This document shows, one piece after another, positions 1-64,000 of a stretch of 64,000 bases of DNA (position 1 is its first letter; every line of letters starts with the position of its first letter). The notes below the pieces were generated by a model. It did no database searches. It was not told the DNA's origin and worked only from the letters and a program-made list of their open reading frames with translations. This DNA comes from Takakia lepidozioides (taxonomy: Eukaryota > Plantae > Bryophyta). The stretch lies in NCBI GenBank assembly GCA_030704615.1, contig CM060733.1, positions 70,122,001-70,186,000 of the forward strand, read 5' to 3'. Made by a program: the position numbers and the translations under genes.

Positions 1-18
1 CCATCCAAGGGTGGTTTT

Positions 19-177
19 ATGAAGTTGTCTCGGGGGGACGGTGCGACAGGTGGCACACCAAGTTCATTCCCTAGATGGAAAAACGGCGCTGAATTTCCAT
101 TGCAGGGGAATTGGATGAAGTCGTCTCGGGGGGAGGGAGCGACAGGGGGCACACCAAGTTCATCCCCTGGATGGAAA
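19..177. repeat. Two ~63-bp direct repeat copies (19-81, 115-177), probably within a decayed retroelement
   Basis: atgaagttgtctcggggggacggtgcgacaggtggcacaccaagttcat vs atgaagtcgtctcggggggagggagcgacagggggcacaccaagttcat. Confidence 0.6.
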
Positions 178-949
178 TACGTTTTCCAGGCTATGTTGTA
201 CTGGAGCAAGGGAGGAGGAGCTGCACAGGTTTGTGCAATCAGATGTACTCAACGTCAATCTCACTCTGCACGAGACAACCACAAGCGACGCTTCATAATA
301 GCTGAGCTGTTTGTGTTGTTGGAAGGAGATGCAATCCTTCGCAACGAGGATACCCATCTCAAAGCTTTCGAGTTGAGAGACCGTCAGACCCTACCTTTAT
401 TTTCCTTGGTATTCAGTGAGCGGGAGATAGGGGAATTTTGTTTTGTTTTTACCTGGTAGAGACAGGAGGATGGTTGGTTAGAGAGGGCTACTGTAGCTTG
501 GGATAGGATTAGTGGCCGGTTCTTTGATATATATATACCTCTCACACCTTACCATCCTGCAGAACGAGGTACCTTGAGAGCAATCTGGCATCCGGGTTTG
601 GGCTGGGGTGTTCTGTAGGGGATACTGCAAAGGATTTTTAGTGTGGGGGTGTTGTTGTTTGATTTTCTTGTGTTTGGATCCCCTCCACACCTGCATGCTT
701 GACTGTGCGCCATGATAGTTTTGTGTGGGCACTTATTTTCGTAAGGGTTAGGCCGGATTTGATCACCAATCAATCCTAGAGTATGCTGTCGGTGGGCTGG
801 AGTGATGGCCAGTAGACCACCAGTGTTCTTTCTATGGTGAGTCTGCATTGATGAGCAGCAGACCATAGGAGTTCTTGCAGTGGATACTGGTGCATGTGCC
901 CTTAGCCATTGGGATATGACCCTTAAGCCGTGTCAAGTAAATTTTACTA

Positions 950-1080
950 TAGTGTGAAACTAACTAAAATATATATGGTTATTTGATTATTTTAACACTT
1001 GAAATTAGTTCAAGTGCTAAATCAGGTGTCAATATTTTTAAACTTGACACCTGGAATATCTTATCTTCACACTCGTCAGT
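950..1080 (+). repeat. Dispersed repeat shared with 63640-63810 (probable retroelement/LTR segment)
   Basis: taacacttgaaattagttcaagtgctaaatcaggtgtcaa...aacttgacacctgga matches taacacttggaataagttcaagtgttaaatcaggtgtcaa...aacttgacacctgga near 63731-63790; both preceded by tagtgtgaaacta. Confidence 0.6.
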
Positions 1081-4000
1081 CGTGCGGTTCATCTCTCTCG
1101 AGTTGAGCCTGCACGACTGAGAGCTCCCTCGCTGCTTAGCATGTGAGCGTGTGAGTGTACTTGTGGAGGGAAAGTATGATGTTGTGGGGTGGAGTCCCCA
1201 TAGTTTGGGGTGCCTTTGGCTCGACTGCCTATTTTAATGAGTGATTGTGTTTAGTGTTTATGTGTGTCATGACAGTGTGAGTTTAGTTTAGATTTCACTC
1301 GAGAGAGATGCTCTCTTACCTGTGAGTGCAAGGTAGGAGTTGAGAGTTAGCACTTGTATGATTACATGTATGTAAGTCATGCTTAGTTTGAAAGGTTTAA
1401 AAAAAGAAACAACGTGCAGGTTTAGACCATCCCAGTTTGGTTTCTAGGTATATAGATGGTCATGGGAAGCAGAGCGATCGGAAGAGCGCTCCTGGTTTTG
1501 GCTTTGGTTTTGCTTAAAGGCTGAGTGAGAAGCAGTTTCCGTTGCTTTATGGGTCAGCATTACAAGGACGCCGAGAGGATGGCGATGAGAGGATGCAGCT
1601 GGTACTGTTGGCATCAACGGTAGAGGTGGTGACGATAGCTGTTGCGACTGAGCACTTATCCCCGTGCAGGCCGACTCTATCATTGAATATTTTGGTTGGA
1701 AGAGGCTGGTAGCGGGGACATGAGTAGCCGTTTATCTTTTTAGGCGGGTCTGGAACCTGTGTGATCTGCAGAGAAGGAAGAGCCCCTGTGCGATCAAGAG
1801 TCGTACATGATGGCTATGGTCACTATCTAAGTCCTACCGGCAAAGAGAAGTTACGTACTCCTCTTCACAGGGTGAGTTTGCATTTCTAAGTCCTACGGTA
1901 TTCTACAATCTACTCAGTAACTGACTTCCAAGTCTTTTGTTTTATTGTCTAATTCCTATCGCCTAGGCCCTCGAGCCGCCTATAGCCGGGATATGTTTTA
2001 ATCCCTTCACAAAGCACTTGCCAAGCCTAGGAAGAAGAGGGAAAATCTTCCTCTCCCAATGCCCCTCCTTCACTGAGTGCTTGAGTTCAAGTCACCTCTG
2101 ATGGAAGGGCCAATGCTCCCTACCCCAGTGCCTAAATGCTTTATTTTAGCAAAGGAGCGGCCAAAGTACCTATTATAATCCAATAGGTTCACCAAAGTTC
2201 AATAAGGTGACTCTAAGCCCCTTAAATCAATACGTTCAATCAGTTGATAAATGCCCCTCAGGCTATAAATTGCACCACGTGCATCTATCCTATTTAAGCA
2301 ATTTTGCACATCAGAAATGTTGGAAAGTAAAAGAAATTAAGAAAATCCAGGAAAAGTACCTCCCCTATGGGAAATCATGTGGGGAATCCAAAGATGCCCT
2401 TGGCGCCTAGAAATGCCCTCGGGAACCCAGTGAGGACCGAGGAACATCCGGGAACCGTTCCCTACTGCGGGGAACTGCCGCGACCCTATCGGATGAATGA
2501 ATCTCGCTGAGAATTCATCCCTACCACTACATTCGTTAGTCCAGAACATGCATGCGTAAATAATAAAATAAACACTGGTGGGTCCAAGCCAGATTTCACC
2601 CCTTTATATTATTTTAAAGTGCTGGTGCGTTTTCCCTCCGTGGAAAAAAATCATCCCCTACCTTGGGCTCTGACACAATGGCTCACTGTAGCCGAGTTTT
2701 TAGGACATAGTACTTTCTCTCCTCCCTTGTCTCTCAAGGTCTCCGCCTCTAGCTCACAACTCACAGATCCGCTCGGCTCTTTCTTGGAGTCCTAAGAACG
2801 CTCCCCTCCAAGGCTACGTCCTCCCAAAATCCTAGATTTTATCTACCTCTGGCGCCTTAGATAAAGACTCATAACCCTTAGAGGGTTCTAAATTGAATCT
2901 AATAGCTAAAGGTAAGAATACCCCCCTTTAAGGGAATTTGCAGACACATTGCCCGCTGGGTAAAACGCCCCCGCCACGTGGCGGGGCGCAGATCCGCGAG
3001 TATCGGTCCGAACCGTGGACCGCTGCGGTTAAAGCCGCCGTCCGCCGGTCCGTCTCAGTTTTTGGTTATCCCGTGAGTGAAGACCTGCACCCTGCTCGCA
3101 CGCTTCAGGGCTTCACGCCTGAGCCACGCGGCTGATGTACTTCAGTACGACTTAAGGTCAGCACTGGGGCCCCGCTTCCCGTACGTCGTGGCTGGGCCAC
3201 GGCTGCCTCCACGCTTTAAGTAATCAAGTGCCTATCTTCCTGGCGCAACACCCGGGCTGCTCGCGACTTAGCTGGTATCAAGCAAATTGAGCCCGCCCAA
3301 ACCATGGCTTGCTTGTGTGGGGGGGGGGGAATAGTACACAGTGGCCTTATATCATAGATCCAGCCTGCTGGCCTTCCTTTTCCAGAGCTGGATATATTCC
3401 AAATTAGTAACCAAAAACACAAAGATTCCTTCTTCAAACAAATCAAATACAAGCCTCTATTGGTACGATTTCCAATAGGCTATGGGTTCTTCCCCTTGTC
3501 AATCATCGACATGAAATAGTGGGATTCCACAGTGCATGCTCATCTTTTGAGGGCCTAAATCAGATTTTCAACTTCAAGCTTTGCTTGGAAAATAAATGAA
3601 TCACATACATAAATGGTGAAATGGTAAGATGGGATCAACCTTTCAATGCGTGAGTGCTTGGGATGCTCTATCGACTCAAGTAATGGTACTCTATGCGGCC
3701 TTCACTTGGGTTCTCGTCCATAAGTCCATACCAGCCCCTCCTACTCGTTCACAAGTCACTTTCCTCCACATGAAATTGCCCTCTTCCTTCACAAATGGAA
3801 ATGGCTCAAAGGCCCACAAGCTAGGCCTCTTGCCTTAGCCCTCAAGAATCCTACCTAACTAGGGAGCTTCAAGCTCCACTCCCTAGGATCTAGCCCCTCC
3901 ACAAGCCAAAAACTAACAAGCACTATAACAACAATCAAGATGAAACTAAGCAAATGAGCTAGATAAAGAGCAAGAGAAGCCTTGCTCATCTTTTATACTA

Positions 4001-5539
4001 TTTTTGAGCCTAATAAACTAATGAAAAATATTCATTAAACTATTGTTTCCTTGGAGGATCTATAATATAATATTCAACATGGATGAAAAGTCTTAAAGGC
4101 AAATGAAAGCTGGCTTTTCATCCATCCAATTGGATGACCAGTTGGCGCGAGTTGTCATTTCATCCATCCAGCTCCTCAAGGCGAATTTCAGGATTTTTCA
4201 TCCATCCAAGTAGTAGAAATTCAAATAATCGGCTCCAAAGAGTGTCGTCGACTCAATAATTTGGCGCCGCTGCTAATCTGCTCCATAAATCACCAAACTT
4301 GGTGAAAAACTACAATTATATACCTTGTATCAGCTTGTAAATTCTCAGGGCCATCGGTGGTAAGAAGTTGCGCCTTTCGCCATTTGTCGTACTTTCGCTA
4401 CATAAAGATTTTGTGGTATTTTTGGAAATCAAATCCCTGGTGATGGCTCTCGGGTCTTTGACCCTGCCACTGAGTCATAGGTTGTCCAGAGTCCCCTCCA
4501 GTTGTCCCGCACCACTAACAAGTCCACGCTTTGCCGTTTGAAGTCATCCTGACCTGTTGTCATTCCGATGCAGCCATTTGCTTTGTTGCGATATTTCATC
4601 GCTGTACATGTCGCTTCCACCAATTGCCAAGCTCCTCGCCGTGTGTTCATACTGGACTTGAAAGGTGGGAGAAAAGAGAGATCGCAATCTGGGACTGGAA
4701 CAGTCGCCCTGTATTGTTCAAACATGATTACCTTGTCGTTTCTGGTACAGAATTGGCAGCCTAATCCGCGGTCGATGCAGCTTCCTACGGTCATCTTGAC
4801 GCCAGAGTTCCACTCCATGGTCATCGTAGACACTGTCTAATTTCCTACGTGCTTGACCAACGATTTCCAGACAACTAACAAACTAACATGTTTTGGCAGT
4901 ACAATGTCGAAACCGCTTGTTGATAAAAAACGATCTGAAAAAGAAAGTGTACCAATATATGCATCTACACCTGGGTGCTGTCGTGGATCTTGGCGTGGCT
5001 GGCTACCTGAGCCCTGACAATCAACACTATATCAGCAGTGGCCTTCGACATTCTCGTGCACCTCACTTTGGTAAGCTCCCTTTCAAATCATAGTTACTCG
5101 CTTTGATGCACGCGCCTAACTCCCAAACTGGCCGCCGGGCCAACTCGGAGCTTCGGCTGCTCACCGGGGCATAACGGTCCCCCTTTGCTCCTCCACAAGA
5201 CCCTCGCACACTTCGGGCCTAGTGGATATTCCCTTTGGTTGTTGGCAGTCCGGAACAGCTCCCCACACCTTGGTCGCTTTCCGGCTCGCACGCTTACTCA
5301 CTAGTTTTTGGTCACCAACGGGCTTGCACCGTTTTCGGGGTTACTACTCCATATATATACTTCTGTGACTGTCCATGGGGGTTTCACAAACAACACAGTC
5401 CTTTTATGGCGAACCACCACGAAGACCCTTGATTCCCGGTGATGAGTCGCGGTGAGTCTTGGCCCACCCACCGCGGCCCCAAGACTCCCCACGACTCCCA
5501 CCACAAGGTCTCAGCCCGTAGAGGAGACAACAAAAATTC

Positions 5540-6110
5540 AAATCAAACATGTTACCATTCGGAGGACTCAACATAATGTTCATGGGCGATTTCATGCAGT
5601 TCCCCCCAGTCGCCGACGCGCCTCTCTACTCAACGAACATACAGCCCATATTCACATTCACAAAATACACACATAAAAAGATTATAGGCAAAAACCTATG
5701 GGAAAATTACATACGCCCTAACACAATCATATTGACCCAGCAAATGAGACAAGCCCACGATGTACAATATGCGAAATTGCTACAGAATCTACGCGAAGAC
5801 AACTTTATCCAAACGGGTTTCGAATTATTATAGACAAGATTCATGTCGAACCTGAAAGTCAACCTGCTCAACGAACCCTGGGATAAAGCAACGTACATCG
5901 TACCTCGTAACCAGTTAAAGAGCGCCATCAATCACCAAATGATAGAATATTACACACGTAAATCTAACCACGCGTACTACACCATAGTAGCCACAGACAC
6001 CTACAAGAAGCACGCACTCTGCAACGAGATCCAATTCGCAATCCAACAGACCGTACCCGGGAATAGAAGCCACAACCTTTCTCCATTTTTGAGATTGTAC
6101 AAAGGAATGA
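5540..6110 (+). pseudogene. Pif1-family (Helitron RepHel-type) helicase remnant
   Basis: PFGGLNIMFMGDFMQFPPV (Pif1 motif III region) and IILTQQMRQ..D..YAKLLQNLR; in-frame TAG at 5831 followed by continuing homology. Confidence 0.8.
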
Positions 6111-6519
6111 CACCGTATCCACAAAATCGTACAACTTTGAAACATAAAAGAGGTAAATGTAAAAACCCATCTGCAAGGAACAAGGCCACACTCTTTAAAT
6201 GTATGCCACTGGAACTAGACAATGAAATTCTTGCAGTCTTTGGGTAGCCAAAGAATTACCGACTTACACACAGTAGACAAGCAAGAAAAGATAGCCATAA
6301 GGTTTAACAGTGACATCTTGTTGGAAGCGTAGGCGAAGCAGAAAAAAATATAACATATTGTTGCATCGCACTTTGCACCTAACTTCCCAACAAAGCGGTG
6401 TAGCATCAACCTCGGTCTGAGAGAGAAAGCTGCAGTTCTATAGATTAACGTGATTAATTTTAAAGTCGCACTCTTAGGGTTTAATTCTCCTAAAAAACCC
6501 ACCGATATATACTCTGCCC

Positions 6520-6525
<6 letters not shown>

Positions 6526-6569
<44 letters not shown>
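6526..6569. repeat. (CT)n microsatellite
   Basis: about 22 CT units directly upstream of the ATG at 6591. Confidence 0.95.
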
Positions 6570-6571
<2 letters not shown>

Positions 6572-6590
6572 ACCATACATACAAACAACC

Positions 6591-7367
6591 ATGTCAACAT
6601 CGGAAATAGCCGACACAATAGACACTGTAACGGACCAAGAAATAACCCACCAAGACATGACAATTGCTCTCAGCTGGACAAGTCGAGGATCGTCCCTGTA
6701 AACATCTAGGAAGACAATGATGTCGTCTGCTTTCGGGCACCATGCCCTAAAGGTGGGGAACACATGGAAACGCCTGCCCAATATTACAAACTTCCACAGC
6801 GCCTTGTGGAACGTCCCTTCGGACCATGAAGAAATAGCAATCTTTGTAGGTATTGCAAAATTCCCCTACCTTGGCAAAACCGGGAATTACAGATTCGTGA
6901 CTTTCGCCGAAGAACTAAAAGACGCAAAATTCACAATATTAATAGAAGACAGCCATTTCATGTTCGACTACGCAAATATAATAACGGAATGGTCCGATCA
7001 TTGGAGGAGGAGAGGCGAGGACATGAGGTGGATGGGTGAAAACAACATGAGCTTCACGAAAAAGCTCCTAAAAACTAACGCAAACAACTCCAGCTCGATG
7101 TCCAGTAACAACAAACGTCACAAAACAAACAACGACGGGATGTACAATACAATAGAAGTCCTTAACGAAAATGGCCAAAAAATGGATGGAGAATCCGTAC
7201 GTTCAAGGGATCTCGTTGCAATCAAGTGTAACATCCGATATTGGATGAATTTCCGTCACAAGAAACACAGGCTTTCATTCCAATTAAAAGGGATCAAACT
7301 GTTGGCCAAAGCACCAGAGGAGACAGAGTCGAACGACGACAACTGGAGCAAAAGCATAGCTTGGTAG
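6591..7367 (+). pseudogene. Helitron-associated accessory ORF, possible OB-fold ssDNA-binding protein (one internal TAA at 6699-6701)
   Basis: Intronless ORF between the helicase remnant and the element tail; C-terminal beta-rich segment VRSRDLVAIKCNIRYWMNFRHKKHRLSFQLKGIKLL followed by an acidic tail, SSB-like. Confidence 0.4.
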
Positions 7368-7681
7368 AGCTTAAATTAGACACATCTAAACGTTCCATGT
7401 AAGGGCCACCATATTTTATAAAGACCGTCCTCCTTCTCCTCTTTGAAAGGTCTACATTTTGTCCCAATGCATGCTCACAACGAATAATAATAATAAGAAA
7501 TACTGATTTATCATAGTCCAAATCTACTTGTTGTACCAAAACGGCCCATGGAAAACCCCTCCAACTCCCCTCCCCCCCCCAAATCGGAACTGCGTGACCG
7601 ACATTTTGGCACACTGCATGATCCGTATTCTCTCTCATGATCCTCGAGTATGGCCATCTGTCCGGACGTCCTTCTCAGAAG

Positions 7682-7960
7682 TCATCGCTAGTAGTGCGGA
7701 GCAACGCGAAGCCCTAGTTCTAGCGACGACCGAAGGTCGGAAGCTAGTTTAGCGTAGAGCAGGAATAGGGTGTCATAGTGCCACATCATCGTAGCCACGT
7801 CATCGTCGTCGTCAATTTCTTTGGAACCTGCACGGAATGCCCGCGCGAAATAGGCCAATAGAAATCGTTGCGCCAACGTTTTAGGAACTGCCCGCAATGC
7901 CTGGATCTTGATCTTCTTGAACTGCAGGAGCTCTGCGTTTTCCGCCATCGTTCACCTAAC
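7682..7960 (+). mobile_element. Helitron2/Helentron-like tail-to-head junction
   Basis: Tail tcatcgctag-tagtgcggagcaacgcgaagccCTAG(7717) abuts head ttCTAGCGACGA-ccgaaggtcgg; the short inverted repeats tcgtcgctag/ctagcgacga are reverse complements; CGACC-GAA-GGTCG hairpin; recurs at 26772, 58400-58480 (-) and 61000-61075 (-). Confidence 0.6.
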
Positions 7961-8249
7961 AAGCACAGGCATGGATAGCTGAAGGAGCAGGGATCGAGTG
8001 TGGGTCCAGATTCATAGATCGATCCGACATTATCTGACTACAGACACAATCAGCACACACAACAAGTTATTGCCAGGCTGTGTTTCAATCTCTGCCTCCT
8101 ATTAGTACCATGATTTGGTATTCTTCCTGATGTTTACAAGGTTCTTGCGAGAGTCAGCTTGGTCTTGTGTTTCAATCTCTGCCTGCTTAGAGATCCACGC
8201 TGACCTTGTTGAAATTGGATTAGCGCTTACTGGAGTCTGCCCTTGTTGA

Positions 8250-11200
8250 CATGTATGCCGAATGTGGGAGCATGAACTATGCATGTCAAGTTTCAACAAT
8301 ATGGCAAAATGAAATATTGTCCCTTGGAGTTCAGTGATTGCAGGATGTGCTATGCATGGGTGCAGCAGGGATGTTTTTGAGACCTACGAGCAAATGCAAC
8401 ATAAAGGGGTAAGGTCAAACAAGGTCACGTTCATTTGTGTTCTCAATGCATGTGCCAAATTTGGAGCCCTAGAAAAGGACAAGCGGGTCCCTGCTGACTT
8501 TAGGAAAACTGTTGCACATTATATTAGCTTGGACACAATCAAGGCAAAAAGGTGAATGCCTGTTGGAAGCAAAAGAAAGTCAGCATAGGAACTAGTGTGA
8601 TAAGTCTAGGCTGTATGAGTATCCTTGCTTATAGCTGCATCCATGAGGTGAAATCATGGAAGCTTCGGACGCAGTCCTTGTGGCATTTGCAAAAAGTGGA
8701 CAACTGAGTCGAAATGCTGCCTGTCCATGTGGCTCTGGAAAGAAGTACAAGAGGTGGGTTCTCGCTCTTTTCACAACTCCTCTCATCTCTCTGCCCCATT
8801 CCAATGGGAGTGTTGTAAGGCGGAGAGAAGCAATGTTTATGGCTGCTTTATCTCACACTCATACTTAAACAGATGGATTTTGTGGCTAGATGAGTCAAAT
8901 TTCAAACTTAAAGCAAAGCAAGTAGTACTATCAAACATCATGTAGCCTGGCAATAAGCTGGCCGTGCGGCATCTGTGGCTTGAACACTATCTTACAAGCA
9001 AAGTATGCTCCAAATATATTGCCTATCCTTTATTAGACCATGACTGGTAAAAATCTGCGGAATTCTGTTGCAGGTGTTGTGGGAAGTCATAAGCTTGGAC
9101 TTAAAAACAGGGAAGTCATGCTGCACAAGCACGCACTTATGAAGAGTTTGTGCTCTGTTGTGAGGTCAGGTGGCCTCCTGCCGTTTTATCGTTTTGGTCA
9201 CCTACTTTCATTCCAAAGGGACTTTGACAGATGCAACTGGGTCTTTACATCTTTACATCAGCACTTCCTCTGAGCAAATGATGTGCGAAGGGGTGAAGCC
9301 CAACCGCATATCGTTTGTTTGCATTGGCAATGCGTGTGCAAGCCTGGCAGCCCTGGAAAGGTGCAAAGAGGTGCATGGTGACATCGTCAAATCTGGAACT
9401 GTACCCGATGTAATTATGAACACTGCCTTGCTGGACATGTATGTCAAATGTGGGAGCATTGAGGATGGAAAGGGAGTGTTCGACAGTATGGCTGAATGAG
9501 ATGTGGTGTCGTGGAGTGCGATGATTGCAGGATATGCACAGCAAGTATACGGGATGGAGGACTTGGAGACCTATGAGCAATTGATGTGCGAAGGGGTGAA
9601 CCCGACCACATCACGTTTGTGTGCGTTTGCAGTGCGTGTGCAAGCCTGGGAGCTCTGGAAAAGGGGAAAGAGGTCTGTGGTGACATCGCCAAAGCTGTTA
9701 TTGTACCTGATGTCATCCTGAACACTGCCCTGGTGGACATGTATGCCAAATGTGGGTGCATTAAGGATACGAAGGGAGTTAATTTCAACACCATGGCTGA
9801 ACGAGATGTGGTGTCGTGGAACGCGATGCTTGCAGGGGTATGCACAGCAGGGGCGTAGGATGGAGGCTTTGGAGACCTATGAGCAAATGATGGGGGAAGG
9901 GGTGAAGCCACATCACGTTTGTGTGCGTTTGCAGTTCGTGTGCAAGCCTGGCAGCCCTGGAAAAGGGCAAAGAGGTGCATGGTTGCATCGCCAAAGCTGG
10001 AATTGTACCAGATGTGATCCTGAACAATACCCTCGTGGACATGTATGCCAAATGTGGGTGCATCAAAGATGCGGATGAAGTGTTCAACAGTATGGCTGAA
10101 CGAGATTTGGTGTCATGGAATGCCATGCTCGCAGGATATGCACAGCAGGGGCGCGGGATGGAGGCCTTGGAGACCTATGAGCAAATGATGGGTAAGGGGT
10201 GAAGCGCGACCACATCACGTTTGTGTGCGTTTGCAATGCTTGTGCAAACCTGGGAGCCCTGGAAAATGGGAAAGAGGTCCGTGGTGACATTGTCAAAGCT
10301 GGAATTGCACCAGATTCATCCTGAACACTGCCCTGATGGACATATGCCAAATGTGGGTGGATCAAGGATGCGAAGGGAGTTTTCAACACTGTGGTTGAAA
10401 GAAATGTGGTGTCGTGGAACACTATGCACAGCAGGGTATGCACAGCAGGGGCACGGGATGGAGGCTTTGGAGACCTATTAGAGTGTGTGTACAGAAGCAT
10501 CCAAGAGGGCCAGATTTCAAGCACAAGATTACCTATGATTTTGTCAGTTAGTTCGTTAGCTCGGAGCAGGGATAGAGTGTGGGTCCGGATTCATCCAAGA
10601 GGCCAGATTTCAAGCACAAGAGTACATGTGATTCCATGTGGATCGATAGCTACATGAAACCTGCATGTGTAGATGGTCAACTGGAAGCTGCAGAAGCAAC
10701 GGCACAATTGATAAAATCAGGCATTGCTAATCAAGGCACCTTCTTCAACACATTTCACCCAGTTTTTCCCTCACAACAAGAAAGCAGCCAAAAACAGGTA
10801 ACAGGGATGAGGAGAAGTTGTGGAATGAATACTTTTCTGACCACATAACTTTTGTGTGCGTGTGCAAGCCTGGCAGCCCTGGAAAAGGGCAAAGAGGTCC
10901 ATGGTTGCATCGTCAAAGCTGGAAATGTACCAAATGTAATTCTGAACAATACCCTTGTGGACATGTATGCCAAATGTGGAGGGAGTGTTCAACAATATGG
11001 CTGAATCTGTCTGTTTTGCCCTCTCATCAGACTCGGCCCTGAGATGCATATTGAATTATGTAAGTTAGCTTGTTGGGTGTATCTGTGGTGGTTAGGAGTG
11101 ACTTTGACAAGTTACTGCCGATGTGGCAGCAGGAAAGTATCCAAAAACAGATAATATAGATGAGGAGAAGCTTGTTGACGTTTGTTTGCATTTGCAATGT

Positions 11201-12892
11201 GTGTGCAAGCCTGGCAGCCCTGGAAAGGTGCAATGAGGTCCATGGTGACATCGTCAAAGCTGATTTGTACCAGATGTCATGCTGAACACAGCCCTGCTGG
11301 ACATGTATGTCAAATGTGAGTGCATCGAGGATGCAAAGGGAGTTTTCGACAATATGGCTGAAAGAAATGTGGTGTCGTGGAGGGCGATGATTGCAGGATA
11401 TGCACAACAAGGGCGGGATGGAGGCTTCGGAGACCTATGAGCAAATGATGGGGGAAGGGGTGAAGCCCGACCGCATAACGTTTGTTTGCATTTGCAATGC
11501 GTGTGCAAGCCTGGCAGCTCTGGAAAGGTGCAAAGTGGTCCATGGTGACATTGTCACATCTGGAATTGTACCCAATGTCATTCTCAACACTACACTGCTG
11601 GACATGTATGTCAAATGTGAGTGCATCAAGGATGCAAAGGGAGTTTTCGACAGTATGGCTGAAGGAGATGTGGTGTCGTGGAGGGCGCTGATTGCAGAAT
11701 ATGCACAGCAAGGGGCGCGGGATGGAGGCGTTGGAGACCTATGAGCAATTGATGTGCGAGGGGGTGAAGCCCAACCGCATAACGTTTGTGTGCATTTGCA
11801 ATGCGTGTGCAAGCCTGGCAGCTTTGGAAAGGTGCAATGAGGTCCATGCATGTGACATCGTCAAAGCTGGATTTGTACTAGATGTCATCCTGAACACTGC
11901 CCTACTGGACATGTATGTCAAATGTGAGTGCATCGAGGATGCAAAGGGAGTGTTCAACAGTATGGCTGAATGAGATGTGGTGTTGTGGAGTGCGATGATT
12001 GCAGGATATGCACAGCAAGGATGCGGGATGGAGGCTTTGGAGACCTATGAGCAATTGATGTGCGAAGGGGTGAAGCCCAACCGCAACACATTTGTTTGCG
12101 TTTGCAATGCGTGTGCAAGCCTAGGAGCCCTGGAAAGGGGGAAGAGGTCCATGGTGACATCGTCAAAGCTGGATTTGTACCAGATGTCATCCTGAACACT
12201 TCCCTGGTGGACATGTATGCCAAATGTGGGTGCATGGAGGATGCAAAGGGAGTGTTCGACAATATGGCTGAATGAGATGTGGTGTCGTGGAATGCAATGA
12301 TCGTAGGATATGCACAGCATGGTTGTCATAGGGAGGTCTTGCAACTATTTGAAGGAATGCAAAAGAACGGCTTGAAGCAGTATGTGTTCTCTCTGCATGC
12401 AGCCACACTAGCTTTCTGAATGAAGGTAGACGTTACTTCGATTCCCTGAGTGAAGATCATGGTGTCACTCCGACAGTAATAGCACTTTGGCTGCATGATG
12501 GACCTTCTTGGACGTGCAGGACAACTAGTGAGGCAGTGGACCTAATTAATAAAATGCCAATCAATCCAGATGTTGTGGTGTGGAAGGCCTTGTTTAGTGC
12601 CTACAGAATCCATGACAATGTAGAGATGGATGCTCACCAAGTGTTTCAACAAAATGCCTCAATGAGTTTGGATCATGTGGAACATAATGTTGGCAGGATT
12701 TACCAAGCACGGGTGTGGTGGGAATGCTTTGGAGACCTATGAGCAAATGCTGCGCGAAAGGGTGAAGCCCAACCACATCACATTTGTTTGTGTTTACAAT
12801 GCGTGTGCAAGCCGGGGAGCTCTGGAAAAGGGGAAAGAGGTCCATGGTGACATCGTCAAAGTTGGAATTGTACCAGATGTCATTCTGCAAAC
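8250..12892 (+). pseudogene. Tandem PLS-class PPR pseudogene array (P-L-S repeats, partial E-domain region near 12400-12620)
   Basis: Repeated motifs DVVSWNAMIAGYAQQG, ALETYEQM..EGVKPDHITFVC..ACASLAALEKGKEVH, VILNTALVDMYAKCG; many frameshifts and TGA stops. Confidence 0.9.
8656..9091 (+). pseudogene. Captured two-exon fragment encoding a SEC-C zinc-binding motif
   Basis: SRNAACPCGSGKKYKR, GT-AG intron (~8753-9073), then CCGKS-stop. Confidence 0.7.
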
Positions 12893-12904
12893 CAACGACG
12901 CAAT

Positions 12905-13080
12905 GGCGTGAGCGCGCGAGCGTACGCTCACGCAGGAGTGACGTGGCGTGAGCGTACGCTCACGCCAGCTGACGTGGCGTGAGCCTGCACACACGCTGAC
13001 GTGGCGTGAGCGTCATGTCAGCATGCTGATGTGGCGGTAAATGATGACGTGGCACTGTCCGTCATCTGCCACGTCAGCAT
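12905..13080. repeat. Subterminal (gct)gacgtggcgtgagc repeats of element 1; similar copies at 24278-24390
   Basis: Several tandem ACGTGGCGTGAGC copies at both element ends. Confidence 0.8.
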
Positions 13081-13530
13081 TAACATGCGCCGCCTATAAC
13101 CGTGGATGGTCCTATGACCGTGGAATTAATGCAGGGAATCTTGCCTAAATAGAATCAAGACGAGCGTTGAGGCCTACAATTGCAGCATCCAACATTGTGC
13201 AATTACAAATGCTTGTTTCACTTTTACAATTACGAGGACGACAAAATATCCTCACAAAGTGTGCGCCATAAAGGCTGCCACGGGAAGACCTTCCTCCCTC
13301 CTCAAATAACAATGAGAGTTAGGATCATCTTCAAAAGATGATTGTAGTGCATAGCGACAGCAAGACATGTAGACTTCGAACGGTGCAATGACAAATGTGC
13401 ACTACCTAAAAGTTGTCACTCAGAGCTCACTCCGTATAGTTGGAGGCCATATCATTGCACAGCCGACGAATTGATGTGAATTACACATTTCAAATCATGG
13501 TCATCCACATACCACATTACATAGTTCATG

Positions 13531-16500
13531 CTACCCATGTGTTGTATCCCGCTGCAAAAGAGTATCGACCTCGTTGAAACTCATAGTGGCCTGGTGAATG
13601 AAGTTGTCACGTTTGGGATCGCAAACCATCCTCCTCAAAAATATGAAATACAAATGTTTGCAGGGTATGAATTTACCTCTCTTGCCCAAACTGGTTGATA
13701 GCATATTCACAAAATCAGGACATGTGCAATTGGGGAAATTGGAAACCGTGATGTCGTAGGTCCTGTCATGAACAGCAGATGTGGAAGTGATGATTGTGAA
13801 TACCCGACCATATCCTGGATCGGGTACTTCCGTGGTGCTTCCAACACGAGCTTGGAGCATTCTTGCGGACTCCACTTTGCCAAAGTGTTCAGCGGTTGGA
13901 GGGAAACGCCGAACGAGCTTTCCATCTCGTTTGGTTGGCCACAAGTCAGGATTTGCCGGGGGGACCCGGGAGGACGCAGAAGTAGTAGCACATGCATGGA
14001 GTTGGGGTTGTCTCGCAAGGGAAAAACCTGCCTCCTCCAGCATTTCAATCTCCTGAAAGCTGAGATGTGTTCCCACCTTCACGGGCCAAACGGTTGGAGG
14101 AGATGGCTTCATCACTACGGAAGGACGCACAGTTCCATGCACACATCTGGCACAATCATCTGCGCAGAACCAGAACTTGTGGTTCTTGGCTTCTGGTTGA
14201 CCGTATGGACGCATCAAGCCCGTGAAAGTCGGAGCAGGAGTTCGGGCACCACCTCTGGATATAGATGAAGTGCACTTCTCGAAATTAGTTGCCCTGATCG
14301 CTGTACATTTCACACGAGACCCTACACTTGTGCGTTCTATGTGCCAAACGTGGTCGGGGCATGCGGACTCAAGCACATCAAGGGGGTTGTTTCTCTCCTG
14401 CACCATTTCAGTGGCACTGTTTGATGCTGGAGCTTGCCGTCGTGTTGGAGGTTCCTCCACAATGGAGGTTCCGGACATGGAGCTGTCATGCAGGGGAACA
14501 CGAGGCTTCGAGAAGTTATCACGGTCTGCCCTGTGGGAATCTGAATCCGAACCAGGTGGAGTGTTCAATTTCCTCTTACAGGAGCCGAATCTCTCCTCCC
14601 CTTCAAGATGTGGAACTCTAGAAACAAGTGGCGTTCCCTGGGCATACATGCTCACCGCCCGTGCTATCTTGATTGGATCCCCAGATCTGTTTGCAGCACG
14701 CAACATCAACTCCCATTTGTCCGGACCCTTGCCACCAACCCCACCTCGTAAGAAATCACGGTATCGGGTTTGTTGTTGCAAGGCACGTATCAAATCATCT
14801 GTTGTTGCCACATACAAATCCCGACCTCGTTTCCCAGACTGCTGCAACCATGCGTTGTGCACAGTTTCTGCCAAATTGCAAGATGGCATGTCCGCCATTT
14901 CCTCAATGGACATGTTCTGCAAAGAGGATAACCACACTTCAGAACAGTGCACAGGAAACAACATAAAGAAAGCAATGAGTCAAAAATATGGAAAGCAAAT
15001 GTATGAATAAAGCATGAAATAGAAGCCTCGTACCATTGTCATGGCTGCTCCCCACTGTCTATACCGGAAGTGCCAAAACGCCAGCCAATCTTCCAATGCT
15101 CTCATACTCTCAAGTGATGCAGCTCCAGAAGAGAACCACCAGGCACGAATTGTCTGGAACAAAGTGTCCGCCTCCTTCATTGTTCTAGCATCTTTGTACT
15201 CTTTGCACAATTTACGGTGCTGAGTCTGCATCTCTGGTTTGATGTCCGACTTTGTATGTTTTTCCAGAGATTGTGTCCAATGGAATAGACATGTACGCTC
15301 TCTTCCTGGCATAGGCACTTTTGGGTCGCCCGATCCGAAGACAATACGAACAGCATTGAAATTTGCTTGAGCACTATCCGCCATGAAACCTGCGAAATTT
15401 GGAGATGGCAGCCCATGGCAGCCCATGACACGTATCAGGGAATTCCACATGAGCTTCTGGGATTCCGTATCCTCGGATTGCATGTCACAAACTGCAATTG
15501 TCATAACTCGTTGGTACACTGGATCGTAGACATGACAAGCCATTGTCGTCCAATCCTTCACTCGTTTCACATGATCAAACATAAGAAAACAGTTCTGCAA
15601 GTCCCCAGTCTTCTGCATCCGCTTCACGAGGCTAACCCCACTGCCCTCCCCAACAGTCGACATTTTGAAAAGAAAAACTTTGATGGCACCTTGACCTGGG
15701 AATACATTGTCCTGGATGTAATCGTACTTGCTCACTCGTTTCAATTCCAAAATATTGTCTATGTAGCCTCTGATCCCAGAGCCCATTCTCAATGCATTGA
15801 TCTGATGCCGAATGTTAGGTGAACTTAAAGTGGAGAAATGATCCATGACCAGGTCCAATGCTGCACCGTCAAGTTTAGTCCCCACAGAATCTCCTTCACT
15901 CAAAATATGGCTTTCCAAGAAGGACTTGCTTGCGCCAAGAGCAATTGCAGATGTTGTTGCGGATGGGTTTCTCCCGAACTCCTGTTTGATCAACCTCGAT
16001 ACTGTCTCAACACTCTCCCTGTAATCCCCCTTCGAGACAGGATGGTTATGGAATCCAAAATGCACACAAGCTCTCGTCATTGTATTCAAACGGTGGACAA
16101 CATAGTACATTCTTGCTCCGCAGAGCGCCAAGCAGGATGGCACAAGTTTGCAGAATTTGCAGACGAAAGTGTTTGCCGGTGGAGGGGCAGTCCCAGGCTG
16201 AAATGGATTTTCCGCCAGACCCTCCCATTCGCTTTGATTATGAACCCCAGACTGAAGAAAGTGTCTGCAATTCAAATTATCACACCTAAGGTGTCCATTG
16301 CAAACTGTCCTCCTGAAAACAAGCTTGTCATCATTCTGAATATTGGATGTTTTTGTTCTGCACCACGGGTGCCCGTCGTGTTTCTTGTCCATTCCATGCA
16401 TCATGATTGTTACACCTCCAACTCGCGGAGGAGGAGGCAGCTCGAATAGGATATCGCCATCAAAAGTCTCCGGCAAGAACTTCACAGGCACCTGCTTCAA

Positions 16501-17045
16501 AGATTCCCAATCAATTCCCCGCAACTCACTTTTGAATCCAGCCATTCCTCCCATCGCCCGCAATTTTGGAATGACACTACAAATCTCTTCTTCATCAGCT
16601 TCTCCAACCACAGTAGGAAGGACTGGATTTGGAATTTCACTTATGTCATCATCGGAAGAATCCGAAAGCTCAACGATTGGAGTGGAGGACGTCTGTTCTT
16701 TTTTCACCACCACCTCCCTCTTGTCTTCAACGACCGAAGCAGCAGTCCCGGGCGTCACATATGACCCAAGGGACTTTCGCCGAGGCTCTCCAAGTACTCT
16801 GTATCGACCAGGACGCACTCTCCACTGGCTGATATGAGCCGTCTCATCACGGTTTTGGAAAGAATATTTCACAACTTCCCTTTAAGATCGTACACCTCTT
16901 TCTCCAAAAAGATGGAGCCATTCTGCAGCTGAAAACGGGTAGCCAAGACATGTTCCAGAACAATTGCAAATCCATTGTCAAGGACTTCCTGGGAGAACGG
17001 CACTGGTTTGTCGTCAGAGAAGAACTCCGCTTCAGAGGAAGCCAT
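13531..17045 (-). CDS. MULE transposase (GCM-like Zn domain, DDE core, C-terminal SWIM); intron 14917-15033; single -1 frameshift near 16872
   Basis: FLMFDHVKRV (D), FMADSAQANFNAVRIVF (D), ERTCLFHW (CxxH), NLAETVHN (E) after splicing; SWIM CTCPDF...CKH; N-terminal CNGHLRC...CKFC...C...HNHP; ATG at 17045 (MASSEAEF) aligns with the element 2 N-terminus. Confidence 0.88.
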
Positions 17046-17900
17046 CTTCCTTCCTCGCGTACGTTTGTACCTTGCTATCGCAGATCTAGTGTAAATCGGT
17101 TTACTGATGTCTCCAGAACACAGTTGAAGAATGAGCAGAGAATATGGCGGAGGAAGCTCAGATAACGACTGTGCATATTATGTTATTCTTTCCAGATATG
17201 CAGCCGTCCATTTTAATTACTTTTCTTGTGGGCCCAGTGGTCAGAGTATCCCTAGGTGCAGTGTCGGCAGCTGTTAAACCGTTAACCAGAACCTCATCAA
17301 TAAACCCAATAACAAAGCCGACTTCCTGGAAGCATGCCACAGGATCTGAGAATGGGATTGCAGATTAAGTAAATGTATCTTTATACTACTACCAATGATC
17401 ATGCGCACCTGGAAAGTTCAAAATGTGAAACGAATGTGGGGTTGGCTAACAAGGATGACCGTGTATGATATTCCAAAATTTGTCATCAAACTCTCGTTCA
17501 TTTACATTTATTTGTGTAAGACTGTGCGCCAAGATTTCTGGGATTCGCTGTTATTTTTAAATATTGAAACCGTTCTAATAAAGAACACGCCGTTTTTTTT
17601 GGGCGACACACGTCAGACATCCATAACTGAATACGAACAGCTGTACACCAATTGCTGGCATGTGCACTAATAAGGGAACGACTATGTGTAACGGTCACGC
17701 GGGAGGGAATCCGATGCTTCTAGAGACACGCAAGAACGCAGGCAATCCCGCAAGAAATCGGGAGTCACTGCGTTTTTCTACTTTTCGCGCTTAGAGGGAG
17801 AGTGGTAGTCAAGCTGGAGAGGGTTCCTTCTAGAATACGAAAGAGAAGAAAGTCTCTTTATTTTACTTCCCTTAGAGAGAGACGCAGAGCAAGAGAGAAA

Positions 17901-20900
17901 ATGACGAGGCGTCGTTTGTTGGAGAACACAGGGCCAAGGCAGCAGGTGAACGCGGAGACTGATTCACAAGAGCAGACGGAGACTGAGGCAGCGGCTGTGA
18001 CACAGTCGGCGATAAGAGTGCGCCAGCCTGTGGAGGCAGAGATGATTCGCAGGGACACTGAAGAAGGTGGAAGCACGCGGAACGCCGAACCGGGAGAAGG
18101 TCAAGAAACCCTAGCGCAGACAGAAATTCCAGCAGATGTGAGAGGGAAGAGGAAAGCTGCAGAAGGGGATCAAATTTCAAAACCTAAGAAGGTGCCAGTA
18201 AGTTTTATCTAACTTACATTTCATTGTTGAAGATATGCGTAGAGATTGAGTGGAATGTCCCAGACAGGGATTGTCGCTACCGACAATCACAAAGGTGATT
18301 TGCTTTCTACTCCTCTGCGAAGGGTTTACAGCACAATGAGTTGGTGACTATCGGTACAGTCATTCACTGGTGTTCAGATCATACAGTCTGTCTGATTGCC
18401 TTTCAAGGAGTCCTTCCTCTTCCCTTCTTTAGCAGGAACTACTGAATTGCGAGCGTCGTTAACGCCATTCGATTCTCCTCATGAGATTTATGTACCTATG
18501 TGTTTGAAGAGAGAGTCTGCACTTACTATCCGCCCTAAACTACACTGAATGTCGTTGCCGCCAATCAGTTGCACATGTATGTCATTACACAACACCGATC
18601 CGGCAGGTCGTTATCTTTTGTGATTGTCGTTAACGCCGTTCGCTATCGCTCTCGCTTTTGTTTTGAATACGGCAGTATCAGCTTTGCTTGTGTAGATTGT
18701 GCTGAATTCTTTCACACCATTCATGGTGAGTTTCTTTGAGACAGAGTGATGGTCGTTACCGCCATTCACTATTTGCAAATCACTCAGTCAGAACTGAATG
18801 GCATCGTGCAGAAAACTGTGAGGTCGAAGCCTACAGGATCAGAGGGGAAAGGATCTGGAGATGGGGACGAGTCCGCAAAAAGCTCAGAGAATACAGATGA
18901 AGCAGATGAATCCGAAGTGCACTACCTTGACAAGGTGAAAGAACTCATGTCATTCCAGAAGGTAAACTCTCAGGAGGTTATAAGGGACATGCTCGTATCT
19001 GGAGGGCGTCTGGACATACCTCTGTGCCGGATGATATCAATGCCTGTTGTGCGTCCACCTCTTTCCCATGACATAACAAAATTGGAGAGTGATTTTGTGC
19101 ATGGATATAGACTTGGTGCACAAGTTTTTTATGTGTCACTGACGGATATAAATGGGAAAAGCACATTAGTGTCTCCAGAGATCAGTGATAACTGGGATGA
19201 GTGCTGGAAAGATGCCAATGAGGAGTTCGAGCTGGGCCTCATGATGGGAAAGAACACCCAGCAATTCTGCAACCACATGTTCTACGTCTGGGACGGCAAC
19301 CACCGATTGCTGGCATGGATGGGATACATTCAGAAACACCATTCGAAAGACAAAGACAAGCATGTTGCTGTGGAGGCAATGGTTTTGGATCCTGGAAACG
19401 ACATCGCTAGGCTTCTTACAGCTATGCACGACGTGAACAAGTAAGTCATCCAGGAGATTTCATTCCCTCTGTAGTGTCTTATTAATCCTCAAAAAACAGT
19501 GTTAAGGAATGCAATGTTTCCAATGTTTTTGCAGATCGACAGAGAAATCGCATGTGACAACAAGCTTGGTTCACACACTATTCCGAATTCAGAGGATTGG
19601 TCTGATGAAGCTGGATGATTTTCGGACAGTACTACCACCCAATATCATCAAGAAGTGCGAAACAGGAAGAGCTGCAGGCACTTGGTATTCTTTGACACGA
19701 GAGGCGTTTCTGGAGTACATGTATGCGGTAAGCCCGAGTCTGTACTCTGTTTACTTTTCGAATACATGTTTGTAGTCCCTTCGGAGCTAATCACTACTTG
19801 AATCAATGCAGCAAGAACTGGCAGAGGCAGCTGAGAAGGGAAAATCCGAATATTACCGCACTACACCAGAAGAACTAAGGACATCAAAGGGTGTGGAAGC
19901 TGCAATAAAGAAGGAGTTTGAAATGCGAAGAACCAAATTGATGTCAGCCTTCGGAAAGCAGCTTAGAATAGTAGATCCTGGACTTGGTCCTGAGTTCCTT
20001 CAGCAGATCAAAACACACTATGACAAGCATGTGCATCCGGAGATGCAGCAGGAGAAATTGCACCGGCTGGCCATATCGATGGTCGACCCACAAACAAAAA
20101 TAAGGTGGCTGGAGATATGGAACTCAGATCAAACAGTAAAGGACTTGAATCAGTTCCCAAAGAGCACCATACAGCCTGGCACAAAGGTGGAAGGAATCAG
20201 TGATTTGGTGTTTGATAACTGGCTCCACAAGGCTACATTTTGGAGTCAGGTGTGTATTCGAACATGCTGTTTTCTTCTCTTCAAGTATGTGATGAGTATC
20301 TTTTTGCAATTCTGACAAATATACTATTTGCAGCTCGAAAAGCGCGCCGTCATTGTGCTGGATCAGACTTTGAAGGACCTGAACATTTCGATTGTTTCCC
20401 CTCCCCAAATGTCATTGGAGGCATACATAAGGAAGTGGAGAGGTCTCACCTGGAGATACTGTTTTTTCCGGGAGTTCTCCAAAGATGGTAACATTTTACG
20501 GTCCAACGACTTTGACAGTCAGGTTGGAGGAGAGTGGGCCATGATGCGAGTTGTGTACAGGTGCAATGTCATACTTGAAACTCTACTGTTTTTTTGGGAA
20601 AAAATGTGGCTTCATATGGATTGCAATCTTAGATCCAGATTGAATGTCGTTGACGACATTCACTTCTTTGTCTGAGTCATTCTTAAGCGAGTATATGAAT
20701 TCACCTGGTTAGGATCTAAGGGTGCAATTATATTGTCCCTGATTAGAATTGATAATGTCCTTGAATGGCGTTGACGACATTCACATACGGAGTTGTTGAG
20801 AGGTCCTCAGAGTTATGTAAATTTTTGTAATGTCCATAGAGGTTACAGTGAGGGTTCCTCACTTCATTTTGCTGAATGTCAATGCAGACATTCAGTTGTT

Positions 20901-23377
20901 CTGCATTGTTTTTGCCTCTTGCGAGGAATCTGGAGGCTTGATAAGCTCTGTTATGAGAAATCCAAAGTGAATGTCGTTGACGACATTCACTGCTGTGTCT
21001 GTATTATTCAACAGCGACAAATTGAATTTACATGGATTGGGAGCTAAGTAATTGGTTTCTTTTTGGTATTTTTGTGAATGGCGTTGACGCCATTCACATA
21101 CAGTGATGTTGTGAGGTCCTCAGTGATATGTTCGTTATGAATGTGCATTGAGTTTTCCTGGAGGGTTCCTTACTCGATTTTTTGATTTCCATCCTGTGAT
21201 TTTGCTTCATTTAAGTAATAATTTGGCTTCATTAGTGAATGTCGTTGACGACATTCACTTCTATGTCTGTGTCATTCCTAAACGATAATTTGCATTCACC
21301 TGGATTAGGGTGTATTTACAGTATCATTGAATGGAATGTTCTGAATGGCGTTGACGACATTCATATCTGGAGCAGTAGTGTGGTCCTGAAAGGTCCTTGG
21401 AGCAGTTCTCAGAGCCATTTCAATCTATGTTTTTTTCATTCTGTTCTACTTGCATCTTACTCACTGAGCGCTTTTGTGGGTTGGGATTTATCTCCTTTTT
21501 TCAGGTACACGAAATATGTGCTTATGGAAGGAAATCACCTGAGCGGAATTCCCGACTATCTTGACATGTGGTCGGACCCTGCAAACGATCCAACCATGTA
21601 TACTGCAGGGATATTGAAGGACTGGAGTCCTTCTCACTTCAGAGACTGTGGGTGGTACCTTGACTGCCCACCTGAGCACACGACCTTTCAAGAACAGCAT
21701 ATGAAATACTTGAACAATAACGCTGAGATGCTGGCGCCTTTGACTGACGAAGAGTATCAACGAAACATAGCAACATTGGCTGCCAAGGAGCCTGATGCTC
21801 AGGGAACGCCGCAGAAGGGAAAGAAGGCGGGCCGCAAACCAAAAGACAAGGCTGTTGATGTCATAGCCATCTCACCAGCAAAGCCAAAGGACAAAGACAA
21901 GTCCAAAGAGAAGGAAAAGGACAAGGGGAAGGAGAATGAAAAGGAGATGGAGAGTGGGCAGGACTTTACTGCTGGAAGATATACCCGCACTCTTCAGTGC
22001 GTGTTCGATGCCAAGCCACACCCTTCCCGTTCTGATTCCGCAGGAGAGATGAAAATTGTTAATGAGGGTTGGCTTTCGATGATGCAGAGTCGAAAGAGAG
22101 GATACACTGGGGTGCCATCCCCTACCTGGGACAATATAATCTCATTCCTCAATCTGGTGAGAATTCCAGTTTCTTTCCTTTTTCTCTGAAAGTTTCGTTG
22201 GCAGTATTTCAGTCTCGTTCTTTGAAAACAATCTTGCCATCGTTCTTATAAAAAACATGTCTGTTGCAGGTGAGCACAGGTCCCACCTTCGTGTGCGGTG
22301 TGCAGAAAACTTATGCGGCCGACATTGTCATTCTCGACATCCCGGATGGCCAGGCTGTGCCAGAAGTTCTTCCAAAGGGCAAGACGCCAGGCTGGAACAA
22401 ATTCGAGGACAACTACTGGAGTTGGGTGTTCGGGTTCTGTAACAACTTCCTCTCTGATGCAGGGACACTTCTGCTTTTTCAGTCATGTGACAATGATAGT
22501 CGTCGGGCATTGGCATCATACCTCAAGTCTTCAGGGTTTGAAGTTTTGCGCACATGGAATTGTGTGAACAGCCTCTACCTTGTGAAAGGGGGTTTCCCTG
22601 GTCAGCTGGTATGCCGTCTCCCTTCTGCTTGTGCTTTGATCATGAGTTTCAATTTTCTCTGCAGCTCCACTCTAGTAGAATGTGTTATGATCGACACCGA
22701 TCATCACCGATTCATGATTTTTTTGTGTCAGAGTTCTGAATAGCCGATGTACACACTTCCACTATAGATTGTGTTTACCACACTAACCTGCTATCTTTGC
22801 CAGACGAGGATGTTCGAGGCGATCTGCCTGCGGAGGATTCGCACCTCAAAGACACCATCCTCCATCGCAGCTTTGAGATTTCTGACCAGGGTTGTTTCGT
22901 CAACCCCCCCTATGAGCCCCATGTCGATGACATTTTGTACAACTTCATGCAGTCCAGTCAGACTCTGAAGAGACCAGATGGCACTCCCTGGAGAGGTGCA
23001 AAGGAAAAGTCACCAGCGTTCATGCAAATACTGCTGGAGTCATGCAGCCACCGCTCTGCACGGGTGGTCGATCTTTCTGTGTCCACAGGTTCGTTTTTTC
23101 CCTTCCGAATTGGTTTTCTTTCAACAGTTTCATCTGCTTAAATCCCCCCCTCCAAACTGTTCATGTTCTCCTGTCTGGTGCAGGAGCAACTTACCACGCA
23201 TGCAAGGCAGGCGGAAGAAGCCTTTTTGGCATGGAGGGTGATTCTGACCTCTACAACACAGTGCTCCTCCCCCTTTTGTCTGGCTCCACTTCAGGCACAC
23301 AGACTGATCGGATTCAAATTCGAAATGATGACGATCCCGAAGATAAGCAGGTCGACAACGACTTTTCATGTGAGTAA
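17901..23377 (+). CDS. MULE partner gene: ParB/Srx-like N-terminal domain plus C-terminal beta-class N4/N6 DNA methyltransferase-like domain (about 9 exons, one apparent frameshift near 22840)
   Basis: GT-AG exons at ~17901-18197, 18812-19440, 19535-19727, 19812-20249, 20334-20560, 21505-22156, 22270-22608, 22804-23088, 23184-23377; FYVWDGNHRLLAW; ADIVILDIPDG...YWSWVFGFCNNFLSDAGTLLLF; WRGAKEKSPAFMQILLESCSHRSARVVDLSVSTGATYHACKAGGRSLFGMEGD. Confidence 0.75.
18269..18769. repeat. Five degenerate palindromes (GAWTGKCG-N4-CGMCAWTC type) in intron 1 of the partner gene
   Basis: Copies at ~18269, 18451, 18546, 18620, 18746. Confidence 0.7.
20641..21363. repeat. Six palindromes GTGAATG(T/G)CGT-TG-ACG(A/C)CATTCAC in intron 5 of the partner gene
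   Basis: Copies at 20641, 20762, 20967, 21073, 21234, 21342; arms up to 11-12 bp around a 2-nt centre; arranged as three ~300-bp units of two sites each. Confidence 0.9.
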
Positions 23378-24402
23378 GTGCTAAACCCTCTTTGGGAGTC
23401 ATACTCAATTTCTCGATAACATCAAAGTTACAGTAATAACTTTTTCAGGTTGTCTTTCAGGAAAGGCAGCGGTGGATCTTCAGGAGATACAGTCATTTCT
23501 GGCGAGTCTGTTTCGACAGCCCCCTTTCCAATTTTCTTCTTCCTGTTTATGCCGAGCAATGGCACTTCACGCGGCCGAGTCCCTATCCCCTGACTTTTTA
23601 GTGGCCAGCCGTAGGTGTATCCAGCGTGGATCCGGTGTTCTAAAATACTTAGACTTAGATGCAGAGGAATCGGGGATACATTGTACTGACTCTGAGTCAG
23701 ACTGAACTGTATTCTTTTAATATTCATTTTTCATATTATCTGGAAAACGTTGAATCCCCTTCCTCCACCGTAGTTGTTCCTTTAGAACAAATAATAATCA
23801 CAGAATCACCTTTCGTTTAAATTGCAATATGTATGAATCCATCTCACAAACCTCCCTGACTCTTCTCATATCCATTGTGCATTCATCTACACTGTATTCA
23901 TGCGTGCTCCATTCATGAATTTTTTCTTTGTACAACATCCATTGTACATTCATCCTCTGTACTCTTTAATCCACCCCACAAACCTTCCACACTCATTTCA
24001 TATACGAGGTGCATTCGTCAAAAGATTTGGTCATGCATCTTCCTGTCATGAATTTTTGTCATTGCTCAACATCCATTATACATTCATCCATTTTACTCTT
24101 ATCCATCCCTCATTCATCCATCTACATTCATTTTTCACACTCATCCATCTGTTTATCATCCAACTGTACATTCATCCATCCTTTATTCAATGCCTTTTAT
24201 TATGTCGTCCAGCTTGTTTCCGCGGTAAAGGGTGCCAATCCGCGGGAATACACTCCACTTCTTTCTGGGCGCGTGGTGACGCGCCTTCACGTGCGATGAC
24301 GTGGAGTGAGCCCCGTGACGTGGCATTTGCGCAAGGTGACGTGGCGTGAGCGCAGTTGCGCTCACGCACTCACGTGACCAGGCTCACGCCGAGGCATCCC
24401 TG

Positions 24403-26170
24403 TCTGCCAACTGCTCTGGTGGACATGTTTGTCAAATGTGGGCGCATTAAGGATGCGAAGGCAGTTTTCAACACTATGGCTGAACGAGATGTGGTGCCAT
24501 TGGACGCGATGCTTGCCGGGTATGCACATCAAAAACGTGGTATGGAGGCTTTGGAGACTTATGAACAAATGATGGGAGAAGGGGTGAAGCCCGACCACAT
24601 CACGTTTGGGTGCGTTTACAGTGCGTATGCAAGCTCTGGAAAGGGGCAAAGAGGTTCATGGCCACATCTTCAGAGCTGGAATTGTACCAGATTTCATTCT
24701 GAACAATACCCTGGTGGACATGTTTGCAAAATGTGGGTGCATCTAGGACGCAATGGGAATGTTCAACACTATGGCTGAACACAGCCTATCAGCCCTAGAG
24801 AAGGGCAAAGAGGTGCATGGGGATATCATCAAAGCTGCAATTGTACCAAATGTCATTCTAAACACTGCCCTGGCAGCTCTAGAAAAGGGGAAAGAGGTCC
24901 ATGGCGACATCTTCAGAGCTGGAATTGTACCAGCTGTCATTCTAAACAATACCCTGGTGGACATGTTTGCAAAATGTGGGTGCATCTAGGATGCAAAGGG
25001 AGTGTTCGACACTATGGCTGAACGAGGTGTGGTGTCGTGGAGTGCGGTGCTTGCAGGGTATACACAGCAGGGACGTGGGATGGAGGCTTTGGAGACCTAT
25101 GAGCAAATGATGTGCGACAGGGTGAAGCCCGACCACATCACATTTGTGTGCGTTTGCAGTGCGTGTGCAAGCTTTGCAGCCCTGGAAAAGAGCGAAGAGG
25201 TGCATGGCAATATCGTTAGAGCTAGAATTGTACCAGATGTGATCTTGAACTCTGCCCTGGTGGACATGTATGCCAAATGTGGGTGCATGGAGGATGCAAA
25301 GGGAGTGTTCGACAATATGGCTGAATGACATGCGGTGTCGTGGAATGCAATGATCGCAGGATATGCACAACATGGTTGTCATAGGGAGGTCCTGCAACTA
25401 TTTGAAGGAATGCAAAAGAACGGCTTGAAGCAGTATGTGTTCTCTCTGCATGCAGCCACACTGGCCTTCTGAATGAAGGTAGATGCTACTTCGATTCCTG
25501 ATTCAAGATCATGGTATCAATTCAATATGACAGTAAAGCACTTTGGCTGCATGGTGGACCTTCTGGACGTGCGGGACAACTGGATGAGGCAGTGGACCTG
25601 ATTAATAAAATGCCAATCAATCCAGATGTTGTGGTGTGGAAGGCCGTGCTTGGTGCCTGCAGAATCCATGGCAATGTGGAGATGGCTGAATGTGTGGCAA
25701 CATCTATCCTCAAGTGGGATGAACAGGATGCCGCGACTTATGTGGTGTTATATCAAATATCTATGCTGCAGCTGGCAGGTGGGATGATACTGCAAAGGTG
25801 AGAAGAATGATGAAGGTCAGAGGGGTTAGAAAGGAGCCAGATGACAAGTTGCATCCCAGAATTAAGGAAATCCATGTTGAGCTGAGAAGATTGTCTGGGG
25901 AGAAGATGGAGGCAGGGTATGTGCCTGACACACACTTTTTACTTCATGATGTGGAGGAAAGGAATTTTCTGTTTGCCACCACAGTGAGAAGTTGGCCATT
26001 GGTTTTGGGCTGATCAACACAACTCATCAAGAATCTTCGAGTGTGTGGAGACTGCCACACCTCCACCAAATTCATCTCAAAGATTGTTGGCCGAGCAATT
26101 GTTGTATGGGACGCTAACTACTTTCCACCACTTTGAAGATGGGATTTGTTCTTGTGGTGATTACTGGTGA
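24403..26170 (+). pseudogene. PLS-PPR-E-DYW RNA-editing-factor pseudogene (continuation of the PPR interrupted by element 1)
   Basis: [78 protein letters not shown]-stop; frameshifts; 25240-25680 duplicates 12190-12620. Confidence 0.92.
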
Positions 26171-26832
26171 AAGGATGTTTTCTTGGAAAGATGCTAGTGT
26201 CTTGCTTCATTCATTGATCTGTGTAGCTACTCAGACCATCCACCATTTCCTGATAGTGGGGTCTACCCGGCATAGGTGGGAAGTCAGCCCACAATTGCAC
26301 TTGACTGAAAGGGTGATTTTTTACTGATTCTGGTGCTGTCCTAATTCTGGGTTTGGGTGGTGGAGCTTCTCCAAAGCTTGAAGATGGAAGTGAATACGAA
26401 TTTTAATGAGCTTGATGAGAGGGGCAGCCCTGTGCACAAGTTTGTTCAGCATCTTAAATTTGGACATGTTTGTTTGTTTCTCGTGGTGTGGCTTTGGATG
26501 GAGCCCTTGATGAACTTGCATGAATATTGTCAAAAGCTAGCCTTAACCCACCAAGATCCAATCCCATGGTGGATGCTTGAAAGTTCATAGAGTGAATGTA
26601 AGGGTATTTGGGTATGTTGTTATTGATTGATGTGGCTTGTGAAAATTGAATGTTGAAATGCAGATCCGCCATTTTTCTTCCAGAAAAAAACAAAACACGG
26701 GATCTCTGCATGTAACACCGTGGGGATGACCCACCCCTTTTTTGTGAAAAATTGAACATAGTTCTTAGAATTCGTCGCTAGTAGTGCGGAGCAACGCGAA
26801 GCCCTAGTGTATAATGAGATGAAAACCAACAG

Positions 26833-26895
26833 TCAGTAGCTCAGTTGGTTAAGTGCACTTAGTGCCACCCAAATGATTTTGGGGTCAAATCTTGC
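26833..26895 (+). repeat. tRNA-derived SINE-like head
   Basis: A-box-like tagctcagttgg and B-box-like ggggtcaaatc; no full cloverleaf. Confidence 0.45.
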
Positions 26896-27388
26896 TACTG
26901 ACGGGTGTGGTATGGTTCCCGGGTGGTGGCCCAGTCCTACGCCTCATGGCGGGTTACTGTGAAAGAGGTTATTTTCTCCTCTCACTATTAAGGGGCCTGA
27001 TTTGTGAGCTGTCGCTCTCAGGTGTTTCCCTTTGAAACAAAAAAAGATCGAAATCCCAGTTGGTGCAGGCAACAGTCAAGGTGGGTTTGATGAGGCAGGG
27101 AAGGGGTCGTTGTGAGAGAGACGAGAAGGGCCACGCGGCCATGGAGGCCAGTTGTAGGCTGCAGCAGTTCCCTGGAAGCATCAGAAGCAACAGACGAGAG
27201 GATAGCGGATATGTTGTTTGAGGGAAATTTGTTGGGTAGTGTGGGAACTGGATTAGAAGAGAGAACTGTGTTGTTGGAGGGATTGGAATTGAAGCAGTGT
27301 TGCTAGCATAATTGGAGGCAGTGTGGGCGAGTGACGAGAAGGATTGGAAGCGTTAGGGCTATGCGTCTCTCTCTCTCGGCAGCAGGGA

Positions 27389-28655
27389 ATGGCAGCGCAT
27401 GATTGCAAACGGCTGCATCTCTCATGGTTAGCGCTGGTGCTTTTCCTTGTGAGTGAGGCAAGTGCGGATGGGGCAGTCCGAGGCAAGTCAGAACAGAGCG
27501 CCTTATGGGAGTTTCCCGTGCATGGTTCTGCTTGCGACCCTTACATTCCGGTATTTCCCAGAAATATGCCACTTTTGGTGTATACTTGAGTGTGTTTCTG
27601 GGGAAGATTCCTCTAAAATTCGAGGGGATGATTCAGTTGGGGTCGCTGGATCGGCAGATGACAGGTTGGGCGGGCTGCGTTCACATTAGACAGGCCAGTT
27701 TCATCTGTTTAGTTCCTATTGTTGCCAATCGAAAAGAGAATTCAGGTTTAGGGTGGTTCTGTTGTGTGGATAATTGAGGGGCGGCCGTGTCGAGCTGTAG
27801 GTGTGTGCAGAAGGGCGCGGATGCAAATTCTGCAGCATTTGTGGGATGCGGTCCTCGATTACGTTCTGAGGGTGCTCTTTCGTGGAGCCACGCAATACCC
27901 AATTGTGGTGTCCTGTAGAATGATTTAATCATTAATGCTAGGAGAATGCACATGGCCCTGATTTGATGGTCTTTATCCTCGCACAAAGGTTCATTGTGCA
28001 GTCCTACAGATCCATCCCACCATTTCCCTTATCCAAGAGACGGCGGGATCACTCATGGGATGAAGTGTATGTTGGGTGCAGGGGCCTGTGATGAAGGAAT
28101 TAGGAAGCCAGCTGTATGCACTGTGAATTGTTTTCGAGCGGATCCGTAAGTGGTCATAACTGTTACCTCTTGACGCAAAGTATTACTGTTTGCATGCATC
28201 ATGGTTCCAAATGTTCAAAGGGGGTCTTAAAGTTGGCATTTGCAGCTCTAAGCCTATGGGTCTGTGTGTATGTGAACTGTGAACAGGGTCTGTGGAATGG
28301 ATGAAGTCACATATTGGTACGTGGTGAAAATCATCTTATCCCATCCTCTGTCACATTACATTTGCATCTTTGTTTTCAACCTAGGCTGGTGTTGGTATGA
28401 TAAGTACATTGAATGAATGTTCAAATGCGCATAAAAGCAGCTGATTATAGTAGTGGGATGCTTTGATGCAATTTATGGTGCAGGTGTGGAGCAACAGAAG
28501 CGAAGTGTGCTGCAGTGGAGGTTGGGCATGAGGGATACTGTGACATATGGAATGGTGCGGCTGGGGCCAAGGGATTAGCAGCTCAGTCACTGCAGCTGGT
28601 GCACTTGGTGTGGCTTGTTTTGGCAGGATTGTTCATTCTGTTTGGATTGGCTTAG
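27389..28655 (+). CDS. Kazal-type serine protease inhibitor with signal peptide and C-terminal hydrophobic anchor
   Basis: Spliced product MAAHDCKRLHLSWLALVLFLVSEASADG...CTVNCFRADP|VCGMDEVTYW|CGATEAKCAAVEVGHEGYC...LVHLVWLVLAGLFILFGLA; first intron probably GC-AG. Confidence 0.85.
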
Positions 28656-29930
28656 ATCTCCAAAAGTTGTAATATGTCAAGATGTAGCAAAGCATCAATG
28701 CCTCTGGGTTAGTCCCCACCGGAGCAGATTTCTAGATTCAAGCGATCATAAGAGCAAGTTCAATTTTGTTCTCGTCTTGGTTCTATGCGAATGAAGGCTG
28801 GTTAAGATTGGAGAGACAGCAATTCACTTCTGATTTGGGTTAAGATTGATAGAGCAAATGCAATTTTTACCTTACAATTCTTCACAATAAAGGCCTTCTA
28901 AGATCGTAACTTCTCATTTAATGATGAGCATTTTTCCATCGTTTATTTATCTGCAAATCTGATTCACGTCAATTAATATACGAGTTTGTAGTTTTAAGGT
29001 TCTTACACACAAATTGTGAAATACCACAGTTTATGTTATAACTTCCTGTAGTCTTAGAATTCCGAAACTCTTTTAAGTACACCTACATTTTCAATACTGA
29101 TTACAGCAACTGGCGCATGCATTAAGGAACAAGAAGGTGCACATGGAACCAAGTATATGATAAAACTGAAATTGGCCCCAAAACCACTACAAGAGGCAGG
29201 GTACACGTCTAGTCTTTTTGTCAAATGCTATACTCAGTGATTAGAAATGTGGCTATCACATCACCAATCCCTTCTCTTTTTTCTCTGTGTACTGATTTAA
29301 AACAACTTTGGCACTGGCTTGCCTGTACTTATGGAACTTAGTCTGTGGCGACTTTCACCAATGACTAACTAAAACTCCAAACCTACTATGAATCCAAAAG
29401 TGGGGCACAAGATTCCGAGAGATTGGGCAGGAGTATGCCTCAACTAAAGCTGGAGGATTTGAGAGATACAGCTGGTGAAGAGAGGAAGTGTGAGAAGATG
29501 GAGGCACAGAGCCCCCAACACAATGATACCATGCACCGCACCCAGACGCCGCTGGGCGCTGCAGCAACAGTATTCAGTGCCTTCTGCAGACACTAGAGAA
29601 ATAGGACATCTGCTGTTTGCTGATGTTGCACACACTCTACGCCTTCTACTCTAAAGACACTTGACTTGATTTGAAATGAGACTCACACTAGCACCCTTGA
29701 TCCCAGGAAGGTGCCCAGGGATCGCAGACTGACCATAGAACCTTTCAACACAGCACAATAAGCTTTCATACTGCATCCAACTGTTACTAAATCGCCCAAA
29801 CCATCAACACTAAAGCAGCTTGTGGAAGCTGTGGAGCAAAACTGAAACGGCGCATGACTACTTTGTAAGCCCTGGAATACTCTCCCTAAATCTGTGTGCG
29901 CTCACAGTTCCCATCTTTTAATGGTGGCCT

Positions 29931-32900
29931 CTATGTTGTGTCCATACTATCAGCTCCCTCAGTCCCCACATCCATGGCATCATCTTGACCGTCACCCTGG
30001 CCCTCACCCTTCTTACCTGCATTACACCCCACAAATAATCCAAAGTTTTCCTGTTACTCTAGTTTGACATGGAAACTTACCCAGCAGAGTACCAGCCCTT
30101 TCACCTGCGAACTACACCACAATCCATAGGAAGTTGGCCAATTGCCTGACATGTGTCCTTTCACAGTCAGAACTTCCTTGGTGTCAGACCAGACTTACTA
30201 GCAAGGTCCTACCTATCTATCTGACAATCTTGGAAGGCTCAGAAGCAGAGAGGAAAGGGAGAGTGCAATTGCCCGTTGTGTGGGCAATCTGAAGACAGTA
30301 TTCATTTTCTGATACACTGTCCGGGGTTCTCTCACCAAAGAGACGCTCTCTTCAAATCTATTAAGGGAATTGTGCCTGTACCCCTGTTTACCAACTTTGA
30401 AAGTCTCGAGGCTGAGCCAAAAGCCCAGGCCCTCCTGAGGCCTAGTTTTTGGGCAAATCACACACAGCAGATTGATGCTTGTGTGAAGGGATTTCTAGAG
30501 GATATCTGGAAAACCCGGATTAATGCTTTATATGGAGGTAAGTCTTACTACCAACGTCAGCCCCTGACAGAGGTAGGTTCTGTCCCTTTTGTTCCCGCTC
30601 AAACTGGGCGCGGGGTCAATGGCCACAAGGCTACGGCAAACAACGTCTTATGAGTACAATCTTGGAAGGCTGATGACAAACCTTTCTTTTTCTTGCCGCC
30701 GCCCTTCTTTTTGGCCTTGGTGCCCAGGGCTAGCCAGGCCTTGATGTCAGGATCCTCTGGCACCTTTGATGGCTGTAACTCCTGAAGGGTGTGCCCAGTA
30801 ATGCGGTCGGAGCCATTGGGCATAAGCAACACCGTGAACTTCACATGTGCTACAAAATCTCCTGGAAACAAATAAGCCAATGGTTAGACACCACCCACTA
30901 GCTGCCCTAAGTGTCCAACTTTAGCTGAAACACATATGTGAATGTAGCCTGGCTCAAGTGCCATGAGAAGGAAAAGTGGTACTAACCAGGCTTTTCATGG
31001 AGAACAGGGTAAGGTTGTAGCAGTTCATGGTTCACACACTCTACCAGTCCCAGACGGGCCCGCTTTTCCTCAAGTGCCCTGTTTTGGCCAACCCCCATCA
31101 CAGAAACCAAAACTGCACTTGATTACTGAATTAGGTTGGGTATCTGTTGATAGCCACAGATTGACTAGTTACATCAGCCCTCATTGTACCTGGAGTGCAG
31201 CCGTATCTTAATCTTGGTATTAACATGAATAACCATGAGCAGATCCAACTGTGTGCAGACACATCATATATATTCTGAGCTGGGCGACTTTTCAAATATG
31301 CAATTCCATTCCAGAAAAATCAAAGAAGCTAGTGTCAATTTGCTCCCAACATCTCCCTCAAGACAGGGAGATGGACCAACCGTGCTTCAAAGTGCTGGCT
31401 TCAGCACTGGACCCAAACAGCAAGACATACAATTTAATTGATGTTTGATATAAAATTTCACTAGGGTCACAGATTAGAGAGAGAACCAGACCCAAATACC
31501 TTGCAGTGAAGGGCATAAGAGGGAACTTCTGGTTAATTTCGCTGAAAATAAACCTCGATGCCTTCATCTTCAGGTGATAGTTCTTGTCCACAGCCCTCTT
31601 GTAAACAGTAGTTTGTTTCTCATCCAGTAACCTTGGCTGCACCACACTCGAATTGTAATAAAACATGCAAGTCTTACAGATAAAGCAGCTCTTGGTTGCA
31701 TTGAAAGTCCATGGAATTGTTTCAAAACTTGGTGTGACTCTCATGCGCTCAGAGCTAGTTTCACATAGCATAGCCAGTTCCAAAAAAGGTGTCCTAGTAT
31801 ACACTATTGGTGATTGCACACCTGGTAGAGTTCAACAAGACTTGGTCTGAAAAAACAATATACGTGCGAAGGAGGTGAAAAGGAACATAGCAAAGGGTAT
31901 CACACAAGTGCACACCTTGCCATCACCAGTGCTGGTTACAACATCAATGGCATACACCTCATTTTCCTCAAACTCAGCATCATCGACACGTGTCTCAGGA
32001 TTGGTCACACTCAGAATCACTTTGTTGGCATCAATTACAAATTGCTTCATCTGATGGCTTAACACGCCTTCTGCAATCTTGCAGTCATATGCTGCAGCGA
32101 CCTTTTGAATGGCTTCAGTCACCTCCTTGTTCTGCAGCACACCTCCCTTTAGATCAACCTCATATCCAGTGCTACCATTCACTTTAGGCAGCTGTGCATA
32201 ATAGACGTTCAAAGGGATATAACCCAAAACGGCTCACAGCCCGTCTATTCCCAGTAAATGATACCCTCCAACCATTCCCACAAACTTCAGGGCAGACAAG
32301 CACAATTATTCACCAATTACCCTCAGGGCAGAAAAGCACAACATACATCGTCTTCAATTCCAGTGATGCAGACAAGCACAAAATTGCATGGCATACATTT
32401 GTCTTAGGAGGTTGCATAAAAAGGAAATTGCTTGTGACAGGGCCAAATGATTAGATGCTCACCTTTCTGCCAGGCCTCACCAGGCGAAGTGCTACTTCAG
32501 CAGCTGTGTTGCAGGCAGCCAGAACATCAGCAGCACGGCCAGTGACAGGGCCATCACAGAGAACATGAGTGTGGGCCACCACTGCAACAAACCCATCAAT
32601 GTGGCACCCTAGATCTCTGCAAACCCAAGCCCTCTGCTCATGAGTCCCACCCCTTTCAACAATTTCTGAGGGTGGTGGCCAAAACCATGTACATGTTCCA
32701 TTCTTGGCAAATCAATTATGAGTTGAAATGACATTAAGTGACAAGATACAAGTGCAACACCCAAGACACCAAGGACAATACCACCAAAAGACCTGTGGTA
32801 ACGATGTCCGGGCAACTTAATAACAATCCCAGGTAAGGTGACGAGATACATTACAATCCTCTTCTGAGGGCCAGGACAGTCGCTTTCAAGAACTCAGATG

Positions 32901-34092
32901 TTCACATCGGAGATAGACAAATGAGAAATCGTTGCATGGGACCATTACAATTGAGTGGGAAGGAAAGATAGCGTTAATACCCATAACTCACATTTTCACA
33001 ATGTCGTTGGCAGCAAGCACAGTCTCATCACTTGCCAAGGGGGAGAAATGGCACACTGTGTTGTTCACTGACATGCATGTCGGAAATGCAATTCCTTTAT
33101 CAATCTTCTTTTTCGCATTCTTGTACATGTTTGCAGTTTGGCTGCCATTGCACCAATGTCAGTCAGGGCATCCATTACATGCGCACCCTGCACTCGTCTA
33201 ATCCTGTATCAGATTGCAACTGTGATCCCCTGTGAAGAAAGTCATTGGATGACCTGTGCTCCAAACTACAAGTAGCTTCAAGGCAGACTAGATCAAATAC
33301 CAATGATTGCCAATCAAAAGAAGAGGGCAAGAAACCAATGGGGTGGCACAAGAGGAAAAGAAGGGGAAGTGGACACGTATCAAGCCACTGATTGAGGGAT
33401 GGCAAAAGCGACGTGACAGTAATAGCCAGAAATGCAGCAGGTCGTCTGGTGAGCAGGGAGAAAACGTAACCGTGATCTATAGTGCAGTTGAGAATTAGCT
33501 AATAATTACGTAGTCAACCAGAATAGAACGGCAACGCTCAGCTCATGATGCCCGAGGGGACAATGGACTCACTCTCGAATCAATGTGTCACCCTTCTCAC
33601 AAAGGTCCACCACCTTGACCCCCGGCTTGCACTCGGCCAACACTGTTTGCAATGCCTCTGCTCACAAACCAATGCCATCCCAGCCCGCCCATCACACTCA
33701 TGCGAGTCCGATGCCATCCTCTTCATTCCTGCCCTGAAAAGCTATGCCATTCTGCTTACTCCATCACATATGCCCTAATGTTGGCACCCATATTTGACGA
33801 AGCATAATCCCGCCCTCAACTACATACTATTTTTCTTCCCCAAGGAACGCTCTCGGCACCCTCCCATCCTCCTCCCTTGCAGCGCGTAAACCTCAACCCC
33901 TAGCGGTGCTCTCTCCGACACTCACACCCATATTTTCTCCCACCAGGCCAAAATTGACAATGTGCCTCCTGGCTCTCGTAATAGCACAGAAAACTTACTG
34001 TTTGCAATCTCCGCAGCACATTTGTACTTGGTGACAACATCCGGAGACGTTAAGTCGAGCTCCTTCTCCTCCTTATTCTCCTCGTCCGACAT
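29931..34092 (-). CDS. EBP1: ERBB-3 binding protein 1 / proliferation-associated 2G4 (M24 peptidase fold), multi-exon
   Basis: [129 protein letters not shown]. Confidence 0.95.
30240..30655 (+). mobile_element. 5'-truncated LINE 3' end in the last EBP1 intron with a 16-bp TSD
   Basis: acaatcttggaaggct at 30224-30239 and 30656-30671; encodes [18 protein letters not shown]...IWKTR (LINE C-terminal Zn-knuckle region). Confidence 0.8.
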
Positions 34093-34353
34093 TGCGCTCA
34101 CCTTGCACAATTACCACCACAACCCAACTCTTGGCACCTTAGCACAACCTGGAATCCCACACTAGCTTCCAGGCCCTCCTCTCAATCTGGAGCAGATCGA
34201 AAAAGACACAGAATCCCACAGATGGATTATGTGTGCACGCCTGCAGATGCAAAGATGAGAGGGGTTGTGGCTGGGTTTTTTACTGGGTGTTTGCTTGAGG
34301 TGTGTACCAGCCACCTGCGTTGAGAGAGGAAGTCCACACCGAGCCGCCCCGTT

Positions 34354-34361
34354 TAGGGTTT
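34354..34361 (-). promoter_or_regulatory. Telo-box (AAACCCTA) upstream of EBP1
   Basis: tagggttt near the 5' end of a ribosome-biogenesis gene, where plant telo-boxes typically occur. Confidence 0.55.
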
Positions 34362-34527
34362 AGGTCCTCCCTAGCCAGCCCTAACCTGACCCTCCCTATC
34401 CTAACCAGGTTTGGGTGCGGGTATCTCTGCACTCAAATCCCGCCCTCCACGTGGTGATCCGCAATTTTTTTATTTTTTTATACAGAATTAATCTTAATTT
34501 AGAGCAAATGTGAGAATACATAAAGAC

Positions 34528-35180
34528 AATTATGGAAGATAATAGGAATAATGTAAGAACTTAATTCACACGTGCAACCTCTGACAGGATGGTGCGCCGG
34601 TTTCCGGCATGTCAAATCTTCCCCACCCTCTCTTGAGAGTGACATGGAACTGAAGGAGTGTAAACTCCAGTCAAGGTTACACTGGGTTACAAGGAAGGTG
34701 TGTAACTCCACTTGGGGTTACATTGGGTTATAGGACGAGGTGTGTAACTCTGCTCGGGGTTACACAGAATGGAGTGTAACTCCTCTCAGTGTAACTCACA
34801 CTTGGTCTCAAAATTTGACTAAGTATAAAATGGACTAACCAAAGTTACATGAGAAATATGGGTTACATAGGGTCACATGAGAGATAGGAGTTACATAGGG
34901 CTACATGAGAGACAGGGGTTACATGAGACCCATCAAGAATCGAACCCAGATCCTCGCCGTCTGCAATGCTGTCACCTTACCTTCACGTTGCCCACCACAA
35001 CTTCAGACCCATTTGGATTCTTAAGTATTTAATATGAAACCGAGGTAAGAGGAGGTAGGGAGGATTTGACAGGGGCCCCGCCGGAGGAGCCCAGGCTGCC
35101 GGAATCCGGCGAAAGTACCGTCAGATTGCACGCGTCCATTAAGTTCTTACATTATTCCTATTGTTTTCCGACAATTATTT
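34528..35180. mobile_element. Foldback/MITE-like element with ~100-bp imperfect TIRs and internal ggttaca repeats
   Basis: aataggaataatgtaagaacttaat (34541) vs attaagttcttacattattcctatt (~35138); further matched arms inward. Confidence 0.7.
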
Positions 35181-35559
35181 AGTATATATAGGATGTGGAG
35201 AGAAAATGAGCCTGGGGACATTGGCAGCTTTGGTACCTAGGCCCAAGTGATTTCGTCTGAAATCATATTATTTGGAATACTTATGCAAGGATCAAGTAAG
35301 TTTTTTTAAAAAAATAAAAATGAACAGGGACAGTGGCCCTGATAGCTTTATTAAAGATTAATTCGGGGAAAAAAATTAAAACCCTTGGTATACCATAAGG
35401 CACACACACCGTAATCAATGAATAATTGAACCAACACCTCATTGAGGAAAGACCATATAACTGGCTCAGGACCCAAGGAGAAACATTACCAATCTAGGTA
35501 GGAGCAAATAGATCGCTCATAAATAGTTATACTTGTGAGAGAACCAAAGGAACTTAGAG

Positions 35560-36202
35560 TTGTGCCAATTAAGATCCCAATAAAGACCTTGACTTAGTGC
35601 TAATGAAATAATCATCGGTAAAGAGACCGTGAGGCCTTTGTGGTGGATTTGATATGTTTCCAATTAATTTCACGCTCAAACTCTGGAGAGGTCGTGAAGG
35701 GTGGCGCGAAGGTCTCTCCAGCTTGGGGGGGGGGGGCTATGGCCAGACGGAGGAGTCGACGAAGGTGCTTTCGCAAATAAGACTTTGTCTCCCCCAGGAG
35801 TCCCGAAATGCTGCATGAGAAAGGTATCATCTACAAACATTGAGTCTATTAAGTGCGAAGGTTGCTGAGTAATGTAGTTGGTGATACGAAGACCTTGGAT
35901 ACAATGATTTTATTGCAACATGTAACCTAGAGAATCAGCCACCACTAGGAAGAGGAAGGGCGCTAGGGGGCAGCCCTGGCGCACCGAACGCTGCAGGGGA
36001 AGGCGAAGAAAGGAAGCCATGACTCTGCTTGAGGAATTGGTCAATAGTATATTAACCCACTAGCAAAAAGAAGGAGGGAACCCAATTTTGGCCAAGGCTG
36101 CCAGCAGAAAGGACCATTCTACCCTATTGAAAGCTATATCAAAATCCAATAGAAGAAGAGCAATGGCTTGGTTGGATTGGAGGGCAAAGTGTGGAATTTC
36201 TT
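35560..36202 (-). mobile_element. LINE reverse transcriptase remnant
   Basis: LLLDFDIAFNRVEWSFLLAAL and RSVRQGCPLAPFLF motifs with stops. Confidence 0.8.
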
Positions 36203-36446
36203 CAACGACGCTACCGCGTAAGCGTGAGCTGACATGGCGCGAGCGTAGGGGACCAGCAGTTGATGTGGCGTGAGCGTGAGGGTGATGTGGCATGAGCGTG
36301 CTGACATGGCAGTGAACAACATGATGTGGCAGTCAACATGCCTACGTGGCAATCCACATGTCCACGTGGGATTCGGCCAACGTGGCGGACGCCATGTCAA
36401 CAGAAACATGTAGCGCCTATAGCCGAGGGACCTATTGCCATGGCAT

Positions 36447-39141
36447 TCATTCAGGAGATGCTGGCGTACTTTGTGAGAAACGTTGCTCCGCACTGGATAT
36501 TCCAGAGACAAACCTCTCATGCAATGGAACACGCGGAATGGAGAAGTTGTTCCTGTCCGCCCTGTATGAGTTTGCATCCGACCCAGGAGGGGTGTTCAAT
36601 TTCCGTTTACAGGACCCGAATCTCTCCTCGCCCTCCATATGGGGAACTGTGAACACCAGAGGAGTTCCCTCCGCACACATGCTGACATCTCTGGCAATCT
36701 TGTTTGGATCCCCCGATCTTTTTGCAGCTCGCAACATCAACTCAGACTTGTCAGGGCCTTTGCCACCAACGCCACCCCTCAAGAAATCGCGATATCTCGT
36801 TTGTTGCTGCAGAGCTTGGATGAGATCATCTGCCATCGCCAGATACAAATCCCGCCCCCGCTTTCCAGACTGCTGCAACCATGCATTGTGCACTGTCTCC
36901 GCTAGATCGCAAGAGGGCATGTCCGCCATCTCCTCAATTGACAAGTGCTGCAGAAAGGGAAAACACACATCAAAACAAACAGGTACACCCCACGACAGCA
37001 GACATGATTGGAAATGCATACAAAGCCAATGAGAATTCATGATCTGAAATTCAGGTACCGTTGTCATGCATGCTCCCCATCGTCTATACCGGAAGTGCCA
37101 AAATGCTAGCCAGTCTTCCAGCGCTCTCATACTGTCTTCTGATACAGCCCAGATGAGAACCACCAGGCACAAATTGACTGGAACAAAGTATTCGCCTCCG
37201 CCATGCTTTTGGCATCTTTGTACTGTTTGCATAGCTTAAGATGAATTGGCCGCATGTCCGGTTTGATGTCTGCCTTGGTATGTTTATCAAGGGACTGCAT
37301 CCAATGGAAAAGACATGTTCGCTCTCTTCCTGGCATTGGCACTTTTGGATCTCCTGAACCGAACACAATGTGAACAACATTGAAATTCACTTGAGCACTG
37401 TCGGTCATAAAACCAACAAAATTTGGGGATGGGACACCATGTGACATGCCTTTTCACATGCCTGTCACATGGTTGTGCCTGTCCATTCACAATGCATGGG
37501 ACACCATGTGACATGTCCCATGGCATCCCATCACGCGAATGTGACATCTCCATATAAGCTGCTGCGACTCCGCATCCTCCGATTGCATGTCACACACTGC
37601 AATTGACATGACTCGCTGGTAGAAAGGATCGTAAACATGACACGCCATTGTTGTCCAGTTTTTCACTCGTTTGACGTGATCAAACATAAGGAAACAGTTC
37701 TGCAGGTCGCCATCCTTTTGCATGCGCTTGACAAGACTCACTCCGCTGCCCTCCCCGGCTGTCGACATTTTGAAATTGTACACTTTGTTGGATCCCTGAC
37801 CTGGGAACACACTATCTTGAATGTAGTCGTACATGCTCCGAGACTTCAATTCCAAAATGTTATCAATATACCCTCTATTTGCAGAGCCCATCCTCAATGC
37901 ATTCACCTGGTTTCTAATGTTCGGTGAGCTCAAGGTTGAGAGGTGATCCATAACATTGTCCAAGGCATGCCCGTCCAGCTTCCTGCACACAGAGTCCCCT
38001 ACACAGAATATGGCTTTCCAGGAAACTCTTGCTTGCTCCAAGCACAATTGCGGAGGTGGTGGCTGTTGGATTGCTCTCATACTCCTGTCTTATCAACTTC
38101 GATATTGTTTGAACACTCTCCCTGCAATCTCCCTTCGCCACAGGATGGTTGTGGAATCCGAAATGTACGCAGGCTCTAGTCATGTTTTTCAAACGGTGAA
38201 CAACATAGTACTTGCGTGCTGCACACACCGCCAGACAGGAAGGCGCTTGTTTGCAGAACTTGCAAACGAAAGTGTTGGAGCTTGGAGGTGCTTCACCGGG
38301 TTTGAATGGATTTTTGTCGACACCCTCCCACTCGCACTGGTTGTGAACCTTCAACCACTAGAAATGCCTACAATTCAAATTCTCGCACATCAGGTGCCCA
38401 TTGCACAGGCTTCTCCGGAAGACGAGGTTGTCATGATTTTGAATATTGGATGTTTTCGTTCTGCACCACGGGTGTCCATCTCCTCTCTTGTCCATTCCCT
38501 GCATGAGGCTCGTGACGGGTCCATCCCGCCCAGGTGGAGGTAGCTCGACCCCATCATAAGCATCCGGCAGGAACTCCACACACTCAATAGGGACAGTCTC
38601 CCAGTCAATCCCCCGCAATTCACTCTGGAAACCGGGCATTCCTCCCATTGACTTCAGTTTAGGAATGACACTGATGAGGTGTGTCACTTGCGGCTTGACG
38701 ACCGGCGGTGTTTGCACATAATTTGGGTTGCTGGGAACGTCCTCGGAGGAGGAGTCTGAGAGCTCAACTATTGGGGTGGAAGTAGTGGTCTCCGTCTTCA
38801 TGACGATATTCCTTTTCTCTTGAGCAACAGAACCAGCTGTTCCCGGGGAGACATACGAACCAGCGGACTGCCACCGAGGAGCTCCGACGACCCTATATCT
38901 CCCTGGAGGCACTCTCCACTGACTCACAAGAGAATTTTCATCCGGTTTCTGAAATGAGTACTTGATCAACTTCCCATCGACCTCGTAGACCTCTCTTTCG
39001 AGGAAAACAGTGCCAATCTGGTACTCGAAACGCGTTGCCAGGAGATGTTCCTGCGCAATTGCGTAACCATTGGAATCGGCATCCTTCGAGAAAGATATAG
39101 GCTTCTCCACAGAGTCAAACTCCGCTTCAGACGAACCCATG
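36447..39141 (-). pseudogene. MULE transposase of element 2 (stops, frameshifts, lacks SWIM end)
   Basis: FLMFDHVKRV, FMTDSAQ, ERTCLFHW, DLAETVHN; same intron position as element 1. Confidence 0.9.
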
Positions 39142-39759
39142 GTGAAAGACGAATGATTCCGAGCTAGACAGAGCTCGAAAGTGGAGAGGCCCACGACTTC
39201 CGTGGATTTCATTCATCAATACCTGATAGACAGTTAAAGAGTCCTTGAAGAACAGTTGTGTAAACAGTTGTTAAAATAGATGTCAAGCAGTTATGTGCCT
39301 GCCCACACCAAGTGCAAAAGACGGCTGAGCCGAAAAATCTGGGATACAATGCCTTTGTAAAGTTTTTAGGCACGTGGGCCCAAACATTGCATTCATAGCA
39401 CGGCTGCCAGAATGGGTGCAGAACCAATGAGAAGTTCTGAACCGCCGCAATGCACAAAATCAACTTGCACATGTATGGACATCGAATCCAGGGTATGGCC
39501 ATACAGACACAAGAGGTGACGGCGGCCAGTGCCAAATGCACAAATGTTCCTGTGCTACGTGGACACGTATGAGGTGAACCCAAGCGTTGCCCCGCCGGCA
39601 TCCCCTCGCACAACGTCTCTGGGCCCAGCAGATCCTCATTTTCAAGCTGGAGACTAGTAGGAGACTGAGTTCCCACCGTGAGAGTGGTAGGCATAGAAGG
39701 CAGTCTTTTTTTTTCACCTCAACGCGAGAGAGGAAGAGGGCGAGAGAGAGATTGAGAGG

Positions 39760-41575
39760 TCGCAAGCTGGATTTGACGCTTCAAGAGATAGCAGAGGAGA
39801 GTTCGGCCCTGGAAACAGAACACATGACTGTGCAGGACCAGGCGGTCGGGGCTGCCCAAGGAGGGGATGAAACACCATCAGAGAGCGACACAGAGGATAT
39901 GGACATAGAGGAGCCCGATGCTGTTGATAAGGAATCCACGCCAAAGGGGAAGAGTGTTGTTGAGAAGGAGGCGACTCTGAAGAGGAAGCAGGCTGTGCAG
40001 ACGGTTAGTGCCGCTGCATCCAAGGCATCAGGGAGTGCTCCCCCGAAAGGACCACAGGTGATGATCTTCCTTCCTCTCTTTTGGTGCAGATTGAAGGGCA
40101 TGGCAATTGCGTGCGCTGACGCACGCAATTTCATGCCCTGCATTCTTGTCTTTTTCCACTTCAGAGATGAGTGAAGAGATCAAGGTGTCACATATGGGTG
40201 TTCTGCTAGTTTTTCCTTAACTCCTTTCTTTTGTTCACTGAACAAGAAAGGGAGGCTGTGTTTGGAGCAGGACCTTCAGAGCACCTCCAGAAAATTGTGT
40301 GCGTCAACGCACGCAATTTCTGGAGGTGCTCTGAAAGCCATGTTATGCACTCACAACCTCTAACTGCAGCCATGAACAGAGAGAAATGGGCTACACGATA
40401 TCAGCTACAACAAGCTCTGCATGTTCCTAAGACACCCCCACAAATTGCGTGCGTCAACGCACTCAATTTCGGAGGGTGCTATGATGGACATCCAGAGCTC
40501 TAAACAGATCTGAATGCCTGAATGTGTGAGCACAATTGTGATCGTATTAAATCCACGAGAGACACTTCAGAGCACCTACCGAAATTGCGTGCGTTGACGC
40601 ACGCAATTTCTGGGGTAGTTCTGAAGGACATTCTCCTGAGTATGGGTCTCTCATTTCCGAGATCAATGCACATGCATATCTTCAACTTGAAGAGAGGATG
40701 TACAGTCTGTAGAGGCTTTAGAAATGCGCGCGTCAACGCACTCTATTTGTGACATTGCTTTTACATGGAGAATTTTTCTTTTTGAATGCAGGCGAAGAAA
40801 AGGAGAGGTGTTCCCCTGGAGCAGGATGAAGACGAGGAGCACAAACTTGTTGTTGTTGAGGAGGAAGACGATGGCAGGCCATACCAGGACAGGGCAAAAG
40901 ATCTGTTGTCCTTCTCGAAAGTGAACTCAGCCCAAGTCATCAAGGCCATGGGCGTTCCTGGGGGGAAATTAATGATCCCACTTTGCAGGTTGATTTCCAT
41001 GCCATTCGTCCGACCAGCACTCATGAATGACATTGCAAAGCTGGAACAGGATTTTTGCCATGGGTACATAGAGGGTCAATATGTGTTTTACGTTTCGTTA
41101 GGCGACGCCAACGGCAGGGAAGTTCTAGTGGATGAGACCATTGTTGGAGACTGGGATCCAATTTGGCGACGTATCAACGACGAGTTTGAATCAATTATTT
41201 GCAAGATGCTTGTTACACAGCCTTTCTCAGGCAAGATGTTCCATGTCTGGGATGGCAACCACCGATTGCTTGCCTGGCAGAACATGATATCGAGGTATCA
41301 TAGCACTGAGGAGGAGTGGCACTACTGTGTGGCCTCCATGGTGCTGGATCCCAAGGGAAACATCACTGTACTCTTGACAGCAATGCATGACGTGAACAAG
41401 TAAGTGTCTTTCCTAAAATAACCTGATTATTTCCCTCATGTATGTGTTCGGAAATCATATCAGACATGTGATGACATACCACTGCTTGTGGCAGGGGAAC
41501 TGAAACCGCCCATGTTACAACGAACCTGGTACACACCCTATTCAGGATCCAGAATATTGGCCAAATGCCCCTCCT
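39760..41575 (+). pseudogene. Truncated ParB-like partner gene of element 2
   Basis: IPLCRLISMPFVRP...FYVSLGD...MFHVWDGNHRLLAW...LLTAMHDVN, homologous to 18812-19440; intron 1 ~40058-40791; truncated in exon 3. Confidence 0.85.
40105..40748. repeat. Five palindromes AAATTGCGTGCGT-(TG/CA)-ACGCACGCAATTT in intron 1 of the element 2 partner gene
   Basis: Copies at ~40105, 40292 (extended ~60-bp hairpin 40275-40335), 40442, 40581, 40721. Confidence 0.9.
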
Positions 41576-42514
41576 AGGGGGTGCACTCCTCATTAAATGT
41601 ACCAGCCACGTGAGTGCACAGGAGGGGGTATTTTAAACCCCCCCATGTACAACATTATACATACAGAGGGGGGTTTAAAACACCTTAAATATAATTTTAC
41701 AGGAGGGGGTTGTTGAGTTTTAAGGGGTAGTGTAGTGGTAAGAGCGACGTTTAGGCCGCGATGCACCGCGGGATCATCCTTTCGTTTGTTTGTTTTTTTT
41801 TTTTTTCCTCTCCGCGATCTTTCTCCCCTTCCCTCATGCGGCTTTCTCTTTTCCCTCTCCTCCTCTCATCTCCTCTCCACTCCTCTCCCGCGTTCGCCTT
41901 CCCTTCCGCGGGCTTTCTCTTTTCCCTCCTCTCCTCTCCCCTCCTCTCCACAGGGCATGGTATTCTTCCTGATGTTTACAAGGTTTAGGGGAGAGTGAGC
42001 TTGGTCTTAGCAGGTCATTTTGTGGTGGTTTCTCAAAGACCAATCCGACATTACCTGACTACAGACACCAGCAGCACACCGAAGCGATCCTTTTGGGTTG
42101 ATGGGAGGGCAAATCGAGTACGCCTATATTATGGACCCTACCTGCTGCATTCCAGTTGGGCCGATCATGTTATGGCATCAAGATGGCAATTATAGCCTAA
42201 TGAGTACATCTTTTCTTGCACAAAAAAATGGTTGTAACTTGCGATTTAGCTCTCTTATGGCTTACTCTCTGGGATCGTTCCATGAGTAAATCTTTTGGCT
42301 ACTAGTTCTCCTTCCTTCCTTTCAGTGACAGTTCTGCCTTATGGATCTGATAACCATGCAAATTATGGGAGTATCAACAAGTCCTCAGTTGAGGAGTCAT
42401 AACTGTGATACTAAACATCTGTTAGCCACGAACGAAAAGAGAGACTTGAGTGTTTTGTCTTACAATAACCACTTAATGTATATTGTCTTCCACGTATAAG
42501 GATGGGGGCATGTC

Positions 42515-42650
42515 GGCATATGCGATTTCCTTCTCAAGTTCAGGGCTGATGTCCAAGTGAGAGATAAAGATGAACAGTCTGCTACTGATGTTGCCTTGCA
42601 CTCCAAGGGGTTCCCGGGACTAGCCAAGCTGGTTTCCTTGCATGAAGCAT
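42515..42650 (+). pseudogene. Ankyrin-repeat gene fragment
   Basis: GICDFLLKFRADVQVRDKDEQSATDVALHSKGFPGLAKL. Confidence 0.5.
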
Positions 42651-42974
42651 CTTAGAGTGCAAAATACTCCTTGTGAGAACATGTTCAAGACAGTTGATTG
42701 TTTTCTGTAGCTTGTGTACCAGTCACTGCAAGCTGTTGTTAACAAACAATTAGCTATTAATTTTCTAACATATGGGAGGGTAGAGAGCGGGAAACTCCAC
42801 GTAGGCTCTCTCTCCTTTTGCTGCTTTGTCCCCCCAAGTACCTTATATTTTTTTAACTTTTTCTCTCCCCCTTGAGCAGCCAGATTAGCAAGGGGGGGGT
42901 GTTGATGCCCCTTTGTTGTTGAAGTTTAACTCCTAGGGGTGCTCTGGTGCTTGTATGTTAACAGTTGTAGCCAA

Positions 42975-45900
42975 TGTCGTTGAATCCGAAGTTATTTTGC
43001 AGGGAAGTAGAGTGAGGATGAAAGATGGGCAAGAGTATTCTATAGATTCACCCCTGTTCTTGATGTTAAGAGCAGAAGGAGGAAGGATACTTAGAAGTGT
43101 GTGTAGCCTGTCATTAGAATCTCATCTCAAGGGACAATGGAAGAATGTTGGTCACTGCCCATGGAGGTGTTATAGTCGGTCCAGACTATAACAGTACATG
43201 GGTTGTCTTGACGTCCACTAATGTTTTCCGTCTTCTGACCCACTTTGACATTGCAGGTATGTTTACTGTGTTGGTGCGCTGAGGTGCGTCCGAGGAACTT
43301 GCCCATTCTTCCTTAGGGAGGGCACGCACAATGAAATCCATTGGATGGGACATTCCGATGCACAGTTCAAACCACAAAGCCAGGTGCCCCCCAACACGTT
43401 CATATGCGCAGTGTGCAATCATGCACCCACATGCATGCAGACTTGCCCTGCAAAAATGTTCTATGTCACAGGTCCACCAACTATGACGAGAGCAGCCGTG
43501 CATGTTGGCAATCATTCACACCAGTCTGCACCTGGAGCATGTCGGGAAGCAGCCGCAAAAGCAAAAAGTGTAATTGCAGATGAGATCCACAGGTCACCCT
43601 CTGCCGGGCCCAAATCAGTCCAACTATCTGTAGCCCAATCCATTGTCATGGACAAGGTACTGTCTCTAGGTGTAACAGAGAGATGGAAGCTTGACGATGA
43701 GCAGTTCGAGCAGCTCATGGAAGAGGTCGATGCAGTGGGGAAATGTGGTGTTCGTTACGAGACACAAAAGAAAAAACTCGAAATGGGGATCGGGAACGAT
43801 CTACAAGCTTTGCTGAAACTGAAAGTGCGGCTATGACTATATCCACGGGAGCCGGTTCCTAGGTCAAGGGAGTGTGGATGACAGATGCTTCCTTTTTAAA
43901 ATGTCAACTGTTGGCAAAGGCTGTGGAGTGCATCTGGTGGACATGATGCGGCCCGGGGGGGGAGGGGACTGGGATCGAGCTGGATTATGTTCGACAACGT
44001 CAAGCGAATAAACGGCTGGAGCACAATGGCGTGTCACGTGTACCATCCGAACTATCACAAAATTATGACGATCGCAATTTGCAAAATGAAATCAGAAGAT
44101 ACAGCATCACAGATGATCATGTAGGAGTGCATCAACGATCAAATGCTGCGGGCGGGCAAGGGCCGACCACATTTTCGAGGATTCATGGCAGACAATGCAA
44201 ATGCGAATTGGGCAGCTGTTCGTAATGTTTATGGAGAGGGGGAACCAATGCCCGATCAGGAGAGGACATGTGGATTCCATCGGGGTCAGAGCCTCGTCAA
44301 GTGGACCAAGAAGTACATCTGCAAACACCTCCAAAAGAAACATATTGATCTTTGTACGAAGTGGAGAGCAACAAACATTGAGGCTGAAGCAGAGGTGTCA
44401 TTTTCTGGCCATCTATGCATGGTGGTTGTCTTCCGGTGCCGCTCGAGATGACAATGTCCCTGGGCTCTTGGGTTGGCTCTCGTGGTGGACATACCGATAC
44501 TTCTCTCCTTCATAGGTCTTCAAATATGCAATGTATCAGTCCGCTCACGTGAGCAATTTTTTTTCTTAATAGTTTGCACCGACTATTGCAACCACTGTAG
44601 CGTATATATGCATTCTTTTGCATTTATTTGGGTCAAAGATATGGGACCGCTCACATGGGAACAACATGGCAATTATAGTCTGCACCGACTATATCATCGC
44701 AAAACGACAACATCTGTTCGGGGCCTTCCACGTTTAAAATGAAATGTGGGGGCTCGCATGTACTTTGCTAAAAGATGGGTAACATTTCTTTATAGTCTGC
44801 ACTGACTAGTTATATCATTGCAGTGGGGCATTTACCTCTGATTGCTATTCTTCACCCTTTCATATCTGATTATGGTCTGCACCGACCACAGTGTGGGCCC
44901 AATGATGAATTTGCGAATGCCAGTAGTCGCTGCCGATTATAACTCCGGCTGACCCATAATGTTCGTCTAATGGCATCTATTCCAAGGGGTAGCCGTGTCG
45001 TTTCTCTACCTCGTGTCCCAATTTGCACATAAAACTTGTTTTGATCTTACGCGGACGTTAGGGTCTGGAGCTAGAGGATGAGCAATGCCAAATGTGAATA
45101 TGTCTGAGTCTGTACATGCGAGCTAGCAGGCCGGGAGCGGAGTGTTGAAGGTCGACCTGTATACAGCCACCCGAAATGACATGACAAGGGCAATACTGCA
45201 ATCACCCTCCTACAACAATTATCTGAAGGGTGGGCAAAGGGTTCAAGTCCCGACCGCGAACAATTACTGGCACGAGCCACAGCGCGGTTGTCCGATCTTG
45301 CTAAAATGACAGAAGTGGTGAGAAGTTTCATCGATGGCATGCCACTTCATGGTAGAAATCCAGGCCTCGAAGGTGATCTTCTCACTCGAACAACAAAGCG
45401 GAAAATTGTTCTTGGCAACCTACAAGACGAGGAATACGTTCATTCTTGGAGGCCTGACTTAAATCTCCGAACGACCCCCAGACGACAGGAAGGTGCCGGT
45501 GGGCCAAGACCGAGTACAAGTACTGTGGACATACATGTAGAGACCTTGGAGGATGAACTTCCAATGCAAAACAGAAAACCCGTTTTGGGGACCACAGTAT
45601 CCATGGCATGTTGGCACATTGCTCGTACTTCGAACACTTCACGAGGGAAGTGCTGGGCAGTTTGGTCTGACAGTGCGAAGCCATGCAAAGAGGACATCCG
45701 GCCACTCTAGAGTTTGGGTGTTCCAGCACCCAGATATGTTGGGCGCCACCATCCACCGACCCTTGCGAAACCTAAGATGATGGAAATGTGGCACTACCCA
45801 ACAGACATCATCTACTGTGTCCGTGGTGAATCGGGGCGATATGTGCTCGATAGACCTGATGTTACCAACATCTGGCCTGTCATGGTTGGGACCAATCTAA

Positions 45901-46400
45901 ATCAAGAGGAGGTTGATGCCTTGACCAAAGCACGATTTCGACTTGTTCCCACAGACGACATGACCCCTGCCGAGGGTGAGTGGGACAGTGAAGAGGATGA
46001 TACCAATGACCTAGATCCAAACACATATGCCACGAAGAGGTGGAAGAAAGTATATCGCCGGAAGAAATTGTCAGCACTAGCCCGGAAGAAGATCGAGCTA
46101 GGAGAATCTTTGAAAGCAACTGTCCAATCAGTCAAAGATGTTCCCCGCCCTGGAATTGGACGTGTATACACACTTTGCACACCGGGATCAGCCAAAGCAG
46201 GGGAGGTGTACAATGTTTGCATCTCCAGAAATCCGGAGTGCACATGCCCAGACTTTGACAAAATGAAACTTCGAAATGATCTTACACCCATTGCAAACAT
46301 ATATACTATATTATGTTGCGCAGATTGAAGATGCGGAATGACTCGGAGGAGATAAACCATCCAATGCTCACCATAAATGAGGTGAAGGCAATGTTGGTCC
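42975..46400 (+). pseudogene. MULE transposase of a more distant family member (element 3), decayed
   Basis: FICAVCNHAPTCMQTCPAKMFYV...HVGNHSH; IMFDNVKRINGWSTMACHVY; FRGFMADNANANWAAVRNVYG...ERTCGFH; SWIM PECTCPDF...CKH; intron ~44500-45060. Confidence 0.85.
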
Positions 46401-48872
46401 GCGACTCTTGTCCTTGGTTCCCATAGTGAGCCTATGGATTTTTTTGAAGGATATCCTAATTCTGCGTGGTCTCTCCAGATCGACCACTTTCTGACGCCAC
46501 ATTTTGTAGTCTACACTTTCATCCACAAGTATGCTTACATGCCCGAGGAGGAGCTCACGTGAGCAGATCAGCGCTTTTCTGTTGCTAATCATTTTCCCCT
46601 AAATGTGTGTTTTGGCGCATCTTCAGCCTTTCAGACAATCGCAATCCTTGTAGTCTGTGCCGACTTATAGATGCGGAGGTGTAGTTGTGAAATGTGCACA
46701 ATTTTCCATTCAGTTGACCGGTGCCGCTCACATGAGCAGACATGTCATTGGAAACTTTTTGACTAACTTGCTCATATTAAATGCTTCCAACACTTGCTTC
46801 AATCACTGCACGAAAATATGTTAGTTAGCGGATATTCGAACACATCATACATGCTCTCCATTGTAGTCTGTGCCGACTATAAAGTGTACGATGTGTACGT
46901 GCCCACTGTTCTATACTTGTAGTTTGTGCCGACTACAAAATGGTACCAGCTGTTGGTGAGCACTATTACATCGTTGTAGTCTGTGCCGACTACAAAGTGT
47001 GCGATCTCCATCTACACATTACTCAGTTTTCTTCACCAGGGACCTCACGTGAGCGGTGGTATGACTGTTGAGTCTAGGGGTGAGTTGCCGCACATTGCCT
47101 GCACATAGGCAAGTCACTTTGTGTACACCATGTGGCAAATGATTGTTGAGCTCATATACACAAGAGTATTACGTGAGCATAGCGCTTTGGACTTAGATCC
47201 TGAATGTCTGAGACTCATACAAGAAAACCTTGTTGTTTCCCGATGTTTAAATGTTTATACAATTGGAATCCTTATAGTCTGTGGCAACTATAAAATGTAT
47301 GGCGTGGAGGTGCACATATGATGCATTTGTAGAACCGGAGCTGACATAAGGTCATTTGGCACTGCTGACTTTCATATCTGACTTGCTTTTGTTTGAGCAG
47401 GAAATGCCTGTTGTTCGGGAGTCTGTCGCATCCTCATTCAACTCGCATCCTTTTAGTCTGTGCCGACTATAAAGCATACGACCTAGAGGTGCAATATATT
47501 CCAAGTTGTTCGTGTCGGGAGCTCACATGACCGAACTTATGACTGCTCACTTTGGATAACTTGCCTATCGGACATGCTTCGTAGACTTGCGTAACTTTGT
47601 GTATGGACTGATTGTTGTTGGCCCATATTTCCCATTCTCGTACACTTCAAATCATTGTAGTCTGTGCCGACTATAAAGTGGGCGTCCTCTAGGTGAACAA
47701 TATTCGAGTTAGTATTGGAACAAAACTCGGCGCCGACTCCCACATGACTCTCTAAACCCTAAGTTCCGTTCTGGTAGCAGAGCTGTCAGTAACGTTTTCA
47801 ATGATCTCTTCTACCTGCCAGTTCAAGTCGTCGAAGACTACATTTCAACCAAAATCACTAAGCGTGGAGAAGTAATGCGGCTCACAAGTCAAAAAGAAGA
47901 GTTTCCCTCTTTTTGTACTCAAACTTTTATGAACGACACAATGGTTCATTGCTGGACTTGCAAGTCCCAGTGAAGTTTACAAACACATCTGTACTACGCA
48001 TATGAGATTTGCGATTGTACACTTTAACTTAGCTTAAGCAAAACGCAAAGCCTATGTTAGCTTAGTTGAACCTTTGTCGGCAGAGAGGGCAAGAGGCATT
48101 GAGCTGCATCCAAGTATCAATGCACTCACTGTGGAAACAATGCAAACAACCGGTGAGGGTGTGAACAGAGTCGCCGGCTTGTGGAGACTCCATGCAAATA
48201 CCGCAGGGTTCCTGTGCAGGTGTATCCGCAGGAAGAATAGCCTGAGGGAAAAAAGTAGAAATCAATTCAATAGACGCACCGATCCATTGCAAATCCTCGA
48301 CTTCATCCTGGACCTCACCGTCTTCTTCCTTATCCTTATCCTCGTCCTCCCAGTCTGAGTACTTTGCAGGTAGATCCTCCACATCGTCTGAGCTTCCTTC
48401 TTCCTCTGAATCGTCTGCAGCGCATGTCCCGTCTACATTTCCACTCTGTAGACACGCAATCTCTGCCTCTGCTTCATTTCGTGCAATGCAGTAAGAGATG
48501 TCATCTGGAGCCACGACCAACAGTTCTCCTCGGGCCTGTCCTCTTCTCGCCCTCCGCTGCATTAGTCCTGCCCAATACAAGAACAGGTGTATTGTCCATT
48601 GTGTGTGCACCACAAAAGATGAAGAAACGTGGTGGCGCTACAAACGCGGGAGTGACCTACTCTCGTAGAACACCCCAGTGACCCGACAAATGTTACTGAT
48701 GGCAGGAGGTGTTGGACTGCCGACACGTGGCCGGCAGCCAAACACATTGGACACGAAATCTCTTCCGCATTTTCGTTAGTTGGATGATCGGAAATCGCCT
48801 GCCCTTCTCCGGCCATGTTATAGGCGGCGCCGACTTCCTGATCCCTGAAAGTGTGTAGTCTGCGGCAACTAC
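44568..48872. repeat. About 13 quasi-palindromes TAGTC-(TGTGCC/TGCACC)-GACTA in element 3, interspersed with GCTCACGTGAGC
   Basis: Copies at ~44568, 44674, 44791, 44871, 44923, 46650, 46863, 46919, 46976, 47272, 47453, 47657, 48855. Confidence 0.85.
48062..48613 (-). CDS. RING-H2 (C3H2C3) zinc-finger protein, probable element 3 cargo; true 5' end uncertain
   Basis: CGICMES...LTGCLHCFHSECIDTWMQLNASCPLCR; acidic linker; flanked on both sides by the element 3 palindrome. Confidence 0.7.
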   Translation of the reverse strand: MVHTQWTIHLFLYWAGLMQRRARRGQARGELLVVAPDDISYCIARNEAEAEIACLQSGNVDGTCAADDSEEEGSSDDVEDLPAKYSDWEDEDKDKEEDGEVQDEVEDLQWIGASIELISTFFPQAILPADTPAQEPCGICMESPQAGDSVHTLTGCLHCFHSECIDTWMQLNASCPLCRQRFN

Positions 48873-49616
48873 ATTTTCTCATTTTCATGGAACTTGTTGG
48901 AATTTTCCCCAAAAAAAAAAAAAAAAACAGCATCCACGGTTATACGGTTATAGAAGAGGGGTCTATTCCCGCGGTTGCTATTTTTATTGCACTATTGAGT
49001 TGTAATCGGTACCAACTACCTAGGTTCGGTGACTGCCAAGCCTGGTTTGTCATGCCCGATCTTAAGGTTAACAAATGCCAAATCAATGTCAAATTTCGAG
49101 AATTTTCCTAAAATTGTGCTATGCTCATGGTATTTTTAGCTCATGCAACATACACACCCATGATTGCAGCTTAGTGGCACACTGCCATGTGTACTCATCC
49201 ACTATCTCACATTTGACACCCAACCCGGTAACACACCAAAATGCTTTTGCAGTTCAATTTCCAAACCATCCCAATCCTCATGTGGATACATATGTGCTTC
49301 ATTAGAAACATACCAGAAATGTCAAAAGTTGACCATGATAGCATGACTGTTTTCAAATTAGCCTGTCTTAAAAATGGCAAGTGCATGCTACAGAGAAGGC
49401 CTACTAATTATATGCTTCAAAAAAACAAATTCTGATCAATCAAACTTCCCAACGGGCACCCCCAAGGCGTCCCCAAGCAAAGTTTCGAAGGAATTCATGG
49501 GCAGTACCTTTAGATATCCCCTTAGACACATCACTAATGAGCTCAAACAATCCAAAAGACCAGCTTGCTGAATCTCTTGAGAGAGATCAATCAAATTTTT
49601 CCAACAGGAGTTAGCC

Positions 49617-49925
49617 AAGCATTTTTCCCAAAAACATAACTGGAGGTCCTAGGTACATATTAAGTTCAAGTGACACACAGGTTAGAGCAGATTTACAAGT
49701 TACCTGGAGGGCGAATTTCAGAGTGTCCGGAGCATGCAAATGGGTACAACTGCATCTGGTGGAATTTCTTCATTCTGGAGATCGCCATTGCAGGATAAAT
49801 TGCAACCAGAAAATTGCCCATAGGAGCATTTTTCCAAAACTGTAACTGGAGGTCCTAGATACATATTAAGACACGGGCTAGAGCAGATTTGCAAGCCACC
49901 TGGAGGGTGAATTACAGAGTGTCAT
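49617..49925 (+). repeat. Two-copy ~110-bp direct repeat
   Basis: taactggaggtcctag.tacatattaag...tagagcagattt...cctggaggg.gaatt.cagagtgtc present twice. Confidence 0.75.
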
Positions 49926-50229
49926 TGCAACTAGGCCTAACATACTCATCACCAGCACCAAACCAAATACTGTACTCAACAAGGTCTTGACCACCCTCCT
50001 CAGTCAATGCCGACCACTATATGCTCCTCCAGAGGAGTACATCTCAGGGAAGCGCCCTAAATGAACTTTAGGTGGGTACATTTTAGTATGTTATCAGGTG
50101 AAGAAGCATGACAACCTATTAAGAGTTAAGTATATTTTCCTGGGTGACTTCCTCAGATTGAGTGTACTCCTGTGCCTTACGAAATGGCTCAGATCTCAAT
50201 AGCACTGCCGATGCCCAACATTTGCAAAT

Positions 50230-53229
50230 CTAGCCTTTCTTACTGGGTCTTGTTGAAGCAGATTTCAACAATATTTGCTGGCGATCTCTTGCCTCCTGCA
50301 GGGCCCTGGCTCGAAGAAACAATGCACTTCTCTTGTGCTTTGACTTCAAACTCCTGCGTCTGGCACCACATAAAAAAACTTACGAGATCAGTACTTGTCA
50401 GGCATTGGACACTTAGAACATACCATAGCTTGAGCTGCAGGTATGGTACTCCTAGGATTTCACAGGGCGTGAAAACTCAATCTGGAAATTACCAAAACTG
50501 TTCTGCATGACCAACACCAATCAACAAGAGTGTTGATTTGAGCACTGGCGTACGAGAAACTATGAGGTAATTCTCAACACTGGTTCTACAGCTATGTACC
50601 TTATACATGTAAGTGACACACATGGCTGTTGTTGCACTGTAACATTGTTCTGTGATACTGTGAAGAGACGGGGAGAGGAGAGAGAGATAGACCTTAGTAG
50701 TGCAGCCCCAGCTGTCAAGACTAGTCCACCTATTGCCCATAACACCTTTTCTGAAACATCCAGGCGCTCAACCCAGGCATTCAGTAAATCCAGGAGTGCA
50801 CGGCTTGGCCATTCCTTGCCAACCCCTCTCCCAGATGATCCTTTGCCTTCTCCCATGGTCCCAACAATTTCAGCCTTCCCATCAAAACAAGCAAGATGTC
50901 CTGCACTTTTGAGTCTGTTCTCGAATCTCTCCACCATAAACCCTGCCAGCTGACAAAAGTCAGAGCTATTGGAAGTCCACTCCCGCACATGTGCGCAGAC
51001 TGTGTCACGGGGACCACATGGCATCAGGCCCTGCTTTCCAGCCCATCAATTCCAAATAGCTCTTGTGAGTAAGCGTTGAAAGAGTGAAATTTTGCTACTC
51101 AAAATTGTGAGAATTTTTTTTCACAGCAGCCGTAAGAGGAGCAGAAAATTCCATTAAGCAATCATGCATCAAATTACTCACAATGGGTGACCAACATCAT
51201 TACAAAATTTACACGTGTGAGAAGCACAGGGCCAGGATCTTGTCACAGATTCAATCTGCTCAGTGTGAGTTCTCATGCACAGTTCATCTTAAGAACACTC
51301 CCAAGTTTACCACTACTCTGTATTGACAAGATCACAGTTAATCACTTGGACATGTCTGGATAAATCCCTCAAGGTGATGAATTGTGATTGGTCTTCTCAA
51401 TTGCCTCTTCTTTCCAAAAATACAGCAACTTTTCCAATCTCTGGAAGGGAAGTACTTTGACTCCAGCTTCCCGGTAACAAGAAATTGTCAGCCTAAAATG
51501 AAGGTGCTCATCCCTGCAAACCACTTTTGCCATGAAGTATCTAAACTACCATGCTGCACCAGGGTCCATGACTTTACGCAGAAGAAAGAAAGAGATAAAG
51601 AAAAGAATCCAAGTACCATTGGGTCTGATGAGAAAAAAGCATTGGCACAGGAGTCAAAGAGGGAATCACAAAAAGACGAGCACAGAAGTGGGGGTCCTGG
51701 AGATACTCCCATCCGTGGGTCACAAATAGCACATTGCAGAACTTCCCACAGCGCCAGGCAATGTGCACTGCCCTCTCCACCAGTGGCCAGCCTTCCCAGT
51801 GAGGACAATGCGGCATTAGTATGGACGGCACTGCAGCATGTTTGCTTGCGGTAGATTCTGCACAATGTCAAATCATCTGGACCCTTTGAGGCTTTTCTTG
51901 GAGGATGGCCCTCAGCTGTGAAACGCGGAAAGCGACCTCCTTGTGAGACACAGCTTCCTTCCTTCTGTGCTGCATTCCACGGAACCAGTCATATCAGTTT
52001 TTTCCTTAAACAAGCTTTCAGCTGAAGTTTTAGCAGAATTGACTCAGTTTCAGATGTCGAAGACTGCTAGGAGGCCATTTGATGGGCTTCCTCCAGAAAT
52101 TCAACATGGTGTAGTCTTGCAACCAGCCTCATAAGATAGCAACCATCTTGGAACCACTGTGGAGTAGTACAAATACAGATAGTAGAGAATCGTCAACTTT
52201 TGATTGTGCAGGTATGAGGTGGGGAAAGAGCAAGAGAGTCCAGCACTGTTGACTTTGAGCTATAACCCGAGTGGGCATGGGCTGTCTCTCACCTGTCCAT
52301 CAATTGTAGAGAAGAACAAGCTCCTTCCTGGGAGACTTCCAAGTTTGAGGGTAGAAGATGTCAATTCAAAACAACAATCCAAAGAATGCAGTTTTTGCTT
52401 GGAGTTGCATTCCAGAAACCTCCACAATATACGCCCCTCCCTTTGTTTACACCTTGCTGATTTCCCTCTTATCATATCGAACCCCTAACTTTCAGTTTAA
52501 ACGCAGGGCCTCAACAACGCTAAGGTGAAGTTTGAAGACCTTCAATTAACAACCAGTGAGACACTGAGAACGGCATGTGCTGACAGAATAATGAAGCAAG
52601 GGAAATACTAGAAATGGGGTGTACGTCAATTGAATCCTCGTTAAACCCAGTCACTTTGACGAACTCGAATTTCATGCAGACGCCACTCGAGTAATCCACA
52701 CAAGTGTGATCCACTTGGCATTGACGTACTCTCTATGGTTCCCGCCATAGCACGCCCATGTCAAGTTTCAAACGTCACAGTCAGTCTGTTCTACTCCATG
52801 TGCCAGACCGTATGGTACCAGGCAGCGTTTACAGATCAGGTCATAGAATCGTGGAAGTCCAAACAGAAATTATGTACAGTTTAGAGTGCAATGCAAAAGA
52901 TAAATTGACTGAGAAAAAAAAAACAACTCAAAATATTGTCCTTCGCAGACCACACCCTTCAGTTTCACCATACTGATCGCAACCCTAACTATAACGCCAC
53001 AGGTGGGTTCAACCACAGCTATCACTCACTGCCGTTCTACAAGGTTTTGGAAGCCACTTAATTTTCGCTCCTAATTTGATGCAAGACGAATAAAGAGTTT
53101 GGAGAAGAGTGAGAGGCGACGGGAAGCCTCACCCGCAGACCTGGTGCTCACAGAGCAGCAGCAGCACAGAGCTATGGTGATGAAGCACCCAACATAGCTA
53201 CGGCCTGCCAAATGCTTCTGCCCCCTCAT
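50230..53229 (-). CDS. Folate-receptor-family secreted/membrane protein (plant type), 4 exons
   Basis: Signal peptide exon 53229-53133; CVSQGGRFPRF...DLTLCRIYRKQTCC...WEVLQCAICDP..GPPLLCSSFCDSLFDSC; PCGPRDTVC...FCQLAGF; TM VLWAIGGLVLTAGAALL; basic tail ending at 50230. Confidence 0.85.
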
Positions 53230-54464
53230 CTTCCACAATTTCCCCTCCACTGCAGTTCACGGCATGGTGATGAGAAGGTCTCACTTGAGTTGCTTCTTTT
53301 CCGCACTGCTTCACTGAATACTTCCCATGCTTTGCATCAGCACTGCAGCCGTCGCCCAGCAGGGCACCAAGTAACGTGCTTCAAACTGGCTTCTCGCACG
53401 CGTGGCCCTCGTAAGAAACGCTTCAAATTTTTGTAGTGTATTTTGTAGAGGGTAATGCCCTGAGTGGAGGCCATTACCCTGCGTAAGGAACTGCTGCAGA
53501 TTTCTTTTTCTTTTCATCATTTCTGTATCTTTCTCCCTACTAGTAGCTTCCTATTAGGGTGGCATGTGGCTTTTCTTTCCACCATTATTGTCTGTTTCGC
53601 TGTTTCTGCCACAATGGAGGTTGGCAGCGAGCATGAGGCTTGTGGAAGTGCGAAGCGACAGTGTTTGGTACAATATGCCAGATAAAATATTCGTGCAGGT
53701 TGAGCAAGATCATATTCGACAGAATTCTGCTATGTCACGCCACTTCCCTGCGTCGTCTTCTCGTATGTAGAGAGGCCATAACTTCAATAATATGCAAAAT
53801 TGCAATATTATCACTCTTAATCTCAGTGTTGATGCTGTTGAAGCGGCTACTTTACTTCGAGCTGCACTTGCGAACAAAGCATCTGCGGCGCAGGATTGAT
53901 TCAGTTTCTAGGAATTCAAGTTTTAGGGAAACTGCATATTGCAACTACATTGTACAGATATTTTTTGCAGCACATTGTTACACTGATTTGTTGCGGCATG
54001 ATTGTTGCTTTCCTGTAAACGGGGCAAACTCTGCCAAAGATGATAAAAAGAAATGGGCAGGTGTGTAATGCCCTAGTACTCGTGGGGCTGGCTATTATGC
54101 TATATAACGAGCATATATTAGTAAAGAGAAACAAGGGTGACCGTAATTTTTACAAGGAATGAGTGGTTGGCACTCCGCGGTTGGGACGGTAGGAGACCCG
54201 GCAGAGATAGCCCGGAGGCAGACCCGCCGCCCGATCACAATCTTGGCGCGTTGACCGATGACATTATATCTCTTGACCTCACAAATTTAATGTACCGTGG
54301 TTGGCAGGGTCCTGTATGTTTGGCAAAAGTGCCGTGACGGAGGCAAATTTAAGGTGGGGCCTGCAGCAATTCTACCGGGCTGAGGCAACCGTGGAGCAAC
54401 CTGTACGGCCTTTTTAGGACCCCGCCACGCTAGATTGCCGCTTTTGGGCAGGCACCGGGACATC

Positions 54465-55145
54465 GTGGAGATGCTCTAAGAGCTTCCCCACTAATGGCTC
54501 GGTATATGGGTAGGGATGCTCGCTTGACTCCCCGTGTGTCTGACGTTGACTTGTGTGAGACATAGCGGGCCCGGAAGGACACGGCAAGGTTCGGGGTCTG
54601 CAGACAATTTGGAGTGCACGGAACCTTACCGAGCGTTGTAGCGTGCACTGGTAGGGCATGGTTTTTGTGGTTTTTCTCTCTGACACGGAATTTTGCCGTT
54701 TCCGTGGCTGATAGTGGGCCCTGCTGGGAATGCTCTAAGAGCATCCCCACCATTGGCTGGGTATACAGGTACATCAATTGCCTTTTATTGAGGCATGTGC
54801 AGAGCCGGCCACCAGAAGATGAGAGGGCTGCAGACAGAATGCTCCCCACTGGTGCACGCTAGCGCGCACGCCAAACTTCTTGCTCAACCTCCCGCTGGCC
54901 AATGTCTCACGCGTGGGAGGCACGCTCATGCTCGCTTGACTCCACGTGTGTCTGCATTTATGGTACGTGGGAGATAGCGGGCCCGGAAGGACACGGCAAG
55001 GTTCGGGGTCTGCAGACAAGTTGTTGCGCCCTGAACCTTACCGAGCGTTTAGCGTGCCCCAGTGGGATGCCGTTTTTGTGGTTTTTCCCACTGACACCGT
55101 ATGTTGCCTTTCCGTGGCTGATAGCGGGCCCGGTGGAGATGCTCT
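54465..55145 (+). repeat. GC-rich ~400-bp tandem duplication, probably TE-internal
   Basis: gctcgcttgactcc...ccggaaggacacggcaaggttcggggtctgcagacaa...ttccgtggctgatag repeated near 54520 and 54930. Confidence 0.7.
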
Positions 55146-55829
55146 TATAGGGCATAATGTAATGCGTAAGCAGGCCGGTGGCCGTAAGCAACTCTCTAGG
55201 CTGGCTCGGGCGTTCTGCTGTGTACCACACCGCGCCAGCCTAGAGAGTTGCTTACGGGCACCATTAGTCCACTTAGCAGCAATTCTACCACAGTTTTTAC
55301 TGCATAGAGGAGCGCCAAAAGATGAAGAGGGAGCGCCAAAAAACATTTACGCTCGGTAAAGAGCTGAAGCGCGGGCTTTTCACCTGTTTGCGGCCCCCAT
55401 AGAGACTCGGGCTCCGCCCTCGTCTCTACAGGGGCCTTAAATAGGTGAACGCCCTTGCTCCAGCTCTTTACATACCTCACGAGCTTGAACATTTGCCAAG
55501 CAATGAAAAGGTCCGGGGGTTGAATGCGCCCTGGGCGGGTGTGCCTGCGGGGCCTACCCCTCCCCCGCCGCCTCACCTCCTTGGCGGGTGTTGCGGCAAC
55601 CGCGGTTGCCGCTACGGGTCCCTCCCCATTTGCGCGCCCCGCAGGCCGCACGCCCGCCGCCACTTCTCACTCAATGTCGTAATACATGACTCATGTATTA
55701 CGACGTCATGTTGTACACAACCATCCCATGATGTACCGTATATGGACGCATCCAGACATTATGATATAGGCATCATGGTGATACACGCATGTTCATACAT
55801 GACATTCAAAATTCAAATTTCTGCACATC

Positions 55830-55895
55830 GGCTGGTAGCTCAGCTGGTAAATGCACAGTGTGTCGCCCTGGTGGTTCAGGGTTCAAACCCGCTGC
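55830..55895 (+). repeat. tRNA-derived SINE-like head
   Basis: tagctcagctggt A-box and gggttcaaaccc B-box; stems do not form a canonical tRNA. Confidence 0.5.
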
Positions 55896-56479
55896 CCTAG
55901 CTTGCTCTGTGTGTGGGATTATTCGTGACGGTATGTCTGGGCGTTGATCGTCATGTAGGTTTCATGGCCCATAAATGAAAGGGGGTTAATTTTTCCCCCT
56001 CCTCAAGGACCTGAAATGCGGGCTGTCACTCCCAGGTTTCTTTTTGTGTGTATTTTTTTTTTGTAAAAAAAATCCTTGGAATTTTTTTTTATAATCACAT
56101 TGTCTTTTGCAATGAATGCACGTCATCCTCCATGTCTCTCCATTCTCATCCTCCCCTCCTCCTCGTCCCCAAATTGTTCTGTCATCATTCCTGCACCCGT
56201 GTAGCGTGTATCACCCGTGCTACCCCTGTGCAACCCAATACTGCACGACTGTTCATCATGTCTGAAGAAAATAGAAGTGAAGAGATAGTCCCCCATCTTG
56301 TTTGCAAACTCAGAAACCAACTGCAATACCCGAACCTAGGTGCTTTCAATCAGTGTTATAGTGGCGTTTCCAATGGCATGGCAGGCCTGCCGCGAAAGAC
56401 AATGCGGAAGTGCCTACATTCCATGGAATCGCGTGAAACATATTTTTGCAGGAACATAAACTCGACTCTGCTAAAATCC

Positions 56480-57515
56480 AAGCTTTAGGCTCTTCTTTTT
56501 TGCCTTCATCCGCTACCTGGTGGAGCCGTACTATAATTCATTCTAGAGGGGGAACTGTTGTCCTCATTTCCCCCTCAATTCTTCTTTTCTTCTCTCTAGG
56601 GTGGAGTCTTGGTTGCAAGGCCGCATTCAAGTGGCCTTCACCACCTCTACTTCTCCTTTCCAAGCTTGCACGTTTGTTAATGTCTATGTGCCGAATCTAG
56701 CCACTGACAGGATAGAGTTCTGGTCTTTCTGAGGCTTCAAATCTTGGCTTGCCCTGATGTTACTCCTTGGATTATCAGAGGTGATCTCAACATGGTAGAA
56801 TGTTCGAGTGATCACCTGGCTGCTTCCTCTCTATCCTTGTCTACCGAAGAGTTGGATTCTTGGGATTCATTGTGTCTATCTGTTGGCCTCTCGAAAATAG
56901 TGGATCACCCCCACACCGGATTACATTTTACCTAGTCCAATAATCGTTAGCTAGCTGATCTTTGCATGGCCCACCTAGACCGCTTTTACTGCTCTCCAAC
57001 ATCGTTTATCTGGGCTTCCCCCCATGACCAGAGACCCATTCTTCCAGGGTTTGACCACGTTTCTGTTCGGAATGATCTCTCCCTTCCTAGCTCTCATGGT
57101 CGTGGTTTCTTTAAACTAGACCCTGCCATTTTAGCAGTTCCCTCTTATTTCCAAAAACATAATCAAATCAACCTAGACAAACACTGGCAACAATTTCTCC
57201 TCTCCAACCCTCAAATTTCTCAAGAAACTTGAGGCAGTCCGGAAGATAGCTTAGGCTCTTTCCAGGTCTTTTGCCCTATAAAGATCTCGCAAGGAGAAAG
57301 CTCTCTTTGAAGTGTTTAGCTCAATGCCAAAAAGTGATTGAGGCTAATAGGGCAGCTCCTCAAACCTGGGACTCTTATTACTTGGCCAAACAAAATCTGG
57401 CAGATATGCTTAAGGCAAAAGAAGATAGCCTCAGGCGTAAGACTGGCATCAACCGGTCCCTGCAAGGAGAAAAAATGACTTGGTATTTTTTCCTAAGGCT
57501 AAGCATCGACAAGTA
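56480..57515 (+). mobile_element. LINE ORF2 AP-endonuclease region remnant
   Basis: NVYVPN, PWIIRGDLNMVE, HFT, HLDRFYCS, DHVSV, FFKLD motifs with stops. Confidence 0.75.
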
Positions 57516-57599
57516 GCAACCACTATCTCTTCTCTGAAAAATGAGCTGGGTGTTCTCATCCACAAACCAAATTAAGAAATGGCGAGTCTGGCTGCCTCC

Positions 57600-57820
57600 C
57601 ATTTCACCACGCTTTTCATGCTCCCACATTTGGCATACATGTCCACGAGGGTATGGTTCAGTATGTACAATTCCAGCTTTGGCGATGCAACCATGCACCT
57701 CTTTGCCCTTTTCCAGCACACGCACTGCAAACACATACAAATGTGATGTGGTCGGGCTTCATCCCTTCCCCCATCATTTGCTCATAGGTCTCCAAAGCCT
57801 CCATCCCGCACCCCTGCAGC
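57600..57820 (-). pseudogene. PPR fragment
   Basis: MEALETYEQMMGEGMKPDHITFVC, EKGKEVHGCIAKAGIV, VDMYAKCG. Confidence 0.8.
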
Positions 57821-58445
57821 CTATGTCAAACTTGACTTCAAACCAACTCTGAAATGAAGGCCATTGCAAGCAAAGTCAAACAGTTCTGTTCAAATTTCAA
57901 CTTTTCTTTTCTCACTTCAATGTGAGTTCTATCCACAAGACCTCAACTTCAGTAAATACCTTCTCCATGACAGATCCCCTCCACTACACTTCTCCATAGC
58001 GTTCACCATCCAGTTGTTTTCTGTTTCCATATCACTCAAATTCTTGAACTTTACAACCTTCACTCGCTCACCCAATGTCGAAAGCCACATTAAGACATCT
58101 CTATGCTTGATCCTTCATCTGCCAAGACAATCTAGCTCAGCATGGATTTCCTCAATTCGTTGAGAGCTTGCAGCTTGCAAGGTGAACGATGGCGGAAAAC
58201 GCAGAGCTCCTGCAGTTCAAGAAGATCAAGATCCGGGCATTGCGGGCAGTTCCGAAAAAGTTGGCACGGCGCTTTCTATTGGCATATTTTGGGCGGGCAG
58301 TCCGGGCAGATTCCAAAGAATTTGACGACGAAATGTGGCGACGATGACATGGTGATGATGACATGGCGACGAAAACGTGGCACTATGGCACCCTATTCCT
58401 GCTCTACGGTAAACTAGCTTCCGATCTTCGGTCGTCGTCGCTAGA

Positions 58446-61039
58446 ACTAGGGCTTCGCGTTGCTCCGCACTACTAGCGACGAATTGTAAGAACTACGTTC
58501 AAGTTTCACAAAAAGGGCTGCATCTCTAAGTTGACATGCCATGGATATTCAGCAAATACGACATTTTTTGTCGTATATTCATGGGTTTGTGCTACATCCA
58601 ACCTATATTCGTGTCATAGTGTCATGCATTATAACCACATGATCATGATATCATCATGATCTTAATAGATATATTATACCAAAACAATACGTCGATTGGC
58701 GTGTATACTGGGCCCACTTGCACCAACTCACAAATGTTTGAGGAAGGCAACAAATCACTTTTTCAGGGGCCAAACTAGGATGGAAACAAGGGTACATATT
58801 TTCATCATTGTCATTTTCTACACATACTGGGAATGAGATGCGGCAAGCAGCAGCATCACCCAGAAGCTCAATCACAGCTGACTGCATATGAGCCTGAAAC
58901 TTGGCATAGTGCTCGTCCAGGCCACCATCCATGGCAACCACAGTGCTTATCCCACTTTCTAGTTCATCAGAGCGACGCCTGTCGACTAATTGGTTCTGAC
59001 CAGAGGCCTGGCCATCTCTACCAATCTTTTTCAATATACCCACAATCCCAGCAGCAGCCAACTATGCCCTCGCGCTCTGCAACAATATCGCATACCTTGT
59101 ACACAATCTTCCGAACCGGTAGTGAAGTATTTTGGATCTGTGGCAGGCCCAAACCACTCTGATTCTGTCAAAAGATAGCCCTCACTCATGCTTGTGATCC
59201 ACCATATCTCTGACAATTATCAATCTCTTATGGTGGATTTGACATCAAGATGTAAACTCCAAACTGTTGATTTACAGTGCAGAAGATTAGGTGGTGGCTA
59301 GGGAATTACAAAAAGTATGTTGCACTACATCCAGGGAAGCACACCACTCCTGGCAACATTGCCTTGTTCAATTGTCAACTGCCAACAATTTAGGCACAAA
59401 TATCACTGGAGACCAGCATAGTTACATTAGATCAAAACCATTTAATACCATGTCACCTATATCAGAGCTATTAATATCACAGCTCAAAGCATGTGAGAAC
59501 CTAGTCTCCCCACAAGGCAAGGGGAACAGTGTTCCACTTCGTTGAGATATTAGATACCTCCAACTTCGAGCCGCAGTTCCATGAATTTGTTGTGATGAGT
59601 TCCAACAGCAGAACGCCAGTGGGGCTTGTTTCTATGGTGTCGTCCCTTGCAGTGGGGCTTGTATTGACCCTCTATTGACCCTCTATTGCTACAAACATGG
59701 GCCACAAAACCATCCTCAATGCCCCCACATGCTAGTGTTGAGGCCCATGGCTGAAAGCCAATAGCATCTGTGATGTCAACAAAGTTGAGACCAACAGAGA
59801 GGACTCATGTCCCTAGAACAAATGACATCACGAAGAAGGCATGGTATTGGTCCTTGCGGCACATGCGCATTGTGTATATGCCTGTCACACCCTGGGAGCC
59901 CACAATTTTTACAAGTGTTTGCTTAAATGGCAGAGATGTACATTACAACAACAAATATGCATTTTTCTAACCATGGAAACATGTTGTAAAATTGAAAGAG
60001 GGAATTCAACTCAAATCAATAGTGCTGATGTTCACAATCAGATTGTCCATGTCCATCCATTCATAGGTTGAGCAATCACAGGCCAAACACTTAATCCTGG
60101 TAGGTGAAGTTCCTTGTTCTAACCTACAGGTAGACTTTCATACCTGATATATAGGAGGTGGTTAGCAACTTTTCAACACTGATTCCATTGCAAACAATAC
60201 GCAAATACCTTTCATGCCCTGCATCGCTGCATGCAAACATCTGGGCCTGCTTCTCCCCATGGTAGTCAACTAATGCAAAATCCACAATTGGAGCCAGGTT
60301 CTAAATAAGACTGCACAAGTCAGAGTGCCACTGACACTGCACCGGAGAACCTGGCCATCGCCCATCTGCACCAATACAACTCAAAGAAACCTCCATTTGT
60401 CCACAAAACTACATTGCAAGGGGAGCATCTGTATTGACATTGTCTCACTTGAATTTGTGGAATCCCCTCTTGTGCTTGAACGTCTAACTGTGCAATATGA
60501 ATCTCCCCTGTATCCATGGCAAGTGCCAATCTAGGTCAATCGCCCCCATCTGGCTCCCAACTCCATGCAGTGATGGTTGGTAAAGAGGAGACATCCCCAT
60601 CCACATCCATTGCCTCTGAGGTTTCCCCATCGCTCATATAAGCAATATACTGATTACATGTTGCATACCTTCCTCTAGACATAAGCTCAAGCAAGGAAGA
60701 TGCTGCAACACTGTTCGAGCTCCCTTCTTCTTCATCTAATTTTCTTCGAAACTTGTACACAGCAGCTGTGCGGGGATGCGTGGGAGTTCTCAGATCAAGA
60801 AGCAAGAAGTCCCCTGAACGAGAAAGAAGGACAAAACCCAGCTGTGCAAATTCCGGGTGCAAATTCCGGTTTATTTTCGGGCATTTCGGGCAGGGTCCAA
60901 ATAATTTGACGTTGATGACGTGGCTACGAGACGTGGCAACGATGACATGGCAACGAAACGTGGCGACGATGACATGGCACTATGGCACCATATTCCTGCT
61001 CTACGCTAAACTAGCTTCCGACCTTCGGTCATCGCTAGA
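58446..61039 (-). mobile_element. Helitron2-like unit (minus strand) between two tail-to-head junctions
   Basis: Junction sequence cgctagaactagggcttc(g/a)cgttgctccgcactactagcgacga at ~58439 and ~61033. Confidence 0.6.
58680..60862 (-). pseudogene. Captured fragment of an RSE1/SF3B3/DDB1/CPSF-A beta-propeller family gene
   Basis: ITAWSWEP, LAMDTGEIH, NLAPIVDFALVDYHGEKQAQMFACS...LRIVCNGISVEKLL; stops and frameshifts. Confidence 0.7.
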
Positions 61040-62984
61040 ACTAGGGCTTCACGTTGCTCCGCACTACTAGCGACGACTTCTGAGAACGACCTTCAATTTG
61101 CCTAAAAAGGGGTGGGTCATCCCCAAGGTGTTACATACATAGATCCTTTGTTTTGTTTTTTTGGAAGTAAAAAGGCGGAGTATTGTCGGAGGTATCATGT
61201 CACGTCTCCGCATTTCAACGTTCCATTTGCACAAAAAAGGCTGGGGTCATCTGCAGGGTGTTACATACAATCACCCCATGTTTCATTGTCTCCGCATTTC
61301 ATTGTTTGATGCAGCTATCCCTATGTATGTCCAAGAAGTGATGGGGAGTTGAACCCCATTTTCTGCCCGATATGCAGACACTCCCCACCCCCACCCCCCT
61401 TTTCTCCCTCCCCCACCATCCCCCTTTTCAATTTTCACAAAAAGGGCGGGGGCATCCGCATGGTGTTACATACACACATCCCATGTTTTCAATGTTTCGT
61501 GCAAGAAGAATGGCTATTCAGGCTGAACGGCGTAGCTAATAAAACACAATTTCAAGACTATGAACTAAAAGATAATCCCGTTACCGCATATAATGGGGAG
61601 GTAGACCTGCACCTGGATGTATGGGTAGTTGCAGGGTAAGATGGACCAAAAACGGCAGATGTTGCCTTCTATGGAAATCCATGACCAAATTTAAAGTTGA
61701 CGATATCTTCCCAAATAATTCAAATGATGATAGACATTTGGTCTTACCCCAAACAACAAAGATAATTTTTACTATAAATTTTAGTCTTTAATTTGAATAA
61801 GATTTGATATATCAAAAATTAGAATTTACATCAAATCCACCTATATATAACACTCATATTAGTCCATAGGTAGTAAATGACAGCTGATATTGTCATTTTA
61901 TATTGAAATCTGGAGTGTTATCTAAATTGGCTCCTTTAGCTCAAAAGTTCAAGGCAATACACCAAAGGCACAATGGCTAATTTTGAGTCCATGTGTTTTC
62001 ATTTGCAGCGGTGACAGTCCACGATTGTCGTGCTCAAAAGTCCATACCTCTTGGACATTTTATTTGATTGACAATTTGACGGTTGATATAGGTAGATATT
62101 GAAGTTAGGAATTCGGCACGGAAAATGTTTCTCAACATTAAATTGATTCTATTCAAAGCAATTCATGATATCATGCATGACAGTCACTGAAAACTGTGCC
62201 GGTGACGTCAATTTTGGTCCACCTTACCTTGCATCTACCCGTATATTAAGTATGGCTTGGCCAGTTTCCTACAAACAATATAGAGCATGGTGGGCGATGT
62301 GGCAAGTCTGCATCCATTGGTACTTGGACTGGATGAGAGGAGGTTGGTTGGGATTGTGGGAAGGTGGTTGTGATAAATCTGTGAGTGAATTGTCACTCAG
62401 CTGGAGGACCCTAGTTGCCAAGCACAAAAACATGTATATGATGTAGTACTATCCCTCAGGCCGAGCGCTAGTAAAACATCAAGGCCACCACGAGGAATAT
62501 GGAGAATCTCGTCAAGTATTGATCAACGAGCAACAAGGTCCAATTACAAGATATGTAGGATACAACAATGGCTTCGCCTGTACTCAACTACACATACTAA
62601 TGGAGTTTTCTCCTTCAAGTTCTGAAATTGGTTTGGTAGTAATCTTCAATTTGAAGAAGATGTAATGATCACTTCAATCTACGTTAGCATGTACTCAGAA
62701 AATAATTTGTAACAACGTCTCAGAAATAATTTTTATTATTTATTTATTTTTATGAACAGGGGGATGATCAGTTCCTTTGGCTCTGCTCATAGGATCGAAC
62801 TTGTATTCAGTAGTCAGATTTTAGCTTTCTCTCGCTCTGAGAGGTATGGTTCCTGGCCTCACAGATTACGGTGTGTGTGCCTTATGGTGTAAACCGGGGT
62901 TTTAATTATTCCCCTGAATAATTTATTAATAAATTAACCAGGGCTTCATTTTTAAATTTGAAAGAGGAGATATGAACAATTTAT

Positions 62985-63220
62985 GTCATTAAACATATCA
63001 GCAAGGGCAGTCTCTAGAATGATATCTGGTGTAATTCCAGCTTTCATCATGTCAGCATGGATCTCTTTCCCCTTTTCAAGGGCTCATATGCTTGCACGCC
63101 CATTCAGAACACCAAGGATGGTGACCTTGTTGGGCATCACTCCCTCCCATTGCATCTGTTCATACATTTCAAAAGCTTCTCTAACACCCCCATGTTGAAC
63201 ATATCATGTGATCATCGTAT
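62985..63220 (-). pseudogene. PPR fragment
   Basis: EAFEMYEQMQWEGVMPNKVTILGVLNGRASI.ALEKGKEIHADMMKAGITPDIILETALADMF. Confidence 0.75.
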
Positions 63221-64000
63221 TCTGTGTCTAAATTCATCCATGCAAACAACACTTCCGCCACTACTACAACAACAGGCAGTTACAACAACTCATTGACGAA
63301 CCTTCCAATGAGAGATAACATGCAAATCTAGCCAAATATGTAAATGTACTAGAAAATCACATTTTGCCCCAAGAATCCCACTGGAAGGTGCAGGAAGAAG
63401 TCTCTTCAGCCAAAGGTTGATGGGCCACCTAGTTCAGAGTAAATGTTACAAGGGGATGGAAAAGATGGAAGCTGCAGCTTAAATGACATGGTGATTGTCA
63501 AGATGATGTACTCAACTTTGCTAGAAATTCACACCTTCGGCTTACCACACATGATTGTTATAACCCCGTAAATGTACTTGCAGCTACATACATGTTGTCA
63601 GGTAGTTTTTAATACTAGTAAAATTAACTAGTTCACTAGTTAATGTGAAACTAGTTAATTTACTAGTTAGTGTGAAAATAACTAATTTCCTAGTGTGAAA
63701 CTAGCTAGAATAAACCTAGTTATTTGTTCTTAACACTTGGAATAAGTTCAAGTGTTAAATCAGGTGTCAAGGTCAACTTGACACCTGGAGAGAGCTTATC
63801 CTCACGCTCGTGGTCGTTGTTAGAGGACTGTCTGGGACTTAGACACTTATACGGGATCTGTGGGGTACCCTTAATTTTTGCACAGACTGAGACCAACAGG
63901 AGCCTTAGGGGTGACAGCAGCGCACTGTAGGGGGGGTTACACAGCCCGTCACAGTCCGACACAGCCGACACAGCCAGACACAGTCAACACAGCTCGTCAC

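Follow-up and report, generated by a model that had tools for sequence, protein, structure and literature searches.

The analysed window, 64 kb of Takakia lepidozioides DNA, contains a Mutator-like transposon (element A) whose insertion site is a decayed array of PPR repeats, with PPR-repeat DNA on both sides, and two incomplete relatives, elements B and C (Table 1). Element A is bordered by a 9-bp target duplication (12884-12892 and 24403-24411, 8 of 9 bases equal), its ends are degenerate inverted repeats (15 of 21 bases alike), and two genes, one for a transposase and one accessory, fill it. The transposase has an atlas score of 0.95 to a cluster in which 61% of the members carry PF10551 (MULE), and its SWIM match (E 0.007) is below the curated cut-off. 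The cluster match, the target duplication and the degenerate ends support the assignment of element A to the MULEs. The motifs of the left subterminal repeats occur at ca. 23 per kb, vs 0.2-0.4 per kb inside the element, and these repeats, which match the end of element B at 68-81%, are likely transposase sites.

Table 1. Features of the window; positions are counted from its first base.
Feature	Position	Strand	Details
Element A	12893..24402	.	11,510-bp Mutator-like DNA transposon inside decayed PPR repeat array
Left subterminal repeats of A	12893..13140	.	GTGAGC / AYGTGGC motifs; palindromes at 12908, 12944
MULE-like transposase gene	13531..17177	-	open frames 16869-17177, 14980-16881, 13531-14979; CxxH motif, SWIM finger
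Accessory gene	17901..23705	+	ten exons: acidic N-terminus, ParB-like domain, helical region, amino-methyltransferase fold
Intron 1	18198..18787	+	ca. 600 nt; acceptor 18787 or 18811; splice sites predicted from GT/AG signals and frame only
Intron 1 palindromes	18267, 18344, 18449, 18545, 18620, 18746		5-7 mismatches, degenerate
ParB-like domain	18929..19438	+	exon 2; G-N-H-R-L-L-A
Intron 5	20561..21504	+	944 nt; three units of ca. 270-330 bp; seven palindromes
Intron 5 palindromes	20640, 20761, 20872, 20967, 21074, 21235, 21341		0-3 mismatches, 6 for 20872
Methyltransferase-fold exons 7-9	22270..23369	+	motif IV D-I-P-D, motif I D-L-S-V-S-T-G, both degenerate
Right subterminal repeats of A	24200..24402	.	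palindrome at 24344
Element B	36203..41573	.	truncated sister family, divergent gene layout as in A
Element B intron 1	about 40058-40791		five copies of a different palindrome: 40106, 40294, 40444, 40584, 40723
Element C	43171..49020	.	distant transposase (+, ca. 36% identity); RING-finger frame 48062-48637 (-); upstream half missing

The exon structure of the accessory gene was derived from tblastn with the Ceratodon protein P0001 (residues 220-1131); the named relatives among the database matches come from Ceratodon and Riccia only. Exons 1-7 are open over 925 codons, while the frame is broken near 22865, where other copies have one extra base. The window copy, frameshifted in the methyltransferase part, would depend on other copies.

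The product had been called a ParB-methyltransferase. Its N-terminal domain is modelled by AlphaFold with a pLDDT of 93.9, the nine top Foldseek matches are Noc, PadC and ParB proteins (probability 0.91-0.99, E 0.014-0.06), and a VIA comparison with PadC gives Z 7.3 and rmsd 3.0 over 95 aligned residues. These scores are of modest strength (E 0.014 for Foldseek, Z 7.3-8.0 for VIA) and nearly equalled by those of sulfiredoxin, SerK and SbnI, from which the fold comparison does not separate ParB; to our knowledge, none of these three reads DNA sites. The G-x-x-R-x-x-A signature is well kept among 90 aligned sequences (G in 84, N in 89, H in 84, R in 75, A nearly invariant), reading G-N-H-R here, in contrast to the canonical G-E-R-R of ParB. 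Model, fold searches and signature together support a ParB/sulfiredoxin N-terminal fold. Helices follow this domain, and neither a helix-turn-helix nor another DNA-reading domain was matched in a model that is poor beyond residue 500 (pLDDT below 50 over most of residues 500-1147); a long helix at 459-504 matches generic coiled coils only, and the C-terminus has the methyltransferase fold. A Pfam search of the 12 long frames in element A revealed no ParA partner family at E 0.1.

As regards the methyltransferase, P0001 has a PF01555 match (30.4 bits vs a cut-off of 26.7), as do 10 of 126 family members, with motif IV preceding motif I; among the families listed, no other is common to more than three of the 126. 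The window exons align to P0001 and have no Pfam match alone. Beta-class N4C/N6A methyltransferases have [DNS]-P-P-[YFW] as the catalytic motif and F-x-G-x-G as the SAM-binding motif. The canonical catalytic motif is absent, being D-I-P-D in the window and D-x-P-[E/D/T/S/R] in relatives, and among the sequences examined an aromatic residue occurs only in the P0001 cluster (D-T-P-F in P0001 and P0167) and in one D-Q-P-F fragment. Motif I is recognisable, although degenerate: of the D-L-S-x-S-T-G type in most of 19 sequences and D-F-A-G-G-W-G in three. With the catalytic motifs degenerate, a non-catalytic base-binding role is at least as likely as methyl transfer.

A scan of the whole window for the best palindrome copy (20967-20990), allowing 7 mismatches in 24, finds 13 copies, all in introns 1 and 5 of the accessory gene and none outside them. 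These are its two longest introns, the remaining seven measuring 79-195 nt, and the location given earlier was right; the count of 11 (5 + 6) was short by the copies at 18344 and 20872, the true number being 6 + 7. In 50 dinucleotide shuffles the mean was 0.54 sites and the maximum 2 at the same threshold, and none of 100 gave any site at 3 mismatches. With a weight matrix derived from the 13 copies, their own scores are 19-36 bits, the next-best site in the window reaching 7.6. Run X8, tentatively taken for RNA, has a contig in which intron 5 is skipped at GT..AG. This intron consists of three diverged units with two motifs each, from which it follows that six of its copies derive from one unit duplicated twice. 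DNA contigs of other family copies lack 18207-18377 of intron 1, or have intron 5 shortened by 597 bp or with one unit repeated.

The palindrome had been described as better conserved than the DNA between its copies, and this is borne out. Across the three intron-5 units 45 of 48 motif bases are identical, vs 146/219, 129/219 and 108/208 (52-67%) in the flanks (Fisher p 7e-5 to 1e-8), and in intron 1 the motifs are 71% and their flanks 26% alike. Among family copies the motif is likewise more conserved than its flanks: one of the 40 listed variable sites of the 944-bp intron 5, at the outermost motif base, falls within the 168 motif bases, where 7.1 are expected (p 0.004), a depletion that would be erased if all of ten further, unlisted sites lay in motifs and to which the mapping of repeated motifs to a wrong unit may contribute.

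Positions 3, 4 and 9 of the half-site are invariant in 26 of 26 halves, the nearly invariant bases being G-A at 3-4, G at 7 and C-G at 9-10. The core CpGs are kept in 23 of 26, vs an observed/expected CpG ratio of 0.31-0.55 in the introns. Position 8 is T or G, with unlike, unpaired halves in 7 of 13 copies, T/T in five and G/G in one. Because of this, the GGC/GCC arm change at 21074, earlier read as compensatory, is a half-site variant and no argument for pairing. Over all arms there are 24 one-sided departures, 6 symmetric ones and 4 that are double but unpaired. Selection acts on the motif sequence, not on base pairing.

The same counts weigh against the idea that the palindromes are pre-mRNA hairpins, serving splicing control or as a source of small RNAs, or else DNA cruciforms. 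Four intron-5 copies do fold (z -2.4 to -4.2), and those of element B extend into strong hairpins with stems of ca. 30 bp (z -4 to -12), and in one of them the outer arms differ yet remain able to pair. Nevertheless, folding of 7 of the 13 copies in element A is not stronger than that of shuffled sequence (z above -1.2), one-sided changes outnumber symmetric ones, the conserved positions are invariant in sequence even where pairing is absent, and a search of 12.1 kb found no Rfam match at E 1. Moreover, the loop of the element B palindrome occurs in both orientations, which, with pairing not kept, fits recognition of double-stranded DNA. We consider a role as hairpins or cruciforms improbable.

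The triplicated unit of intron 5 and the site number varying among copies would also suit neutral products of tandem duplication, with the motif homogenised by gene conversion or by template switching at quasi-palindromes. Template switching is able to perfect palindromes and would account for 21074 and the long arms in element B. Against a neutral origin stand the intron-1 copies, alike in sequence despite unrelated flanks and still unpaired, the retention of hypermutable CpGs, and a common core geometry that is found again at this position of the gene in families ca. 40% identical in protein. Such an origin is very improbable in our estimate.

Elements A and B share 73-77% DNA identity in the transposase (segments 61-79%) and 56% protein identity in the ParB exon. 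Their subterminal motifs are common to both, while the intronic palindromes differ: that of B has 13-15 mismatches in 24 from the best copy in A, with the central 8 bp in common. In element C a third palindrome, with the geometry of the A arrays, occurs at 15 sites, located in the transposase intron, downstream and near the element end. No ParB gene was found in the 64-kb window outside A and B, element C being without its upstream half.

Being intronic, repeated and free in orientation, the sites could be intronic enhancers, recruiting a transcription factor or a chromatin factor of the host. Since the arms wholly differ between two families of one genome with the geometry kept, a reader encoded by the element is the easier explanation, and a host factor seems the least probable reading of all. 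Such a reader might be the transposase itself, with its GCM-like/SWIM zinc fingers, binding internal sites for transpososome assembly or self-activation. Element C pairs a transposase with palindrome arrays and, lacking its upstream half, with no visible ParB gene, and the AtMu1 transposase is reported to bind cognate motifs and activate its own family (10.64898/2026.08.24.746577), for which a transposase can suffice by itself. According to the same report, however, AtMu1 binding peaks at the terminal repeats; a subterminal motif set of its own kind is common to A and B, whose intronic motifs differ, and A, B and the locus L046 have their arrays within or directly upstream of exon 2 of the ParB-like gene, the transposase gene and the element ends being free of them. 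The transposase is in our opinion an unlikely reader.

Arrays, defined as at least three copies and more than in every one of 20 shuffles, precede the ParB exon in 30 of the 48 metagenome loci examined; counted by related families, as clusters at 90% identity, they occur in 21 of 32 and were not seen in the other 11; a control stretch of equal length from the ParB exon onwards never has more than two copies. A core of the CG-N4-CG type with family-specific arms characterises 12 of the 21 array clusters, the top motif being without it in nine, and two palindrome types co-occur in several loci. CG-N4-CG palindromes number 56 in non-coding vs 13 in coding sequence, which makes up 47%. The motif types follow the protein tree, as linked sequences would do even without co-evolution.

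The best explanation, which we hold with a little more belief than doubt, is that the palindromes are conserved, family-specific candidate sites for a dimer of the accessory gene's own ParB-like product, by which families would mark or shield their own copies. A two-fold symmetric protein would read each half-site, and this reader would be the ParB-like protein and not the transposase; through tandem duplication the number of sites would alter, allowing the arms to drift along with the protein in the manner of VANC. With a ParB-like part of predicted fold and an amino-methyltransferase-like C-terminal part, each family could mark or shield its own copies. A bolder version, unlikely though not negligible, holds that the MULEs of bryophytes encode a ParB-type clamp of eukaryotes. 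As a dimer gated by nucleotide it would load at the intronic palindromes, with the arms as family barcode and the two central CpGs as methylation sensor or target, spread along the 11-kb element and, by means of its methyltransferase fold, write 4mC/6mA or shield cytosines from host 5mC; the module would be a self-recognition device common in eukaryotic mobile DNA, perhaps including DUF3723 Starship cargo.

Recognition of an element by its own protein has already been suggested in print for transposons of red and brown algae. In the red alga Bostrychia, the Plavaka/Mutator accessory cassette PAG2-PAG3 comprises a ParB-like accessory gene, tandem inverted-repeat arrays and a PF01555 methylase gene, and binding and modification of the transposon by its own protein were proposed (bioRxiv 10.1101/2025.02.11.637652). 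As described there, the system resembles the Takakia element in the ParB-like N-terminal domain, the palindrome or inverted-repeat arrays and PF01555. It differs in that a putative 2OG oxygenase is the fusion partner of ParB and a SET domain that of the methylase, which is encoded separately, with the arrays beside the gene and EnSpm/Plavaka as the main carrier, whereas in Takakia ParB and the methylase fold form one protein, the arrays are intronic and the carrier is a land-plant MULE. Sola1-1_Ec32 of Ectocarpus codes, on the strand opposite to the transposase, for a ParB-like + N4C/N6A methyltransferase protein of ca. 1100 aa, with self-binding proposed (PMC12477816). By its description it shares this architecture and layout with element A; its carrier is a brown-algal Sola1, and the account mentions no palindrome array, while element A is a MULE with a 9-bp target duplication. 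No published account was found of the land-plant MULE setting or of a family-specific palindrome code.

The algal accounts, as far as they go, suggest self-recognition and delimit no site. In Takakia the palindromes specify the site at single-base resolution, and two families with different sites in one genome and ca. 20 further families provide natural protein-site pairs, so that a swap experiment can directly test self-recognition. If confirmed, plant transposons would have a second, bacterial-derived means of controlling themselves in a sequence-specific way, there would be a set of orthogonal pairs for targeting DNA sites of 22-26 bp and, should the protein also slide, a ParB clamp would be operating in chromatin.

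The earlier analogy with VANC holds in that the motif behaves as a selected, family-specific candidate protein-binding site in the element's non-coding DNA. VANC motifs are 8-9 nt long, tandem-duplicated in introns and other non-coding parts, and differ between related families (PMC5735166); VANC binding and demethylation were demonstrated experimentally in Arabidopsis (PMC5735166; PMC10398659). VANDAL elements as reported there and element A have in common a MULE transposase, degenerate ends, a 9-bp target duplication, an accessory gene and non-coding motif arrays differing between families. However, the string 'palindrom' is absent from the main text of PMC5735166, and the accessory protein is set apart from VANC by its domain content, the ParB fold and PF01555.

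With the ParB-parS system, as outlined in PMC13495010, element A shares the predicted N-terminal fold, G-x-x-R-x-x-A and clustered palindromes. Unlike it, element A has sites of 22-26 bp with family-specific arms, no helix-turn-helix or C-terminal dimerisation domain identified and no ParA seen. The label 'parS-like' is apt for a palindrome array and unsupported beyond that. Another bryophyte with a beta-class amino-methyltransferase fold is Marchantia, whose DN4MT1 4mC methyltransferases are described as host genes with an intact TSPPY motif acting on CG sites (bioRxiv 10.1101/2021.02.12.428880), in contrast to D-x-P-[D/E/T/S] on a transposon and fused to a ParB-like domain. The Pfam listing for the 126 family members, which covers 25 of 45 families, includes no PF12520 match. 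DUF3723 proteins, reported as conserved cargo of fungal Starships (bioRxiv 10.1101/2021.12.13.472469), are language-model look-alikes of the ParB and helical region of P0001 (scores 0.95-0.97), which is a lead only.

The intronic palindrome of element A, about 24 bp long, occurs at 13 sites when the 64-kb window is scanned with its best copy (20967-20990) at up to seven mismatches, six of them within 18267-18769 and seven within 20640-21364, and no site was found in the window outside these two clusters. Dinucleotide shuffles of the window yield on average 0.54 such sites and at most two, and a weight matrix built from the 13 copies scores them at 19-36 bits versus no more than 7.6 bits for the rest of the window. 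The two clusters fall in the two longest introns of the accessory gene, introns 1 and 5, so that all 13 sites are confined to the introns of this ParB-like/methyltransferase-fold gene, as the sequence-only reading had it; the array described there is present, but its count of 11 was short by the copies at 18344 and 20872. Intron 5 (20561-21504) is skipped, with GT..AG ends, in one contig of run X8, a sequencing run guessed to be RNA, and the boundaries of intron 1, which has no coverage in X8 or in X11, a second run guessed to be RNA, are predicted from splice signals and the reading frame. The spacing of the sites gives no clear pattern of helical phasing, and an Rfam search of 12.1 kb (E 1) returned no match. 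A lone palindrome in intron 7 (22684-22707) has a CG-N4-CG core and different arms, scoring 5.9 bits with the element A matrix.

The array is a real, selected feature, and the selection acts on its sequence. Intron 5 is built of three units of 270-330 bp, and in each pair of units the motifs are identical at 45 of 48 positions versus 52-67% in the flanks; among the intron-1 copies the likeness is 71% in the motif and 26% in the flanks, which bears out the earlier claim that the palindrome is better conserved than the DNA between copies. Of the 40 variable sites listed among family copies, one falls within the motifs (168 bases in all), and it occupies the outermost position (p 0.004), although ten further variable sites are unlisted and could cancel this value, and repeats may be mis-mapped. 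All 26 halves agree at half-site positions 3, 4, and 9, and the core CpGs are kept in 23 of 26, versus an observed/expected CpG ratio of 0.31-0.55 in the introns. The number of sites differs among family copies: there are DNA contigs in which a unit is repeated, and others from which 597 bp of intron 5 or 171 bp of intron 1 are absent. That the palindromes are neutral repeats is improbable, and their being read by a host factor is the least probable of the explanations weighed here.

The departures within the arms (24 one-sided, six symmetric, and four double unpaired) indicate that pairing is not kept. The change at 21074, previously taken as compensatory, is a G in both halves, a plain half-site variant, since position 8 can be T or G and in seven of the 13 copies the two halves do not pair there. 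In folding, seven of the 13 copies do not outperform shuffled sequence. An RNA hairpin or a cruciform as the functional form is considered unlikely; a hairpin or template-switching component may still play a part, in view of the palindromes of element B, the truncated sister of A, whose arms lengthen to form stems of about 30 bp at 40274-40337 and 40564-40627 (z to -12).

Element A lies in decayed PPR repeats, a PPR-like tandem array with a period of about 300 bp at 9267-12890 and 24403-25400, with more pieces near 57700 and 63000. Its identity as a Sola-like element was ruled out by the 9-bp duplication and the MULE match. Run X1 contains 27,209 contigs matching 6 kb, upwards of 12,000 at less than 99% identity, which makes A a member of a multi-copy family. 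Exons 1-7 of the accessory gene are open over 925 codons, but this copy is broken: its frame is disrupted near 22865, a position at which other copies are one base longer, and a stop follows at 22966. For intron 6 (22157-22305), the frame stays intact both with the predicted acceptor and with one lying 36 nt further downstream that is used in a contig of run X8. Named relatives of the gene are found in Ceratodon and Riccia, and a bryophyte host is likely; the Ceratodon protein scores above the cut-off for PF01555, and the single exons in the window gave no Pfam match.

Elements of the window and their genes
Feature	Position	Strand	Description
Element A	12893-24402		11,510 bp; 9-bp target duplication (8/9 equal), weak inverted ends (15/21)
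Transposase of A	within A	minus	CxxH and SWIM motifs; ESM Atlas: MULE clusters, 0.95, PF10551 in 61% of members
Accessory gene of A	within A	plus	ten exons; alignment covers most of Ceratodon purpureus M758_1G295400
Element B	36203-41573		truncated; layout as in A; five copies of another palindrome in intron 1
Element C	43171-49020		distant MULE-like transposase, RING frame, 15 sites of a third palindrome
RING-H2 frame of C	48062-48637	-	PF13639, E 1e-11

The N-terminal part of the accessory protein has, in its structural model, a ParB-like fold. Exon 2 is modelled confidently (pLDDT 93.9) and matches Noc, PadC, ParB, KorB, and sulfiredoxin (Foldseek probability 0.98-0.99, E at least 0.014), with a Z of 7.3 and an rmsd of 3.0 over 95 residues in VIA. 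The ParB signature G-x-x-R-x-x-A (PMC13495010) appears as G-N-H-R-L-L-A and is conserved among the relatives. Fold searches of the full-length model, which is poor beyond about residue 500, added generic helices only and found no HTH; the sole match in a sequence search of solved structures was an unrelated ribosomal protein. Methyltransferase motif IV reads D-I-P-D in A and D-x-P-[E/D/T/S/R] in most relatives, an aromatic fourth residue being restricted to the cluster of P0001, the Ceratodon relative, and one fragment; motif I is likewise degenerate, and methyl-transfer catalysis cannot be assumed. Residues 215-600 of P0001 are a language-model look-alike (0.95-0.97) of fungal DUF3723 proteins, described as conserved cargo of Starship elements; DUF3723 may be a ParB-like protein, and the literature search found no paper treating the two together.

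We infer that the reader of these palindromes is the ParB-like protein, and lean, on balance, towards recognition of the two half-sites in double-stranded DNA by a dimer of the element's own protein. The arrays would grow and shrink through duplication, and their arms would drift together with the protein, so that each family would address its own copies.

The palindromes are family-specific. That of element B differs from the A motif by 13-15 mismatches with the central 8 bp in common, and the introns of the two elements are unalignable apart from this core; A and B have subterminal motifs in common, with an identity of 61-79% between their transposase segments and of 56% between their ParB exons. 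A metagenome contig scan with a single-sequence query confirmed none of 89 candidates; an alignment query confirmed 226 loci, of which 80 were kept, and the A motif at six mismatches occurs in one of these. For 48 loci the contig includes 600 bp or more of sequence upstream of the ParB exon, and in 30 of them this sequence holds a palindrome array (at least three copies, beating 20 shuffles), corresponding to 21 of 32 clusters at 90% protein identity; a stretch of the same length that starts at the exon never holds more than two copies (45 loci). A CG-N4-CG core, either intact or deaminated to TG/CA, characterises the top motif of 12 of the 21 clusters, each with its own arms; one locus has a CG-N2-CG core instead, spaced by 32-35 bp (L001:1-200), and the other clusters have other palindromes. 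In five loci (L018, L030, L048, L052, and L059) the motif recurs further downstream between coding segments, like in A. A guided CG-N4-CG scan, from which seven near-duplicate loci were dropped and in which A and B were included, gave 56 non-coding versus 13 coding sites with 47% of the DNA coding (p 8e-7), the pattern coming from the same data and hence not being independent. Motif types follow the clades of the ParB tree, as linkage alone would also produce. Two palindrome types precede the ParB exon in L046 (7414-8590), L056, L065, L073, L076, L071, L080, and L004, and in AT-rich loci TG or CA mostly stands in place of the core CpGs, the expected result of methylation followed by decay. Of 13 long loci, four have the MULE type of A next to the ParB-like gene, and no other transposase type was found there in any of them. 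In the otherwise plant-like locus L069, a frame (4060-4440) matches bacterial solute-binding families (PF13343, E 4e-8).

The palindromes could also be transposase sites, which is unlikely, though it draws on element C, where a transposase accompanies arrays of a geometry like that in A, located in the transposase intron, downstream and near the element's end, and no ParB-like sequence was found in the window outside A and B; moreover, a lone MULE transposase is reported to bind and activate its own family (10.64898/2026.08.24.746577). As counter-evidence to reading by the ParB-like protein, element C is suggestive only, because it lacks the upstream half in which A and B keep the ParB-like gene.

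The system of A is neither a ParB-parS partition system nor VANC, although its layout is like that of VANC targets: the logic matches the VANDAL/VANC system described in PMC5735166 and PMC10398659, and the protein is unrelated. Its closest precedents in the sources consulted are both algal, Plavaka PAG3, a ParB-domain gene that has inverted-repeat arrays next to it and for which self-binding has been put forward as a hypothesis (10.1101/2025.02.11.637652), and Ectocarpus Sola1-1_Ec32, with a gene for a 1104-aa ParB-like and methyltransferase protein opposite the transposase (PMC12477816). Dam-type methylases fused to ParB-HTH are reported from chlorophytes and chytrids (PMC4738411). The concept of self-binding ParB-domain accessory proteins is thus already in print; a search covering mostly non-subscription papers found no paper on bryophyte elements of this kind or on family-specific intronic palindromes. 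Sites defined at the base level and specific to a family make the self-recognition idea directly testable.

A second palindromic motif, also interspersed in element C, is related to the one that A and B carry in their subterminal regions. Further palindromes or small palindromic tandem arrays at 34652-34765, 54466/54725, 55591, 55678, 57210, 59236, and 63621-63763 likely come from additional repeat families.
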